DNA from: Candidatus Latescibacterota bacterium
GTDB taxonomy: Bacteria; Latescibacterota; UBA2968; GCA-2709665
Direction: 5' to 3'
DNA: 64,000 bases
Assembly (NCBI GenBank): GCA_965219455.1
Contig: OZ244744.1
Location: 2,048,001 to 2,112,000, forward strand
In this document: positions 1-64,000 of the stretch, piece by piece
Position numbering within the stretch: the stretch's first letter is position 1
Layout of the letters: each line of letters opens with the position of its first letter
Program-made: the position numbers and the translations under genes
The notes under the pieces: generated by a model
Database searches by the model: none
Told to the model about the DNA's origin: nothing
What the model saw: only the letters and a program-made list of their open reading frames with translations

Positions 1-2
1 GC

Positions 3-416
3 GCATATTACGATTCAAGAACCCCAGAGCGCCAAGGACAGACCCTTCAGTTTTGGGAATTACTTTTACCAGATTTTGAGGCGGTTATTTCAAGCGCTGT
101 CTTGTCAGAAATTCGCGGCACTCCAGATGCTGAAAGAAGAAGGTAATTGGAAAACCTCGTAATGGAATTCGGAGTTTTGGTGTTCGATGAAGAAGCCGAT
201 ACTCTGGCTCAAGAATATGTCCGAAGGGGTGTTTTTCCGGAAAAATACATAGATGATGCCAACCACGTTGCTATTGCAGTGACCAATGGAATTGAGTATT
301 TTTGCAGTTGGAACTTCACACATCTCGTAAAAGTAAACACGCGACGCGAAGTTAATACGATCAATGCATTGAAGGGCTATGGACCGATAGAGATTATTGC
401 TCCGCCAGAGTTATAG
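3..416 (+). pseudogene. PIN-domain (VapC-like) toxin, 5'-partial, interrupted by in-frame TAA at 144-146
   Basis: Frame 3 reads AYYDSRTPERQ...VISSAVLSEI...ERRR*LENLV...DANHVAIA...SWNFTHLVK. PIN-like motifs lie on both sides of the stop. Confidence 0.75.
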
Positions 417-426
417 GAGGTCATCC

Positions 427-612
427 ATGAGGGAAGTGACCCAGGCAGAGAAGGAGAAGATCCGGGAGGATGTTCGGAAGGAATTTCCGAATGATGAAAT
501 GATGCAGGAAATACACTTCATTCGGCAAGTACATTATTTACAGACTAAAGATTCATCAATAGAAGAACGCCTTCGCTTTTTTGAAGGTCCAATTCAGAAG
601 ACATCGGTATAG
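427..612 (+). CDS. small hypothetical protein, probable antitoxin partner of the PIN gene
   Basis: AGGAGG at 415-420, ATG at 427, 61 aa, directly downstream of the PIN ORF. Confidence 0.6.
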   Translation: MREVTQAEKEKIREDVRKEFPNDEMMQEIHFIRQVHYLQTKDSSIEERLRFFEGPIQKTSV

Positions 613-687
613 TTGGATAAGAAATTGGCGATGGTGCGTCCGAGATGCGGCAGCCCTCTATCGTTTTATGCGAAGGGGGCTGTCAGC

Positions 688-798
688 GTATAACACGCAC
701 GGTTAAGCTACGTTCACGGAGTTTATCCTGAGCTTGCCAAGGGCGCGACGGTTTTCGGCAACAACCCGCGCGGGTCCGCAAACCGTGAAACGCTAAAG
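688..798 (+). other. degenerate attC-like site
   Basis: GTATAAC (688-694), inner arms CACGGTT (698-704) / AACCGTG (781-787), then AAAC-GCTAAAG (expected GTTRRRY). The next gene starts 23 bp later. Confidence 0.4.
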
Positions 799-820
799 GA
801 AAAATGGCCCTGGAAGGAAC

Positions 821-1549
821 ATGAAGATCGCGGTACTGACTGATGTCCACGGCAATTTGCCGGCACTACAGGTTGCACTGAAATCAATTCGGCGAGAGGG
901 TGTCGATGCGATTTTTCATACAGGCGATGCCATCGGTATTGGCCCATTCCCGGCAGAATGCCTGGAACTGCTGCTGAGCACGCCTGGTATGAATCTGATT
1001 TGCGGTAATCATGACTCCTGGTTTTCGAGCGGGCTTCCAAGACCATCCAGGATGAGCGACGGCGAGTTGAAACATCAGGAGTGGGTACATTCCTGCCTTG
1101 ATCCATCACTGCGTTATACAGTGAGACAATGGCCGTACCTGATTCAAGATGCGTATAAAGGCGTTCGAATATCGTTTCTTCACTACGGCCTTACAGAGTC
1201 GCAGGTTGACTTCACGTCCGTCATCCAGAACCCTCGTCCTGTGGACCTGGACAAAGTCTTCGCGGATATAAAATCCGATCTCGTATTCTATGGCCACAAT
1301 CATTCAGCTTCAGATTTAGTGGGGACGGCCAGATACGTAAATCCCGGTTCTCTGGGCTGCCATTCTGAACCCATTGCGCGGTTCGCCATCCTGGAGTGCG
1401 AGAGAGGGAGATACGAATTGAATCTGCGCCACGTTCCTTACGATGATAGCGCCCTATTCCAGCAGTTTGAAAGTCGCGATGTTCCCGAACGGCATTTCAT
1501 CTATAATACATTCTTCGGTGGACGGAATGCACCAACCCGCCCCGGATGA
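821..1549 (+). CDS. calcineurin-like metallophosphoesterase
   Basis: Motifs DVHGN, GD, GNHD, GHNH, NPGS. Confidence 0.9.
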   Translation: MKIAVLTDVHGNLPALQVALKSIRREGVDAIFHTGDAIGIGPFPAECLELLLSTPGMNLICGNHDSWFSSGLPRPSRMSDGELKHQEWVHSCLDPSLRYTVRQWPYLIQDAYKGVRISFLHYGLTESQVDFTSVIQNPRPVDLDKVFADIKSDLVFYGHNHSASDLVGTARYVNPGSLGCHSEPIARFAILECERGRYELNLRHVPYDDSALFQQFESRDVPERHFIYNTFFGGRNAPTRPG

Positions 1550-1664
1550 GATATCCTCTGACATGGTTGAAGAATGGCAATCAAACGACTGGTGAATCAA
1601 CTACCGAACATAATAGTATCTTTCGCTGAATGACGTCCGGTGCTTTCGGGCATCTGGGAATACC

Positions 1665-2468
1665 ATGACGGTCAATCGTATGCCAGTTCGGATTAAGGCC
1701 TTTTGCGTCGGGCAGGCAAAGTCCGGAACGGCATCTCTCGTCGGCCTGCTTTCAGCCAATTACCGCGCGGCCCATGAACCCGAGCGCCCGGAGTTACTCA
1801 GTATGATACTCCGCGAATCCCGGGGTGAACTCTCCGCCGAGGCCTTCCGTAGGTTTCTCCTTGAGCGTGACGTCCGGCTCAACCTGGAGTATGATGTCTC
1901 GTGGCCAAACCAATTTATCATAGACCATTTGCTGCACGTCTTCCCGGCCTCGAAGTTCATCGTTCTCATTCGCGACAGCTATACGTGGCTCCAATCGGCC
2001 ATCGGGCACGTCATCAGCCGGGAGATGCCCTCTGAAATCTTAAACTTTCTCCCCTGGTGGATCAAACCGGAACGCTATCCCCACTCGCGTCAGGATCGCG
2101 CGCTTGCAGAGCGCGGGCTTTTTTCTATTGCGGCCTACCTGCACGCCTGGAACGGGCATGTCGACAGGTGCACCCGGCTGATCCCTGAGGACCGGCGGCT
2201 TTTACTTCGGACCCATGAACTGGCTCGTTCGCATGGGCGATTGGCGGACTTCCTGGAAATACCCGAGGATTCACTCGACGCCGACAAAGGGCATCAAAAC
2301 AGCAGCACCTGGCCGGACCGGATCGAGTCCCTCGTCGATCCGTTCTACATCGACGAGATGGTCCAATCGATATGTGCAGACAACATGGCCCGTCATTTTC
2401 CTGAAATAAGAAGAGCTCAGGATGTGTCGCGGCTATGGGAAGCCGTGCCGCGTGAGCCTGCGACCTGA
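1665..2468 (+). CDS. sulfotransferase-family protein
   Basis: N-terminal PAPS-binding loop GQAKSGTASL; FPASKFIVLIRD..WLQS pattern. Confidence 0.7.
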   Translation: MTVNRMPVRIKAFCVGQAKSGTASLVGLLSANYRAAHEPERPELLSMILRESRGELSAEAFRRFLLERDVRLNLEYDVSWPNQFIIDHLLHVFPASKFIVLIRDSYTWLQSAIGHVISREMPSEILNFLPWWIKPERYPHSRQDRALAERGLFSIAAYLHAWNGHVDRCTRLIPEDRRLLLRTHELARSHGRLADFLEIPEDSLDADKGHQNSSTWPDRIESLVDPFYIDEMVQSICADNMARHFPEIRRAQDVSRLWEAVPREPAT

Positions 2469-2524
2469 TCCGGGTTCGCGAACGGCCGGACCGTTTTTCA
2501 AAATGCAGGAAAACGAGTAAAACA

Positions 2525-3307
2525 ATGGTCCGTACTGCGGTTCAAACGATTCTATTCGATCTTGACGAAACCCTCATTCTCGAAAAACCGGTCGCGATCA
2601 GAGCTCTCGAGCAGACCGGTCAACGCGCGCATGATGAAGCGGATGTGCCGCCGTCTCAACTCAGGGAGGCTGTTCTTGAGCGCGCCGGCGAAATCTGGCG
2701 CTCTACGCCGGTAATCGACTACTGCCGCCGCGTCGGTATCAGTTCCTGGGAAGGCTTGTGGTGCGAGTTCGCCGGGGAAAATGAGAACCTCGTCTGGCTG
2801 CGTGAGTGGTCACCAAAGTACCGGTTTGAGACGTGGTCACGGGCGCTGAACGACATGGGTGTCGATGACGAGCGGCTGGCTCGAACCCTTGCCGACGATT
2901 TCGTTGAGATCCGGAGAGGCCTTTTCGAGCACTTTCCGGAGACTATCGCAATTCTAGGAGACCTCAAAGGAGCCGTGCGTTTGGTTCTGGCCACCAATGG
3001 AGCGTCCGATCTTCAGAGACTGAAGCTCGAGACAAGTGGTCTGGCGGGTTATTTTGACGACGTTCTTGTCTCGGGAGACATCGGATTCGCCAAACCCCAT
3101 CCTCATTTCTTTGAGAACGCGCTTCGACTTGCGGATGCCGGCCCGGAGGAAACACTGATGGTAGGAGACAGTCTACAAAAAGACGTTGGCGGAGCGCAAA
3201 AGGCCGGAATCAGGGGAATCTGGGTGAATCGGAAAGACAGGGAACCCGTCGAGGTCCAGCCATTCGCGGAAATCAGCAACCTGCTGGCGTTGCGCAGCTT
3301 CATTTGA
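2525..3307 (+). CDS. HAD-superfamily hydrolase
   Basis: FDLDETL, TNG, KP and GDSLQKD motifs. Confidence 0.9.
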   Translation: MVRTAVQTILFDLDETLILEKPVAIRALEQTGQRAHDEADVPPSQLREAVLERAGEIWRSTPVIDYCRRVGISSWEGLWCEFAGENENLVWLREWSPKYRFETWSRALNDMGVDDERLARTLADDFVEIRRGLFEHFPETIAILGDLKGAVRLVLATNGASDLQRLKLETSGLAGYFDDVLVSGDIGFAKPHPHFFENALRLADAGPEETLMVGDSLQKDVGGAQKAGIRGIWVNRKDREPVEVQPFAEISNLLALRSFI

Positions 3308-3348
3308 GCGCGCAAGCCGCTCATCAGGCTCACGATGGAACATCTGGC

Positions 3349-3510
3349 ATGAATAAGCGCGACTTTGATCAACTGGCAGCCAGCGTCCAGCAGGCCGGAG
3401 CAATCAAGCGCGGCAAGTTGAAGCCAGGGCGCACGACGCACATGGTCCCCGCCGATATCAGGATGATCCGAAAGAGACTGGATAGGTCTCAACAGGAACC
3501 GTTTTCTTAA
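3349..3510 (+). pseudogene. truncated HigA-2/NadS-like HTH antitoxin
   Basis: MNKRDFDQLAASVQQAGAIKRG...DIRMIRKRLDRSQQE resembles the N-terminus of this family but ends at the start of the HTH. No toxin gene upstream. Confidence 0.6.
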
Positions 3511-3522
3511 ATCGAGACATGA

Positions 3523-4332
3523 ATGAGCAAGTACGTCAGAAACTTCTACGACTCAGCGCAGGAACGCGAGTGGGAACGGTTGGAAACGGGGCTTTCGCGA
3601 ATCGAGTTCGCATCCACCCTGCGACTCATCGAGAAATACTTTCCGGACAGCGGCGCCGTATGTGACATCGGGAGCGGACCGGGCCGTTACTCTATCGAGC
3701 TCGCCAAACGAGGGTACCAGGTGACGCTTTTGGACCTTTCCGGGAAGCTGCTGGAGAGAGCAGAGCAGGCGTTTGCTTCAGGAGGAATCAGTGCGAAACA
3801 GTTTGTTCAAGGAGATGCATGCGATCTGAACCTCTTTGAGGACGAATCATTCGATGCCGCCCTCCTTCTCGGTCCTCTTTATCACCTGATCGAGAGGGGT
3901 GATCGGTCTCAGGCCTTGAGCGAGATGATTCGCATTCTGAAACCGGGCGGCCGGGCAATTGTCGCCTTTCTCAATTCGTGGGGCTTACTCAGAAGCGGAA
4001 TAGTCGGTTTCCCACAGCGCTTCAGCAATCCCGACTTTCTGCGGAGCATGCTCGGTGAAAAGACGTTTGAAGATCATGAACGCTCCGGTTTCACGGAAAG
4101 TCACTGGTCCAACCCCGAGATCGCTGGCACAGAAATCCAGGATGCAGGGCTGCGAATTGTCAGCTATGCTGGCGTTGAAGGCTTCGTCGGAGGCATGGCT
4201 CCACTACTTGAGTCGCTCAGGAAGAATGAACCGGCGGCATACGAAAACGTTCTGGAATTCGCGGCGGAAACGTCGGAACTGCCCCAGTTCAGAGATGCAA
4301 CAAACCATGTGCACTTCGTCGTGGAGAAGTAG
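3523..4332 (+). CDS. class I SAM-dependent methyltransferase
   Basis: DIGSGPGRY motif I, GDACDL, LLGPLYHL, LKPGG. Confidence 0.9.
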   Translation: MSKYVRNFYDSAQEREWERLETGLSRIEFASTLRLIEKYFPDSGAVCDIGSGPGRYSIELAKRGYQVTLLDLSGKLLERAEQAFASGGISAKQFVQGDACDLNLFEDESFDAALLLGPLYHLIERGDRSQALSEMIRILKPGGRAIVAFLNSWGLLRSGIVGFPQRFSNPDFLRSMLGEKTFEDHERSGFTESHWSNPEIAGTEIQDAGLRIVSYAGVEGFVGGMAPLLESLRKNEPAAYENVLEFAAETSELPQFRDATNHVHFVVEK

Positions 4333-4487
4333 CGCACGTTGGCCCGATATCTTGATATCGACCAGAAACAGGCGCTCAGTACCGGGTCATAATATCGCTT
4401 TACAAGGAGACATCGAAACGGGTAGAACCGCCGTACGTGCAAGCCGCCGTCTATGGTCTTTTTCGATCTTCGGATGTTGTTTTTTTC

Positions 4488-4516
4488 TTGACAATTGTAC
4501 CAAATTTGGTACAATT
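4488..4516 (+). promoter_or_regulatory. sigma70-type promoter overlapped by a 24-bp perfect palindromic operator
   Basis: TTGACA 4488-4493, TACAAT 4510-4515 (16-bp spacer); palindrome AATTGTACCAAATTTGGTACAATT at 4493-4516. Confidence 0.8.
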
Positions 4517-4522
4517 ACAGTT

Positions 4523-4873
4523 ATGAACAGACACAGACCACTACCCGTTCGCTTCTACTGTACGACGATGGGACATGAACCGGTTAGAACGTGGCTGCGC
4601 AGGCTGGATCGCGAGGCGAAGAGGATCATTGGTACGGACATCAAGACCGTTCAATACCGGTGGCCTCTTGGAATGCCGCTGGTCCGAAAGCTCCAGAACG
4701 ATCTATGGGAGGTCCGTAGCACACTGCCCGATTCTATAGCCCGAGTTGTCTTTACCGTCTACGGTGGCACAATTCTGCTGTTACACGGTTTTATGAAAAA
4801 AAGTCGGAAGACTTCCGCCAGTGATCTCCATTTGGCACGCACCGGGTTAAAGACGCTACGGGAGGTAAAATGA
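4523..4873 (+). CDS. RelE/ParE-superfamily (Gp49/DUF891-like) toxin
   Basis: EPVRTWL, WPLGMPLVRKL..LWEVRS, LLHGFMKKS motifs; ATG at 4523. Confidence 0.85.
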   Translation: MNRHRPLPVRFYCTTMGHEPVRTWLRRLDREAKRIIGTDIKTVQYRWPLGMPLVRKLQNDLWEVRSTLPDSIARVVFTVYGGTILLLHGFMKKSRKTSASDLHLARTGLKTLREVK

Positions 4874-5148
4874 GTAAACATGTCGGCAGCAGCTTTGACG
4901 ATTTCCTGATTGAAGAGGACCTTCTCGGTGAAGCGGAGGCTGCGGCAACGAAACGCGTTATCGCTTACCAGTTGAGTCAGTTCATGGAGGAGAACAAGCT
5001 GTCCAAGTCGGCGATGGCCAGACGCATGCAGACCAGTCGTTCGGCACTGGACCGTCTGCTTGACTCGTCCAATCCCTCCGTAACGCTGCGGACAATGGAC
5101 CGCGCGGCGCGTGCGCTGGGAAAGCAACTCCGCATCGTCCTGACCTGA
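4870..5148 (+). CDS. XRE/HTH antitoxin
   Basis: HVGSSFDDFL N-terminus, SKSAMARRMQTSRSALDRLLD HTH; 4-bp overlap with the toxin. Confidence 0.85.
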   Translation: MSKHVGSSFDDFLIEEDLLGEAEAAATKRVIAYQLSQFMEENKLSKSAMARRMQTSRSALDRLLDSSNPSVTLRTMDRAARALGKQLRIVLT

Positions 5149-5253
5149 TTTCGCAATGTGACGAGTCCGGTACGTCTCTGCATACTTTCGCGGCGCCTGT
5201 CAGCGCACGACTGGCCGATACGCGAAAATCGGCATTGACACATCCCCCTTTCT

Positions 5254-5928
5254 ATGAGTCATTCCGTCCGCAGCCATCTTCGTCTTGAGGTCGATGCCTA
5301 CGACGAGACCATCCGCCGGTTCATCCCGGGCTACGAGGAAGGCCTGAACAGGATCGCCGGCGAAGTCGCCGCAATCCGCCCGGCCCTCGTGCTGGACCTC
5401 GGAACGGGAACGGGGGCCCTGGCCGAAGCGATGCTCGAGCACGAACGCGTAGGCGCCGTGGAAGCCATCGACGTCGATCCGAAGATGCTGGACCGGGCGC
5501 GCATCCGGCTGCTGCGTTTCGGGACCCGCGTGCGTTTCCGCGAATGTTCTTTCGAAGCACCCCTACCCGCGTGCAACGCCGTGGCCGCCTGCCTTGCCCT
5601 GCACCACATTCCGGCGATGCGACGCAAGCGTGCCCTGTACGAGCACATTTTCCGGTCGCTCCGTCCCGGCGGGGTGTTCGTGACCACAGACGTGACGATG
5701 ACCGCGGACCCGGAGGATCGTGAGAGGTGCTACCGTATCTGGACGGCCCACCTCGTTTCACGGGGCATCGACGAAAAGCGCGCCCGTGAGCATTTCGACG
5801 AGTGGGCCTCCGAAGATACCTACTTCCCGGTCGGCGAAGAACTCGCTGCCATGCGTGAAGCCGGATTTGACGCCGAATGCGCCTGGAAGGACCCGCCGAA
5901 CACGCTCCTGGTGGGACGCAAGAAATAG
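5254..5928 (+). CDS. class I SAM-dependent methyltransferase
   Basis: LDLGTGTG, ALHH, LRPGG. Confidence 0.9.
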   Translation: MSHSVRSHLRLEVDAYDETIRRFIPGYEEGLNRIAGEVAAIRPALVLDLGTGTGALAEAMLEHERVGAVEAIDVDPKMLDRARIRLLRFGTRVRFRECSFEAPLPACNAVAACLALHHIPAMRRKRALYEHIFRSLRPGGVFVTTDVTMTADPEDRERCYRIWTAHLVSRGIDEKRAREHFDEWASEDTYFPVGEELAAMREAGFDAECAWKDPPNTLLVGRKK

Positions 5929-6056
5929 GACATCGGGGCGGGGCTCGATTTGAGACTCGCTCGACACGGCACAAAATACTCGGGGAGCATACCAGCCACC
6001 AGAACGACCCATCCCGACTTCAGGGTTCAATTCGTCGAAACCCATGTTGAGAGCCC

Positions 6057-7094
6057 ATGAACGAACATCCTCTCCGTTTTCTGCACGCCGCCAGACTGGC
6101 CCTGGAAAACTACGATGTAGGGGAAGTCGACATCGACGAGAAAAAAGAGGTGGGCCATATAGGCTTTTCCGGTTACCACATGGTCAAGTTCCGTGCAGAC
6201 GGGGCATCTGGCAGTTTCCTCATCACCGTGTATTATGCCGACGGGGACCGGGACATCCATAACTATCGAACATCGATCCATTCCCACCTTCTCTGGCTCG
6301 AAGCCTTGGACCGCGACACCGATCTGGTCATTCAGAAACCCATCCGTAGCGGGTCAGGCGACTTTATCACCGACGTCCAGTCCAATGCCGAAAATTCCTT
6401 TCTCGTCACGCTTCTGTGCTGGGTCGAAGGTGAGTTGGTCTGGGACAACTACGGGGATGAATTGTTCGTTGACCTGCCGTCGGGAATACTTCACAAAGTG
6501 GGATCGGTCCTTGGCAAACTCCACCGGCACAGCAGTCAGTGGACCCCTCCCGAAAGCTTCTTTCGTCCCGGGAGCGAATCTGAAAAACTGCAAATCGACC
6601 TGAATCGTCTGCGTCCTGCTGCAGACGACGGTCGCATCCGCGCCCGTGATTTCACGGTTCTGGAACGGGCTGTGTGCCACATCATCGAACATGCCGCGCT
6701 AATGGAAAGGTCACCGGAATTCAGGGGATTGCTTCACGGGGATTTCTCGTGCGGCAACAGCATCGTACATCGGGACGAGATCCGTCCCATCGATTTTGAC
6801 TGGTGTCGGTTCGGGTACTTTATGGCCGACGTGGGATGGTGCTTCGCCGTGAACCCCATGAATGCTGCGCTTTGTCAAGCTTTTCTCAACGGTTACAGGC
6901 AACAACACGCGCTACCCGACAATTATCTACAGATTATCGAAAGTTTCTTTATCGAGTCCTGCATTCGCCTGCTGTCTTGGCGCGCAATGGATCCGGAAGA
7001 GGAATTCCCGACACTGTCCCGCTTCGGGGAAGGCGCCTGCCGGAAATATCTCGAAGGCGAACCGTTCGTCCTTGAATGGATGGAGGACGTCTGA
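6057..7094 (+). CDS. APH/homoserine kinase type II-like phosphotransferase
   Basis: LHGDF..N and IDFD motifs. Confidence 0.85.
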   Translation: MNEHPLRFLHAARLALENYDVGEVDIDEKKEVGHIGFSGYHMVKFRADGASGSFLITVYYADGDRDIHNYRTSIHSHLLWLEALDRDTDLVIQKPIRSGSGDFITDVQSNAENSFLVTLLCWVEGELVWDNYGDELFVDLPSGILHKVGSVLGKLHRHSSQWTPPESFFRPGSESEKLQIDLNRLRPAADDGRIRARDFTVLERAVCHIIEHAALMERSPEFRGLLHGDFSCGNSIVHRDEIRPIDFDWCRFGYFMADVGWCFAVNPMNAALCQAFLNGYRQQHALPDNYLQIIESFFIESCIRLLSWRAMDPEEEFPTLSRFGEGACRKYLEGEPFVLEWMEDV

Positions 7095-7151
7095 ATATGG
7101 GGTACAGGACCAGACTAATATCGCACGACGCCCGTCGGCGTCGTGAATTAC

Positions 7152-7176
7152 GGGCAGGATTGAAACCTGCCCCTAC
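7152..7176. repeat. GTAG-type REP-like palindrome
   Basis: GGGCAGG-attgaaa-CCTGCCC-CTAC; adjacent hairpin CACGACGCC/GGCGTCGTG at 7124-7145. Confidence 0.6.
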
Positions 7177-7239
7177 GGCTGAAGTGTATGCCCGCGTCAC
7201 ACACCGGCTTCGAGCCAGTATTGACCAGGAGGTGGGGCG

Positions 7240-7893
7240 ATGACAGTGTCCGCAGGTTTCATTCAGGCTTTTTTCCTTCTATCCGTGATGTCACCCATAG
7301 CCGCGGATGATCAGCAGGGATCGGAGGGGGATTACGGTCGTGCCCGGATTGGCGGCATGAGGGGCTCAATCAAGTGGGTATCCTTGCTTCACGGCGAGGG
7401 TCTGGAGGGCTGGCGGCCAGGCGACGACAGGGTATGGTCCCGGGAGGGAGACGCCGTAATCGCAAAAGCGGGAGGACAGGATGATGCCACCAGGCTCGTC
7501 AAGGGAGACAGTACGTGGTCACACTATGAGTTCAAGGTCCAGGTTACGCTGGTTAAAGGCGCCAACGTGCAGATCCGCTTCGGCATAACCGAAGAGAGCC
7601 GGGAGTATATGGTCGATTATCTCGGTGGCTGGAAGGCGCTGGCGATCAGCACCTACGAGCGCGGCAAACGCGGCGTCACCAAGCTGGACGTCATCAATCT
7701 GGTCCTCGAGCGAGGACGGGAATACGATCTGGTTCTGGCGGTTCGAGGATATTCCGTTACCACCTACGTAAACGGTAAGCTCGTCAACCGGTTGACGCTC
7801 GAGACGAATCCGAATGGAGCGGTTGCGCTGGGCACCTGGGGGCACCACGCGGTTGCTCGATTCAGGGATCCGAAAATCAGACACTACAACTGA
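7240..7893 (+). CDS. DUF1080 (3-keto-disaccharide hydrolase-like) secreted protein
   Basis: Signal-peptide-like N-terminus; WVSL..GEGLEGW, VNG, G.VAL, RFRDPKIR patterns. Confidence 0.7.
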   Translation: MTVSAGFIQAFFLLSVMSPIAADDQQGSEGDYGRARIGGMRGSIKWVSLLHGEGLEGWRPGDDRVWSREGDAVIAKAGGQDDATRLVKGDSTWSHYEFKVQVTLVKGANVQIRFGITEESREYMVDYLGGWKALAISTYERGKRGVTKLDVINLVLERGREYDLVLAVRGYSVTTYVNGKLVNRLTLETNPNGAVALGTWGHHAVARFRDPKIRHYN

Positions 7894-8110
7894 CACGCAA
7901 TGCCCCAAACGGTTCAGCAGGAAATGACTGGACAGCGGACGCTTAATACCCCAAGACCCGGTCAAAGATCGCAAAGTGCCCAACGGAAGGATATCCCAAG
8001 GTCAAGAGGAATGCGGCGGCGGCAGATGTGATCCGTGAAGAATGTGGAAGGACCGTCGCACAGAACGTATCTTCTCAATCTCGAATCTGATTCAAACTAT
8101 GGAGCGCTTT

Positions 8111-8749
8111 ATGTCAAATACCGACGCCGCCCAACGCCATGCTTCATTTGTAGAGATAACCGACGACCCGAACCTGCCGGACGTTCTCCTGATCGGAGAT
8201 TCGATTTCGATGGGGTATACGATCCCGACTCGAGAACGCCTCAAAGGCAGGGCAAACGTCCACCGACCGGCTGACAATTGCGGACCGACCAGCCGCGGAC
8301 TGGCGCAGTTGGACGAATGGCTGGGCAATCGGAAGTGGGACGTCATTCACTTCAATTTTGGCTTGCATGACCTGAAATACGTCGATTCCCGGGGCGGACT
8401 CGCCGAAGCCGGAAGAGGGAGATTGTCCACGTCCATCGACCAGTATAAGGAAAATCTGGGGAAGCTGGTTGAAAGGCTGAAGGCGACGGGAGCGAAGCTG
8501 ATCTGGGCGACAACGACCCCCGTACCAGCGGGCGCGAATGGTCGAAGGATGGGAGACGCAGCGGAATATAACGCCGCCGCGACTGAAATCGTGAACGAAC
8601 CTGGCATTACAGTCAACGATCTCCATGCTTTCGCCCTGCCGCGACTGAAGGAACTTCAGCTGCCAGAAAACGTGCACTTCACACAAGAGGGTTCGGAGAT
8701 TCTGGCAGATCTGGTCGCCAGAGCAATTCTGGAGCGCCTGAGCGAATGA
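8111..8749 (+). CDS. SGNH/GDSL hydrolase
   Basis: GDSIS, NFGLHD, NVHF motifs; start chosen at ATG 8111 after GGAG. Confidence 0.85.
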   Translation: MSNTDAAQRHASFVEITDDPNLPDVLLIGDSISMGYTIPTRERLKGRANVHRPADNCGPTSRGLAQLDEWLGNRKWDVIHFNFGLHDLKYVDSRGGLAEAGRGRLSTSIDQYKENLGKLVERLKATGAKLIWATTTPVPAGANGRRMGDAAEYNAAATEIVNEPGITVNDLHAFALPRLKELQLPENVHFTQEGSEILADLVARAILERLSE

Positions 8750-8811
8750 CGCCGGCGTCCTCTTGCACTCAGAGGAGTTTAAAACGTCGAATTCAAGAGG
8801 CCGTAACTGAT

Positions 8812-9576
8812 ATGGCGACTACATACCCGATTCTGGAATTCGACGATGAACGGGAAGCCGTCATCGAGCCGTCGAAAGTGATCAGGCATCGCGACGTTCC
8901 CGAACGCTGCATTATTTGTTACTTTCCAAGGACAATCGAACACGTGAGACAACAACTGGCGCTACGACCCCTGCGCCCTGTCAAGTGTGTTATGGGCGAG
9001 ATTCCCGTCTATTCAGGCACATATGAAGGACAGAAGCTTGTAATTCTTCCAGGAGCAGTTGGCGCACCCCTCGCTGCCGGCTGCCTTGAGGAAATCATCG
9101 CTCGAGGTGGCCGCAAGTTCATCGTGTGTGGAAGCGCGGGGGTTCTTGACCGTTCGATCGAAAGCGGAAACATCGTTGTACCGACATCCGCCCTGCGGGA
9201 CGAAGGCACATCGTATCACTATCTGCCACCGAGTCGGGAGGTCCATCCGACCCCCGGTGCAGTGGAAGCGGTTTTCGAGACCCTCAAGGCGCATGGCTGC
9301 AGGTACTTCACAGGAAAAACCTGGACTACGGATGCGTTTTACCGGGAGACCAGATCAAGAATAACCAGACGTCGCGGCGATGGATGCGTAACGGTTGAAA
9401 TGGAAGCCGCAGCCTACTTCGCAGTCGCCCAATTTCGCGGCGTTCAATTGGCGCAACTGCTCTATGGATCGGACGACGTCAGCGGCGCCGAATGGGATCC
9501 CAGGAATATGGGAAAAGAGAATTCCGTTAGAGAAGCGCTCTTCTGGCTGGCGTTGAATGCCTGTCTCAGACTTTGA
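8812..9576 (+). CDS. nucleoside phosphorylase (PNP/UDP family)
   Basis: VGAPLAA, RDEGTSYHY, WTTDAFYRET, VEME. Confidence 0.9.
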   Translation: MATTYPILEFDDEREAVIEPSKVIRHRDVPERCIICYFPRTIEHVRQQLALRPLRPVKCVMGEIPVYSGTYEGQKLVILPGAVGAPLAAGCLEEIIARGGRKFIVCGSAGVLDRSIESGNIVVPTSALRDEGTSYHYLPPSREVHPTPGAVEAVFETLKAHGCRYFTGKTWTTDAFYRETRSRITRRRGDGCVTVEMEAAAYFAVAQFRGVQLAQLLYGSDDVSGAEWDPRNMGKENSVREALFWLALNACLRL

Positions 9577-9700
9577 TTGTCAGAGTGTCCTGAACGCAAG
9601 GCCAGTGTTACGCATTTTCGTAAAGTGTCTAATGCGGGTTGCAACGAATTAATGTACTTCGCCCTGTAAATTCCCACGAGACAGCAGGGAGCCCGGATTC

Positions 9701-10708
9701 TTGATTCCATTCGACGCGCTTACGTACAGAGGGCAACTACGCCGCCTTCGACACCTCGCGCTCGATGCGCTTGAGTCGTACGATTTGGGGGGATTCTCGC
9801 TTCGGCCGATACAACACCGGGAAAACGCGACGTTCCTGGTAAGGGCGGGAGGCCGTAGATACCTTTTGCGCGTCAGCCGGCCCGGGTACAGAGAACAGGC
9901 CGTCATTCGATCGGAGCTGGAATGGCTGGATGCAATCACACGGGATACGGACCTCGTCGTGCCCGCGCCTGTCGCCAACCGCGAGGGAAAGCTGCTGACG
10001 GTCGCCGTGGCGCCGGGTGTCCCGGAACCGAGAGTCTGCGCGCTTTTTCGGTGGGTGAAAGGCCGGTTTTGCAGCCAGCACGACCTGACCGGGCGACATC
10101 TGGAAATGGTCGGCCGCCTCACGGGCAAATTGCACTGCCACGCCTCGGGTTTCGCCCCTTCGCCCGGCTTCACCCGCATCCGCTGGGACTGTGAGTGTCT
10201 GCTCGGCGGCGCCACCGGTGGTACGATCGACCGCGCAAAATCAGTGCTCGATTCGGAAGGACGGGCCATCGTTGACGGGGCTGTAGAGATAACGCACTGC
10301 GCGATGGTGCAATTGGGAGAAGCGTCGTCCGTTTTCGGTCTCATACACCGGGACCTGCACCAGATGAACTACGTATTCCTGAAGGGCGAAGCGCGCGCCA
10401 TCGACTTTGACGATTGCGGATGGGGCTACTATCTCGGTGATATGGGTTCAACCCTCGGCCCACTCGTAAGCCGGAGTGATTTCGCCTCGCTGCGCGCCGC
10501 TTTTCTTCGAGGTTACAGGAGCGTCCGACCCCTCGATGCCACCCACGAGCGCCTGCTGACCTCCTTTCTGATCGCCGACCGTCTGAAGATCGCCGTCTGG
10601 ATGGCCGGCCGCTGGGACAACCCGGGCCTGCGAGACAGCATCGCGGGATTCGTACGGGACCGGGTCGACCAGATGGACAATATGATGCGATGGAATCCAG
10701 GAGTATGA
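9701..10708 (+). CDS. APH-like phosphotransferase
   Basis: ENATF, SELEWL, IHRDLH..N, IDFDDCG. Confidence 0.85.
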   Translation: MIPFDALTYRGQLRRLRHLALDALESYDLGGFSLRPIQHRENATFLVRAGGRRYLLRVSRPGYREQAVIRSELEWLDAITRDTDLVVPAPVANREGKLLTVAVAPGVPEPRVCALFRWVKGRFCSQHDLTGRHLEMVGRLTGKLHCHASGFAPSPGFTRIRWDCECLLGGATGGTIDRAKSVLDSEGRAIVDGAVEITHCAMVQLGEASSVFGLIHRDLHQMNYVFLKGEARAIDFDDCGWGYYLGDMGSTLGPLVSRSDFASLRAAFLRGYRSVRPLDATHERLLTSFLIADRLKIAVWMAGRWDNPGLRDSIAGFVRDRVDQMDNMMRWNPGV

Positions 10709-10709
10709 T

Positions 10710-11153
10710 TTGTCGACACCGAAAGAGGAGATAATCTTGCCCGGCTCCCCGATCGTCTACAGCGAAACCCGGGACATTCGACTCGATGCCATATTGAGGC
10801 TCTATTCCGCCAACGAATGGTCGTCCGCGAGCAAGCCGAACGAGCTTCGCAATGCATTGATGGACTCCCACTCTCTGCTGACAGCGTGGGATGACGACCG
10901 TCTCATCGGACTGGGCAATGCCATCTCGGACGGTCATCTCGTTGTGTATTATCCACACCTTCTGGTGGATCCCGAATTTCAGCGGAAAGGTATCGGATCG
11001 GAGTTGATGAGAAGGCTGATGGCAAAATACGAAGGCTTCCACCAGCACGTGCTCATTGCGGATGGCCGGGCGATCGACTTCTACAGAAAGTGCGGGTTTA
11101 CCAGGGCCGGCAAGACGGAGCCGATGTGGATCTACTCCGGTAAGGATCACTAA
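10710..11153 (+). CDS. GNAT acetyltransferase
   Basis: VDPEFQRKGIG acetyl-CoA motif, FYRKCGF. Confidence 0.9.
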   Translation: MSTPKEEIILPGSPIVYSETRDIRLDAILRLYSANEWSSASKPNELRNALMDSHSLLTAWDDDRLIGLGNAISDGHLVVYYPHLLVDPEFQRKGIGSELMRRLMAKYEGFHQHVLIADGRAIDFYRKCGFTRAGKTEPMWIYSGKDH

Positions 11154-11280
11154 ACCAGGGCGCGCGACGGGGATGGGAGACCCAGGGCAGACGTCACCGT
11201 TCCACGCAGGTTGGCTTTCTCAGAGTGTGGGCGCACGTGCGATGGACGCATATCGCGGATGATTCGGCGGCGCAACTTAG

Positions 11281-11455
11281 CGTCTGCCATTGAACAAGAT
11301 TCCACCCCTGGAGTGAAAATATGACACCCCGTGTAATTGAAGCTCGCTATGTAGACGACTATGTGATCTGGCTCAGATTCGATGATGGTCGTGGGAAAAT
11401 GAAGCAAGTTTTGCGCCTGAATTTCTATATGATAATGTTAAGGATCATCGAATGA
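11281..11455 (+). pseudogene. remnant of a DUF4160/DUF2442 (DhiT/DhiA-like) TA pair
   Basis: 11281-11316 reads RLPLNKIPPLE* (DUF4160-like C-terminus). ATG 11321 reads MTPRVIEARYVDDYVIWLRFDDG, joined out of frame to WENEASFAPEFLYDNVK (DUF2442-like N- and C-termini with the middle deleted). Confidence 0.7.
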
Positions 11456-13275
11456 ATTTCCTAATCAGAGAAATGACAAAAGAGTTTCGAAACGTTTGTG
11501 CCAGCGTGGCAATGGTTGTCCGTACTGCCCCAAGTCAGACAGTGCGCCTGGTTGTCCTAACGCTAGGCCTCGGGTCAGGACCAGCTGCGATCCTGTACAT
11601 TCAGAAGATAGTCATTGATGAAGTCGTGGAGCACAAGGACTATTCAGTTGATGCATCTTTGTCAGTTGCACTTATCGTGGGGATGATTGCCTTTGTTACA
11701 TGCAATCTTCTGATGGACTCCATCGAGACGATTCGGGGATTCCGAGTGCAGATTTTTGGGCGGGTTGTTGAGGGCAGAATAAAGGAGAGGGTATATCATA
11801 AGGTCGCAATGTTTAACGATATAGCACTTTTTGAGACACCCGAGCTATTGAACGAACTCGAGCTTGCGCTTCGCGGAGTTGGTAGACTAAGGAGTCTTAC
11901 CGCCGTAGTTGGGAATCTTTTGATCGGAACGTTCATGGTGATTCCTGTATTGGTTCTGTCAGCTTCGATCGAGTGGTGGGTTCCGATCGTGATTTTCGGC
12001 CTGATGGTGCCGTCTGTTTGTGTTCAGCTCTATTACGACGAAAAGGCGTGGAACGTAGAGGCGCGACAAGCAAGCCTTCAAAGGCAGGTCGGGATCTTCG
12101 AAAGGATCCTGACTTCGAAGGAATTCGCAAAGGAGCTTCGGTTGTTCGGGATCCAGTCGTTGATCCTCGATCGTTGGAAGGATAAGTTTTGGTCTGCCTT
12201 CAGAGAAAGCTACGAGGTGACGAGGCGTGGAACTTATCAGATTCTATTTTGGTCGCTACTCAGCGTTGTCGGCGTAGGTGCGCCGTTCGTGTACGTTGTT
12301 CTCGCAGTCTTGGATGGGCGTTTTTCGGTCGGCGATTTAGCGCTCTACGTTGGTCTTGTGTACCAGGTACAGCGCAGCATCTTCATCCTGGTCGACAATA
12401 CGTCCAGGCTTCGGACTGTTGGGTTAGCTATCGGGCCTATCTTTCGCATTCTCAATCTTGAACCGGAACTGAAGGATCAAGGCGGAGAAATCGTTGAACG
12501 AGATGAAACAGCCATTGACATTGACGGACTGTCCTTCTCGTATCCCGGTGAGACTCGTCTTGTACTGAAAGACATTAATCTGAGACTGCGAGCCGGGGAG
12601 ACAGTTGCAATTGTTGGAGAGAACGGAGCAGGAAAAACCACGCTTGTAAAGTTGCTATGTCGGCTCTTCGACCCTGTGAAGGGATCAATTTCCTGGAATG
12701 GTATGGATATCAGGGGAATTGGCTTAGCGGATCTAAGACGAAGAATCGGTACGGTGATGCAGGACTTCGCGCGGTTTCCGCTTTCGGGGGCAGAGAACAT
12801 TGGCATCGGTTCAATTGACAACCTGTGTGATAGGGATGCTATTGAAGCCGCAGCCACCGGTGCCGGACTTCGTGAGGTCCTTAAGACGCGGCCAGGATTT
12901 ATGGACAAGCACTTAACAAGGGAACTCGATGACGGTATTGAACTATCTGGGGGGGAGTGGCAGCGGGTAGCACTTGCTCGAGCCTTCATGAGGCTGTCGC
13001 GATGCAGCTTGGTAATCCTGGACGAGCCTACTGCGGCCCTGGATCCGAAAACGGAGTATGAAATACACTCCGTTCTGGCAGACATTGCTAAGAACAAAAC
13101 TTCCGTGATTATTACACATCGGCTTTCCCTCGCTCGATTTTCTGACAGGATCGTTGTCCTTGAAGATGGTAGAGTCGTGGAGGAGGGCACGCATGAGGAG
13201 TTGATGTCGATCAAAGGCGTGTACTCATCAATGTTCAGGCGGCAAGCAATTCGTTACACGGATAATCTGGCATAG
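11452..13275 (+). CDS. ABC exporter, fused permease/ATP-binding protein
   Basis: N-terminal TM helices, GENGAGKT, LSGGEWQR, ILDEPT; visibly more AT-rich than its neighbours. Confidence 0.92.
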   Translation: MNFLIREMTKEFRNVCASVAMVVRTAPSQTVRLVVLTLGLGSGPAAILYIQKIVIDEVVEHKDYSVDASLSVALIVGMIAFVTCNLLMDSIETIRGFRVQIFGRVVEGRIKERVYHKVAMFNDIALFETPELLNELELALRGVGRLRSLTAVVGNLLIGTFMVIPVLVLSASIEWWVPIVIFGLMVPSVCVQLYYDEKAWNVEARQASLQRQVGIFERILTSKEFAKELRLFGIQSLILDRWKDKFWSAFRESYEVTRRGTYQILFWSLLSVVGVGAPFVYVVLAVLDGRFSVGDLALYVGLVYQVQRSIFILVDNTSRLRTVGLAIGPIFRILNLEPELKDQGGEIVERDETAIDIDGLSFSYPGETRLVLKDINLRLRAGETVAIVGENGAGKTTLVKLLCRLFDPVKGSISWNGMDIRGIGLADLRRRIGTVMQDFARFPLSGAENIGIGSIDNLCDRDAIEAAATGAGLREVLKTRPGFMDKHLTRELDDGIELSGGEWQRVALARAFMRLSRCSLVILDEPTAALDPKTEYEIHSVLADIAKNKTSVIITHRLSLARFSDRIVVLEDGRVVEEGTHEELMSIKGVYSSMFRRQAIRYTDNLA

Positions 13276-13483
13276 TTATGAGTAAAGCAAGGTTACGGCC
13301 TGAATGGGAAGTTTTGGTTTTCTGTAACCTGTGAAAGAGAGAAAGCGGATCTCCATCTCGGCCTTTTGACTCAATACCGCCGGTTTGTTTTTCCGTAATG
13401 TGTTGTTGGGTCAAAATCAGCGAAGTCAGAATGCGACAGAATTGTGACTTCCCGGATTCCGGTGGGTCGAAAGAAAGGCTGCG

Positions 13484-14818
13484 ATGAACGAAAGCGATTC
13501 AGGCATCCGCAGGGTGTCCTCAACTTTCCGGGCAACCCTTCGACGCGAGCTTGGCGCCTGGGTGGACGAGGGCGTTGTCGATTCCGATCAGTCCGCCGCG
13601 ATATCGAAGCGCTACGGACTGGGCGAGGTTGCGGAGAAATCCGGCGGCCTGCTTGTACAGGCGCTCTATCTGATCGGAGCCTGCCTGATCGGAGGGGGCG
13701 CGATCAGCTTCGTGGCGTCAAGATGGGAAGCAATCCCCGTACCCTTGAGAATGGCGCTCCTTGTCGGTACGCTGCTTGCCTGCGAAGTCGCAGGGTTCTA
13801 CCTGTGGAAGGTGTCGGGAACCCGCAGAAAGCTCGGGGAGGCCCTCATCGTGCTGGGCGGGCTGGTCTTTGGAGCGAACGTGGTACTGATCGCGCAGATG
13901 TTCAATCTGCACGGCGAACCTTACGGCGCCCTTGGAGTCTGGGCGCTCGGAACGGCGGTCATTGCCTATGCGACGATGAGCGGACCCTGTATGTTCCTGA
14001 CGTGCGCGACGAGTTTCGCCTGGTTCTGCGGCCACACGGCCGGGAACCCGCACGCATTCTGCTGGTATTCACTCACAATCGTGGTCGCAGGGCTTCCGTT
14101 TCTGTTGCGTCGCAGTGCCGCGGCCTTTACCGGCGTGATTTTGGCGGCAGGGGCGGCAACCGCCGTGTGCGCGGGGTTCGACAGCGGCGAGTACTGGCCG
14201 GCCGTTCTCGCCGTTGCCGTAACCGCCACGTTCCTCTTCGGCCTGGGGCTTCGGCTGCATAGGATCGAATCCGCGCGGCTGATGGGGATGATCGCGAGGA
14301 TTGTCGGGTTGGCGGGGATTCTGCTGCTCGCGTACATCATCTCCTTCCAGGAAGTCGCAAGCGAACTTTCAACGCGCACGTGGCGGTCCGCCGGATGGTT
14401 GTGGACGGTACCGCTCGGGCTGGTGTGCATCGCGACAATTGCCGTTTGGGTCTCCGTGATCCGGACGCCTCCGGAGAGGGCCGACCTGAGGCACCGCTCA
14501 ACAGCGGTACTCGTTGCCGGCGTCCTCCTGGCCTCAGGTATGTTGACCATGCATGCTGTCGTGATATCCCTGGGGGCTCATCTGGCCGTCACCGCAATCG
14601 GGGTCAGTCTTCTGTGTACGGCGGTAAAGGTCCATCGAAGGACATCCTTCTGGACGGGTCTGTTGCTCCTGGCGTGGGTTGTCTTCCACAACTTTATACA
14701 GTGGGAAACGCATCTGCTCCTCAAGTCACTGGTCTTCATCCTGTGCGGTATCGGGCTGATTCTCGGTGGGATCCGGTTTGAGCGGCATCTCAAACAGGGG
14801 GGATCTGATAATGGTTAA
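13484..14818 (+). CDS. DUF2157-domain membrane protein
   Basis: EL..WV.EG.V...Q...I..RY N-terminus, FGA...LIAQMFN, many TM segments. Confidence 0.8.
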   Translation: MNESDSGIRRVSSTFRATLRRELGAWVDEGVVDSDQSAAISKRYGLGEVAEKSGGLLVQALYLIGACLIGGGAISFVASRWEAIPVPLRMALLVGTLLACEVAGFYLWKVSGTRRKLGEALIVLGGLVFGANVVLIAQMFNLHGEPYGALGVWALGTAVIAYATMSGPCMFLTCATSFAWFCGHTAGNPHAFCWYSLTIVVAGLPFLLRRSAAAFTGVILAAGAATAVCAGFDSGEYWPAVLAVAVTATFLFGLGLRLHRIESARLMGMIARIVGLAGILLLAYIISFQEVASELSTRTWRSAGWLWTVPLGLVCIATIAVWVSVIRTPPERADLRHRSTAVLVAGVLLASGMLTMHAVVISLGAHLAVTAIGVSLLCTAVKVHRRTSFWTGLLLLAWVVFHNFIQWETHLLLKSLVFILCGIGLILGGIRFERHLKQGGSDNG

Positions 14819-15473
14819 GAGATCCATCTGGTTCGGAGCCGCGCTACTCGTGCAAATCGGGATCCTTGCAGCCCTGCCCCTGGGCCGGAATGACCTGGGC
14901 CGGAATGAACCGGGAAAGGGGATCTGGCTTTCCGCAAAGGTCACCAATTTGAGGGATGCGATGCGAGGGTCGGGTATACGCCTGAATTATGACATCGAAC
15001 GGCTTGAAGTGCGCCGCAAGCGGGGGGAGACAGTCTATGCAACGCTGCGGAGACAGTCGGATTCCACGTGGTCGGTCGAGACGGCATGGGCAGATCGGCC
15101 GTTGGACGTATCGCCGGCATCGATTCTGATCCGCGGCAAGACCGCGCGACGATGGGAACCCGTTCATGTAAACCTGCGGCAGAAGAGCGACGGTACCTGG
15201 CTCGCGGATTCGGTGGCAATCGGACAGGTGGACACGCCGTTCGGAAACGTCGAGTCACACCGGGCCGTGGCGACTGCTTCGGTCCCGCAGGACTACGTGG
15301 ACCTGGGAATCGGATACTGCGATGTCACGGAAAATCTGCGAAAGCGGATCGTCCAGGACATCCGGAAGCATCCCGGGGATTTCGCGGCGCTCGTCCGGGT
15401 CGACCCGCAGGGGCGCGCGTCGCTCTTGGGTTTTCGTGTCCGGGATCGGGAGTTCAGATTGGGGACGTGGTAA
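14811..15473 (+). CDS. GDYXXLXY-domain-like protein
   Basis: N-terminal TM helix, RDAMRGSGIRLNY (degenerate motif), VRVD..GRA C-terminus; usual partner of DUF2157. Confidence 0.65.
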   Translation: MVKRSIWFGAALLVQIGILAALPLGRNDLGRNEPGKGIWLSAKVTNLRDAMRGSGIRLNYDIERLEVRRKRGETVYATLRRQSDSTWSVETAWADRPLDVSPASILIRGKTARRWEPVHVNLRQKSDGTWLADSVAIGQVDTPFGNVESHRAVATASVPQDYVDLGIGYCDVTENLRKRIVQDIRKHPGDFAALVRVDPQGRASLLGFRVRDREFRLGTW

Positions 15474-15480
15474 GCTGAAC

Positions 15481-15515
15481 ACGAGTCGCCCCTACAAGAT
15501 CAGGGGTGGGGCGAT
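15481..15515. repeat. partial REP-like doublet
   Basis: GTCGCCCCTAC ... GTGGGGCGA inverted pair. Confidence 0.45.
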
Positions 15516-15541
15516 TTTATATAGCGGGTTAGAGGAACATC

Positions 15542-15884
15542 ATGGCAGCGAAATATACCAAACGGAAACATCTGGAGATGAATTGGGCGGGATGTGACGA
15601 AGGCCATCGTTATCTGGAGCCTGAGAGTCACTCGGAATTACGGCGACACGAGGCCGGAATATTCACCGTTTCAAATTGACGATTTCGTCTCTAAGGAATC
15701 CGACGAAGTTGAGTTTCCCCATACGCTGGCGGACATCCTGAATGCCATCGCGCAAGCCGGCTTTGTCCTGGAGCAAATGGTGGAATGCAACCCGGACGAA
15801 GCGGGTTTTCCGATCGACGGATTGAAATATACCGCCGGGAAGCTACCGCATGATTTCTATGTGACTGCCAGGAAAATAGCTTGA
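15542..15884 (+). pseudogene. internally deleted SAM-methyltransferase
   Basis: ATG 15542 (MAAKYTKRKHLEMNW) is out of frame with the C-terminal EFPHTLADILNAIAQAGFVLEQMVE...LPHDFYVTARK; the SAM-binding core is absent. Confidence 0.55.
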
Positions 15885-15954
15885 ACCGCCTGCAAGATTC
15901 CACTCCGGCTCGAGCAACGGTATCACGGCCCCTCTTAGTCCACGCCCCCCTTCC

Positions 15955-17814
15955 CTATCCGCATTCCCCGTAGCTGTAGACGTGGGATCCGTTCCCGAAG
16001 TAGATGCGTCCGTTCAGCCAGTCCCCTCCGAAGCCGATGGGTACGGGAGACGCAGCCACCAACCTGAGGCTGTGGTCGGACGGGTCTACGCGGACGATTC
16101 CCTTCACAAAGAGCATGTAGACACTGCCCGCCGGCGTGGTCACGAAGACACGGGGGCCCTGCTGCCTTGCCGTCAGTCCGAAATTTTCTGCGGTGCCTTC
16201 GCTGCGCACGGTCTTTCTGGTTACCGGATCAAACGCAAAGAAGCATTCCCCGTCTGCAACCCCATAGACCAGGCCGCCCGGACCCGGGCAGAGATCCGTG
16301 TACGATTGCACGCCGGGGAAAACGACCTCGCGCCACAGGATTCGCCTGCTTTCCGGATCCATCAGGTAGAGTTCGGCTTCTTCCGCCTTCCGCTCGCCCC
16401 CTGTTCCGGGATCGGTTGTGGAGCCGCCCAGGAGATTGCCGTTCGCAAGGGCAACCAGGCTCATCGTGCTGTGATCGGGAAGAAGCTCGGTGTGGTCAAG
16501 CAGGACGCGCGACCCGGTCTCCCGGTCCCAGAATAAGATCCCGCCGCCCGTGCGGCCGTAGTCCGGCGTGCCCGACAGAATGACGGTCTTCCCGTCAGGA
16601 TGGGCGAGCAGCGTGTGCGGGCGGTTGATGGCGGGTTTGCATTCGGTCAGGAAACGTGGATTGGAACCGGGGTTGTCCTTTTCGGTAGGGACCCAGGGAC
16701 TGGCAGGGTCCCATTCCAGCAGAAAACCGCCTGTGTAGCCTCCCGCGAAGAACCGGTCCGTCTGCCGGGCAACCGTGTTCCACTGCCCAAGGTTGGGGCG
16801 ATTCGTCCAACTGTCGTTTTCGGGATCGTACCTGAAGAAACGCGCGGGAAAAGTGGTGCCCCCGCAGATGGTGTTGTCCGGAGCCGCGGAAAGGCCCATC
16901 ACGTGGGCGCCTTCAGTGGTGTAGTCGAAGTCGACTTTCCGGATCTCGCCGGATTCGGGATTCTCCACGGACAGGGTGCGGTTGGCCAGATTGCACGCCG
17001 CGACGCGTTTGCCGTCCGGAAAGTCCCGGTGGAAGAGTCCCTGGCTACCCGTGACGATCGGTTTTTCGTTCTGCTCTTCTAACGCCCCGACCGGGTTACG
17101 CCTGCCATTGTAGAGTTCAAACCAGTCAGGGTCATTGTCGCCGGCATGCCCGTATACCTTACCGTTCAGGTCGCGGTAGACGTGGCCGCTCCCGTGGACG
17201 CGTTCGCTTTCGGTGAGCATGGGTTCCGCGGCGCCGGAATCCGGATCCAGGCTGATGATCTGGCTGGCGGTGCTGCCGATGCCGAAGTAGATCCATCCCG
17301 CGCTGTCGGCGGCAACCGAACGCGGGTATTGCCGCCAGTTCTGTTCGTAGACGTGACCGTAATCCCTGAACGCGCGGGTTCGGGGATCGTAAGACAGAAC
17401 GCCGCTATCCGGATGGGTGGCCGCCCAGATTAGGCCGCTGTCGTCCTCGGTCATCCCCATCGCCATCTGCGGTACGGTCTCGTGGTAGAATGTAAACGCC
17501 CGCTCAGCGGGATCGAAGGCAAGGAAGTAGCTGTGAAAATGGGTACAGAAGAGGTTGCCGCTGGAGAGAATTGACGAAAACGGGCATGCATTGAAGTCAT
17601 CGCCCGGTGGAAAAGGCAGGGGGTACTGTTCGCTTGCGCCCGTTTCGGCGTCGATCAACAGCAGGGCGTAGCAGCCGCGATGATCGTACAGCCAGACCAG
17701 AACGACGTTCCGACCCTGCCCGTCCACGGTGGCGGCGAGCCCCCGGCTGTTGGCGATGTCCGTCGCGACGCCGTGGTGGCGGAAACCGTTGCCGAGTTCC
17801 TCTGAGACGTGCAT
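15955..17814 (-). CDS. hypothetical beta-propeller repeat protein
   Basis: 619 aa with repeated D..G.(I/V)(W/Y).G and F.YDP blade-like motifs. Confidence 0.7.
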   Translation of the reverse strand: MHVSEELGNGFRHHGVATDIANSRGLAATVDGQGRNVVLVWLYDHRGCYALLLIDAETGASEQYPLPFPPGDDFNACPFSSILSSGNLFCTHFHSYFLAFDPAERAFTFYHETVPQMAMGMTEDDSGLIWAATHPDSGVLSYDPRTRAFRDYGHVYEQNWRQYPRSVAADSAGWIYFGIGSTASQIISLDPDSGAAEPMLTESERVHGSGHVYRDLNGKVYGHAGDNDPDWFELYNGRRNPVGALEEQNEKPIVTGSQGLFHRDFPDGKRVAACNLANRTLSVENPESGEIRKVDFDYTTEGAHVMGLSAAPDNTICGGTTFPARFFRYDPENDSWTNRPNLGQWNTVARQTDRFFAGGYTGGFLLEWDPASPWVPTEKDNPGSNPRFLTECKPAINRPHTLLAHPDGKTVILSGTPDYGRTGGGILFWDRETGSRVLLDHTELLPDHSTMSLVALANGNLLGGSTTDPGTGGERKAEEAELYLMDPESRRILWREVVFPGVQSYTDLCPGPGGLVYGVADGECFFAFDPVTRKTVRSEGTAENFGLTARQQGPRVFVTTPAGSVYMLFVKGIVRVDPSDHSLRLVAASPVPIGFGGDWLNGRIYFGNGSHVYSYGECG

Positions 17815-17879
17815 AGTTGATATCCTCGCACTGAATGTAGCAATATTTGCTTATTGGAGTTAATTCATCGATGGCAGCT

Positions 17880-19235
17880 TCAGCACGCGTCCGAGAGCTG
17901 TCCTTCCATCTCCTTTCGAAGGCGGAAAACGTCGCTTTCATTGTCGAGGTCCACGTCGGCTCGAAGGATCGGCTGTCCCGCTGCGACCCCGCGTTTCAGC
18001 ATGAGTGCGTGGGCCAGACCGATGGGCAAGACGCCGTTCTCGACGGCGGCGGCCGCCGTCATGAGTCTGCCGTAAACACGGTACCCTCCCTCCCCGTCCA
18101 GGGTCTCCCCTGCAGTGAGATCGCGCTTGGCCGTGGCAACGACGTCTGCGACAAACGCACGGGGGGAGCCGGTCGCTTCGCCGTGCACCCCGGCCCGCAT
18201 CACGCTGGTGGCAAGTTCCATGCCGACCAGATGGTAGGGACGGTAGATGGCCGTATAACGTCCTGAGGCATCCGTCGGCAGGCCGTATTCGGCGAAACAC
18301 CGAGGTATATAATCGCCCGCCCCTTCGATGGTGACGTACACACCCCAGCGCAGGTGCGGGTCGACCGGCGTTCCGTCCGGTTGCACGCAGGAGACGACTT
18401 CGACCGTTCCCTTGTGCGAGAGTTGACCGCCCGCGCTCCGGGGCCGGCAGACCTCCGGCAGGCGGTCGATTTCGCATGGCGGGAAGTTCAGACCCTCCGG
18501 CTGCGGTTCCAGCCCCGTGGCATTTGAGACAGCGGCCATTTCAATGGCCGATTTCGTTCCGTCCAGGAAGGAATTGAACATCCTGGGGTTCATCCCGCCG
18601 CGAGCCGCGGTTTCCGCGTCAATCCCGTAGTGGTCCCAGACGGTATCGGGCGTCGATGCATGGTAGGCGGGCCGATGTTTCGTGCCTTTACCGGCGCAGA
18701 CGACGTCGAATCCGTTGGTCCTCGCCCATTCGACGAGTTCACAAATCAAAGCAGGCTGGTCGCCATAGGCAAGCGAGTAGACGAGGCCGGCGGATTCCGC
18801 CCGTTGCGCCAGTACGGGTCCCGCGAGGACGTCCGCTTCGACGTTGACCATGACAAGGTGGCGGCCTTCGTCGATGGCTTTAAGGGCGTAGTGGATGCCG
18901 GCAATCGGGTTGCCGGTGGCTTCGACCACCACGTCGAGGCCGGCCGCGCAAACCAGGGCATCGCCGTCGTCGGTGAGGTGGGTGGCCCCGGTCTTAAGGG
19001 CATTGTCGAAGTCCGTTGCGGCGAATTGGCCGGGCGGCCACTCCGCGCGCCCGAGGGCTTCGCGCGCCCGGTCAATGGAGAGATCGGCCACGCCCAGGAC
19101 ATGCAGATCCGGAATGCGCCTGGCCTGGGCCATGAACATCGTGCCGAATTTTCCGGCGCCGATGAGACCCACCCGAACGGGATTACCGGGTTCGGCGCGC
19201 GCCGGACTCCTTCGCGGGCTGCGAACGTTATGCAT
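17880..19235 (-). CDS. homoserine-dehydrogenase-like NAD(P)-dependent oxidoreductase with C-terminal SAF domain
   Basis: GLIGAGKFG, VNVEAD, GDQP, DGTKSAIEM, AKRDL..GE.LDGEGG. Confidence 0.85.
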   Translation of the reverse strand: MHNVRSPRRSPARAEPGNPVRVGLIGAGKFGTMFMAQARRIPDLHVLGVADLSIDRAREALGRAEWPPGQFAATDFDNALKTGATHLTDDGDALVCAAGLDVVVEATGNPIAGIHYALKAIDEGRHLVMVNVEADVLAGPVLAQRAESAGLVYSLAYGDQPALICELVEWARTNGFDVVCAGKGTKHRPAYHASTPDTVWDHYGIDAETAARGGMNPRMFNSFLDGTKSAIEMAAVSNATGLEPQPEGLNFPPCEIDRLPEVCRPRSAGGQLSHKGTVEVVSCVQPDGTPVDPHLRWGVYVTIEGAGDYIPRCFAEYGLPTDASGRYTAIYRPYHLVGMELATSVMRAGVHGEATGSPRAFVADVVATAKRDLTAGETLDGEGGYRVYGRLMTAAAAVENGVLPIGLAHALMLKRGVAAGQPILRADVDLDNESDVFRLRKEMEGQLSDAC

Positions 19236-19334
19236 AGCGCACCTTGAAATGCGAAAAGCCTTGCGGGCCGCGGAGAAATACGATGGATCCAGTCCCGGAT
19301 TGAATTACAGGTTCACCCGAGACCGGATATGCCG

Positions 19335-20096
19335 CTAACGACCGTTCTCGAAGCAGACGCCCATGTCCTCCAGGAACTGTTCGGGCTCTACCCTGCGATA
19401 CCTTTCCACGCAACCATGCACGCTACCGGGGTTTTCAACTTCATCCTGAGTGGGGAACTGCCGCGTTGACAGACCTTCAAGTCGGGACAGCCTGTAACGG
19501 CTTGTCTGTACAACCTCGTTCACGTTCGATCTGGCGCGGATTTCGACATCGGGTTCCGCGGATCTGTAGTAATGCACGGATTTCAGGTGCGTCCGCATCA
19601 TCTTGAACGCGTAATCCGGAAGACGCGACTCGCGCCCGCCGGGAACGAAGGACTCGAGCCAGAAGAGTCGATCGATCTGGAGATCGAACGCTTTCTTCAG
19701 TGCGCCTGAAACGCTGCCGTCGGACGAAACCCACTTCGAGTCGGGCCAGACGTCCAGGTTGCCCCACGGCCATCCCAGACGTTCCTTATCCAGTGCAAGG
19801 CGTCCGCTGCCGGTATTGACGCCTTCCTTCGAAATGTCGAGAATGGCGAAGTGCTGCGGATAAATGAAGAAGTCATCCGTCCGTGCCCGCCAGGCATCGT
19901 AAAAGGCCGTGGTTAGCGCCAGAATCGCGTACGAGGTGTGGAGGATGCCGTCTTCGAGGCAGGGCGAGACGATTCCCGTGCGATCTGACTCGCGGTAGTC
20001 GGGACAGAATTCCTCGAAGGGGATGGACGTAAGGCCGTTCCCCCCGCACTTCCAATATTCGAAATCCCGGGCGGAAATGACTTTGCTGGTATGCAT
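19335..20096 (-). CDS. hypothetical protein
   Basis: Long ORF co-oriented with its neighbours; motif-like TTAFYD..R...DFFIYP and LDVWP; start MHTS chosen. Confidence 0.65.
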   Translation of the reverse strand: MHTSKVISARDFEYWKCGGNGLTSIPFEEFCPDYRESDRTGIVSPCLEDGILHTSYAILALTTAFYDAWRARTDDFFIYPQHFAILDISKEGVNTGSGRLALDKERLGWPWGNLDVWPDSKWVSSDGSVSGALKKAFDLQIDRLFWLESFVPGGRESRLPDYAFKMMRTHLKSVHYYRSAEPDVEIRARSNVNEVVQTSRYRLSRLEGLSTRQFPTQDEVENPGSVHGCVERYRRVEPEQFLEDMGVCFENGR

Positions 20097-20176
20097 ATCG
20101 GGTAACCTCGCGAACAGCAATAAACCGGCACTACGTTCGCGCGAGTCTTCCACGCGCGGCGCGGATTCGGGAATCC

Positions 20177-20896
20177 TCAGTTCGCCTCGCCGGGGGAAAC
20201 AGCGTCGTTTTGAGGGACGTCACGCGATTCCCGGATCTGGCCCCTCCGCACCACCGACCTCATGGATCGATACATCGCGTAGACGGAAATCAGGGCCCAG
20301 ACCAGAGCGATCGGATAAGCCAGAAGCGGCGTGTCCCAATGCCGTGCGAGGATGCCCGCATCGGTGCGCTCGGTATACATCCAGAGATCGGTACGGAAGT
20401 CGTAGAGGCTGTATAGACAGAGCATCACGCCGAGCCACGTGGACACCCAACGCGCGACGCCTGGCAGCAGGACGGCCCCGATCAGAAGAAGGAGGCCGCT
20501 CGCGATACCGAACATGAAATCGATGCTGATCAGCGGTGTGTAGACTACCGTCATCCCGATGGCGAGGCCGCCAATCCCGGCAAGAAGAATGCGCTGCAGC
20601 AGCGGCCAGGAACTGACGTAGATGAAAAAGGCGCCCAGAAACGCGGAACCGACGTAGCCCGCAGAGGCGATGATCGGAAAAATGCCGCCCCGGCTCTGCG
20701 CGTGGCCGGATTCGTCCCAGTTGACGCGGATTTCGAGGACTTCGCCCCCGGTAGCGATGGTGGCCCCCGCGTGGCACATTTCGTGTACGAGGACCATAAA
20801 AACCCTGAAGGGTTTGATGAAGGGCGTGTCCCAGAACGCGAGAGCGATGATGGCGCAGACGATCGCGGGCCAGAAACGTTTGAAGGTAGTCCGCAT
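20177..20896 (-). CDS. M50B-like membrane metallopeptidase
   Basis: HEMCH, SAGY.GS, TDA motifs; several TM segments. Confidence 0.8.
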   Translation of the reverse strand: MRTTFKRFWPAIVCAIIALAFWDTPFIKPFRVFMVLVHEMCHAGATIATGGEVLEIRVNWDESGHAQSRGGIFPIIASAGYVGSAFLGAFFIYVSSWPLLQRILLAGIGGLAIGMTVVYTPLISIDFMFGIASGLLLLIGAVLLPGVARWVSTWLGVMLCLYSLYDFRTDLWMYTERTDAGILARHWDTPLLAYPIALVWALISVYAMYRSMRSVVRRGQIRESRDVPQNDAVSPGEAN

Positions 20897-20898
20897 TT

Positions 20899-21621
20899 CT
20901 ATTCCTGGTACCGGTTGACAATGCTCAGGTCGGTTTTTCCCGACTCTGCATGGATGAATTTGACGAGCAAGGAGACTTTGTTTTCTTTGTTCAGAACATC
21001 CCAGTAGAAATCGCGGGTCGTTTCAATCCGGTTGTGCAGTTCCACGGCATACGGTTCGCCGGAAAACGCGGGTGGCGGATCTCCGTCGTCCCTGTAAGTG
21101 GTGATGCAGTGGCCGAATCCCGGAATGGCCGTTTCGTAGCTGAAGTATTGTCTGGCAACGATATCGCCGCCTCGGTCTACGGCCTTTAGAATCGAGAGCT
21201 TGTAGTCGGCGCATGAGTGCTCCAGGTTGACGATGCCGGCGATGCGGGGCGTGAAGATGGGAGGATCGGGCTCGATGGTCCGCGTGTTCATGGCGGATTC
21301 GAAGGTGCCGCCGTGCTGTATTGCGTCGAAAATCGTGTCCGTATGATCGCCGTTGGAAACAATGTGACAGGCGCACAGCACTCTGATGGGTCGATAGACA
21401 ACCAGGACGGGATTCTCCAGCGCGGATTCGTCGAAGGCCCGGGTTCTGACCGTATCGTTTTCGGCGACAAAGACCCGGTTCCGGCTCCCCGCGCTTCTGC
21501 CCATAATCCAGTAGACCTGGACGAAGTGCCTGGCGTCGGGAGCCTGGCCGATGATGATGCCCCGTCCCGGATATTGGGAGTTCCCCAGCGCGTCCGGATT
21601 GGTTTCAACGGTCTTTCCCAC
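20899..21621 (-). CDS. IMP cyclohydrolase-like (PurO/Ntn-type) protein
   Basis: YPGRGI, YWIMGRS..SRNR, IVSNGDHTD, EPD.P.FTPRI, NKVSL; GTG start after GAGGAG. Confidence 0.8.
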   Translation of the reverse strand: MGKTVETNPDALGNSQYPGRGIIIGQAPDARHFVQVYWIMGRSAGSRNRVFVAENDTVRTRAFDESALENPVLVVYRPIRVLCACHIVSNGDHTDTIFDAIQHGGTFESAMNTRTIEPDPPIFTPRIAGIVNLEHSCADYKLSILKAVDRGGDIVARQYFSYETAIPGFGHCITTYRDDGDPPPAFSGEPYAVELHNRIETTRDFYWDVLNKENKVSLLVKFIHAESGKTDLSIVNRYQE

Positions 21622-21634
21622 GACGAGGATCTCC

Positions 21635-22525
21635 TCAATTCGTCCCAGGGTCAGACACTTCGACCAGGGTGTCGTAGATCGCTCTTGCAAGAGCGGCGAG
21701 ACTGAGGTCACCGGCCATCCGGTCCGGGCACGTCACGTGTTTGGCCATTATGGCGACCGTATAGGGACCTGTCGGCGAAAAGACGATGCCCACGTCGGCG
21801 CGCACGCCGAGATAGTAACCCGTCTTGTGTGCAACCCTGGTTCCAACCGGCAGTGCGTAGGGGATCACGGTTCTGAGTTGCTGGCGCTTCAGGATGTCCA
21901 GGGCCCCCTCCCGGGACGCTGGCGACAGAATATCGCCCGAATAGAGCAGTTCCAGGAGATCGCACATATCGCGGGGGGAGGATACGTCTGACCGGTCGAG
22001 GTCGTAACCCGCCCCGTCGGGTACGTATTCCGCGTTGAACAGCCGTTCGGTGCAAACGGCATAGGTATGGTCGGGATTGTTCGGATCAAGACCGACGACG
22101 CTGAAGAGCAGTTCTCTGACCGTCATCGGGATACGGGTCTTCAGGAGTCCGAGTTGCCGCATCGTGGTGTTGAGATTGTCTCCGCCAACAAGGTGGTAGA
22201 GAATATCCGTCGCGGTGTTGTCGCTGATGATAATCATCAGCATGGCCAGATCGCGAATCGTGGGGTTCAGACCCCCTGCCATTTCCTTCAGGATACCCGA
22301 GCCGGGAACACGAAGATCCCTGGTGATCTCGATGCGCTTGTCCGGATCGATATCGCCCCGGTCCACCTGGCGGTAGAGTTCGACAAGCAGGGGAACTTTC
22401 AGCGTGCTGGCGGTGAAGAACACGTCCTCAGCATTGTGTTGAATGCGCCGGCCGGTTTCCAGGTGTCTGGCCGACACGCCAACGGTCCCCTCGATCCTCG
22501 AGATGGCGGTTTCGACAGATGTCAT
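21635..22525 (-). CDS. class A beta-lactamase-like serine hydrolase
   Basis: STLK (SxxK), SDN, KTG motifs; no signal peptide. Confidence 0.85.
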   Translation of the reverse strand: MTSVETAISRIEGTVGVSARHLETGRRIQHNAEDVFFTASTLKVPLLVELYRQVDRGDIDPDKRIEITRDLRVPGSGILKEMAGGLNPTIRDLAMLMIIISDNTATDILYHLVGGDNLNTTMRQLGLLKTRIPMTVRELLFSVVGLDPNNPDHTYAVCTERLFNAEYVPDGAGYDLDRSDVSSPRDMCDLLELLYSGDILSPASREGALDILKRQQLRTVIPYALPVGTRVAHKTGYYLGVRADVGIVFSPTGPYTVAIMAKHVTCPDRMAGDLSLAALARAIYDTLVEVSDPGTN

Positions 22526-22546
22526 TTCAAGTTATCCAATCTGCGC

Positions 22547-22627
22547 TTCGGTTTTTGCCTTTTCTCACGTCTCCCGTCTTGCCTCTACCCGGTTTTCGGT
22601 TTTTGCCTTTCCTCACGTCTTCCGTCT
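22547..22627. repeat. imperfect 33-bp direct repeat, 2 copies
   Basis: TTCGGTTTTTGCCTTT(T/C)CTCACGTCT(C/T)CCGTCT at ~22547 and ~22595. Confidence 0.8.
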
Positions 22628-22682
22628 CACGGCCTTCTGATTTCGGGAGAAGGGTTCTGCTGTTTGGTTTTTGGTTCCTGCT

Positions 22683-22716
22683 TCAAGCTGATTGCTGACC
22701 GCTGATGGCTGATCGC
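22683..22716. repeat. heptamer tandem repeat (GCTGANN)x4
   Basis: GCTGATT GCTGACC GCTGATG GCTGATC; same family on the opposite strand at 57900-58056. Confidence 0.7.
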
Positions 22717-22718
22717 TC

Positions 22719-24674
22719 TTATGGTATCTCCATTGAAAGTGCTTTTTGCTTCAAAACCCCGTAACGACGGGTCTCATACGCCGGCAACTGGCTTTCGCGC
22801 AGGTCAAAACCGAACGCGCGTTTGCTGAGCACAATGATCGGCGGCGCCTGGACGCGTTTGAAATAGTTGAGCCTCACCTGCCGCGCGATCCACTCCAGGT
22901 CTTCAATCCAGCTGTTCACGTCCGGGAACCAGGCCCGGAACTGCTCCCGGTCATCCCACCCGATCTCGTCCAGCAGGATTCCATCCAGGAACCACTGCAG
23001 AAAATCGACGGGGTGTTTCCGATACTCGATGATCTGGCGAAGAATGGCATCGTGGTACCCGTATTTGATCGGATCCCCCAGACCCCGGGTCACGTCCTGG
23101 GCTTCCGACAATTCCGCACTGGGCACCGTCTCCCCGCTAATCAGGTTTTCCGGAATGACCTCGCTTCCAAACACGTGCGCGTTCAGGAACCGCGCCAGTT
23201 GCAGCACCTGTACCTTATACAGGTCTGCAATAGGGGCCACGGCGCCATTCACGTCCCCGTAAAGCGTGGCGTAACCGAGCGCCGTCTCTGTCTTGTTGCC
23301 GTTGTTCGTAAAGACCAGCCCGAACTTCGCGGCCAATCCGGCGAGAATATCCGCCCCCCGGATGCGCGCCTGGAGGTTCTCGTCGACGAGACGGGTATAG
23401 TCGCCCGGCGACCTGGAGAAGCTTACGCCCCTGATCTTCTCGGACAGGTTCTCGTACAGATCCTGGATCGGGCAACTCAGGTAGTCCACCTCGAGGGTCC
23501 GACAGACCTGCCTTGCGTTTTTCTGCGTGATGGACGAATTGAACCGGGTTGGCATATTCACCGCGTACACACGCTCGGGTCCGAAGGCCTGGGCGAGCAT
23601 GCAGGTCACCACGCTCGAATCGATCCCTCCACTGGCGCCCACCAGGAATTGGTTCTCTTTCTCCCGGATATCGTCAAGATGCCGCAGTCCGGTCAGTATG
23701 GCGTCGTAGATCGCGGCGACCTCGTCCTGAGAAGAAGCGGGCGGGTCTCCGCCCTGGCTCGATATAATCTGCTGCCGCCATGGCTGCGCCCGCCTCAGAA
23801 TCTCTCCCGACGCGGAATACACCGTCGAATCGCCGTCGAAAACGATGATATTCTTGCCGTTGTTCTGCGCCCCGACCTGATTGACGTAAAAAACAGGAAT
23901 GGGAGAACGGCGCAGAATCTCCCTGACGACCCGGTTGCGCTTCAGATTCTTCTGCCACGTCCAGGGAGAAGACGACAGATTGAAGAGCGCCTGCGCCCCG
24001 CGGTCGTGGAACACGCGCAGCGTATCCAGAGTATCTTCTCCGTAGCCGTAGTCCTGGCACCATATATCTTCGCAGAGTTGCACGCCGAACGGAAACGTCC
24101 GGCCGTCCCTCAGGCGGACCTTAAAGGGCCGGATCCAGTCGTAAACCGATCTCCCGCAAGCATCGGCGAGTTTCCGGAGCGAGTAGAAGTGGCGGTCGTC
24201 GTCGAAGAACCGGTAGTTCGGATGCAGCGTCTTGGGATGCACCCCGGCGGGCAACCCGGAAGGGACCTCGTTGCGCGTCACATAGCGGCCGTCGGCGCAG
24301 ACGTGGACGGCATTGTACTTTCGTATCCGGCCGTCCTCCCCGATGTTCGCCCGATCCACCGCCACGTTCCCGAAGAGTACGGTAATGTCCTGACTGGCTT
24401 CCCGGATCGTTTCGCTGTATGCCGCGAAATCCTCAACGAGCGCATCCACCTCCCACAGGTCGCCCAGGATATAGCCGGAAATGCAGAGTTCCGAAAAAAC
24501 GATCAGTTCCGCGCCCTCTGCCCTCCCTTTGTCGATGTAATGCAGCATCCGATCCACGTTCAGATCCGGGCGTGCCGCCTTCACATCCATCTGGACCAGA
24601 GCGATTTCGGGCAACGCGTCAACGCCAGTCATATCTGCCGAGCCAAAGATGAAGGTTTGGTTTGACCTTCCCAA
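22719..24674 (-). CDS. nadE: glutamine-dependent NAD+ synthetase
   Basis: Nitrilase domain (FSELC, K, CEDIW) plus SGGIDS, ENLQARIR, NKTE..LGY.TLYGD, PSAEL. Start may be ATG 24632. Confidence 0.92.
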   Translation of the reverse strand: MGRSNQTFIFGSADMTGVDALPEIALVQMDVKAARPDLNVDRMLHYIDKGRAEGAELIVFSELCISGYILGDLWEVDALVEDFAAYSETIREASQDITVLFGNVAVDRANIGEDGRIRKYNAVHVCADGRYVTRNEVPSGLPAGVHPKTLHPNYRFFDDDRHFYSLRKLADACGRSVYDWIRPFKVRLRDGRTFPFGVQLCEDIWCQDYGYGEDTLDTLRVFHDRGAQALFNLSSSPWTWQKNLKRNRVVREILRRSPIPVFYVNQVGAQNNGKNIIVFDGDSTVYSASGEILRRAQPWRQQIISSQGGDPPASSQDEVAAIYDAILTGLRHLDDIREKENQFLVGASGGIDSSVVTCMLAQAFGPERVYAVNMPTRFNSSITQKNARQVCRTLEVDYLSCPIQDLYENLSEKIRGVSFSRSPGDYTRLVDENLQARIRGADILAGLAAKFGLVFTNNGNKTETALGYATLYGDVNGAVAPIADLYKVQVLQLARFLNAHVFGSEVIPENLISGETVPSAELSEAQDVTRGLGDPIKYGYHDAILRQIIEYRKHPVDFLQWFLDGILLDEIGWDDREQFRAWFPDVNSWIEDLEWIARQVRLNYFKRVQAPPIIVLSKRAFGFDLRESQLPAYETRRYGVLKQKALSMEIP

Positions 24675-24687
24675 CCCAACGCATTAC

Positions 24688-25995
24688 CTACGAAATGCCG
24701 AGTGACCGACTCACGCCGGCGTGAATCCGATCCTCGGTGGCGGCCACGTAGGGCCCCGTTCGCTTCCAGTACTGCTGGCTGAACCAGACTTCGTAGCCGC
24801 CTTCAGGAATCTGGCGCCGGACGGGGACGTAGCCGATGATGTCATTGGTATATGCCAGAACCAGGACGTTGTCGAAATGCGGACCCAGTTCCCGTTTCAG
24901 GCGCAAGCCATGCTCGACAGTCATTTCCCCTGCAAGTGTGACCACCGCCAGGGCATTTCCGAAACGTACCGTCTGAACTTCAAACGGGATGGTCGTGGGT
25001 ACGGGGACATTCTTTTCGACGCATTCAAACAGATGTCGCGCCCAGGCCTGAACGAACGCCCGGTCGTCATTCAGGCCGGCTCTCACGAGTTCCATGTCGA
25101 CGGGTTCGGTTTCCAGGTTGAGGATGGTCTGGCTCACGGAAATCGGACCGGTGACCGGCTCGAGCGCGCCCGAGGCGAGGACACGGACCACGGATTCCCC
25201 CAGTTCGATGCCGATGTCGCGGATTTCTTCGACACTCCTGGGTACGAATGTATCAGACGAGGGGTCGACCGGCCTTGTTTTCTGGTCTCCGGCGCAGCCC
25301 TGGAGAAAAAAAGCCGGGGCGCCCGGAACCATTGTTTCTATATGGTCATAGACGAAACAGACGTAGTCGCCGCCGATGAGGGTGCCGCTCCGGCTGGTGG
25401 GGTGGCACGCGTAGCTGAAGATCACGCTTCGACGTTCGCCTTCGGGAGATTCGACGACCAGCACGTGCACGTCGTGGTCGTGAGGCGCATCAGCGTCGGG
25501 TTTCCAATCGACGCCGCCCTTCCCGTCGGGCTTACGGCGGGAAACGGCGATGTCACATTGCCCGGTACCGAAACGAAGCCGGGCGGGCGCCCGGGTTTCC
25601 CATGCGGTTTTCGCACTGCGGGTGACCCGGCTCATGAGTTCCTCGACGTATTCCTCGTCCAGGCCGCCGTGGCGCTGGCGGTCCATTTCCCGGATGCAGG
25701 GGCCGCAGTGGGTGTGGGTTCCGCTGAGAATGATGCTCGACGGCGCTAGGCCCGTCGCCGCCGAGATGCGGGACCGAACCTGTTCCGTGTGTTCGTAGAA
25801 ACCCAGGATCTCAGCGCTGACGATGAGCAATGGGCTGGTGCCGTCGTCTATCGCAATGGCGTTGGCCTTCAGAGGATGATAGACGGCCGTGGAGGGTTCG
25901 GTACGGGCGGCGAACCCGGCCATATGGATACCGACCGGTGGCGTGATGTCATCGCCGCCCACGCCGATCCGGTAGGTGTCGTTGGATATCGTCAT
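24688..25995 (-). CDS. neutral/alkaline ceramidase-like protein
   Basis: DITPP.G..MAGF, THTHCGP, YACHPT, QGCAGD. Confidence 0.75.
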   Translation of the reverse strand: MTISNDTYRIGVGGDDITPPVGIHMAGFAARTEPSTAVYHPLKANAIAIDDGTSPLLIVSAEILGFYEHTEQVRSRISAATGLAPSSIILSGTHTHCGPCIREMDRQRHGGLDEEYVEELMSRVTRSAKTAWETRAPARLRFGTGQCDIAVSRRKPDGKGGVDWKPDADAPHDHDVHVLVVESPEGERRSVIFSYACHPTSRSGTLIGGDYVCFVYDHIETMVPGAPAFFLQGCAGDQKTRPVDPSSDTFVPRSVEEIRDIGIELGESVVRVLASGALEPVTGPISVSQTILNLETEPVDMELVRAGLNDDRAFVQAWARHLFECVEKNVPVPTTIPFEVQTVRFGNALAVVTLAGEMTVEHGLRLKRELGPHFDNVLVLAYTNDIIGYVPVRRQIPEGGYEVWFSQQYWKRTGPYVAATEDRIHAGVSRSLGIS

Positions 25996-26011
25996 GCGAC
26001 GTGCTCCGTGA

Positions 26012-27013
26012 TTACAGATGGACCGCCTGTTTTGTCCGCGCGGACTCTACGATGGCCAGGCCCACGCGCAGGGCATTGCGCGCTTCCTGCAATGTGCCGT
26101 GCTCGGGATTCCGATGTTCGATGACGCAGTCCGCGAAGTGCGTGAGTTCCTGCTCCAATGCCCCGACGATTCTGCCGTGAAGTTCAGGCGCAAGATAAAG
26201 ATCCGGGCTGGACGTTGCTTCGCCGGTCCATATCCATGAGGCGTCGTTGGGTTCCACGATGTGAGCCGTCCCGTCCGTGCCGACCACTTCGAGGCCTGCG
26301 TCGGACCAGTAGAGCCGGCGGTCGGGCATGAAAAAACTCTGTTCGATGACGCCGACGAGACCGCTTTGGAAAGTGAGCATGGCCCACCACGTATCGGGAC
26401 GGTCCGGTTGGGCCATGCTGCGCGTTCTGGCATAGACTTCCCGGACTTCCTCGCCGGCCATCCAGAGCAACTGGTCAATGGTATGAATGCCAGGCTGCAG
26501 GACGAGGGGATAGGGTTTGAAACGCGGCGCATCCAGGATACCGCGCCAGATGTTTCGGCGGCCGTAGATGGAGACCAGTTCTCCCAGTTCGCCCGCGTCG
26601 ATTTTCTGTTTAATGTTCCCGCGCCGGACGTCGAAACGTTCGAGGAATCCGACCATGAAAACGGCGCCGCTCTTATCCGCCTCGTCGATGAGCCGGTCGT
26701 TTTCATCCGGACTGTCGGTCAGCAGGATCTCGCTGAAGACGTGTTTGCCCCGTTGAAGCGCGGCGAGGGCGATTTCGGTGTGCCGGTCCACCTCGGTGAC
26801 GATGTCGATGGCTTCCACGTCGGGATCGCGCACCAGGTCTCTATAGTCCGTATAGTGCCTGGGTACGTTGTATGTCGAGGCGACATTTCCGGCGCGTTCA
26901 GCCGATCGGGAGCAGACCGCCGTGAGTTCGACATGAGGAAGTTGGGCAAGGACACGGGCGTGCTGGACGCCGAAACGTCCCAGACCGATGACGCCGATTT
27001 TTGTACGGTTCAT
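26012..27013 (-). CDS. Gfo/Idh/MocA oxidoreductase
   Basis: IGLGRFG, GKHVFSE, GIHTID. Confidence 0.88.
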   Translation of the reverse strand: MNRTKIGVIGLGRFGVQHARVLAQLPHVELTAVCSRSAERAGNVASTYNVPRHYTDYRDLVRDPDVEAIDIVTEVDRHTEIALAALQRGKHVFSEILLTDSPDENDRLIDEADKSGAVFMVGFLERFDVRRGNIKQKIDAGELGELVSIYGRRNIWRGILDAPRFKPYPLVLQPGIHTIDQLLWMAGEEVREVYARTRSMAQPDRPDTWWAMLTFQSGLVGVIEQSFFMPDRRLYWSDAGLEVVGTDGTAHIVEPNDASWIWTGEATSSPDLYLAPELHGRIVGALEQELTHFADCVIEHRNPEHGTLQEARNALRVGLAIVESARTKQAVHL

Positions 27014-28011
27014 GACGCGTTCAGGTTGACAACAACCCTGCCCTTCTGCTGGCCTTTCAGCATTCGCTGAATTTCCGGTTCGAGGGTTTCAAGCGTACAC
27101 TCCGTAACCAGGTCGTCCGACGTTTCGATCTTCCAGGGTCCCGCGATTTTTTTCCAGATATCCTTTCTTTCCGGCATAGGGCACTCGGCGGAGTCGATCC
27201 CTTGCAGGCTGACGCCCCGCAGGATGAACGGGTAGACGCTGGTTTTCAGATCCGCGGAAGCGACGAGGCCACAGCACGCGACCATGCCCCGGCGCCGCGT
27301 GGACTTGAGGGCGGTTGCCAGAATATTGCCTCCCACGGTATCCACGACGCCCGCCCAGCGTTCCGCCAGAAGCGGACGTCCGCCGGCATCGTCGACGTCG
27401 TTTCGATCCACAACCGCGGTTGCGCCGAGGTCGAACAGGAATTGGGCCTCGTGAGTCTTACCCGTGGCGGCGGCCACCATGTACCCCAGCCGGGCGAGGA
27501 TGGCGACGGCGAGGCTGCCGACGCCCCCCGTGGCGCCGGTGACGAGAATCTCGCCTGAGTCGGGGGCGACGCCATGGCCTTCCAGTCTTTGCACCGACAT
27601 GGCAGCGGTGAATCCGGCCGTACCGTAGACCATGGACTCACGCAAGGTGAGACCGTTTGGCAGCGGGACGATCCACCCGGCAGGTACGCGGATATATTGG
27701 CCGAAACCGCCGGGTGTGTTTACACCCAGGTCGTAGCTTGTGGCAATGACTTCATCGCCCGGTCGGAAGCGCCCATCCGTGCTTTCCTCGACAACGCCCG
27801 CGGCGTCGATGCCGGGCGTATGCGGGTAGCGCCTGGTGACGCCGCGATGGCCGGTGGCTGACAGCGCGTCCTTGTAGTTCAGAGACGAGTAGTGCACCCG
27901 GATCAGGACGTCGCCCGCCGGCAGTTCATCGATGGACCGGTGCTCCACCTTGCGGATATAGTCGTTGTTCTCCTGGCTCACGACCAGGCATTTAAGGCTT
28001 CGGTCGGTCAT
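27010..28011 (-). CDS. YhdH/YhfP family (AcuI-like acryloyl-CoA reductase) oxidoreductase
   Basis: SSLNYKDAL, PGIDAAG, GTAGFTA, GATGGVGS, PFILRGV.L.GIDS. Confidence 0.9.
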   Translation of the reverse strand: MTDRSLKCLVVSQENNDYIRKVEHRSIDELPAGDVLIRVHYSSLNYKDALSATGHRGVTRRYPHTPGIDAAGVVEESTDGRFRPGDEVIATSYDLGVNTPGGFGQYIRVPAGWIVPLPNGLTLRESMVYGTAGFTAAMSVQRLEGHGVAPDSGEILVTGATGGVGSLAVAILARLGYMVAAATGKTHEAQFLFDLGATAVVDRNDVDDAGGRPLLAERWAGVVDTVGGNILATALKSTRRRGMVACCGLVASADLKTSVYPFILRGVSLQGIDSAECPMPERKDIWKKIAGPWKIETSDDLVTECTLETLEPEIQRMLKGQQKGRVVVNLNAS

Positions 28012-28083
28012 ACCCCTTTCCGTGTCTTTCCACGCCGGATGCGGATTCCTTGTCCGTTGCGCCGCCGGGGCGCGCCCGGTCGT

Positions 28084-29223
28084 TCAGGAGAAGAATCGTG
28101 TGATCCGATAGGCGTCAAGTTCAATTGGAAGATCCCTGCCTATGATGAGGTCGGCGATAAGTTTGCCGCTATACGGGCCCAGTTGCAGGCCGGTGGGCCC
28201 ATGCCCGGTTGCCAGGTAGACGTTTCTCTTTCCGGGAACGGGGCCGAGCACGGGCAACAGATCCTGCGTATACGGACGCAGGCCGACTCGAATTTCACGG
28301 ATTTCGGCTGTAGCCAGGCCGGGCGCCACCCGCAGCGCCTCGGCGAGCACTTCCCTCACCCCGGCGGCCGTGGCGCGGGCGTCGAAACCGGATCCGGTTT
28401 CCCGCGTGGCGCCCACGACCACCCGGTTGTCCGGCCAGGGCACCATGTAGTGGCCTCGAACGGCACTGACGATTGTCCACGACGACGTATCCGCGACAGC
28501 AGGCAGACCCAGGTGGATGATCTGACCACGCTGGGGTTCTACCGGGATCTGTACCCCCAGTTGAAGGCCGAACGCGTGCGACCAGGCGCCGCCCGCGATG
28601 ACCACACCGGCTGCCGAAATGCTCCCTGCATCCGTGAGGACACCGGTGACCGTGTCGTTGTCCATGCGCAAGCCTTCAACACCCGCCTGTTGGATGGTCA
28701 GCCCACGGGCCTCCGCTGCCCGGCGCAGGGCGCCCGTCAGGAGGCGGCCGTCGACGCGGGCGGCCTCGCGATAGTAGATGGCCCCCTGGACGTCGGCCAG
28801 GGCCGGAAACCGGCTGCGGGCTTCTTCGGACGATATTTCGTAGAGATCCTCCGCGGGGGGTTCCCCGCGGCGACTCCGGCGGTTGAAAATGCGGCGGCGC
28901 GAAATGTCAAAGGGCTCCAGTTCGTCGTCTGACACGGCAACGATCATCATGCCGCAGACGGCGAAACCGGTTTCTCCCGCCTGTTCGGCTGTCAGATTCT
29001 CGATCAGTCCGGGATAGTAATCAACGGCAAGAGAGGCCAGGCGCTGCCATAGGTCCGGATCCCGTGTATTGGTGGCCGGAGACAGAATGCCCGCGCCGGC
29101 ATCCGTGGCGCGACCCCTGTCCATACGGTCGACAAGCAGGGTTCGTGCGCCTGCGCAGACGAGATGGTAGGCGGTGGACATCCCCACAATCCCCCCACCG
29201 ATGACAATGGCGTCATAGCTCAT
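28084..29223 (-). CDS. FAD-dependent D-amino-acid/glycine oxidase-family oxidoreductase
   Basis: GGGIVG, ATDAGAGI, PQRGQ, VGLRP, TGHG..GL.LGP. Confidence 0.88.
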   Translation of the reverse strand: MSYDAIVIGGGIVGMSTAYHLVCAGARTLLVDRMDRGRATDAGAGILSPATNTRDPDLWQRLASLAVDYYPGLIENLTAEQAGETGFAVCGMMIVAVSDDELEPFDISRRRIFNRRSRRGEPPAEDLYEISSEEARSRFPALADVQGAIYYREAARVDGRLLTGALRRAAEARGLTIQQAGVEGLRMDNDTVTGVLTDAGSISAAGVVIAGGAWSHAFGLQLGVQIPVEPQRGQIIHLGLPAVADTSSWTIVSAVRGHYMVPWPDNRVVVGATRETGSGFDARATAAGVREVLAEALRVAPGLATAEIREIRVGLRPYTQDLLPVLGPVPGKRNVYLATGHGPTGLQLGPYSGKLIADLIIGRDLPIELDAYRITRFFS

Positions 29224-29445
29224 CTTGAACCCTGTGTTTATCGAAAACCCGCATACGAAACGTCCGAAGAAAACGCGCCGGCCGAAACGCTCGAGACACC
29301 GGGGCGGTTGTTTCCCGCCGCCGTTCCCGGAGGGGCTGCAAATGCACCGGTGCCGTTCAGAACGGCCGGTCGCCCCTGATGGTGATCCGGTGCATCGTGC
29401 GCCGGTGGCCGGGTTCGCTGAGCTAAATTATCCGCGAAAAAAAAA

Positions 29446-30222
29446 CTAATCCGACATCCCGTCGATTGCGCTCACCTCGTCTTCGGACAGGGTCCAATTG
29501 AAAACATCCAGGTTGGCGCACAGATGCTGTTCCGTGCTGGCTTTCGGAATGACGTTCATGCCCTTCCGGAGCAGCCACTTGAGCGCGACGTGCGCGGACG
29601 TCTTGTCGTGGCTGCGGGCGATATTCGTCAGTACGGGGTCCTGAAGGATATTCTTCTTGCCCAGTGGCGAGTAAGCCGTTACGGCCACGTTGTGTTCCAG
29701 GCACCAATCCAGCACGTCCCGCTGTTCATAGCCCGGATGGTATTTGATCTGGTTGACGCTGATCGGTGCTCCCGAAATGGAGCAGGCCTTTTTCATTTGC
29801 TCGACGGAGAAGTTGCTGACGCCGATGCTTCTGGCCTTGCCCGCGTCGATGATCGCGTTGAAGGCGCCGATTGGTTCTTCCATGGGCACGTCATCCGGCG
29901 GCCAGTGTACCAGCAGCAGGTCCACGTAATCCATCTGGAGATACTGCAGATTCTCATCCGCCTGTTTGATCGCAACGTCATACTTCAGGTAGTCCTGGCC
30001 GACCTTGGTCGTGATGAACAGCTTTGAACGGTCCACGCCGGACTCGCGGAGCGCTTCGCCGATCTCCCGTTGATTCCCGTAGATCCAGGCCGTATCGAAG
30101 TGGGTGTAGCCGAGCTCGAGTGCCTGTTTGATTACCTGCTTACACGGTTCGTCTTTCAGCGGATAGGTGCCGAGGCCCACAACCGGCAACGTGTGACCGG
30201 AAAGCAGGGTCAAGGATTCCAT
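29446..30222 (-). CDS. aldo/keto reductase
   Basis: GLGTY, DTA..Y, TTK, LLVHWP, IGVSNF, AYSPLG, IPK. Confidence 0.93.
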   Translation of the reverse strand: MESLTLLSGHTLPVVGLGTYPLKDEPCKQVIKQALELGYTHFDTAWIYGNQREIGEALRESGVDRSKLFITTKVGQDYLKYDVAIKQADENLQYLQMDYVDLLLVHWPPDDVPMEEPIGAFNAIIDAGKARSIGVSNFSVEQMKKACSISGAPISVNQIKYHPGYEQRDVLDWCLEHNVAVTAYSPLGKKNILQDPVLTNIARSHDKTSAHVALKWLLRKGMNVIPKASTEQHLCANLDVFNWTLSEDEVSAIDGMSD

Positions 30223-30379
30223 CGTCTACTCCCTGGTGTCGAAGTGGCGAAGCGTTATCATCTCACGCACAAAATACAAGGCTGCCAGGCGCGAATAACT
30301 GGTGGCTGCGGCCCGTAAATTACGAAGAAAAACGTATGGACGGCAAGTTGTAACGGAGCCGGGGGCAACGGACAGGACT

Positions 30380-31156
30380 TCAGGGAGGTGTGATGATATT
30401 AGGGCGGTTGTAAGTATCGGGTTCTTCACGGAGCGTGTAACCCAGGTCTTCCAGCCGGTATCGGGGGCGGTAACCGAGGAGCTTCTCCGCCCTGGAAAGG
30501 TCCCAGCGGCGCCTGCTGCTTTCACCAACGAGGGTAATTATCTCGTAGCCGATGTCGGGAGCCTCGAGTGCGAGTTTGTAGGCCTGTATCAGGTCTGGAA
30601 AGGCGAGCCACTGGGGCAGAATGGGTGCATTCCTGAATTCCGGGTCGTCAATATCGAAAGGTTTGGGGATGCGCAGACAGAGTGCGGAGATGCCGTGCAT
30701 TTCCGCGTAGTACTCAGCGATGTTTTCGCCCAGGTATTTCGTGAGGGCGTAGGTTCCTACCGGCTTCGCCGGTGCGTCGCCGTCGACCCACTGCGGCGGG
30801 GGATAGCCCCATACGACGGTAAGGCTGCTGGTGTAGATCACCCGCTTGAGCCGGTGGCGCCGGGCGGCTTCGAAGAGGTTGTAGGTGCCTTTAACGTTGA
30901 TATCCATCCGCTGGCTGTTGAAGGCGTCCTCTTCGTAGTCGCCCTCCCTGCCGGTGGCGATGGCCAGGTGGATGGCCATGTCCATCCCTTCCGCGGCATC
31001 GCAGACCTGCTCGATATCCGTAACGTCCACCTGACGCCAGCGGGAATCGCCCGGGAAAGCGCGCCGGCTCAACAGCCGAAGTTCGTGTTCGCCCTCGAGC
31101 GCGGGTACCAGCTTGCTGCCAATGACGCCCGTAGCGCCGGTGATGAGGATTCTCAT
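30380..31156 (-). CDS. NAD-dependent epimerase/dehydratase (uronate-dehydrogenase-like SDR)
   Basis: TGATGVIG, YALTK, C-terminal WDL..A..LLGY.P. Confidence 0.85.
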   Translation of the reverse strand: MRILITGATGVIGSKLVPALEGEHELRLLSRRAFPGDSRWRQVDVTDIEQVCDAAEGMDMAIHLAIATGREGDYEEDAFNSQRMDINVKGTYNLFEAARRHRLKRVIYTSSLTVVWGYPPPQWVDGDAPAKPVGTYALTKYLGENIAEYYAEMHGISALCLRIPKPFDIDDPEFRNAPILPQWLAFPDLIQAYKLALEAPDIGYEIITLVGESSRRRWDLSRAEKLLGYRPRYRLEDLGYTLREEPDTYNRPNIITPP

Positions 31157-32103
31157 GGGTGGATCGGGTTGAATTCCAGGCCGGCGAACACCGGTTTGGG
31201 TGTGATGATCAGTTCCGGTATTCGGGCGTGATGCGTGTTCTTCATCATTACCCTTACCGCGTAGAAACCAAATTTCTCGCTTAAGGATATGATTTCCGGC
31301 GCCTTGTCGTAGGTCATCAGGAATTCCGCACCACTTTCAGCAAGCAATTCGAACAGCTTCGGATGATCAACCTCGTTGTGGGCATAGAGCCGCCTACCCG
31401 CGCGCTTGCCTCCTGCAGTGTACGGCGGGTCCACAAAAACCACAGTGGCGCCATTCGTCACCTTACCACAACCGCGATTGGCAACGAACTCTTCTAGTAA
31501 GCGCATTCCGTCTGTTTCCCGAAATTCAACGCGGTCGGTGTGATCCGCAATTGTCCACAAGCGGTTGACGATTGTTTCCGGATACCATCGGGACGCCACG
31601 CCCTTGCCGTTTTCTCCCGCGCGGGAAAGTGACGCACCGGGAGCGAGTATGCCGCCCCGGCGCGTTCGGTTCAACACGAGAGTACGAAAACCATGTTCCA
31701 GCAGGTTTTGAGGGCGTTTACTCGCAAGCGCGTTTACAGCTTCCCGTGTCGGCTTGAAACGCATTACGTTAGCGCAAAGCTCGGGACCGTATTTCAACGC
31801 CGCGTGCCAAAAAGCAGCCACATCCTGGTCGAGTTCCGCCATGAGGCACCTGTCCACAAGCCCTTCCATTACAGCAGTAAGCGAAACGGTCCCACCCCCC
31901 GCGAACGGTTCGATGAGCAACCGCGGCATCGGCTTGATCCCCCGAAGCCATACACGAATATGTGGGATCAGCCAGGTTTTTCCGCCTGGGTATCGAAGAG
32001 GGCTCCGTTGCGGTACCGAGGCGACGTTTACAGCCGGAATCGGAGAAACTCCAATCGCATCCAGTTCTTTTGGATCAAATAGATCCACCTGGAGTTCGTT
32101 CAT
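31153..32103 (-). CDS. Dam-family (D12 class) N6-adenine DNA methyltransferase
   Basis: SPLRYPGGK, EPFAGGG (motif I), LNRT, DPPY (motif IV). Confidence 0.92.
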   Translation of the reverse strand: MNELQVDLFDPKELDAIGVSPIPAVNVASVPQRSPLRYPGGKTWLIPHIRVWLRGIKPMPRLLIEPFAGGGTVSLTAVMEGLVDRCLMAELDQDVAAFWHAALKYGPELCANVMRFKPTREAVNALASKRPQNLLEHGFRTLVLNRTRRGGILAPGASLSRAGENGKGVASRWYPETIVNRLWTIADHTDRVEFRETDGMRLLEEFVANRGCGKVTNGATVVFVDPPYTAGGKRAGRRLYAHNEVDHPKLFELLAESGAEFLMTYDKAPEIISLSEKFGFYAVRVMMKNTHHARIPELIITPKPVFAGLEFNPIHP

Positions 32104-32859
32104 TGTTCTTTCTGTACCTTGTTCAGTAAACTTACTCGTAGCGAATATCGGTCTCGGGAAAGAGAATAATTGGGGAACGGTAGAAAACCTAAAAGCGACT
32201 TAACTAATGGATTTCGATTTGAGAAACGGTCAATCGCGCCTGTGTGGCACAGGCAGGCTAAGGGAAGTCACGTTACCGCCGCAGAAACCCTCGATGCATG
32301 TAGACGATTCCAGTGGCCTGAGGATATAATTATATACTCATCAAACACGCCGATGACAAGGGTGTTTTGGCCGGGTTTCCGGGTATAAATGTGATGTCCA
32401 ACGGATTGAGGAACTTCGGTGGTCTATCAACGCCGGGGCGAAGCGCTACTGCTATCCTTTTTCCCTTGTCAAAAACAGTTGAATATCCCGCCAAATCGGC
32501 AATTTGTGATCTCTACACCAATAGATCAGACCACCCCGAAAAAGGAAGTGGGAACGGCATTTCATTTTTCGCAAGATGGATGGAAAAAAGGTGCAAGAAC
32601 CGTCATCATGCACTGTCAGTCGCCAGACTGGACGCTCATCCGGCAGGAGATTCATATACTGCAATTGTCCGCATCGGTATGGGCATAACAGTGTGGAAAG
32701 GCGACCGGAAAGCAAATGTCGATCGCGTACTTTATGCCCACAATTAAAACTGTTCCTGCGGCTTCCATTTACCGATATTCTTTCACATGTCCTCAGCAGA
32801 GTCAGAGGAGGAATAGTTGATGCTGATGACGGCTCTATCGACAGCGGTAAACCAGGCCG

Positions 32860-33426
32860 ATGCGGGTGATTATTCCGGCGATTTGGATGAAAGAGGGGCG
32901 CAACAGTACCTCGCGCGAAGTGCAGACCGGGGGCGTCTGGCTGGCGATGGACCATAAACCGGGCTCGGCGGCAACGGATGTGCGGGATCATGGTGTGGGC
33001 CGGTCAACGATGCCGACCGATCACCGCATTGAACAGGACATTGATTTTCTTTCACAGATTGTCATAATGGCGAAACCACGATTAAGCAGGTCGTCACGAG
33101 TAACCTTTCATGTGTTGCAGGAATGGGAAGGCTACGTCACTGAGATTAAGGACACGGAATTCGCTGCGCGTCTGACCGATCTGACGTCCGGTGCGAAATA
33201 TGCGGGTGAAGAAGCCTGCATTCCCCTGGAAGAGATATCTGATGACGACGCTGACAAGATGCAAGTGGGGAGCATCTTCCGCTGGGTGATCGGTTACGAG
33301 TGCAAAGGGCGTGCAAAAAAGCGGGTTTCTCAAATCGTGTTGCGCGACCTTCCTATGATCACGAAGTCCGACATGCGAGATGGCCGGGAATGGGGCCATA
33401 GTATCGTAGCGGTTTTCCAGCAATGA
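32860..33426 (+). CDS. hypothetical protein (LQEWEGYV...GSIFRWVIGY domain), possibly frameshifted at its 5' end
   Basis: Globular-looking C-terminal ~110 aa. The strong RBS GAGGAGG (32805-32811) precedes ATG 32820 in a different frame that stops at 32957. Confidence 0.65.
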   Translation: MRVIIPAIWMKEGRNSTSREVQTGGVWLAMDHKPGSAATDVRDHGVGRSTMPTDHRIEQDIDFLSQIVIMAKPRLSRSSRVTFHVLQEWEGYVTEIKDTEFAARLTDLTSGAKYAGEEACIPLEEISDDDADKMQVGSIFRWVIGYECKGRAKKRVSQIVLRDLPMITKSDMRDGREWGHSIVAVFQQ

Positions 33427-33528
33427 CAATGCCGGCAACTCGTTAGACCAGCCAGGCAAATGTGAAATCTGGCGAGTCATTGCACCTGGAGTTTCTACTC
33501 ACATCGGCGAGCCCAGGGAGGTTCTTCC

Positions 33529-34809
33529 GTGAAACTAAAGTCTGTAGAAATCGAGAACTACCGCGCCATTGAGCAACTCAAGCTGCGGCTCGATCCGCAG
33601 CTGACCGTGTTTCACGGCGCCAATGGGGACGGCAAGACCAGTGTATTAAGCGCGATTGCGGTGGGTCTGGGGGCGATTCCCAAGTTATTGTCCGATGTGA
33701 CGGACCTTGACTTCTGTGAGGAGGATCAGCGCGAGGGTGCGGGGGCTCCGCGCGTCTCGACCACCGACATGGATGGAAACTCCTGGGAGCGGCAAGGGGG
33801 GAGGCAGGCGGATGACCGAACGGTGCAGCACAGGATGATTGCCTTGGCCAGTTTTCTGGAAGGGCAATTCAAGGGCACTCGGCCAGATCAGGCCGATCTG
33901 CCTATTGCTGCTTTCTATAGTACGGACCGTGTGGTCTCAGGATTAGCCAAGGCGCCAAACGATCCTAAGGTCCGGTATTCTCGTTTCGACGCACTTGAGG
34001 GGGCCCTCGACGCTCGCACAGACTTTGGAGGTCTCTTTACCTGGTTTTATTTCAAGGAGGACGAGGAACTGAGAATACAAAAGGAACGACGCGATTTCAA
34101 TTATCAGGTAAAGGATCTCTCCGCTGCTCGCGGGGCAATCTCGTCCATGCTTCCCGAAGTGTCCGATCCCCGAACCGAATTGAATCCGCCGCGTTTTGTG
34201 GTGTCCCGGAAATCGGGTCAGGGGCTAGTGGAGAAGCTCTCGCTGGACCAGCTAAGTGGGGGCTATCGCATCGTGCTTGCGCTGGCTGCCGACCTTGCGC
34301 GGAGGATGGCGCAGGGAAATCCGCACCTCAAGAAACCGTTAGAGTCCGAAGCAATTGTACTGATTGACGAGGTAGAACTGCACCTGCATCCGGCCTGGCA
34401 GCAGCGTATCCTCGGCGATCTGCTGAGGACATTCCCAAACGCGCAGTTCATCGTCTCCACGCACAGCCCGCAGGTGCTGACGACGGTCGAGCCGCAACGC
34501 ATTGTGGAACTGTATCGGGATGGCGACCGGATTGTTGCCGGTGCATTGGAGGGGGCGACGTATGGGGCCGAAGCGGGAGACGTTCTTACCGTCGTAATGG
34601 GCGTAAACGAACGTCCGCCCGAGAATAAATTCACAAAAGGCCTGGCTCAATACAGAAGTCTGATCAGGCAGGGACAGTGGGAGTCCGGAGAAGCCCTGGC
34701 TTTGCGAGAAAGTTTGGAGAAAATGTCTCCCTATGATCCGGCCCTCGATCGCGCCGACCTTGAAATCCGACGGCGGAAGATGTTTGAGCAGCGGACCGAG
34801 TCGCAATGA
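33529..34809 (+). CDS. ABC/AAA ATPase, Septu PtuA / retron-effector-like
   Basis: Walker A GANGDGKTS, signature LSGGY, Walker B LIDEVELHLHP.WQ, STHSP; GGAGG RBS. Confidence 0.88.
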   Translation: MKLKSVEIENYRAIEQLKLRLDPQLTVFHGANGDGKTSVLSAIAVGLGAIPKLLSDVTDLDFCEEDQREGAGAPRVSTTDMDGNSWERQGGRQADDRTVQHRMIALASFLEGQFKGTRPDQADLPIAAFYSTDRVVSGLAKAPNDPKVRYSRFDALEGALDARTDFGGLFTWFYFKEDEELRIQKERRDFNYQVKDLSAARGAISSMLPEVSDPRTELNPPRFVVSRKSGQGLVEKLSLDQLSGGYRIVLALAADLARRMAQGNPHLKKPLESEAIVLIDEVELHLHPAWQQRILGDLLRTFPNAQFIVSTHSPQVLTTVEPQRIVELYRDGDRIVAGALEGATYGAEAGDVLTVVMGVNERPPENKFTKGLAQYRSLIRQGQWESGEALALRESLEKMSPYDPALDRADLEIRRRKMFEQRTESQ

Positions 34810-35558
34810 AGGTCATCCGCAAATTGAAAACCCCGACTTCCGGCCTTGCCGAATATCTCAAAGCCGTGGGGGACGAAGCGAATTGGGACGAGTTTCGTTC
34901 TCACAATTCGGGGGCATCTTACCGCGAACTGAGGGAGGCCCTGACTCAAAACCAACGTGGAATTTGCGCGTACTGTGAGATGGTGATCGATGAGTGGCGT
35001 CGCCAGGTGGAGCACGTGATCCCGCAGAGCGACAGCGAAAATGGTAGACTGAAGACGACGGATATAGCCAACATGGTCGCCTGCTGTACGGGCGGCACGA
35101 CCCCGGATGGTGATGATAGTTACCGTAGACCAGTGCGATACAATATGAGTTGCGGTCAAGCGAAAGGAAATCAGATTGACGAAGATTTCATCGACCCTCG
35201 TACGCTACCTGCAATGCCATCGCTTGTAAGAGTGCTTGATGACGGACGGATTGAAGCCGACGAAACTGCCTGCCAAAGTGCCAAATTTCATTTTGACAGT
35301 GTGACCCGCACAATTGATATTCTGAACCTAAACGCGGAACGGCTACGGTTGAACCGCGAGAAGTGGTGGAATGGTCTTGAGGAAGAGACCGCGGAAGTTG
35401 AAGATACGGACAATCCTGATATGATCAAAACCTGGATACGCTCATTGCTGACGCCTGATGAGAACAACCGGCTGATACCCCTGTTCACCACAACCCGATC
35501 TTACTTCGCCCCGCTGGGCGAAGTCATCCTGGCTGAAGAACCCCAAGAATGGATCTGA
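34806..35558 (+). CDS. HNH endonuclease, PtuB / TIGR02646-like
   Basis: Q.GICAYCE, EHVIP, N...CC, SCGQAKGN, TI.ILNLN; ATGA overlap with the ATPase. Confidence 0.85.
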   Translation: MKVIRKLKTPTSGLAEYLKAVGDEANWDEFRSHNSGASYRELREALTQNQRGICAYCEMVIDEWRRQVEHVIPQSDSENGRLKTTDIANMVACCTGGTTPDGDDSYRRPVRYNMSCGQAKGNQIDEDFIDPRTLPAMPSLVRVLDDGRIEADETACQSAKFHFDSVTRTIDILNLNAERLRLNREKWWNGLEEETAEVEDTDNPDMIKTWIRSLLTPDENNRLIPLFTTTRSYFAPLGEVILAEEPQEWI

Positions 35559-35610
35559 ACCGATGCCCTACGCCAAGATCGATTTGAATAGAAGTTGTTT
35601 GCCTGAAAGC

Positions 35611-35650
35611 AAGAAGCAGCCGATCTCTTTGGATCGGCTGCTTCTTTTTT
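35611..35650 (+). terminator. rho-independent terminator closing the defence islet
   Basis: AAGAAGCAGCCGATC-tcttt-GGATCGGCTGCTTCTT followed by a T-run. Confidence 0.85.
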
Positions 35651-35746
35651 GGTGCTTTACCACCGATGCCGGAACGTCGTATTACGGTGTATTATGATGT
35701 CATACGCCGAATTGTTGCGCCTGGGGCAGGGGATCTTCGCCTTCCC

Positions 35747-36079
35747 CTACATGCTCGCGTATGCCAGGCCCAGCACCGCGATGATGCCCGTCGAAACCAG
35801 GCAGAGTGCAAAGGGGCGAACCCCGCCGGTCTTGAGCGCGCGGAACTCGGTGATGAGGCCCACGGCTGCCATCGCTCCCGTAATCAGCCATTTGCCGGCG
35901 GACGCCAGCAGCAGTCCCAGATGGAATGTACGGTCTCCGCCGCCGAGCAGGAAGCGGTCCTCCACGGCGACGACGTCGTCTATGATGTCGCGGTTGAGAA
36001 TGGCAGGAACAAACCCAGCGCCGATCCCTTCGATGGCGAGGGGACCGGGAGATTTTCCGCTGAGTACCGCCGAGGCGGC
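35747..36079 (-). pseudogene. chimeric remnant: cysteine synthase fragment fused to a YeiH-like (putative sulfate exporter) C-terminus
   Basis: SAVLSGKSPGPLAIEGIGAGFVPAILNRDIIDDVVAVED (~36079-35957) is CysK-like; KWLITGAMAAVGLITEFRALKTGGVRPF is YeiH-like. Confidence 0.65.
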
Positions 36080-36296
36080 GGAAAGCGGTCGCGCGGCGTA
36101 GCACGCCCAATCCGGCGGAAAGACCGTGATTTCGCCAAATTGCTCGCGTTCCGCCGGGCGGCCGGCGTGAATCTCTTCGGTCCGAAACCGGCGCATAAAA
36201 CAAGTCGTTTTTCTTTTTCCTTTTTCGCGTATTCCTGTTTACTTTGCTGCAACCGGACACGATTCTCAATTCACTGGAAACGAAAGGAACTCAGGC

Positions 36297-39200
36297 ATGA
36301 AGACCGGACGAACTCTGCATACGGAGGACGCGGTCCGACGGATGCGTGACCACGTGGAGCGGTTCTCCGCGGCAAAAAAGATCGCAAATGAGATTGTCGA
36401 CCGTGCGCAGGTCTGGGCGAATCTGGATGACTCGTACGTTCGAGACCTGCCGCCCCCGGCGGCCATTTACCGGGGGTTTCTACCGTCGTTCGACGGGTGT
36501 CCGGTTCACGGCGAGGCGGTTTTCCAGGCGCCGGGGGGACCGTGGCAGGCCGATATCTTCAACCGTCCCTGGAAAATAAAGTGTTCCGTGGGCGGCGAGG
36601 AGTATCCTTCGAACGATTTTATGGCGTTTCACGGAACCGGAGACCGGTCCTTGCTTTCCGGCGATTACGCGGACGACGGGCTGGGGTGGGATCCTGGAGA
36701 CGGACGGCCCCGGTTCTGGTTCGCGGCGCACTACTGTTACCGTCTCTGGCACCGGTTGATTCCGGCGCTTCAGGATCTCGGGCGGGCGTATCTGATAACC
36801 GGAGACGCGCGGTACGGGCGCAAGGGCGCCATCCTGTTGGACAGGATGGCAACGTTGTTTCCCACCATGGACCACGCCGCGCAGTCCTGGTACGGCCTGA
36901 ACTATCAGGTAGGATATACGGGGCGTTTTCTGTATGCGGTTCAGGAGTCGTTCAACATCGGACTCTATGCCGAAGCATACGACAATCTGTACCCGGCATT
37001 GCGCTCCGACAGTGAAGTGCATGCGTTTCTGAAAAAGGAACCTGAAGCATTGATCCGGCACGTGGAAGACAAACTGGTGCGGCAGTCGGTGCGGGATATC
37101 TGGGAGGGGAAGATCCGGGGGAACTACGGGCTGCACCAGGCCTCGGCGGTGAAGGCGCTGGCGGTACTCGACGACGAGGCATTTACGGATTGGGCGATAA
37201 ATAAACTCGAGGCGTATACGGGATGCGGACCCAACACGGAGGTATGGGCATACGGCGTGGAGGGATGGGATCACGCGCTGGACAATTTCCTGTTTCGGGA
37301 CGGCGTCTCGTTCGAGGTAGCGATCGGTTACTCGGCGGGCTGCTGGACACGGTATATGCTGGATACGGACCTGGTACTGAAACGGCTGGGCAAACGCCGG
37401 CTGCCGAGCGAACACGTGCGTTCGCTGGGAAGCTGGTCCCGAAGACTGGCATGCTGGGGCGGAAAGTTGCCGGCAATCGCCGATACGGGTGCGGAGGTAA
37501 CCTATCCTCAGTTGGACCTCTCATCGCTGCAGCGGTTCTTCAGGGGTTACGGATGGCCGGAGTACGCCCGTGCGCTTCTGAACGAGGGCGTGACGGACGA
37601 AAGCGGGTTCAGGAGTTACGACGATCTGTTCGAAGTACCGCTGACGAAAAACGACCTGGAACGCGCCGCCGGAAAACTCCCGAAATGGCCCGTGGAGAGC
37701 GATAACCTGGGAGGGGTGGGATTCGTGATCTTGCGCAGCGGGCGGGCGGAGAACCAGTTGGCGGCTGTGCTTCAGTACGGGCACGCCAATGCCGGCCACG
37801 CGCATCGGGACCGGTTGAACCTGGAGGTCATCGCGGGCGACAAGCGGGTTGTGCCCGATACGGGCTATCCCACACACGCGGCCGAACATCCGGACCCGCC
37901 TGTATGGGAAAAGAATACCATCAGCCACGTTACGGTTGTCGTGAACGAGACCCGCCAGGACACGGCCGACGAAGGCCGCCTGGAACGGTTCGGAGCAACC
38001 CCTCGTGTGCAGCACGTGGAACTTTCGGCGCCACGGGCCTACCTGGATGCCGACGTGTATCGACGCGGGGTGACGCTGCTGGAGTTGTCGCCGGATCTGC
38101 AGATCCTTGTGGACCTCTTCCACGTAAAGGGCGGCTGGGCGCACGACTATTCTTTCCACGGATTCGATGGGACGTTTTCAACCGCGGGCGCTTCGTTTCA
38201 AACGCAGGAGGGCGGCACCCTGGCGGGACCGGACGTCCCGTTCCGGAAGCTGTACGACGATCCCGAACTGGAACGTCACGCCGCGATGCCGGGGCTGCCG
38301 GGGACAAACGGCAAGCGCAGTTACGGTTCATACCGGGGCAGCGGCTTTTCCTACCTGTACGACGTGCGCCGCGGGCAACCGCCGGGTGAATTCCGGGCCG
38401 ATTGGCGGGATGAGGAGATGGGATTGAGGATAGTCGTACCCGAGGGCGTCGCACAGGAGGTCATCACCGCCCATGGCAAAACGCCGAACAAACCAGGTGC
38501 GCCCGAGCATCTGGATTATGTCCTGTTGCGGAATCGGGGAGACCGCGAACGAGGCGGTCTGAACAGTCTGTTCGCCGTTGTGTGCGAGGCATATCGGAAA
38601 TCCCCGAAGTTGACGGGTGTGAGGCGCCTTGACCTGGTCGCAGGCGAGGACGCAATCGGTTTGGAAATTTCCTGGCAGGGTGGAAGATGTTATCTGTTCA
38701 GCGCGTTGGCGGACGAGGGCCGATCCGTCTTTGAGGGCGATCTCGAATTGGATGGCGGATTCGGGGTGTTGACCCAAGACGCGAAGGGCCGTCCGTCATG
38801 GGCGTGTTTATCGGGAAAGAGGCTGGGTGCCGGCGACGTCGACGTAGCGGGCGCGGGCACATGGCGAGGGCGAATTGCCGGAATGGACGCCGATAACTGC
38901 CGGGTGACGGTAACGTCGGAAACTGGCGGAGCGCCGGCGGCGGGCGAGACACTGATGGTGTCGAACCCTCCCCACGCATGCAATTTCCCGATTGAGTCGG
39001 TGGAGCCCGCAGGTGACAGTTGGCTGTGTTCGCTGGGTGCCAAGCGGCTGCACATCGGGCGGTTTGTTGTAGAGGCGGAGACAGACGACGGTTTGCTGAC
39101 CAGGACGTGGATTCACCGGGAATGGGAGGATACGGAAGATTCGGGATGTCATTATCTCAAGGGCGCCCGGCTGGCTTACAGGGAACGACTCCACACCATC

Positions 39201-39353
39201 GAGCGGGTGATACCGCGAGAGGAGGGCGGACACCGGTTCGTGCTGCGGGATGCGATTCCGTGGCCCAACGCGCCGGACGACATCCCGTTGATTTACGACC
39301 TGGGGCCGGGGGATTCGTGCGTTGTGCGGCCGATGGTGTTCGTGGAGCTTTGA
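36297..39353 (+). CDS. heparinase II/III-like protein
   Basis: 1018 aa; LGRAYLITGD.RY, GN.GLH, DGVSFE, GHAHRDRLNL, DTGY, NTISHVTVVVN. Confidence 0.78.
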   Translation: MKTGRTLHTEDAVRRMRDHVERFSAAKKIANEIVDRAQVWANLDDSYVRDLPPPAAIYRGFLPSFDGCPVHGEAVFQAPGGPWQADIFNRPWKIKCSVGGEEYPSNDFMAFHGTGDRSLLSGDYADDGLGWDPGDGRPRFWFAAHYCYRLWHRLIPALQDLGRAYLITGDARYGRKGAILLDRMATLFPTMDHAAQSWYGLNYQVGYTGRFLYAVQESFNIGLYAEAYDNLYPALRSDSEVHAFLKKEPEALIRHVEDKLVRQSVRDIWEGKIRGNYGLHQASAVKALAVLDDEAFTDWAINKLEAYTGCGPNTEVWAYGVEGWDHALDNFLFRDGVSFEVAIGYSAGCWTRYMLDTDLVLKRLGKRRLPSEHVRSLGSWSRRLACWGGKLPAIADTGAEVTYPQLDLSSLQRFFRGYGWPEYARALLNEGVTDESGFRSYDDLFEVPLTKNDLERAAGKLPKWPVESDNLGGVGFVILRSGRAENQLAAVLQYGHANAGHAHRDRLNLEVIAGDKRVVPDTGYPTHAAEHPDPPVWEKNTISHVTVVVNETRQDTADEGRLERFGATPRVQHVELSAPRAYLDADVYRRGVTLLELSPDLQILVDLFHVKGGWAHDYSFHGFDGTFSTAGASFQTQEGGTLAGPDVPFRKLYDDPELERHAAMPGLPGTNGKRSYGSYRGSGFSYLYDVRRGQPPGEFRADWRDEEMGLRIVVPEGVAQEVITAHGKTPNKPGAPEHLDYVLLRNRGDRERGGLNSLFAVVCEAYRKSPKLTGVRRLDLVAGEDAIGLEISWQGGRCYLFSALADEGRSVFEGDLELDGGFGVLTQDAKGRPSWACLSGKRLGAGDVDVAGAGTWRGRIAGMDADNCRVTVTSETGGAPAAGETLMVSNPPHACNFPIESVEPAGDSWLCSLGAKRLHIGRFVVEAETDDGLLTRTWIHREWEDTEDSGCHYLKGARLAYRERLHTIERVIPREEGGHRFVLRDAIPWPNAPDDIPLIYDLGPGDSCVVRPMVFVEL

Positions 39354-39454
39354 TGGCAGCGAACCGGCCGAAACTCGGCGACCAATCACGATATTTCGCG
39401 CGGATTTTTTCATCAATCGAAACGATACGCATAAAAAGCTAAGGAGGGAAACAG

Positions 39455-40489
39455 ATGACGCAGCGCGTGGGTGTAATCGGCCTCGGCATTATGGGAAGTA
39501 GCGTGACGCAGGTCCTGCATCGGAATCCGCTGGTTGAGCTGGCGGCATTCTGTACGCTGGACGCAGTAAAGCTTCGCAAGGCGCAGGCCGAATTCTCGGT
39601 TTCCGGCGGGTACGTGAACTATCACGAGATGCTGGAGAAGGAGGCGCTGGACATGGTCTACATCGCCACGCCGGACTGGGCCCACCGCGATCCGGTCATT
39701 GCATGCCTGGAGGCGGGCTGTCACGTGCACGTTGAGAAACCGATGACAACGGACCTGGGCGAGGCCACTGAAATCGTGGAGAAAGTGAAAAGCACCGGAC
39801 TGAAACTACAGGTCTCGTATAACCACCGGTGGCTGGCGCCCTACAATGCCACGTGGAATATGATTCGCGACGGGGAAATCGGCAGGCCGCTGATGGGCTA
39901 TGCGCGCAAAAACAATCCCATATCCGTACCGACGGAGATGCTGCCCTGGTCGGCGGCGTCTTCGCCGGCCTGGTTCCTGTCGGCGCACGATATCGACCTG
40001 ATGTGCTGGTGGTTCGATCAGAGTCCCGTCGAAGTCCACGGCTACGGAATTAAAAAGGTGCTGGCGGCCAGGGGCATCGATACGTACGACATGCTGCAGG
40101 GGCTCGTGAAGTTCGACGGGGGATCCATCGCCACGTTCGAGTCGGCCTGGATCTACCCCAATACCCATCCGTCGATGCCGGATTCGTTTATGCAGGTGAT
40201 CGGCGAGAGGGGGCATGTGCATCTGGACCGCAAGGCCGAGGCGATTGAGATGAGTACCGAGGAAAAGTTCAAATGGCCGCGGTCACTGCTGAACTACAAG
40301 GTGTTCGACAAATGGGTGGGCGCGTTTCCGTCGTGCGTGAACAGCTTTGTGGATGCCGTCATTGAAGATCGGACGCCTTTCGTGACGGCGTTGGACGGAT
40401 GGCGCGCGACCGCGGTGCTGGACGCATGGCACCAGTCCGTGGACAACGGCGGTATCGTACCAGTGGCGGATGCACCCGCGTGGCCGTAA
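39455..40489 (+). CDS. Gfo/Idh/MocA oxidoreductase
   Basis: IGLGIMG, ATPD..H, VEKPM, HDID. Confidence 0.9.
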   Translation: MTQRVGVIGLGIMGSSVTQVLHRNPLVELAAFCTLDAVKLRKAQAEFSVSGGYVNYHEMLEKEALDMVYIATPDWAHRDPVIACLEAGCHVHVEKPMTTDLGEATEIVEKVKSTGLKLQVSYNHRWLAPYNATWNMIRDGEIGRPLMGYARKNNPISVPTEMLPWSAASSPAWFLSAHDIDLMCWWFDQSPVEVHGYGIKKVLAARGIDTYDMLQGLVKFDGGSIATFESAWIYPNTHPSMPDSFMQVIGERGHVHLDRKAEAIEMSTEEKFKWPRSLLNYKVFDKWVGAFPSCVNSFVDAVIEDRTPFVTALDGWRATAVLDAWHQSVDNGGIVPVADAPAWP

Positions 40490-40504
40490 AAGGGGATCTG
40501 GGAG

Positions 40505-41353
40505 ATGTCAAAAAGAGAAAAACGGATCGGGTTCGTAGATTACAATCTCGAAAACTTCCATTCCAATGTCTACCTGAAGCTACTCCGCAATGATCTGAAG
40601 CATCGGGGATTCGTCGTTGCCGGTTGTACGGGCATGCGGCCCCGGGCCGGCAGGACGTGGGCCCGGTCGAACGACGTGCCCTATTTCTCCGATGCGGCCG
40701 GGTTGAACGAGGCGGTGGACTCCTTCATGGTGTTGGCGCCCTCAACCCCGGAGACGCACCTTGAACTGTGCGGGCAGGTTTTTCCCTTCGGTAAGCCCAC
40801 GTACGTGGACAAGACCTTTGCGCCGGACCTGCGAACGGCCGGGCGAATTTTCGCGTTGGCGGACCGGCATGGGGTGCCCATGCAGACGACATCCGCGTTG
40901 CGCTATACCGGGGTGCAGGACTACGTGGAAGCGGTCGGGCGCGGGCAGGTCCGGCACATGGTAACCTGGGGCGGCGGGCGGTCCTTTGCCGAATACGCGA
41001 TCCATCCCCTGGAATTGGCCATCAGCTGTATGGGGCCAGGCGTGCGCCGGATGATGCGCCGGGGCGCCGGAAAACAATCGCAACTGTTGCTGGATTTTTC
41101 GGGAGGACGTACCGCGGTCGTGAACGTATACACCGGGTCGAGTACACCCTATGCGGCTTCGGTGACCACCACCGGGGCGACACGGCACTTCCAGGTCGAC
41201 TCGGGTCGCATTTTTCTGAATACCGCGGATGCCGTGCTGGATCTGTTCGAATCCGGGGAACCCGGTATCGACAGGAAAGAGAGCCTGATCATTCGCAGGA
41301 TTCTGGACGCGGCCGGACAGAAGCGGGCACTGACGGGCTTTGTGAGTCTGTAG
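40505..41353 (+). CDS. Gfo/Idh/MocA-like oxidoreductase
   Basis: GKPTYVDKTFA, SALRY, YAIH motifs. Confidence 0.7.
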   Translation: MSKREKRIGFVDYNLENFHSNVYLKLLRNDLKHRGFVVAGCTGMRPRAGRTWARSNDVPYFSDAAGLNEAVDSFMVLAPSTPETHLELCGQVFPFGKPTYVDKTFAPDLRTAGRIFALADRHGVPMQTTSALRYTGVQDYVEAVGRGQVRHMVTWGGGRSFAEYAIHPLELAISCMGPGVRRMMRRGAGKQSQLLLDFSGGRTAVVNVYTGSSTPYAASVTTTGATRHFQVDSGRIFLNTADAVLDLFESGEPGIDRKESLIIRRILDAAGQKRALTGFVSL

Positions 41354-41384
41354 CTGACGCAGCGGGAAATGCGCGAAAAATGCG

Positions 41385-44099
41385 TCAGTCCTCCTTCACA
41401 AACTCGGCGGCCTTGAGGAGGGTGACGGCGTCGCATTCGGTGGCGGGGTAGTCGCGTACGGTAATGGATTTCTCCGTAGCGGCTTCGATTTCGTACCCGG
41501 TATCGCCACACAGCAGATAGGTCCCGGGAAGGGTATCGGGATCGGGCACGGCGTTCCGGACGTGGTAGGTGCGATCGGTGACGCCGGTGACCTCGAGGGA
41601 GATCTCGGCACTTTCGATGGTCAGCGCGTGTCCGTTGCAACGGATTTCGGTACCGCGCAGCAGATAGGCGCGGAGCAGGATGCCCCCGTCATCGACGGAC
41701 GCAAAGGCGAACCGGCCTGTAATGGACAATGGCCCAATGTCGTGTGCGCCGCCCTCCGGCGCAGAGAGGATGTAGTCCGTACATCCATGACGACGGACCG
41801 CGACCGCCATCGCGCCGGTGTCCGGATCGTCCACGAGCAGGCGGGACGATTGGACGGGTGAGTGATCCACGTACGGTGAAACCACCGCTGCATATTGGCT
41901 GGTCAGGTGCGTATCGTCGCCGCGCTCCGCCAGGATCTGCTGCACCGGAGGGGCATTGAGTTCCTCGCCCAGGTCCGAGCGCCAGCCCGGAGCGTCCGCG
42001 AGAAGCAGACGATGGATGGGGTTGAGCAGCGTGAGGTCCAGTCGCACGTCCTGGTTTTCCCATGTAGCGGTGAATGGGCCTTGCGGCCGGTCGGCGCGGA
42101 TGTTGTCCAGCCACTCGAACGGTTCGTCGACGGGTTTCGGGTCGGCCCCGAGAATGCCGGTAAGGCGGCCGTTGCTGTGGAAGCCGTACTGGTGAAGCGT
42201 GCCGCCGTTCACCTGGAAAAGGTCGACAGCATAGGTCTGATCGCCGGGGACCTGGACCAGGACACAGGTGCGCCGGTACAGACGGCATTGCTCGTAAGGC
42301 GCCGCGGATGCCTGTACGACCTCCACGCCCGCACCCGCGCCGAAGAGTTCCAGCGCGGCCGGTTCGTTGTTGCCGCTCTGGTTGTGACCGTCCACCGTGA
42401 CGATGTTATGGGCAAGCGTACTGCCGGTCCACGCGTTTCTGGGGTCGTCCCAGATATATCCCCTGTCCGCCGCCATCTCCCGTCCATGTGCGATATAGAT
42501 GATACCCAGGGTGTCGTTGTGGCGATGGCCGCCGTGCGCGTAGCCGTTCAGGTAGAACGCAGTATGGCCCTTCAGGTTTCCGCCGCGAAGAACGGCAACG
42601 TGCCATCCCGGAAACCATTCCGTACGTTGGGGCAGGTCGGTATCCTCGTCCACTTTCAAATCGGGGTCCCGGTGCCAGAGGGCGTATTCTTCCCCTTTCA
42701 GTGACAGTGCCGCCCCCTGAGATTTCTCCAGCAGGCCGGCGTAGCGGCTGCCGTAGTGGGCCGCCAGAATCTCGGCGTAGATGGGGTCGATGGTCCGACC
42801 CTCCCCGGAGTCTCCGATGACGGGCTCCTGAAGGTTCGGATCCAGCATGCGGACCATGCTCTCCAGGGCCAGACGATAGCGGTCGAAGTGTTGAAAGGGA
42901 TCCAGGTTCTTTATCGCTGCACCGGTTTCCGGTTCGTACCCGTCGGGATCGGCGTATCCGTCGAGAAGTTCCGGTATTTCGCGCAACAGGTTGAGATGCA
43001 TGGAGGAATAGCTCGGGGATTCCGTGCAGAAGCCATCAAAATGGAAGGCGTCTTCCATGAGCGCTTCAAACGCCTGAATCGCCCGGCGTACGCTCTCCGG
43101 TTTCTTGAAGAGAATGCCCACCGCGGCACTGAGTGCCCGCCCCGGACCGCATTTGTTGTTGATATCGTTCCAGTTTTCGGTGTCCGTACAACCGGCCAGG
43201 ATGAGGTCGTCGACAATGCGCCGCTCCATTTGGGAAGTGATAACGGGAGCGCCATCCGGATGCCGCGCCGTTCGGACCAGGTCGTAGGCCAGCGCGACCC
43301 GGAGAATGTATCCGCCATCGGATCCGCTGCACCCGAAGCGTCCGGCGCCCCAGAAGCCGTTGTTGAGTACCGCGTGGTTATCCACCCGGTGACGGCCTTC
43401 AAAGGCGGAGATGATGGTTTCGACGGGAAACCGGCCGGCGGGTGGGTATTTGCCCATGGATGCCGCGGCTTCGGCGGGTGGACAATCCGCAACGGTACCG
43501 TCGTAGGAATGGAACAGCCAATTGGGATACCGCCGCGCCATACAGTCCATAATCCACGCGCTCCACTGCGCGTACCGCACGTCGTCGGTGAGTGCGTACA
43601 ACTTGGCGAGAGGAAGCATCTGTTCGAAGCACCAGCGGCTTTTCTTTGAGCGGATGACGCCGGTCCAGCTTGTGTGGACGGGCCATCGGACCCATTTGAA
43701 CGCGTGTTCGCCCGATCTGTCTTCAGGGTGTGCGCGTTCCGCATCGGTGAGATAGAAGGTGAACGTCTGGTTCATTCCGGGTGCGGTGACGCTGCCGGTC
43801 TCGGGATAATCGGCGTTGGGGTACTCGGTTTTGCAGTATCTGCAGATAAGCCGGTCCGGATCGGTCGGGTCCCAGTCGTAGATACCGCATTCGCCCATGG
43901 AGGAGAGACGGTCCACACAGGCTGGGCAGTTCTGGCCGTACTCGGGCCATGGGGTGAGTTCCGGCATCATCGCCTCGACAAAATCCATGTCCCGGCCAGT
44001 GAGGTAGTCGACCTCTTTTTTCCAGTCTTCGACGATGGCCTGCGCCCAGGAATGGCGGCGCAGGTTCTCCCGCGCGATTTCTACGTTGAGAAGGGGCAT
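41385..44099 (-). CDS. heparinase II/III-like protein
   Basis: LYALTDD.RYA, DGFCTESPSY, GHRHNDTL, DRGY, AHNIVTVDG; start MPLL after AAGGAG. Confidence 0.78.
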   Translation of the reverse strand: MPLLNVEIARENLRRHSWAQAIVEDWKKEVDYLTGRDMDFVEAMMPELTPWPEYGQNCPACVDRLSSMGECGIYDWDPTDPDRLICRYCKTEYPNADYPETGSVTAPGMNQTFTFYLTDAERAHPEDRSGEHAFKWVRWPVHTSWTGVIRSKKSRWCFEQMLPLAKLYALTDDVRYAQWSAWIMDCMARRYPNWLFHSYDGTVADCPPAEAAASMGKYPPAGRFPVETIISAFEGRHRVDNHAVLNNGFWGAGRFGCSGSDGGYILRVALAYDLVRTARHPDGAPVITSQMERRIVDDLILAGCTDTENWNDINNKCGPGRALSAAVGILFKKPESVRRAIQAFEALMEDAFHFDGFCTESPSYSSMHLNLLREIPELLDGYADPDGYEPETGAAIKNLDPFQHFDRYRLALESMVRMLDPNLQEPVIGDSGEGRTIDPIYAEILAAHYGSRYAGLLEKSQGAALSLKGEEYALWHRDPDLKVDEDTDLPQRTEWFPGWHVAVLRGGNLKGHTAFYLNGYAHGGHRHNDTLGIIYIAHGREMAADRGYIWDDPRNAWTGSTLAHNIVTVDGHNQSGNNEPAALELFGAGAGVEVVQASAAPYEQCRLYRRTCVLVQVPGDQTYAVDLFQVNGGTLHQYGFHSNGRLTGILGADPKPVDEPFEWLDNIRADRPQGPFTATWENQDVRLDLTLLNPIHRLLLADAPGWRSDLGEELNAPPVQQILAERGDDTHLTSQYAAVVSPYVDHSPVQSSRLLVDDPDTGAMAVAVRRHGCTDYILSAPEGGAHDIGPLSITGRFAFASVDDGGILLRAYLLRGTEIRCNGHALTIESAEISLEVTGVTDRTYHVRNAVPDPDTLPGTYLLCGDTGYEIEAATEKSITVRDYPATECDAVTLLKAAEFVKED

Positions 44100-44265
44100 G
44101 ACAACTCCTTTATTACACGTCAGGACCGAAACACACGGCACGGTGCTGATGGAACCTGGCCTGAAAAATTCATGCAATTGTCACGGTTAGCAGCGTAATT
44201 CGCGGATCAATCAACTCCACCGCCACAGAATGGCTTTTCGAGCCGTTGAGAAAGTGTTTGTGAAG

Positions 44266-44289
44266 GTGGGGCAGACATTCCTGTCTGCC
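44266..44289. repeat. REP-like palindrome
   Basis: GTGG-GGCAGACA-ttcc-TGTCTGCC between convergently spaced genes. Confidence 0.6.
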
Positions 44290-44435
44290 GTGCTCATTGT
44301 GCTTCTGCCGGAATGCGAACGGGAGACAGGCTTGCGCCGCCTGCACTTAGCTTGTCGAAGAGATGCCATCCGGGCGACTCGTCGGCCGAATTTTGGTGAT
44401 CTATTTTCGGGACAGAACGCACGCGCACGGAACGT

Positions 44436-45650
44436 CTACTTCTCCATGAACGGGCCGTGCTGTTCAAGGCGTTGCAGCGTCTCTTGAAACGCCTCCGTGC
44501 CGTCGTCCTCCCACACCTCGAGGCGGATACCCCGGGTATTGCCTTCAGGGAAGCCGGTAAGGCTGGCTACGTTGGGGAAACCTTTGGTGTAGAGTCTGTT
44601 CCCGCCCGGCAGGTGCAGGATGCCGATTGTGGGAGGGATAACCGTGGGTTTGTTGGCCGCGCATTCGGCCAGGGCGTCTTCGTCGACCTCCACGCCGAGA
44701 CCGGGGCCCTCCGGTACCGGAGACGAGCCGGCCGCCACCTCGATTCGCTGTTTGACAACGTCTTCGTCGTACTGATCGTCCAGGTTTGTGGAATGGGCCA
44801 CGTTCGGAATCACGGCGCCCATGTGCAGGGCCATCGCTTTGGTAAGGGTGCCGCCCGTGAGCTGGATGACCGATGAGACATTGGCCAGTGCCGCGGCAAA
44901 GCCGCGCACGATGGTGGGGCCGATTCCGCCTTCGCCGATCATATAGGCGTCGGCGCAACCCCGGATGATTTCCTGGCCGCCACCGAGCTGAGGGACGTGC
45001 ATCAACAGAGGAAAGCTGGTCTTCTGCCGCAGCAGGCGCCACCCTTCCACGTCGGACAGTACAAGGGGATCCTCTATCATTCCGACCACGGGGGAGCCTT
45101 CCAACTCCTTGAGAATTCGCAGGACGGCGGCGAGCGGCCGGTTGTGATTGAAGTCGTAGTGCATCCTGAATCCGTGCGGCGCCACCTCCTCCACGGCTCG
45201 GGTCTGTTCAAAGACGTCGTAATAGGCGCAGGTATGGATCTTGAAGATCATATATCCCTGGTCAACCGCACGCACCACCTCTTTGGCCAGATCTTCCGGC
45301 GACGCCGGGCGGGTCCATGCCGCCACGGGCACCCGGTCACGTATCTTCTGGCCCATGAGTTTGTACGCGGGAATCTCCAGATGCTTGCCCATGGCGTCGT
45401 ACAGCGCGCCCATCAGGCCGGAATTGAGATTGGCGTTAATAAAATCGAAGGGGTCACGGTCAACGAGGTGCGCCACGGTGGATCTCTCCGGCGCCTCGCA
45501 GCGCGCGTCGCCGTACCCGACGATGCCGTTGTCCGTTGTAATTTTGAATATGGTGCGATGGTTCAGGTTGATGAACCGCGCTTTCTGATCGGCGTTCCGG
45601 TCGGCGATTCTCGGATAGATGGGGATCATTTCGATGTCGGTGATTTTCAT
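44436..45650 (-). CDS. mandelate racemase/enolase-superfamily protein
   Basis: MKITDI, ALYD..GK..P.Y.L.G..RD, KIH, DFN, EDP, GPGLGVEVD. Confidence 0.88.
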   Translation of the reverse strand: MKITDIEMIPIYPRIADRNADQKARFINLNHRTIFKITTDNGIVGYGDARCEAPERSTVAHLVDRDPFDFINANLNSGLMGALYDAMGKHLEIPAYKLMGQKIRDRVPVAAWTRPASPEDLAKEVVRAVDQGYMIFKIHTCAYYDVFEQTRAVEEVAPHGFRMHYDFNHNRPLAAVLRILKELEGSPVVGMIEDPLVLSDVEGWRLLRQKTSFPLLMHVPQLGGGQEIIRGCADAYMIGEGGIGPTIVRGFAAALANVSSVIQLTGGTLTKAMALHMGAVIPNVAHSTNLDDQYDEDVVKQRIEVAAGSSPVPEGPGLGVEVDEDALAECAANKPTVIPPTIGILHLPGGNRLYTKGFPNVASLTGFPEGNTRGIRLEVWEDDGTEAFQETLQRLEQHGPFMEK

Positions 45651-45739
45651 GATGAATTCCTTTAATAACGGGATAACGGGAAGATTACGGCCTGAAATCG
45701 CGGCAATGTCCGTATATCAGGGTTGTCGAACTCCGCTCG

Positions 45740-45808
45740 TCAGACCTTCACGGGCCACGTAATATCTACGCCGGGCAGTATCCTGCGCAAGAGGGATCTT
45801 AACTGGTC
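45740..45808 (-). pseudogene. stranded duplicate 3' end of the DHDPS-family gene
   Basis: Encodes LLRRILPGVDITWPVKV* versus LLRRILPGVDITRSVEV* at 46629; 34/37 nt identical core. Confidence 0.85.
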
Positions 45809-45830
45809 CGATCGCGAGTCTCTGGTGAGG

Positions 45831-45872
45831 ACCTCTCCCCTCGGCCCCCTCTCCTGCGAGGAGAGGGGGAGT
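45831..45872. repeat. CCCTCTCC-type palindromic repeat
   Basis: CCTCTCCCCTCGGCCCCCTCTCC...GGAGAGGGGG; related copies at ~57994 and ~58130. Confidence 0.65.
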
Positions 45873-45917
45873 TGAAGGAAGTGTTGCGAAAACATTGGAG
45901 AAAGGAATCCACATATT

Positions 45918-46583
45918 ATGGCTGTAAAGGTAGGACAGATGGCGCCCAACTTCGGGGTCTCGAGCTGGGTGCAGGGCGCCCCGACCAACTTCGACCGGGA
46001 GAGGGATCACATCGTGGTGCTGGAAGTCTTCCAGGTCAATTGTCCCGGATGCTTCATGTACGCCATTCCCGATGCGATACGCGTGTACAACAGGCACACG
46101 GACGACGGGGTGCGCGTCCTTGGACTGGCCACCGCCTTTGAGGACTTTGACAAAAACACGCTTGACAACCTCAGACTCCTGGCTGAAACCGGTCAGGTGA
46201 TAGGGGAGACCGGGAGGGCACTTGCCATGAGCGGGCAGTTGCAGGAGGGAGACAGGCTGCCCTACAAGATCCCGTTTCCGCTCGGTATGGACAACCTTAC
46301 GAGGACGTCCGGCGGACCCGGCCACGAAGCGATTATGGACGTGATATACGGCCAGATACCCGACTTCGACTCGCAGCCTGAGAATTACAGGGTGCAGATC
46401 ACACAAAGGGTGAAGGACTATCTGAGGGCAAAGGAATATTCGGCCGAGACGTTTGAGAAGTTTAACCTGCGCGGAACACCGTCCACCATACTTGTCGACC
46501 GCAAGGGAGTCCTCAGGGACGTCTCTTTTGGCCGGACGGACCACCTTGAGGAGATGATCCAGGGGATCCTCGGCGAGGACTGA
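45918..46583 (+). CDS. thioredoxin-fold redoxin (AhpC/TSA / TlpA-like)
   Basis: FQVNCPGC (CxxC), ATAFEDF, GTPS.ILVD; AAGGA RBS. Confidence 0.88.
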   Translation: MAVKVGQMAPNFGVSSWVQGAPTNFDRERDHIVVLEVFQVNCPGCFMYAIPDAIRVYNRHTDDGVRVLGLATAFEDFDKNTLDNLRLLAETGQVIGETGRALAMSGQLQEGDRLPYKIPFPLGMDNLTRTSGGPGHEAIMDVIYGQIPDFDSQPENYRVQITQRVKDYLRAKEYSAETFEKFNLRGTPSTILVDRKGVLRDVSFGRTDHLEEMIQGILGED

Positions 46584-46628
46584 GTCACCGAGAGCGGATC
46601 TCAATCGCGGCTGCCAGGATCCCGCCCT

Positions 46629-47549
46629 TCATACTTCGACGGACCTTGTAATATCCACGCCGGGCAGTATTCGGCGCAAGAGGGTTTTTACGTGGCCGGC
46701 GGTGGATGAATCGATGTTGGCGCCGGGGTGCCGCACATAGCTGCTCCTGATCAGCCCGCGCAGTTTGAATATCTCCTTTCGGATCGCCACGCCCGGCTGC
46801 TGTTCGAAGACGATGAGCGGCAGATAGCGGCGATAAATGTCGTGCACGGCGTCGAAGTCGCTGATCCGTGCGGCCCGCACCATGGCGATCAGCACTTCGG
46901 GAAAAGCGAAGCCGGTCATGAAACCGTGGGCGCCGCGGGCCAGATCGAAACCGGCGTAGAGGGCGCCCAGGCCGGTGAGAACGGTTACCGAACGGTCCCC
47001 GATGCCATTCAAAATGGCCGTAATTCTGGGCGGGGCGGGTGTGGCCTCTTCCTTGATACACGCGACAAGCGGAATCTCGCGGATCAGACGGTGGATGAGG
47101 GAGACGGACATGTGGACCTGGGAAGAGGCGGGGTGGTCCTGTACGACCATGGGAATGGAGATGCCTTCCGCAACCTGGCTGAAGAACTCGAAGATGCGGT
47201 CTTCGTTGGGAACCGGTTCCCGCATGGGGGTGACCATCACGCCTGCCGCGCCCATGGATTCGGCCATCCGGCTGAGTTCCAGAGTCGCCCGCGTTCCGCC
47301 GTGGCTTGTTCCAACGATCACGGGGATGCGGCCGTCAAGGGCGTCCACGGCGGTCCCGATCAGACTTTTCCGCTCGTCGTCCAGCATCCGATTGGATTCA
47401 CCCAGTACGCCGATCACCGTGATGCCGTCGACCCCGACGTCGGCCATGAAGCGTACCGTCCGGTCGAAGGATTCCAGGTCGAGATCGCCCCTGTCATCAA
47501 ATGGGGTGACGAGGATGGGAAAGACGCCTTTAAATGTCACGGTCGCCAT
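46629..47549 (-). CDS. DHDPS/NAL-family aldolase or dehydratase
   Basis: GVFPILVTPF, GVLGE, VVQDHP, Schiff-base lysine in IKEE. Confidence 0.88.
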   Translation of the reverse strand: MATVTFKGVFPILVTPFDDRGDLDLESFDRTVRFMADVGVDGITVIGVLGESNRMLDDERKSLIGTAVDALDGRIPVIVGTSHGGTRATLELSRMAESMGAAGVMVTPMREPVPNEDRIFEFFSQVAEGISIPMVVQDHPASSQVHMSVSLIHRLIREIPLVACIKEEATPAPPRITAILNGIGDRSVTVLTGLGALYAGFDLARGAHGFMTGFAFPEVLIAMVRAARISDFDAVHDIYRRYLPLIVFEQQPGVAIRKEIFKLRGLIRSSYVRHPGANIDSSTAGHVKTLLRRILPGVDITRSVEV

Positions 47550-47745
47550 AATGGGACATTCGCCCTTTTGTCCGTCATCGTGGTATCCATTCGCAAGAAA
47601 GGTGCGGGCCGCGGAGAAAACAGGGATTCCCACCGGGCTCCGGAACGCCGGTGCCGATCGTCCGGCGGGGCTGACCGGTCTGATTCCCGAATGGTATGTT
47701 CGTGATATACGACACCCGGGGCGAGGCGTTTTTTTTGACCCGTAT

Positions 47746-50700
47746 TCAAGCCTTCAATACGTGCAGGCCGCCGTCCTCCGAACAAACGGCGATTTCAGGA
47801 ATGCCGTCTCCATCGACGTCCGCGGGGACAATATCCAGGATGGGGCCGCCGGTTTGAAAGCGGCCGATCTGGCGACCATCCGCATTGGCGAGGAGGCGCA
47901 CGGTACCATCCTCGACGCCCGCCGCGACTTCGAGTCTTCCGTCGCCGTTGAAGTCGGCCGCGGCGATGCAGCGAACGACTTCGCCGAGGTCGGCGCGCCA
48001 GTGCAATGTCCTGCCGTCGCCCTTGACGACGTAGACGTTGAAACTCATGGACGATGCGACGATCTCATCCAGGCCGTCGCCATCCATGTCGGCCATCAGA
48101 ACCTGGGTGACTTCGTCGCCCGTGTTGAATTGCGAGATAAGAGTCCCGTCGGCGTTGAGAAGGTGGACGTGGGTGTCCGCGCCGGCGAAGACGACTTCCT
48201 TCAGACCGTCGCCGTCGACGTCGCCCGCCGCGGCGCTATTGGCGCGGGGGCCCGTGGCCGGATGATAGGACCAGCGGATTTCGCCGTTCCCGTCGATGCA
48301 GTGCCAGCGGTGGTAGTCCGTTCCGGCGATAACCTCGTCCCGGCCGTCGCCATCCAGGTCGGCGGCGCAACCGGTGGACGAGGGGCGCACGGTCATCTGG
48401 CGCCAGAGTTCTTCTCCCTCGTGTGTGAAGGCGTGATAGCGCCACGATTCCACGGCGGCGATGATCTCGAGGTTGCCGTCGCCGTTGATGTCGCCGGTGA
48501 AAACCGACCGGACGACGGGATCCTGGAAGTAGAAGGGGATCTTGACGTCCCACTTCAACTCCCCCCTCGCGTCGAGGACGTACACACGGGTGTCTTCCGA
48601 CCCGGCGATGATTTCCGGCAGGCCGTCGTTTTCCAGGTCTGCGGTCCACACGGAGCGCACGACGCCACCGGTGGGATAGCGCCAGAGAGAATGACCCTCT
48701 TTATATGCGTGGACGGACCGTGTGCGGCCGCCGGCGATGACCTCATCCTTACCGTCGCCGTCCAGATCCGCGGCCTGTACGGACAGCAAAGCGCTGTCTT
48801 CCCTGTGAGACCAGAGCGCGGGTAGATCCGGAATGCGGCGCCTCCTGCGCGAGGTCGGAAAGCGGGGCGTGATATGTGGTCTGGTCTTTTTGGCTGCGGC
48901 GCGGCGGAGTCCCGTGAGGGCCGGCGGGATCAGCGCGACGTCGTGCCTGCCGCCGGTCGCACGGAACGTGACGGCGCCGTTAGAGACGTCGGCGGCGATG
49001 GGCCTGCCGTCCAATTCGACCTCCGTCCTGCCTCCGGAGGACAGCGTGATCGTCGTCGGACCGGAGGTGACGAGAGTGCCCCGCGCCGCCGAGAGATCGT
49101 ATTCGAAGGACACGGGGCGATCGCTCTTGAATGTAACGCCTTCCCAGGAAACTTCCGTGCCGTCGACAACGGCAATGGTACGGGGAGAAATCTGAAACTG
49201 GGCGGCCGCGACACTGGGGCCCGACGGCAGCGCCGTCGCCCTGTGGGTCTCGCCGACGCCGGCAAAGGCGGTTTCCGGTCCGCCATCGATGCGTACGGCG
49301 GTCTCGGCAACCTGCGTCATTCTGAACTTCAGGGGACTGCAATAGAGAAGGTTGAAAAAACGATAGGCCTCCCCTTTTTTGAGATGCACGTCAACGATCT
49401 GCTGAAGTACGCGTACGATGGGTTCGGCGTGAGTATAGCGATCCCAGTTCTTTCCGGTTTCCGGGTCGTCCTCGAGTTTGATCCGGGGACCCGTCAGGCC
49501 ATGAATGAAGAATTGCTCGCCATTTTGTTCCACGGCCAGGCCGCCGTGGCGGGGTTGCACGTTGCCCAGCGTGTGCCAGACGGCGCGCAAGCTGTAGTCC
49601 GCTTCGTCCTGAGCTTCCATTTCATCGATAACGAGAAAATAGGCCCCACGACTCCACAGGATGTTCCGGCGCCAGTCCACGCCGCTGTACGATCGAAGCG
49701 TTGTCTGCGAGAATCCCGAATTCACGTTGGCGGAAAATTGTTCGAGTTCCGCAAAGGGCGGTATTTCGGCGGATTGCCCGTTTCTGAAAATGAGGACGCC
49801 GTTGTGAAATTTGGGCAGCGATTTGATGTAGTCGCAGTCAGCCAGCCAGATACGGTTGTTCTGGGTCAGGCGGCAGATCGAGTTGCCGTCGTAATGTTTG
49901 TGGCCGCCGTTCGAAAGGCCGTCGAGGAAGAGATATTGGTTCTGAGGGTCGAAACCATCCCGGAAGACGACCTTGTCGAAGGTCTTGTTCAAAGGCAGAT
50001 GGTCGCCGCCGCTGTTGGAAGCGTAATAGAGCGAATCCACCGGAAAGACCTGGGCGCCCTCCATGTCCGCAGGTTCGACCGCATCGACGTCCCGGCTGTG
50101 TTCATATGGATGCGCGTTGGCGGCCATGGCTTTTTTCTTGTCGAGCATCCACTGGTAGCGGCCGTCGCCCGTCACGCAGACCATGGCTCGCAGGTAGGGT
50201 ACTTCAGTCCACGTTCCGAACGGGGAGGCCGTGTCTCCGTTGGGCACGGCGCAGCCCAGGTTATCCGTGGTAAGGATGGCGTAATCGCCGGCGCGCTGCG
50301 CATTGCCGGTATCGAAGAACGTCATATCACCCGAACTGAGGGTGTAGCGCATTGCGTGGAAGTGCGTGCGCCACTGGTAGTGGCCGCAGTCCTCCAGGGG
50401 TTTGAACGCGTTGACCTGCACCCTGAAACATTTCTCAGCCAGTGCCAGCCATTTGTAAGCCTGCGCGGCTTTGTAGTACTTTTTGAAATAGACGCCGGCA
50501 TAGTGCAGGCCCAGGGCGGCGTACGTGGCGTGATTGTGACGGACGTGCTCATTGTCGACGTTGCCGACGCGCGATACGCAGTCTGTGATGAACTCGAACA
50601 GGATGCGGGTAATCCGCAGGCGGTCTTCAGCGGAGATGACGGGGCTCTCTTCCACGAGATCCCATCCCGGCATGACGTACTGCAGCGCGAAGTCCGCGTC

Positions 50701-51450
50701 GAAACCCCACACGCTGCCATAATTGTCGGGATCGGACTTGACATGGTCGTACATCCGGTAGACCAGTCGTTTGTAAATCTCCGCGTACACGTTGTTTCCG
50801 GTGAGCCCGTAGTGCAGGCCCCGCTGCCCGATGCGGCCCCACAACCCGGTATGGCAGCCTCGTTTGAGGTCTTCTTCGGCTTCCGCCATCTCGGCCTCGA
50901 GGTCCGGTTCTTCGGGGATGCCTGCGTCGTGACGGGCATCCGGACCCCACTTTACATCGAACATGGGACCGAGAGTGAGCGTCGATTCCCCCTTGAGGCG
51001 CTCAAGTAAGAGACCTGTGGCGGTTTCGACTCCTGATATATCGCTGCCGAAAAGGCCAACGGCGTTTTTGCCGTTGCCCCAGGGATCGTGGATGGTGTGC
51101 AGAAGATGTCCGCCGTTTCCGGGGTAGTGGTCGTCGGCGGGGGTGTAGCTGTAGCCGTAAAGCCGGAATATCGCCCGGCTGGTGTTCAGGTTGCCCAGAA
51201 GGATGAGGTGCCTCCGGGGTGTCCTGGCGACCGCGGCGTGGTCGAGGATGGGAAGGTCGGCGCCGGAAAGGTCGTGGATTTTTTTCTGGACAGACTCGGC
51301 AAGGGCGGCGTACCGGTCATCCGACGGACGCACAATGGCGGCCATGGGGCGCCCGTCTTCCACCAGGTTGGTGTCCGGGTACCGCGGTTTGGGCTTCGTC
51401 AGATTCTTGAGGGACATCCTTCGCGACGGCATGGCGGGCTCCGGGGGCAA
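47746..51450 (-). CDS. large heparinase-like protein with C-terminal FG-GAP/VCBS beta-propeller
   Basis: HNH, GGHKHYDGN, HNGV core; eight D-x-(D/N/E)-(G/N)-D-G..E repeats in the C-terminal ~350 aa. Confidence 0.72.
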   Translation of the reverse strand: MPPEPAMPSRRMSLKNLTKPKPRYPDTNLVEDGRPMAAIVRPSDDRYAALAESVQKKIHDLSGADLPILDHAAVARTPRRHLILLGNLNTSRAIFRLYGYSYTPADDHYPGNGGHLLHTIHDPWGNGKNAVGLFGSDISGVETATGLLLERLKGESTLTLGPMFDVKWGPDARHDAGIPEEPDLEAEMAEAEEDLKRGCHTGLWGRIGQRGLHYGLTGNNVYAEIYKRLVYRMYDHVKSDPDNYGSVWGFDADFALQYVMPGWDLVEESPVISAEDRLRITRILFEFITDCVSRVGNVDNEHVRHNHATYAALGLHYAGVYFKKYYKAAQAYKWLALAEKCFRVQVNAFKPLEDCGHYQWRTHFHAMRYTLSSGDMTFFDTGNAQRAGDYAILTTDNLGCAVPNGDTASPFGTWTEVPYLRAMVCVTGDGRYQWMLDKKKAMAANAHPYEHSRDVDAVEPADMEGAQVFPVDSLYYASNSGGDHLPLNKTFDKVVFRDGFDPQNQYLFLDGLSNGGHKHYDGNSICRLTQNNRIWLADCDYIKSLPKFHNGVLIFRNGQSAEIPPFAELEQFSANVNSGFSQTTLRSYSGVDWRRNILWSRGAYFLVIDEMEAQDEADYSLRAVWHTLGNVQPRHGGLAVEQNGEQFFIHGLTGPRIKLEDDPETGKNWDRYTHAEPIVRVLQQIVDVHLKKGEAYRFFNLLYCSPLKFRMTQVAETAVRIDGGPETAFAGVGETHRATALPSGPSVAAAQFQISPRTIAVVDGTEVSWEGVTFKSDRPVSFEYDLSAARGTLVTSGPTTITLSSGGRTEVELDGRPIAADVSNGAVTFRATGGRHDVALIPPALTGLRRAAAKKTRPHITPRFPTSRRRRRIPDLPALWSHREDSALLSVQAADLDGDGKDEVIAGGRTRSVHAYKEGHSLWRYPTGGVVRSVWTADLENDGLPEIIAGSEDTRVYVLDARGELKWDVKIPFYFQDPVVRSVFTGDINGDGNLEIIAAVESWRYHAFTHEGEELWRQMTVRPSSTGCAADLDGDGRDEVIAGTDYHRWHCIDGNGEIRWSYHPATGPRANSAAAGDVDGDGLKEVVFAGADTHVHLLNADGTLISQFNTGDEVTQVLMADMDGDGLDEIVASSMSFNVYVVKGDGRTLHWRADLGEVVRCIAAADFNGDGRLEVAAGVEDGTVRLLANADGRQIGRFQTGGPILDIVPADVDGDGIPEIAVCSEDGGLHVLKA

Positions 51451-51474
51451 AAGTCGAACCGGGCAAGTTTCTCT

Positions 51475-52257
51475 CTACTGTTGCCCGATGAGTTGCTTCA
51501 GGAATGCGATTTCGTGTTCCGCGGTCTCGTAAGGCGGATGATGGCTGCCGTGTTCGATCGAAATATATCCGTCAAAGCCCTTGGATTGCAGGACACGGAT
51601 GAACGCCGGAAAATCCACGTCGCCGGAGTCGAGAAACGTGAGCTGCGGCCAGTTTCCCACCCAGTTGTGGGCGTGCAGATGGACAACGTGTTCCCCGAGT
51701 TGCTCGGCAGTATGGAAGACGGATTCGCCGATGAGAGGAGTCTGGAGATTTACAGTGAGGTTCTGCATACCCACGTCTTCAAGCAGTCTCAGAGTGCTCG
51801 GACTGGTGTCCGTGAGGTTGGGCCCATGGTGGATAACCTGGTGGGTTTCCAATGGGAAGACGATGTTGTGGACGGCGCCCATTTCGCAGATTTTCCGCAA
51901 GCCCCTGACACAGGCGTCCCATTGCCGGGCGGTCGCGTCCGCGCTCCCCACGTTGCCGGTGTAGGTTCGTACAAAGGGACAGTCGAGTTCGACCGCGTAA
52001 CCGATGAAGGTCTCGGCATCCCGGATGCTCTGATCCCAGGTTGCCTGGCTGGTGGTGAAGTCGAAGTAGGGGCAGATCTGCACGATCCGGAGGTCGTGTT
52101 CGGCCGTAACTGAACGGACCCATCCCAGATCCGCGTGGCAGAGGTACTGTTGCCAGAGTTCGATGCCGTCATAACCCAGTTCGGCGAGGTAGGGTATGGC
52201 CTTTTCCTGATCGGCCTGTGTATTGCCGAAAGCGTTTGTGCAGAATGAGGACTTCAT
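51475..52257 (-). CDS. sugar phosphate isomerase/epimerase (xylose-isomerase-like TIM barrel)
   Basis: GYDGIEL, LETH, HLHAH, G.VDF, GFDGYISIEH. Confidence 0.85.
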   Translation of the reverse strand: MKSSFCTNAFGNTQADQEKAIPYLAELGYDGIELWQQYLCHADLGWVRSVTAEHDLRIVQICPYFDFTTSQATWDQSIRDAETFIGYAVELDCPFVRTYTGNVGSADATARQWDACVRGLRKICEMGAVHNIVFPLETHQVIHHGPNLTDTSPSTLRLLEDVGMQNLTVNLQTPLIGESVFHTAEQLGEHVVHLHAHNWVGNWPQLTFLDSGDVDFPAFIRVLQSKGFDGYISIEHGSHHPPYETAEHEIAFLKQLIGQQ

Positions 52258-52404
52258 GGCAATGAAAAGACCGAGAGTAAAACGCACCTGTCGTCGTATC
52301 GAGAAATATTCTGCCATCGGTTCAACAAATGCGTAAAATAGAAGCACTACAGGCAATGTCAAACGCAATTTGGATCGCGTTCATTCGAATTAAGGGAGGA
52401 ATCT

Positions 52405-53988
52405 ATGTCCGGACCCTTTGACTACGGGATCATCTACAACTGGGACGGGGCGCCGCACGGCTATACCGAGGTGCCGCAGTCGATGGAGGCGTTCCTGGAA
52501 AAAACTTACGCGCCCCTTGAGGAGACGCAGGTGGGGGCGCTGTTCTGGTGCATCGGCGAACACGCTGCTCGCTGGCCGGATTCCGCGCTGGAAATGTTGG
52601 GCGACGTTCATGAGAGAAGGTATGAGAACGTCTCGGCCTATACCCACACCGAAAACATCCGCCGGATGCTCGAGCGGGGGGAGGATCCGCAGGCCTCGCT
52701 GATCGAACGCGGCCGCGCCCTGGGCATGGACGTCTACGCATCCGTACGCATGAACGATAACCACTTCGACGGGGCGCAGGTGGAAGACCTGCCCGCGCTC
52801 CACCACACCGAGTTGACGCGGATGCGCCGGGAACATCCGGAGTGGGTACTCGGCGATCGGACGTCGGAGTGGTTCGCGCTTTCGTGGAATATGGCTGTGC
52901 CGGAAGTCCGAGAGCACCGGTATACCCATATCGAGGAGATCGTTACGAGGTACGACTGGGACGGCGTGGAACTGGACTGGCAGCGGCATGCGTTTCACCT
53001 TCCCGAGGACGAGGCCTACCGGCTGCGTTACGTGCTTACCGACCTCCAGCGACGGGTCCGGCAACTCACGGACGACCTGGCAAAGCGGCGCGGCCGGCCG
53101 TTCTATCTGGCGGCGCGCGTGGCGGGTTCACAGGAGATGTGCCGCCGCATCGGCTACGATATTCCGGTGTGGATCGAGGAGGGGCTGGTGGACATCCTGA
53201 TTCTGGGAGGCGGCGCGGTAACCGACGCGTCTCCGGAGGTGGCCGCGTTTGTGGAGATGTGCCGGGACAGGGGGATCGCCGTCTATCCCGGATTCGACAG
53301 CGGGTTGCCCGACCCGTTCGTGGGCCCGGAAGAACTTGACGCCAAGGACAGAATGCGCACCCGTGCGATTGCCTCCCGCCACCATCGCGCCGGCGCCGAC
53401 GGCATCTATGTGTTCAACTGGCACGCCAACCGGGACTCGAAGCGGGAGTTGCTCTCGCAGATCGGCTCGGTCCGGACGCTGCGCCGCACCGACAAGATCT
53501 ACGCCGCCACACACCGGTTCATCCAGAAAAGGGGACCATGGCGCGGCGCCTACCGGATCGACCGGATCCTGGGCGAGGTGCCGGTGGCCCTCAAGAAAAC
53601 CATGGCGGGCGAGATGCCGGTCATCACCCTGGACATTGCCGAGGACGTCGAGAAAGATAGTCCGTCGCACCTGGAACTCCGTGTCCGCCTCGACCAGTGG
53701 GTGGTTGGCGATCGGGTTCGGGTATGCTGGGACGGGCAAGAACTGAAGGACCCACAAATACGCTACTGCGTTATGGACAACACCAATCCTCCGGGCGGCG
53801 CCTTCCAGCCTCCACCGGGCATTCGCCGCATTTCCGACGTGAGCCGGGCGGCCTGGCTTTGCTTCCCGCTTCGCCCCTCGGAAATCGCCCGGGGGAAGCA
53901 TGCCGTTGGGGTGGGACTGATTGAACGCCACCCCCAGTTGGCATGCGACCTCATCCTTACGGACGTGGAAGTGGTCGTTCGGTACTGA
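52405..53988 (+). CDS. GHL10-like glycoside hydrolase TIM-barrel protein
   Basis: YNWDG, SVRMND.H, YDWDGVELDWQRH, GADGIYVFNW. Confidence 0.72.
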   Translation: MSGPFDYGIIYNWDGAPHGYTEVPQSMEAFLEKTYAPLEETQVGALFWCIGEHAARWPDSALEMLGDVHERRYENVSAYTHTENIRRMLERGEDPQASLIERGRALGMDVYASVRMNDNHFDGAQVEDLPALHHTELTRMRREHPEWVLGDRTSEWFALSWNMAVPEVREHRYTHIEEIVTRYDWDGVELDWQRHAFHLPEDEAYRLRYVLTDLQRRVRQLTDDLAKRRGRPFYLAARVAGSQEMCRRIGYDIPVWIEEGLVDILILGGGAVTDASPEVAAFVEMCRDRGIAVYPGFDSGLPDPFVGPEELDAKDRMRTRAIASRHHRAGADGIYVFNWHANRDSKRELLSQIGSVRTLRRTDKIYAATHRFIQKRGPWRGAYRIDRILGEVPVALKKTMAGEMPVITLDIAEDVEKDSPSHLELRVRLDQWVVGDRVRVCWDGQELKDPQIRYCVMDNTNPPGGAFQPPPGIRRISDVSRAAWLCFPLRPSEIARGKHAVGVGLIERHPQLACDLILTDVEVVVRY

Positions 53989-54043
53989 CGCGAGATAATA
54001 ACGTCGAACATGGGCACGATAGTCCAAACTGATAGGAGATGCC

Positions 54044-54628
54044 ATGGCCACTATCGATCAATTGCAAGAGCGAGTTCGCGCTGAACTGCCGGAAGCCGGG
54101 GAAATCGCCGATGCTGCGCTGCGGGAGAAGGTCATCGAGGCGTGGGCGACCGCGCTGGCGGACAGCAGCTTCGAGTCGATTGCGGAGATCCGGCCATCCG
54201 GAAATCCCGATACGCCGCCACTGAAGAAGGGGACGCAGACCGACCACATCCGCGGGGTGACCCGCCTGGCGATACGGATGGCCGACGAACTCGCGGCGAT
54301 GTTTCCTGATCTGAAAGTAAACCGGGATATCCTCATCGCGGGCGCCATTTGCCACGACGTGGGCAAACCCTGGGAATTCGACCCGGAAAACCAGGCGCGC
54401 TGGAAACGTGCGCCGGGTGCGGCAGGGTGGCCTTCCATCAGGCATCCGGCCTACGGGGTACACGTGTGTCTGAGCGTGGGATTGCCCGAAGAAGTGGCGC
54501 ATATTGCAGGCGGACATTCGGGGGAAGGAGAACTGGTGGTTCGCAGCCTCGAAAACACCATCGTGAACGCCGCAGATTACGCCTTCTGGCGGGTGCTGCG
54601 GGCCGGGGGGCTGCTGGCGGAGGACTGA
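54044..54628 (+). CDS. HD-domain phosphohydrolase
   Basis: H..GV, CHDVGK, RHP.YG, HS, AD. Confidence 0.85.
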   Translation: MATIDQLQERVRAELPEAGEIADAALREKVIEAWATALADSSFESIAEIRPSGNPDTPPLKKGTQTDHIRGVTRLAIRMADELAAMFPDLKVNRDILIAGAICHDVGKPWEFDPENQARWKRAPGAAGWPSIRHPAYGVHVCLSVGLPEEVAHIAGGHSGEGELVVRSLENTIVNAADYAFWRVLRAGGLLAED

Positions 54629-54723
54629 CAGCCCGTCGAAAAAGTCCATCCGGGCTGCGGCCGGCTCGTGTCGCCGAATTACTGCGTTGCGCTCTCTCTT
54701 TCAAGTCTTCGCAGGGAATCGGA

Positions 54724-56190
54724 TCAGTCCCCGGGGGATGTTGGATACGTGCCGTAACCGACAAGGATTTCCACGTCTTCGACCACGATCCCACCTTCGA
54801 AGCCGGGAGGCCTTTTTTGCAGGGATATTTCAAGCACATTGCGACCCTTCCGCGGGCGTACTCGTTCCATTTCGAATTCCAGCAGTTGCCCCGCGTACGG
54901 ATCCCGGGATCGGATCGGAGCGCGGCGACAGGACCCGGTGTCCAGCCGGGTGCAGTTCAGGCGGACCTCGAGCCTGTCGGCCGAAACCAGATTGGTCACG
55001 CCGATCCGGAGGCGGATGCTGCGAATGCGCTCATTATCAGGGTCGTCGGCGATGGAGAAAGGGATCTGACGAAATTTTTCCGGGTCCGGTGAGGGGATCT
55101 CGAGGGGCAGCGAGGCGCCGTAGTCGTATTCCGATGCTTCGTCACAGCGGCGGCGCAGGAAGTAATGTTTGTCGGCTTCCCGCACCTGGTTGGAATCGCC
55201 AAGCTGCGTGAGGAGACTGCGCCCGGATTCATCCAGCGGCCAGGGAAGAAACCAGGTGTAGAGGCCGTCGACGCCGAGTTCCCAATAATTCGCGGCGGCC
55301 GCCCGCATCATGGCGGGGGTCGCGTTGTCGGCAGTTCGAAACCGCCGGCTTTCGTCGCTCCCATAGGGTTGAAGCATACCGTAAACCGAGACATCGTGGT
55401 CGTGGGCGGCCTGGACGATCCAGTCGATGGGCATGTTGGCGTCCAGGACGAAGTCAATGTAGAGCATGGGAACGACGAAGTCGACCAGCCCCTCCCGGAG
55501 CCAGGTTTGCACGTCCAGTCCGGTCTTGAGGTTCAGTTCTTCGGTGGGGTAGACGCGGGCGCCGATCTGGGCGCGGCCGCCCGGGCGGCCGCGGACCACT
55601 TCACTCGTTCTGCGAACGAAGTCGGTCATCACCGGCGTGCATTCGGACACGTCCTCCGTCTTCAACCAGAAGGGACTTCCGCCGGGGGCCGCGGAGAAGT
55701 CCAGTTCCACCCCTTCGACGGCGTATTCTGTGGCGAGTTCTTTCAGCACGGCGAATTGGTGGTCGCGCACTTCCGGGTGGGAAAAACCCCGCCCTCCGGT
55801 GTCGAGCGCGTGCTCCCGGGCCATGCCCCCATAGCCGCCCATGCGCAGGCTCGCGATGAAGTCCATGCCCTTTTCGTGGGCGCGGTCGACCAGGACGGCG
55901 AGAGGGTCGAGGCCGCGGGCGATGAGACCTTGCATATTCTCCCAGGCGCGCCACTCATGGACATGTTGGAATGGACGCCGATCGTCACCGAACATCAGGC
56001 CGATCCTGGAGGGATAAAAGAGACCGTCCGCACGGGAGACGCCGTAGACGAATGTGTCCACGGCCGTGCCGGCGACTTCGTCGATAGGCACATGTGCGTC
56101 TTCCAGACGCATCGGCGGTTCAAAGACGAAGAGGTAGTAGTGGCGGGCGTCGTTGAAGTAGATGGTGCGGCGCTTTCTCATCACTGGCAC
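54724..56190 (-). CDS. GHL10-like glycoside hydrolase TIM-barrel protein
   Basis: YFNDARH, ASLRM, VEGVELDF, GVDGLY; paralogous to 52405 and 56247. Confidence 0.68.
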   Translation of the reverse strand: MPVMRKRRTIYFNDARHYYLFVFEPPMRLEDAHVPIDEVAGTAVDTFVYGVSRADGLFYPSRIGLMFGDDRRPFQHVHEWRAWENMQGLIARGLDPLAVLVDRAHEKGMDFIASLRMGGYGGMAREHALDTGGRGFSHPEVRDHQFAVLKELATEYAVEGVELDFSAAPGGSPFWLKTEDVSECTPVMTDFVRRTSEVVRGRPGGRAQIGARVYPTEELNLKTGLDVQTWLREGLVDFVVPMLYIDFVLDANMPIDWIVQAAHDHDVSVYGMLQPYGSDESRRFRTADNATPAMMRAAAANYWELGVDGLYTWFLPWPLDESGRSLLTQLGDSNQVREADKHYFLRRRCDEASEYDYGASLPLEIPSPDPEKFRQIPFSIADDPDNERIRSIRLRIGVTNLVSADRLEVRLNCTRLDTGSCRRAPIRSRDPYAGQLLEFEMERVRPRKGRNVLEISLQKRPPGFEGGIVVEDVEILVGYGTYPTSPGD

Positions 56191-56246
56191 TTCCTGTAAG
56201 ACCCGGTGGTGTCTATCCGGGTGGGAAAGGGTGTAATCCGGTCCGG

Positions 56247-57830
56247 TTACTCCCCCGAAGGTTCGGACGGGCCCAGATCCGGATCATCGATCCGGTGGAA
56301 GCTCCTGCCCATGAGGTACTTGATCTCGAGTTCCACGTCGCGGATATAGATTTGCGCCGTAACGTCAGGGTCCCGTTCGAGCAGGCTGACTTCAAGGGCA
56401 TTGAGACCTTCCCTGGGCCAGAGGGCACGGTCCGGCCGGAAGACGAACCAGTAGCCGGAGCCGGTCCGGTAGCGCGGGGCGCTCATCCGGTACATCTCGT
56501 TGATCCTGCGCAGTTGTCCGTCCGGAAGGTCTTTGCCGTTGAGACTGAAGCGGAACCGGTCGCGTTCCGTGGTGTTCATGATCCTTACGCGCAGAACCAC
56601 GTCGTACACCCGTCCGTTCTCGTGCCAGCGGGGGAGGTCGTCGCTGATCCTGAATGCCACGCGTGTCGGTTCGCCCACGGTCAGCGCAGCGGGCAGGCGC
56701 ATGGCAACGCCGGATTCGGTAACGGGTCTGGGGTACCGGTCGGTCTCGGTAGGAACATAGTAGTGCTTGTCCCTCGGGGCCATAACGTCCGGGTGCGGAA
56801 GTTCCCGCAGCTTCTCGTAGAAGGATGCCTGGTAGGGCCAGTTGCCGAACCAGTGGGCCAGGTAGAGGCCGTCGACTCCATGGGTCCAGTAGTTGCACGC
56901 TGCCGCCCGGATCATTTCGATGGTGGCTTCGGCCAGTCGGTCGGAATCCACGTGGCTGTGCAGAGCGGCGTGGACCCTGCAGCCGGTGCCTCTGGCCGCT
57001 TCGACGAGTGGGCGGAAGTCGACGGTCGAGTCGAGAAGCTCCGGGGTGGAGAATGTCTGTCCGATGAGTACGTCCACGATTCCCCGCCGGAGCCATTCCC
57101 GCACGTCCATGCCCACCTCCAGACAACCCTCGATGCTGGCCGGAATGCGTACGGCAAGTTCGCGTTCGCGGCCGCTGTTCTTCACGGCACGGTGGACCCG
57201 GCCGATCCATTCGGTCAGGATCTCGCAGCCTTCTTCGACCGCATCCGGGTGGAAATAATACGGCGTGTAGTTGAGTTGCAGTTCGAAGCCGTCGACGGGG
57301 TAGACGCTCAGGGCTTCCTCGATAACGGCGAACCGTTCGTCTCGTACCTCCCGGTGACTGAAGTCAAGGCAGGTGAGGCCGGGAAAATCAGCCTCGAGGT
57401 CTCCACGGGCGCCGATTTCGAGGTGTGCGTTTTCAAACCGGAAATCGGAGCACCGGACATCCTCGTCGGGGTCCCCGCGCCCCTGCTGAACCAGAAGGGT
57501 GGGGTAGACGAGCAAGCCCTTGTCGCGAGCCCGGTCGCAGATAAGGCGCAGAGGATCGTGGCCTTCCCGGATGAGACGCATCGCGTTGCGGCTGGCTCTG
57601 TCGAAAATGAGGTGGGACCATTTTTTCACGTTGTGGCCCCAGATTTCGCCGACTTTCGTGTCGTGGAGGAAAGTGCGGCCGTCACCCAGACAGAACATGA
57701 TTGCCTCCACGGGAGTGCCCGCCAGTTCGTCCACGCCGGCTTCGAATTCCTCCTTCTGAATGGGGGGCTCGTACATATAAATCAGGGGATGACGGCCATC
57801 GTGGTAAAACATCATGCGTGGTTTTGGCAT
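56247..57830 (-). CDS. GHL10-like glycoside hydrolase TIM-barrel protein
   Basis: FYHDGRH, LDFS..EVR, VDGFELQ, GVDGLY. Confidence 0.68.
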   Translation of the reverse strand: MPKPRMMFYHDGRHPLIYMYEPPIQKEEFEAGVDELAGTPVEAIMFCLGDGRTFLHDTKVGEIWGHNVKKWSHLIFDRASRNAMRLIREGHDPLRLICDRARDKGLLVYPTLLVQQGRGDPDEDVRCSDFRFENAHLEIGARGDLEADFPGLTCLDFSHREVRDERFAVIEEALSVYPVDGFELQLNYTPYYFHPDAVEEGCEILTEWIGRVHRAVKNSGRERELAVRIPASIEGCLEVGMDVREWLRRGIVDVLIGQTFSTPELLDSTVDFRPLVEAARGTGCRVHAALHSHVDSDRLAEATIEMIRAAACNYWTHGVDGLYLAHWFGNWPYQASFYEKLRELPHPDVMAPRDKHYYVPTETDRYPRPVTESGVAMRLPAALTVGEPTRVAFRISDDLPRWHENGRVYDVVLRVRIMNTTERDRFRFSLNGKDLPDGQLRRINEMYRMSAPRYRTGSGYWFVFRPDRALWPREGLNALEVSLLERDPDVTAQIYIRDVELEIKYLMGRSFHRIDDPDLGPSEPSGE

Positions 57831-57899
57831 CTGGCGTTCCTCAAATGTGTTCTGTCCCGGAGTTGGTTTGCCGAGTTTCGGCCGACCGGGAGCAGCGAA

Positions 57900-58056
57900 A
57901 ACAGCTCTCAGCTATCAGAAAAAGCAGCTGTAAGCTATCAGCCATTAGCCGTCAGCTTGAATCAAAACCCAATCATCTCACGTCGGCGCGGTGACCTCTA
58001 CCCCCGGCCCCCTCAGGCGGAGCCATCAGCTATAAGCCGTAAGCTGTCAGCTAAAA
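57900..58056. repeat. two clusters of heptamer repeats (NAGCYNT)
   Basis: CAGCTCT CAGCTAT ... CAGCTGT AAGCTAT CAGCCAT TAGCCGT CAGCTT, and AGCCAT CAGCTAT AAGCCGT AAGCTGT CAGCT. Confidence 0.75.
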
Positions 58057-58276
58057 CCGGTTAGCGATAGGGCCAGGCGATATCAATTCGCCGATGCCAA
58101 CGCCATCACGTGGGCAACGACGTCGCGGGACCTCTCCCCCCGGCCCCCTCTCCTAAAGGAAAGGGGGAGGGTGTCGCGCCTCCTCGCGCATTTGGCCGTT
58201 GACGCGTCCGGTTGTGGTGTGGGGGGTTTTTCCGTGTCATTCCGTCCATCGCCGTGAGCTCGACAGTCTTGGCAGG

Positions 58277-60168
58277 CTAGTCCTTAAACAAGCGTGACCA
58301 GTGAAATTTTTCTGGTCCAAGAGACCGGAAAGGCCTACCGTTGTTGGAGATAGATGGATTGTGCTAGAAATCATCACGCCAACGCAGGAGACCTTTCCGG
58401 TGAAAAGAATATCGGTTGATGACAGCCGCAGGAACCGTGCTCGTCGCAAACGCAAAGTGGCCGCCCGCCACGGTCGAGCGGGGCATTGGCAGGCCCAGCG
58501 CCGGCCCATGTTCAGTCCTGGCAAAGTGCACTACGAGGTAGGCGCCTACACCGACGCGATGAGTTACGGAGGCATCGGCGCCGTGCATCGCCTGGTCACC
58601 AAGCTGGGTCTGCCCAAGCGCATCGACGCGTCACTGTCCTTGTTGAAGGTGCATCTGCCCTATCATGAGTCGGACCACGTACTAAACATCACATACAACG
58701 TGTTATGCGGCGGCACGCGCTTGGAGGATATCGAGCGTTTGCGAAGTGACGGGGCCTACATGAATGCCCTGGGCGCCAAGTTGATTCCCGATCCGACCAC
58801 GGCGGGTGACTTTTGCCGACGCTTCTCGGAACGGGACATCGTCGAACTGATGGCGTGCATCAACGCGGTGCGATCCTCCTTGTGGGCATCGCGTGGCCGC
58901 AAATTGCTTGGTGACATCACCTATATCGATGTGGACGGCACAAACGTGCCCACGTATGGCAAGCGCAAGAGGGGTATGGACATCTCTTACCAGGGCATCT
59001 GGGGCTACCATCCGCTGGTGATCTCACTTTCCAACACGAAGGAAGTGCTCTTCCTGGTCAACCGACCGGGGAATGTGCCCAGCCACACCGGTGCGGCACA
59101 GTGGATCGACGCGGCCATCGACCTGGTGCAGCCCCACGCCAAGCGCATCTGTGTGCGTGGCGACACCGACTTTTTCTTGACTCGACATCTTGATCGCTGG
59201 GCCAAAAGCGTCGACTTCATCTTCGGGATGGACGCCAACGCGGCGATGCGTTCCCGTGCCGAGGCCCTCGACGAGGCACAATGGCAGCCCCTGCAACGCA
59301 AACCCCGTTATCACACCGTGACCGACCAGAAGCGGAAGCGCAATCAGCCCCACGAGAAACAGCGCATCGTCCACAAGCGGGCCTACGCCAACCTGGTGCT
59401 GAACCACGAACACGTGGCCGAGTTCAACTACCAACCCACGCGCTGTAAACGTGGGTATCGCGTCGTGGTCCTGCGCAAGAACATCAGCAAAATGAAGGGC
59501 GACCTTGTCCTGTTCGACGAATGCCGTTATTTCTTCTATATCACGACACGCACGGACGTGACCCCCCAAGAGATCGTCGCCTGCGCCAACCAACGCTGCG
59601 ATCAGGAGAACGTCATCGAGCAACTCAAAAACGGCGTCAACGCCTTGCGCGTGCCCCTGTATGACCTGGTCAGCAACTGGGCCTATATGGTCATCGCCGC
59701 CCTGGCCTGGAACCTCAAATCCTGGTTTGCCATGATGATGCACAGACACCGTGATCGACAGCAGTACGTCTGCATGGAATTCCGGCGCTTCATCCACAGC
59801 ATTATCTTGATTCCCTGCCACGTCATCCAACGCGCGCGCACCACCACGTTACGGCTCATCGGCTATCAACCCACCCTCGATCGCCTCTTCAGCACCTGGC
59901 GTATCATTGAACGCACCGGATTTGGATAACACCAATGCAGCACCACCGATGACACACAAACGCGGCGCCATCCCCACACCCCTCAACGGACCGGTGTGTC
60001 CACCACGCGTCTCAACGCCACTTCGGATACTCAATTTACCATAGCGACCACGACAAACACGGCCCTAAAAACCATCCAAAACGCCAATTCCATATAAATC
60101 GACACCAACGCCTCAACACAAACACAAATCACTGTGGCGCACACGATACTCGCTTATTTTAGGACTAG
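58277..60168 (+). mobile_element. IS1380-family insertion sequence
   Basis: Left end CTAGTCCTTAAACAAGCGTG versus reverse complement of the right end CTAGTCCTAAAATAAGCGAG (17/20); CTAG at both boundaries. Confidence 0.88.
58400..59929 (+). CDS. IS1380-family DDE transposase
   Basis: IDVDGT, GYHPL, NRPGN, RGD, N.RCDQEN.IEQLKNG; GTG after AGGAG. Confidence 0.92.
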   Translation: MKRISVDDSRRNRARRKRKVAARHGRAGHWQAQRRPMFSPGKVHYEVGAYTDAMSYGGIGAVHRLVTKLGLPKRIDASLSLLKVHLPYHESDHVLNITYNVLCGGTRLEDIERLRSDGAYMNALGAKLIPDPTTAGDFCRRFSERDIVELMACINAVRSSLWASRGRKLLGDITYIDVDGTNVPTYGKRKRGMDISYQGIWGYHPLVISLSNTKEVLFLVNRPGNVPSHTGAAQWIDAAIDLVQPHAKRICVRGDTDFFLTRHLDRWAKSVDFIFGMDANAAMRSRAEALDEAQWQPLQRKPRYHTVTDQKRKRNQPHEKQRIVHKRAYANLVLNHEHVAEFNYQPTRCKRGYRVVVLRKNISKMKGDLVLFDECRYFFYITTRTDVTPQEIVACANQRCDQENVIEQLKNGVNALRVPLYDLVSNWAYMVIAALAWNLKSWFAMMMHRHRDRQQYVCMEFRRFIHSIILIPCHVIQRARTTTLRLIGYQPTLDRLFSTWRIIERTGFG

Positions 60169-60830
60169 GCCAGTCCCGCCAGTCCCGCCCGTCTCAACGC
60201 AGCCACATTTTCAACCACCTTACCATCCCGAAACGCGGACGATCCCGCCACCAACACTTCCGCCCCCGCGGCGACTGCCTGCCCCGCGTTTTCCAACCCG
60301 ATTCCCCCGTCGATTTCTATCTCCGTATGCACGCCCTGACGCACGACCTCGGCCCTCAATCTGCGAACCTTTTCCAGAGACTCCGGCATGAATGCCTGGC
60401 CGCCGAATCCAGGCTCCACTGACATCACAAGCGCAAGATCCAGCGACGACAGCAGGGGAAACAACGCCTCCACCGGTGTTGCCGGCTTCACCGTGGCGCC
60501 CGCCCGCATTCCCATTGTCCCGATTTCACGAAGCAGTGCGGGCAGATCCGCGTTAACCTCGACATGTACCGTACAGATGTCGGCCCCGCTATCCGCGAAA
60601 TCCCTCAGGTACCTGCCCGGATCGTTAATCATAAGATGCACATCCAGTATCAACGCCGTCGTTTTACGAATGGCTTTCACAACCATCGGACCGAACGTAA
60701 TATTCGGCACGAAATGACCGTCCATCACATCCAGATGAATATACTCCGCGCCGGCTGCTTCCACCGCCCGAATCTCGCGTTCCAGCGCGACAAAATCCGC
60801 TGCCAGGAAAGACGGAGCGATTTTAATCAT
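60165..60830 (-). CDS. rpe: ribulose-phosphate 3-epimerase
   Basis: IAPS.LAADF, HLDVMDGHFVPNITFG, MSVEPGFGGQ, IDGG, VAGS. Confidence 0.96.
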   Translation of the reverse strand: MIKIAPSFLAADFVALEREIRAVEAAGAEYIHLDVMDGHFVPNITFGPMVVKAIRKTTALILDVHLMINDPGRYLRDFADSGADICTVHVEVNADLPALLREIGTMGMRAGATVKPATPVEALFPLLSSLDLALVMSVEPGFGGQAFMPESLEKVRRLRAEVVRQGVHTEIEIDGGIGLENAGQAVAAGAEVLVAGSSAFRDGKVVENVAALRRAGLAGLA

Positions 60831-60917
60831 AAAAAAACCTCCAATTTTCAGCTTCGGGAACTCGGGAGGAGGGCGGGGGGTTGAACGCGGATACCAATGT
60901 GCGACGATGACCAACCG

Positions 60918-61652
60918 TTACAATTTGCTCACCACCAGCCGCACACGCGTCCCCTGCTTCACCTCTTCCCCGGATCCGGGCACATGCCGGATCACAACGT
61001 TCAATAGATGCTGGGTGCTGAATTCGTAGCGGATATCCCGCACCTGAAGCCCGGCCTCCTCCAACTCCGCCCGGGCTGTCTCAAGCGTCTTGCCGATCAG
61101 ATTCGGCACCGGGACCATCTCTCCCGGAGGCCCGTTACTTATCGTTACCGATATGGGTGTTCCAACCTGTACCCGTTGTCCCGGCAGGGGATCCTGGCAG
61201 ATTATCAATCCTTCCTTGACGATTGGAGACGCATCCTCCAGAGTATCTCCCATGGCCAGGCCGGACTGTGCAATCCACAACTGCGCCTGGCGAAGGGACT
61301 TCTCCCGAAGGTCCGGCACCTCGTACAGGCGTGTCCCTCGACTTGGCACCGCATACACCGTCCGGTTAATTTTCACATGCGAATAGGCGGGCGGGTTCTG
61401 TTGTACCAGCCTGCCTTCGGCAATCGAAGCCTCCCACCGGGGCTGCTGAAGCTTCAACCTGAGGCCCCTTTGAGACAGCGCCCGGCTGGCATCTTCGGGT
61501 GTGAGATCGACGATATCGGGTACTTCAACCCGTTGGCCTGCCCTTACCAGACGAGGCATGATGAATCGATCGAGCAGGATCAGCGCCACGGTGCCGGTGA
61601 GCACCGCGCAGCCCGCGAATAGCGCCGCTTCTCGCAGAATCCTTTTGGCCAT
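60918..61652 (-). CDS. PASTA-domain protein (3 repeats, N-terminal TM)
   Basis: VPDIV, VPDLR, VPNLIG repeats; Q.P..G..V motifs. Confidence 0.9.
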   Translation of the reverse strand: MAKRILREAALFAGCAVLTGTVALILLDRFIMPRLVRAGQRVEVPDIVDLTPEDASRALSQRGLRLKLQQPRWEASIAEGRLVQQNPPAYSHVKINRTVYAVPSRGTRLYEVPDLREKSLRQAQLWIAQSGLAMGDTLEDASPIVKEGLIICQDPLPGQRVQVGTPISVTISNGPPGEMVPVPNLIGKTLETARAELEEAGLQVRDIRYEFSTQHLLNVVIRHVPGSGEEVKQGTRVRLVVSKL

Positions 61653-61777
61653 CCTTCCGGTATCCCATCTTTTTCAGAGTGAACAGCCGCACCCGTCGCG
61701 TGGGGATTGAACCCTCCGGCCAGTGTCCGAATGAAAAATAGGACAACATCCCCCCGGTGTCAAGATCACACCCTCCT

Positions 61778-62737
61778 TCAACGTCCCAGCGTCAAGGAAA
61801 CCCGGTGTGACAACCCCAACACCGTGTGGTACAGGGTCGCGTAGTCGATCTGGAAGCCTCTGTGGATCACACCGGCCCCCATCGACAATCGCTCGGCCCG
61901 ACCCCCGGCTCCCAGCCGCAGCATGACCCGGCGGGCGAGGCTGTATTCCATACCCGCGCTCACCCCGGTTGGCCGGCCGCCCTCCTTGCGAACATCCAGG
62001 AGCAATGCCAGATTCGGCACGACCTCAAACCCCACGCCCGCCATACCACCCTGTCCCAGCACGTCCACCGACTGCCCGCCGGCATTCCAGGCCGCAAGCC
62101 CCAGTGTTACCTTTCGCCTGAGTACTATCCTCGCGCCCAGGTCGAATGCCGTCCACGCACGTTTCGCGCCACCCGCGATTGACAAACGCATGTGTCGAAT
62201 CCTCAGCCCGAGACCCAGCCGGGATGCGACCCGAAGGCCCAATGTAACCCCGGCTGTCCGCTCCCGATACAAGCTGAACCCGTACTCCTGGTAACCCACG
62301 CCAATCGCAGCCCTGCCCGTAGACGCGACCGTCCCGATCGCATGGGCATCCAACACGGCCATGCCGAACGGGCGCTCATATCCGCCCGTAAAGCTGATCC
62401 CCTCGCCCCACGCTACCGCTCCCGCGTTCCAGAAGACGCCGTCAACGCCTGCCGCCCAACCCACGAATGTGTCGCCCAACCCGCCGGACCGGGCGCCAAC
62501 CGCCTGAAACTCGAACGCCGCGTCAGCTTGAACAGGGTCCACGGAAACACACACAAGCCCACTACACGCCGCGAACCCCATCCGCACCCCGAGGAGGCCG
62601 CACCACGCCAAATAGCGAAGCCAGGGACTCAGCCGGCACCCGTGTCTTTCTGCAACGCGTGAGTGTCGCTCTTCGGGGCTATCATCGTTCCACCGCGCCG
62701 CGCATTCTTGCGATAATTTCACCTTATCGTCCCTCAT
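61778..62737 (-). CDS. PorV/PorQ-like outer-membrane beta-barrel protein
   Basis: GARSGGLG, FWN.G, alternating beta pattern, IDYA...H.VLGLSHRVSL C-terminus; start uncertain. Confidence 0.7.
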   Translation of the reverse strand: MRDDKVKLSQECAARWNDDSPEERHSRVAERHGCRLSPWLRYLAWCGLLGVRMGFAACSGLVCVSVDPVQADAAFEFQAVGARSGGLGDTFVGWAAGVDGVFWNAGAVAWGEGISFTGGYERPFGMAVLDAHAIGTVASTGRAAIGVGYQEYGFSLYRERTAGVTLGLRVASRLGLGLRIRHMRLSIAGGAKRAWTAFDLGARIVLRRKVTLGLAAWNAGGQSVDVLGQGGMAGVGFEVVPNLALLLDVRKEGGRPTGVSAGMEYSLARRVMLRLGAGGRAERLSMGAGVIHRGFQIDYATLYHTVLGLSHRVSLTLGR

Positions 62738-63087
62738 CTGCTGGATATTCGGTAGGATACGAGACCCAATCCGCGCCTGCCAGATGGAAAACGCCGTGGA
62801 AGCGCTTCATTCGAGCGGCTGGAACCGCCAGCATGTCGCGCGACGGTGCTTAAGCCCTTCATTTTCTCCGGAAACGGGCCCGTTGCCGCTCCTTCACTGT
62901 CGCTTCTTGTCCGGGTTCTTGACGCAACCCCCGTACCCTGGTTTTCCCGTATTCACTCGTAGTTTACGATCTTATTTATTATCATAATCTTATTACGATA
63001 TCTTCCCGGGCCGTCTCAAACTCCAGATCGAGAAAACGCCATGCCGTATGGTACAGTTCACCTTCGAGTTGACGCCCGGAACAGGAC

Positions 63088-63120
63088 AAAAAAAAGCCCG
63101 TCGGCAAAAAACCCACGGGC
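63088..63120 (-). terminator. rho-independent terminator-like hairpin upstream of the PorV-like gene
   Basis: Minus strand GCCCGT-gggttttttgccg-ACGGGC followed by T8. Confidence 0.6.
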
Positions 63121-63259
63121 AAGATTGGAATAGACCGAACCGCACTGTGACGTTATATTTCTCACATAACCGGAACGACGACGGCGCCTGCTCCACACAC
63201 ACGGTAAATGGGCGTCCGGTTACAGGATTGGAAGTTCCTCAGTTCGCACAGGAGGCTGC

Positions 63260-64000
63260 GTGTCTCTTCCAGCTCCGATACGGAAACTCACGTCAGTTAA
63301 TCACGGTTGGACCTATCACAACCATATCCAGCCTGAAGCGGAAGGGGAAACCGTTCTTCATTTCTATCTCCGGCGCTATCCCCATTCCTCCCGGGAAGCG
63401 TGGCGGGAACGGATCCTGGCCGGCGAAGTTCGGTTGAATGGCAACCCAACCACGCCCGAAACCCTGCTTGCCTCGGGACAGCGGCTCCAATACCACCGAA
63501 GACCATGGCGGGAACCGGACGCTCCCATTTCGTTCGCGCTACTCTACGAGGACGCCCACCTTATTGCCGTAGCCAAACCCGCCGGCCTCCCCGTGTTGCC
63601 CGGCGGCCAACATCTCCGGAACACCCTGCTCGCCCGAATCCGCGAACACTACCCGGAAACCCCGGGCCCCGCGCCCCTGCATCGCCTGGGGCGGGGAACC
63701 TCGGGCATCGTTCTGTTCGCCCGTTCCGAATCGGCAAAACGAACCCTCTCGGAGGATTTCCGAAACCGACGGATACGCAAGATCTACCGCGCACTCGTCG
63801 CCGGCACGGACATGCCCGATCGGTTTGCGGTGGATGTACCCATCGGTCGGATTCCCTATTCCCCGACCAGGTACCTGTACGCGGCAACGAGCGCGGGAAA
63901 ACCGGCCAGGACGGAATGCCGGGTACTCAACCGCGATCCCGATAACAATCGGAGTCTGATCCGTGTCAATCTCGTCACCGGCCGCGCCCATCAGATCCGG
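63260..64000 (+). CDS. RluA-family pseudouridine synthase-like protein (3'-partial)
   Basis: GTG 63260 after AGGAGG; YED..LIAV.KPAGLPV, HRLGRGTSG, KIYRALV, TGRAHQIR; runs off the window. Confidence 0.88.
   Translation, partial: MSLPAPIRKLTSVNHGWTYHNHIQPEAEGETVLHFYLRRYPHSSREAWRERILAGEVRLNGNPTTPETLLASGQRLQYHRRPWREPDAPISFALLYEDAHLIAVAKPAGLPVLPGGQHLRNTLLARIREHYPETPGPAPLHRLGRGTSGIVLFARSESAKRTLSEDFRNRRIRKIYRALVAGTDMPDRFAVDVPIGRIPYSPTRYLYAATSAGKPARTECRVLNRDPDNNRSLIRVNLVTGRAHQIR

Follow-up and report, generated by a model that had tools for sequence, protein, structure and literature searches.

Well-documented transfers of genes from archaea to bacteria are described less often than the reverse. The thioredoxin-fold proteins of the TlpA, ResA, DsbE and DipZ-C groups are extracytoplasmic and carry a membrane anchor or signal, and peroxiredoxins are marked by the active-site motif P-x-x-x-T-x-x-C, with its peroxidatic cysteine. 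Two thioredoxin-like proteins from structural genomics, PDB 3eyt (SPOA0173) and 3lor (a 'thiol-disulfide isomerase' of Corynebacterium glutamicum), are 158-160 aa long. Among archaea of the family Nitrosopumilaceae, orthologues of 220-223 aa have an NCPGC motif, a GTPS loop and an insertion of about 80 residues, all features of the redoxin protein analysed here, whose gene lies in a genome of Candidatus Latescibacterota bacterium. Related protein clusters bear the source names 'redoxin domain-containing protein' and 'TlpA family protein disulfide reductase'. Our analysis of the window (the whole stretch of DNA analysed, 64,000 nt, to which all coordinates refer; Table 1) indicates that the redoxin gene most likely came from Nitrosopumilaceae into Latescibacterota, and then spread among related bacteria.

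Table 1. Features at and around the redoxin gene (positions in the window)
Feature	Position	Strand	Remarks
Redoxin ORF	45918..46583	+	221 aa; thioredoxin fold, ~80-residue family-specific insertion
Codons for C42-P-G-C45, putative redox-active CxxC	46041..46052	+	N-terminus of helix 43-63 (AF2 model)
22-nt leader (…AAAGGAATCCACATATT)	45896..45917	+	Accompanies the ORF; bacterial-type, unlike the archaeal TATA-containing upstream region
REP-like palindromic dispersed repeat, 67 nt	45828..45894		Strain-specific here
Orphan copy (B) of DHDPS-like 3' end	45733..45806	-	Between redoxin and MR_MLE genes; translates to …RRILPGVDITWPVKV
Coding copy (A), real 3' end of DHDPS-like gene	46622..46695	-	74 nt
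MR_MLE (enolase-superfamily) gene	44436..45650	-	Pfam; constant left neighbour of redoxin gene in host genus
DHDPS-family gene	46629..47633	-	Pfam PF00701, E 1.1e-35; convergent with redoxin gene

The protein did not bear out its initial annotation as AhpC/TSA-type. Its similarity to peroxiredoxins (AhpC/TSA, PF00578) is a weak profile match over the N-terminal 70 residues (E 3.5e-5), its scores fall below the Pfam gathering cut-offs for Redoxin (20.3 versus 26.6) and AhpC-TSA (24.2 versus 26), and the segment L35-E-V-F-Q39-V-N-C42 leads into a thioredoxin-type C-P-G-C, with L35 in place of Pro at -7 and Q39 in place of Thr at -3. The NCBIfam ResA model also scored far below its cut-off (20.7 versus 170). 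The best PDB profile matches were 3eyt (E 8e-32) and 3lor (E 2e-31), which have the motif Q-x-x-C-P-G-C in common with the redoxin protein, followed by DipZ-C and ResA. When an AF2 model (mean pLDDT 94.2, pTM 0.84) was compared by Foldseek, 3eyt and 3lor were also its best fold matches, with TM-scores of 0.84-0.87 normalised to the target; for ResA and DsbE-like chains the TM-scores were 0.71-0.79. Compared with 3eyt and 3lor, the redoxin protein has about 60-80 extra residues (approximately 92-172) between core strands, modelled as helices 96-104, 136-146 and 155-171. With TlpA, ResA, DsbE and DipZ-C it shares the thioredoxin fold and a CxxC placed where a helix begins, and it has a putative loop of the cis-Pro type as they do, at a distance of 13-18% identity (Foldseek E 1e-7 to 6e-10). 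Its own N-terminus (MAVKVGQMAPNFGV…) leads directly into the first strand, and no hydrophobic segment is present in the sequence or the AF2 model.

The presumed active site is strongly conserved. Residues N41 and C42 are invariant in a 19-row alignment, as is G186-T187-P188, at the position expected for the cis-Pro loop from the 3eyt alignment, and NCPGC is kept in all 18 copies checked (15 bacterial and 3 archaeal). Among the 15 Latescibacterota copies the median dN/dS was 0.17 (105 pairs), and the gene is under purifying selection in this phylum. Together, fold and motif point to a cytoplasmic CPGC thioredoxin-fold (TlpA/ResA-like) thiol:disulfide oxidoreductase, with a predicted activity of disulfide reduction by C42 and C45, plausibly in oxidative-stress defence.

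Outside the host phylum, the nearest relatives of the redoxin protein belong to Nitrosopumilaceae, as was originally proposed; the peptides quoted in that proposal (WVQGAPTNFD, KEYSAETFE, ILGED) are all present in the translation. Amino acid identity to these relatives is 66-75% (57-75% across the archaeal set), and even the top archaeal match reaches no more than 74-75%, which means that the sampling includes no close donor; other bacterial clusters come no nearer than about 54%. The best 80 loci in a search of genome contigs comprised 74 from Nitrososphaerota and six from Latescibacterota or 'uncultured bacterium'. Matches were found in 235 of 251 Nitrosopumilaceae genomes, a set including five unpublished genomes that all matched (230/246 without them), and in the archaea the gene has a stable setting: of 51 archaeal loci, 47-50 have each of the four ORFs that flank the redoxin gene of locus L046, among them those for ribosomal protein L15e and a HEAT-repeat protein. 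In Latescibacterota, strong or partial matches were limited to 18 of 168 genomes and 5 of 49 genera; at E≤1e-10 the gene was not found in 150 of the 168, including all 31 genomes of one family (f2), and all 7 genomes from the host family's remaining genera, which gave weak matches only (E 1e-5). The bacterial copy has different neighbours from its archaeal orthologues, a bacterial leader where they have a TATA-type upstream region, a GC3 of 0.76 versus about 0.2, and an Arg/Lys composition of 16/7 versus a median of 5/19 in the AT-rich orthologues.

In a careful maximum likelihood (ML) tree (84 rows, 62 of them archaeal, and 221 columns), the 15 bacterial copies formed one clade with support of 100/98 inside Nitrosopumilus-like archaea, enclosed by archaeal-only nodes with support of 99/96, 93/86, 86/89, 98/87 and 95/84. 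When 17 K/R-variable columns were removed, the clade was still placed among Nitrosopumilus-like rows, with SH-aLRT values of 76-89 for most enclosing nodes and 0-37 for several nodes near the bacterial clade. Support for its ML sister, the archaeal locus L065, which has the same conserved neighbours as other archaea, dropped from 99/96 to an SH-aLRT of 37 in this reduced tree, and the sister relation may therefore be partly compositional. The best tree with the 62 archaeal rows constrained to one clade was not rejected by the AU test (delta lnL 13.3, p-AU 0.29, 221 columns), so that strict nesting and the direction of transfer lack statistical security. The proposed inter-domain origin is nevertheless largely supported, by the nested ML trees, the near-universal and syntenic archaeal presence and the patchy bacterial one.

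The genomic surroundings preserve a record of the insertion. As originally noted, the redoxin gene is antisense to the surrounding operon, being the sole plus-strand gene amid minus-strand genes spanning 41385-52368. A 295-aa ORF runs antisense to it, and searches around the gene found neither sigma-70-like promoters nor intrinsic terminators. In the sister genera represented by G015 and G017, the redoxin gene is absent and DHDPS adjoins MR_MLE, ending 29 nt before the MR_MLE start. In the host genus, redoxin occurs at the same locus in seven other species (81-91% aa identity), and three states can be distinguished: DHDPS present, DHDPS absent, or both genes gone. In one genome, G012, a deletion remnant of the redoxin ORF survives, consisting of its last 51 nt. 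Copies A and B of the DHDPS-like 3' end form a 74-nt direct repeat, 78% identical, that brackets the redoxin gene, and copy B is present in all redoxin-bearing congeners as well as in G012; the DHDPS 3' ends of outgroups are too diverged to tell which copy is native. The REP-like repeat has 50 further matches elsewhere in the genome (G000), 12 of them of 40-67 nt, and the congeners G013 and G011 carry 122 other letters at its position; its hairpin was not significantly more stable than shuffled sequences (z -1.57). The transfer had been described as recent, an idea at odds with its presence at the same locus across the genus, the deletion remnants, and dS values that were saturated or above 3 in four archaeal comparisons: the event predates the host genus.

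Movement among Latescibacterota is indicated by the redoxin proteins of two bacterial families, which are 76-90% identical where Rpe and NadE from the same genomes are only 49-57% and 64-69% identical, respectively. The gene occupies five unrelated genomic contexts across five genera, and DNA homology between genera extends no further than the ORF and some 20 nt to either side of it, starting at 45896-45901 when the host family is compared with four other genera. In the 130 nt downstream of the gene, 11 contexts had no visible sequence in common. Direct repeats of at least 20 nt around the gene were absent from three of the four further contexts checked (L011, L092 and L094), and a weak GC-rich repeat of 26-30 nt at the fourth, L097, was set aside as probably due to chance. 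No mobile-element gene or insertion mechanism was identified.

Codon usage was the feature that had first attracted attention to this gene, and exact counts agree with those initially given: 10 of its 16 Arg codons are AGR (AGG 9, AGA 1, CGC 4, CGG 2) and 5 of its 12 Ile codons are ATA (ATC 5, ATT 2). Its neighbours are dominated by CGN and ATC, as claimed, with AGR and ATA counts of 4/24 and 3/28 in MR_MLE, 4/27 and 2/28 in DHDPS, and 5/61 and 2/40 in a heparinase-like gene. Using our own ORF calls for the genome (codon-score caller; 4195 ORFs), we compared the gene with the 3768 ORFs that have 8 or more Arg codons and 6 or more Ile codons. Against a genome background of 19.2% AGR among Arg codons and 11.3% ATA among Ile codons, the redoxin counts had binomial P values of 1.8e-4 and 7.3e-3. 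Its AGR share was equalled or exceeded in 15 of the 3768 genes and its ATA share in 35; only two were as extreme in both measures, and no gene had a higher AGG share. The suggested archaeal style of codon usage is thus real for AGG and ATA, but does not extend to the gene as a whole: 2700 of the 3768 genes have an equal or lower synonymous-codon likelihood, and its GC3 (0.76) matches that of its neighbours (0.74-0.77). The anomaly is limited to AGG and ATA, and overall usage and GC3 are ameliorated. A genome-wide search for a second archaeal import with the same codon signature upheld none; just 5 of 3931 ORFs reached all three thresholds set for it (0.35 for the AGG share, 0.25 for the ATA share and 0.6 for GC3). 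Apart from the redoxin gene, the strongest candidate encodes a DegT-type aminotransferase; its identity to proteins from four Nitrosopumilaceae genomes was only 29-35%, no higher than to a Latescibacterota genome, and it was rejected.

Comparison with 81 AT-rich archaeal copies suggests how the AGG codons may have arisen. Seven of the ten AGR codons align with Lys, two with AGA and one with Ser or Asn, and the bacterial copies are themselves polymorphic for AAG, AGG and CGG at these sites. The AGG excess would then be mainly the trail of Lys-to-Arg amelioration, from AAR through AGG to CGG, and not a donor preference that was kept. Since most of the AGR codons stand at Lys sites of AT-rich archaea, a very GC-rich donor is not needed to account for them. 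A GC-rich donor could also yield the codon signature, because the GC-rich archaeal homologues L118 (AGG 9/16, ATA 6/12) and L122 (AGG 9/18, ATA 9/13) have independently come to the same AGG and ATA pattern.

The host genome is derived from a metagenome, with an estimated contamination of 8.5%, and contigs assembled from short reads break at 45.83-45.90 kb, both of which would be consistent with a chimeric assembly or an archaeal fragment mis-binned into a bacterial contig. We consider such an artefact extremely improbable. The order MR_MLE-redoxin-DHDPS is repeated in G013 and G011, and the left neighbour is the same in five further congeners. The GC3 and the leader of the gene are bacterial, and its DNA identity with the archaeal copy most similar to it is only 70%. 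In public runs, checked through Logan contigs, those of X1 matched 45300-45838 and 46504-47100 with zero differences, a 2567-nt contig of an RNA library, which may derive from DNA, spans the MR_MLE, redoxin and DHDPS genes, and overall, contigs from two DNA runs and from one RNA library extend over the junctions or link their two sides. (Gaps in the cover of the stretch by RNA runs X16 and X17, and the low word shares found for X18-X21, were not used as evidence.) The breaks coincide with the dispersed repeat, where word depth peaks. Chimeric assembly is excluded by junctions that recur in three independently assembled congeners and are bridged by contigs of public runs. The chance that the gene is instead native to the bacterium, with a codon bias due to chance or to selection (e.g., on expression level), is likewise vanishingly small: its synonymous-codon likelihood and GC3 are indeed ordinary for the genome, but most genomes of the phylum have no match at E≤1e-10, the sister genera have an empty site, and the nearest relatives are archaeal.

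The source and direction of the transfer leave more room for alternatives. A gift from a Latescibacterota-like bacterium to the ancestor of Nitrosopumilaceae, or from a third lineage to both, would be compatible with the unrejected tree of monophyletic archaea, and the wider family is mostly bacterial, with clusters from Acidobacteriota, Gammaproteobacteria/Arenicellales, Methylomarinum and Nitrospinae at 40-54% identity. Such a reversed or indirect route appears very unlikely, however, given that ML and bootstrap trees place the bacteria inside the archaea, that the archaeal set is deep, near-universal and syntenic, and that the bacterial clade has little depth (aa identity of 76-91% between families that differ far more in their housekeeping proteins, at 49-69%), is patchy and scattered over unrelated contexts, and includes decayed copies. 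Another reading, of which the initial annotation gave a version, keeps the direction that we favour, with a GC-rich, sponge-associated, Cenarchaeum-like thaumarchaeon as donor and AGG and ATA as its unchanged usage. GC-rich Nitrosopumilaceae homologues (locus GC 54-70%) do combine a GC3 of 0.7-0.9 with AGG- and ATA-rich usage, and L065 (locus GC 50%) has ATA at 13 of 17 Ile and AGR at 8 of 13 Arg codons. Moreover, PMC7848895 gives 47-67% GC for 7 of 11 sponge-associated Thaumarchaeota, versus 32.5-34.2% for free-living ones. Nonetheless, the nine sampled lineages with a locus GC of at least 54% are 61-68% identical to the redoxin protein and branch elsewhere, away from the bacterial clade, the L065 sister node is not robust, and L065 still has AAG, AAA or AAC at five of the seven Lys-aligned AGR sites. 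The AAG/AGG/CGG polymorphism among the bacterial copies also argues against this donor, and implies that much of the codon change took place after the split from L065, inside the bacteria. With Lys-to-Arg drift probably explaining most of the AGG codons, we regard a GC-rich donor as unlikely.

We consider it highly probable that a single acquisition from a Nitrosopumilaceae archaeon, followed by spread, vertical inheritance and codon drift, accounts for the gene; its direction, the single entry and the habitat link are what we infer. An ancestor of some Latescibacterota would have taken the gene once, probably from a Nitrosopumilus-like lineage in a shared habitat, and a short bacterial leader would have been gained after entry. 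Little more than the ORF would then have moved into at least five genomic contexts in five genera. In the host genus, it would have entered an operon for polysaccharide degradation, between DHDPS and MR_MLE and in the orientation opposite to theirs; vertical inheritance would have followed, with later loss from several species. Bacterial GC pressure would have turned Lys AAR codons of an AT-rich, Lys-rich ancestor into AGG, now drifting to CGG, and ATA, which L065 shares at three of the five positions, would be what is left of the archaeal Ile usage, in slow decay. The shared habitat is likely to be sponges, as metatranscriptome runs with a sponge label contain identical sequence; in an RNA run labelled as a sponge metagenome the identical piece is 329 nt long.

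A more speculative reading, which we think quite unlikely to be correct, is that the unit of about 690 nt (ORF plus 22-nt leader) could be a minimal self-contained mobile cassette without recognisable recombinase, placed at five sites in five genera and at one of them reconstituting the 3' end of an interrupted gene, leaving the 74-nt duplication. Were this true, it would represent an undescribed route of ORF-sized gene exchange in sponge microbiomes, seeded by an archaeal co-symbiont, for example through vesicle- or GTA-borne fragments and short-homology single crossover.

Under the favoured account of an archaeal import, a single data set shows the donor family and the empty site together with the scar, the spread that followed and the decay. 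The locus also illustrates that a 'foreign codon' signal may be misread, with a bearing on codon-based detection of horizontal gene transfer. It further suggests that a thiol-redox protein core to ammonia-oxidising archaea was useful enough for bacterial co-inhabitants to keep. We found no description of a redoxin transfer from archaea to Latescibacterota in the literature searched, including the available text of PMC7848895 and PMC12993501. The documented inter-domain transfers of Thaumarchaeota, as far as the available portions of PMC4122925 and PMC3564930 extend, are imports into archaea, and resemble the present case as single-gene exchanges between archaea and bacteria detected by phylogeny. 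In contrast to those imports, the redoxin gene most likely flowed from archaea into a bacterial phylum, with secondary spread, and it is most likely a clear inter-domain gene transfer, yet not an unprecedented one.

The redoxin gene is the only plus-strand gene within a run of minus-strand genes, which confirms the antisense position described in the initial annotation. The hand codon counts given there (AGR in 10 of 16 Arg codons, ATA in 5 of 12 Ile codons) were exact on recount: the gene has 9 AGG, 1 AGA, 4 CGC and 2 CGG codons for Arg, and 5 ATA, 5 ATC and 2 ATT codons for Ile. The codon background was drawn from our own ORF calls on the 5.84-Mb single-contig genome (4195 ORFs, 3768 with sufficient Arg and Ile codons). 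The redoxin gene has the top AGG share among these 3768 genes; an AGR share as high was found in 15, an ATA share as high in 35, and both together in two. The suspected codon-usage outlier was thus borne out for these codons, but not for overall synonymous-codon likelihood, which is ordinary (equal or lower in 2700 of the 3768 genes), nor for GC3 (0.76, the same as the neighbours). The codon anomaly is real but narrow.

Coordinates of the redoxin gene, its surroundings and other features of the window
Feature	Position	Strand	Remarks
Class A beta-lactamase family protein	21635-22525	-	PF13354, E 1.4e-63; amid housekeeping-type genes
Region of lower GC (0.50-0.56)	31153-35558		D12-class DNA methyltransferase fragment, AAA_15/AAA_21 ATPase, ORFs without family match; may be a defence island
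Heparinase-like gene	41385-44177	-	
MR_MLE gene	44436-45650	-	
74-nt direct repeat, left copy	45733-45806		the two copies flank the redoxin gene, 78% identical
67-nt palindromic dispersed repeat (REP- or MITE-like)	45828-45894		50 further matches in the window's own genome
Redoxin gene	45918-46583	+	ORF, 221 aa
74-nt direct repeat, right copy	46622-46695		
DHDPS-family gene	46629-47633	-	corresponding loci in congeners: L004-L008, L136-L142
FG-GAP/carrageenase-like gene	47746-51450	-	
DDE transposase	58301-59929	+	PF13701, PF01609; 12 kb from the redoxin gene, no link seen

Among the best 80 loci on one-genome-per-species contigs, six were assigned to Latescibacterota or 'uncultured bacterium' (81-90% aa identity) and the remaining 74 to Nitrosopumilus, Nitrosarchaeum or other Nitrososphaerota (66-75%). 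A search without profiles, run exhaustively over 1.84 billion cluster representatives, returned no full-length protein above 54% identity outside this Latescibacterota/Nitrososphaerota set; the clusters at 54% (representatives P0001 and P0002) carry the names Acidobacteriota and Gammaproteobacteria/Arenicellales, and other homologue clusters those of Nitrososphaeraceae, Methylomarinum and Nitrospinae. The wider redoxin family has a scattered occurrence in several bacterial phyla, and it may have undergone transfers of its own. The gene was present in 235 of 251 sampled Nitrosopumilaceae genomes (230 of 246 without five unpublished ones), within a conserved block: each of the four ORFs around the gene on a complete Nitrosopumilus chromosome is found again at 47-50 of 51 archaeal loci, and among their products are ribosomal protein L15e, a HEAT-repeat protein and a cupredoxin. 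In the host phylum, matches at E≤1e-10 were found in 18 of 168 genomes and 5 of 49 genera, namely the window's own genome, 7 of the other 14 in its genus and, in a second family, f4, 10 of 76 genomes; at this threshold the gene was not found in any of the 7 genomes of the host family's other genera or of the 31 of family f2. Three of the f4 matches are decayed, by internal deletion (G102, copy L098), by loss of all but the two ends (G164, L100) or by frameshift (G165, L099/L101). Each decayed copy has the same gene surroundings as an intact copy that a congener carries.

Our careful ML tree (84 rows, 221 columns, LG+C20+F+G4 PMSF) included 40 of the 73 distinct archaeal rows from the best 80 loci, 20 deeper family members and 9 outgroup representatives, with the longest-branched representatives of the first quick tree omitted. 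The 15 distinct bacterial copies formed one clade (support 100/98), sister (99/96) to L065, a locus on a Nitrosopumilaceae contig of 50% GC with archaeal gene neighbours including L15e, and both were enclosed by successive archaeal-only nodes (93/86, 86/89, 98/87, 95/84). The evidence as a whole supports the core of the original interpretation, inter-domain import from Nitrosopumilaceae. The GC-rich, Cenarchaeum-like donor proposed with it is unsupported as stated, as the nine archaeal homologues sampled at loci with 54-70% GC are placed away from the bacterial clade. The alternative of uniting all 62 archaeal rows stays unrejected by the AU test (best such tree, delta lnL 13.3, p 0.29), and when 17 K/R-variable columns were dropped, the node joining L065 fell to an SH-aLRT of 37. 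In that reduced tree the bacterial clade was still nested among Nitrosopumilus-like rows, with SH-aLRT of 76-89 at most enclosing nodes and 0-37 at several of those nearest to it. Because of these cautions, an L065-like donor is proposed tentatively, while an origin within Nitrosopumilaceae, to which several independent lines point, is well supported. At tree rows P0003 and P0005, a 486-member cluster bearing the name Nitrososphaeraceae branched among deep Nitrosopumilaceae rows, not outside them.

Codon-by-codon alignment with 81 AT-rich archaeal copies placed 7 of the 10 AGR codons at archaeal Lys (AAA/AAG), two at AGA and one at Ser/Asn; three of the six CGN codons fell at archaeal Gln (CAA/CAG), one at Asn and two at conserved Arg. 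It is at these very Arg sites that codons vary among the bacterial copies (position 59: AGG 6, AAA 3, AAG 3; position 113: AGG 8, CGG 5, AAG 2; position 29: CGG 10, AGG 5), and a Lys-to-Arg series AAA→AAG→AGG→CGG is thus caught mid-course within the bacteria. The window protein has 7 Lys and 16 Arg residues and L065 has 10 and 13, against medians of 19 and 5 for AT-rich archaea. ATA is the most frequent bacterial codon at four of the window gene's five ATA sites; L065 has ATA at three of the five and in 13 of its 17 Ile codons, and its remaining ATA positions match ATC in bacteria. ATT→ATC is only a transition, but ATA has to undergo a transversion to become ATC and would therefore decay more slowly than ATT. 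Because GC-rich archaeal homologues independently have the same AGG and ATA pattern, a moderately GC-rich donor is possible, yet unnecessary.

In two sister genera (G015, G017) the redoxin gene is absent and the DHDPS gene ends 29 nt before the MR_MLE gene. The host genus shows three states: FG-GAP–DHDPS–redoxin–MR_MLE in the window's genome (G000), G013 and G011; FG-GAP–redoxin–MR_MLE in G003, G009, G002, G007 and, with a 38-aa DHDPS remnant, G005; and FG-GAP–MR_MLE in seven genomes. One of these 'empty' genomes, G012, retains the redoxin ORF's final 51 nt along with fragments of the DHDPS end, so that here at least the gene was lost secondarily. With such remnants, and the same locus occupied in seven congeners, the transfer is not supported as 'recent', the initial wording. 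Both copies of the 74-nt repeat correspond to the DHDPS 3' end; the gene uses the right copy, and the left one lies orphaned at 89 nt from where MR_MLE starts. The equivalent repeat around the gene in G013 measures 85 nt (78%). The DHDPS gene is itself undergoing loss, being intact in 3 of 15 host-genus genomes, a remnant in G005 and G012, and not found at the redoxin locus in the other 10; it also diverges more between strains (87% aa identity to G013, versus 96% for MR_MLE and 95% for FG-GAP). The congeners G001, G006, G008, G010, G012 and G014 also carry, at a separate locus, a second paralogue of MR_MLE with 63-64% identity to the one in the window.

Junction support in public runs was assessed with Logan contigs. 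Contigs of run X1 were identical to 45300-45838 and 46504-47100, with zero differences. A 2567-nt contig from an RNA library (X17), from a related strain, runs across the MR_MLE, redoxin and DHDPS genes and has a 122-nt variant also found in G013, and a 329-nt contig from X16, a run with the label sponge metatranscriptome, matches 46562-46889 identically; these RNA-library contigs do not prove transcription. Contig breaks concentrate at the 67-nt repeat, where the word depth of public metagenome runs is very high. Of its 50 other matches (e.g., C1:2524653-2524719 and 1063769-1063835), twelve are 40-67 nt long, and the other 38 have mostly the first 24-28 nt. Latescibacterota living with sponges are documented in PMC12993501, whose examined passages make no mention of such a transfer, and another study gives raised GC (47-67%) for 7 of 11 sponge-associated Thaumarchaeota (PMC7848895).

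Between the host genus and f4 genera, DNA homology is restricted to 45896 to about 46590 (80-91% nt identity), a span that takes in the ORF, its 22-nt leader and a few downstream bases. The f4 genera have in common only the ORF and about 20 nt, and flanks are common within one genus. The bacterial leader, AAAGGAATCCACATAT[CT]-ATG, differs from the archaeal upstream region, with its TATTTAA-type box about 25-30 nt ahead of the start. Between families, the redoxin protein is 76-90% identical, versus 49-57% for Rpe and 64-69% for NadE, and the dS of the window copy to f4 copy L011 (0.25) is similar to that to congener L003 (0.21). Within the genus, identities between G000 and G013 (redoxin 91%, Rpe 92%, NadE 94%, MR_MLE 96%) agree with vertical descent. 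As the bacterial clade is monophyletic, the gene most likely entered the phylum once, and it later moved between genera.

The AF2 model of the protein is confident (pLDDT 94.2), with C42-P-G-C45 at the beginning of helix 43-63 and an invariant G186-T187-P188; the N-terminus is without a hydrophobic segment, and median dN/dS is 0.17 (105 bacterial pairs). The AhpC/TSA type first assigned is unsupported as stated, since scores miss the curated family cut-offs and the peroxiredoxin motif is not present. The reading we favour for the protein, with moderate confidence, is a dithiol disulfide reductase that works in the cytoplasm on an unspecified partner, plausibly in oxidative-stress defence. Its closest solved structures, 3eyt and 3lor (profile E 8e-32 and 2e-31, TM 0.84-0.87), are uncharacterised thioredoxin-like proteins, followed by DipZ-C, ResA and DsbE-like oxidoreductases; relative to 3eyt it has an insertion of about 60-80 residues (about 92-172). 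The transfer itself is a clean new example of an already known phenomenon, inter-domain import, made more instructive by its codon amelioration trail and ORF-sized secondary spread.
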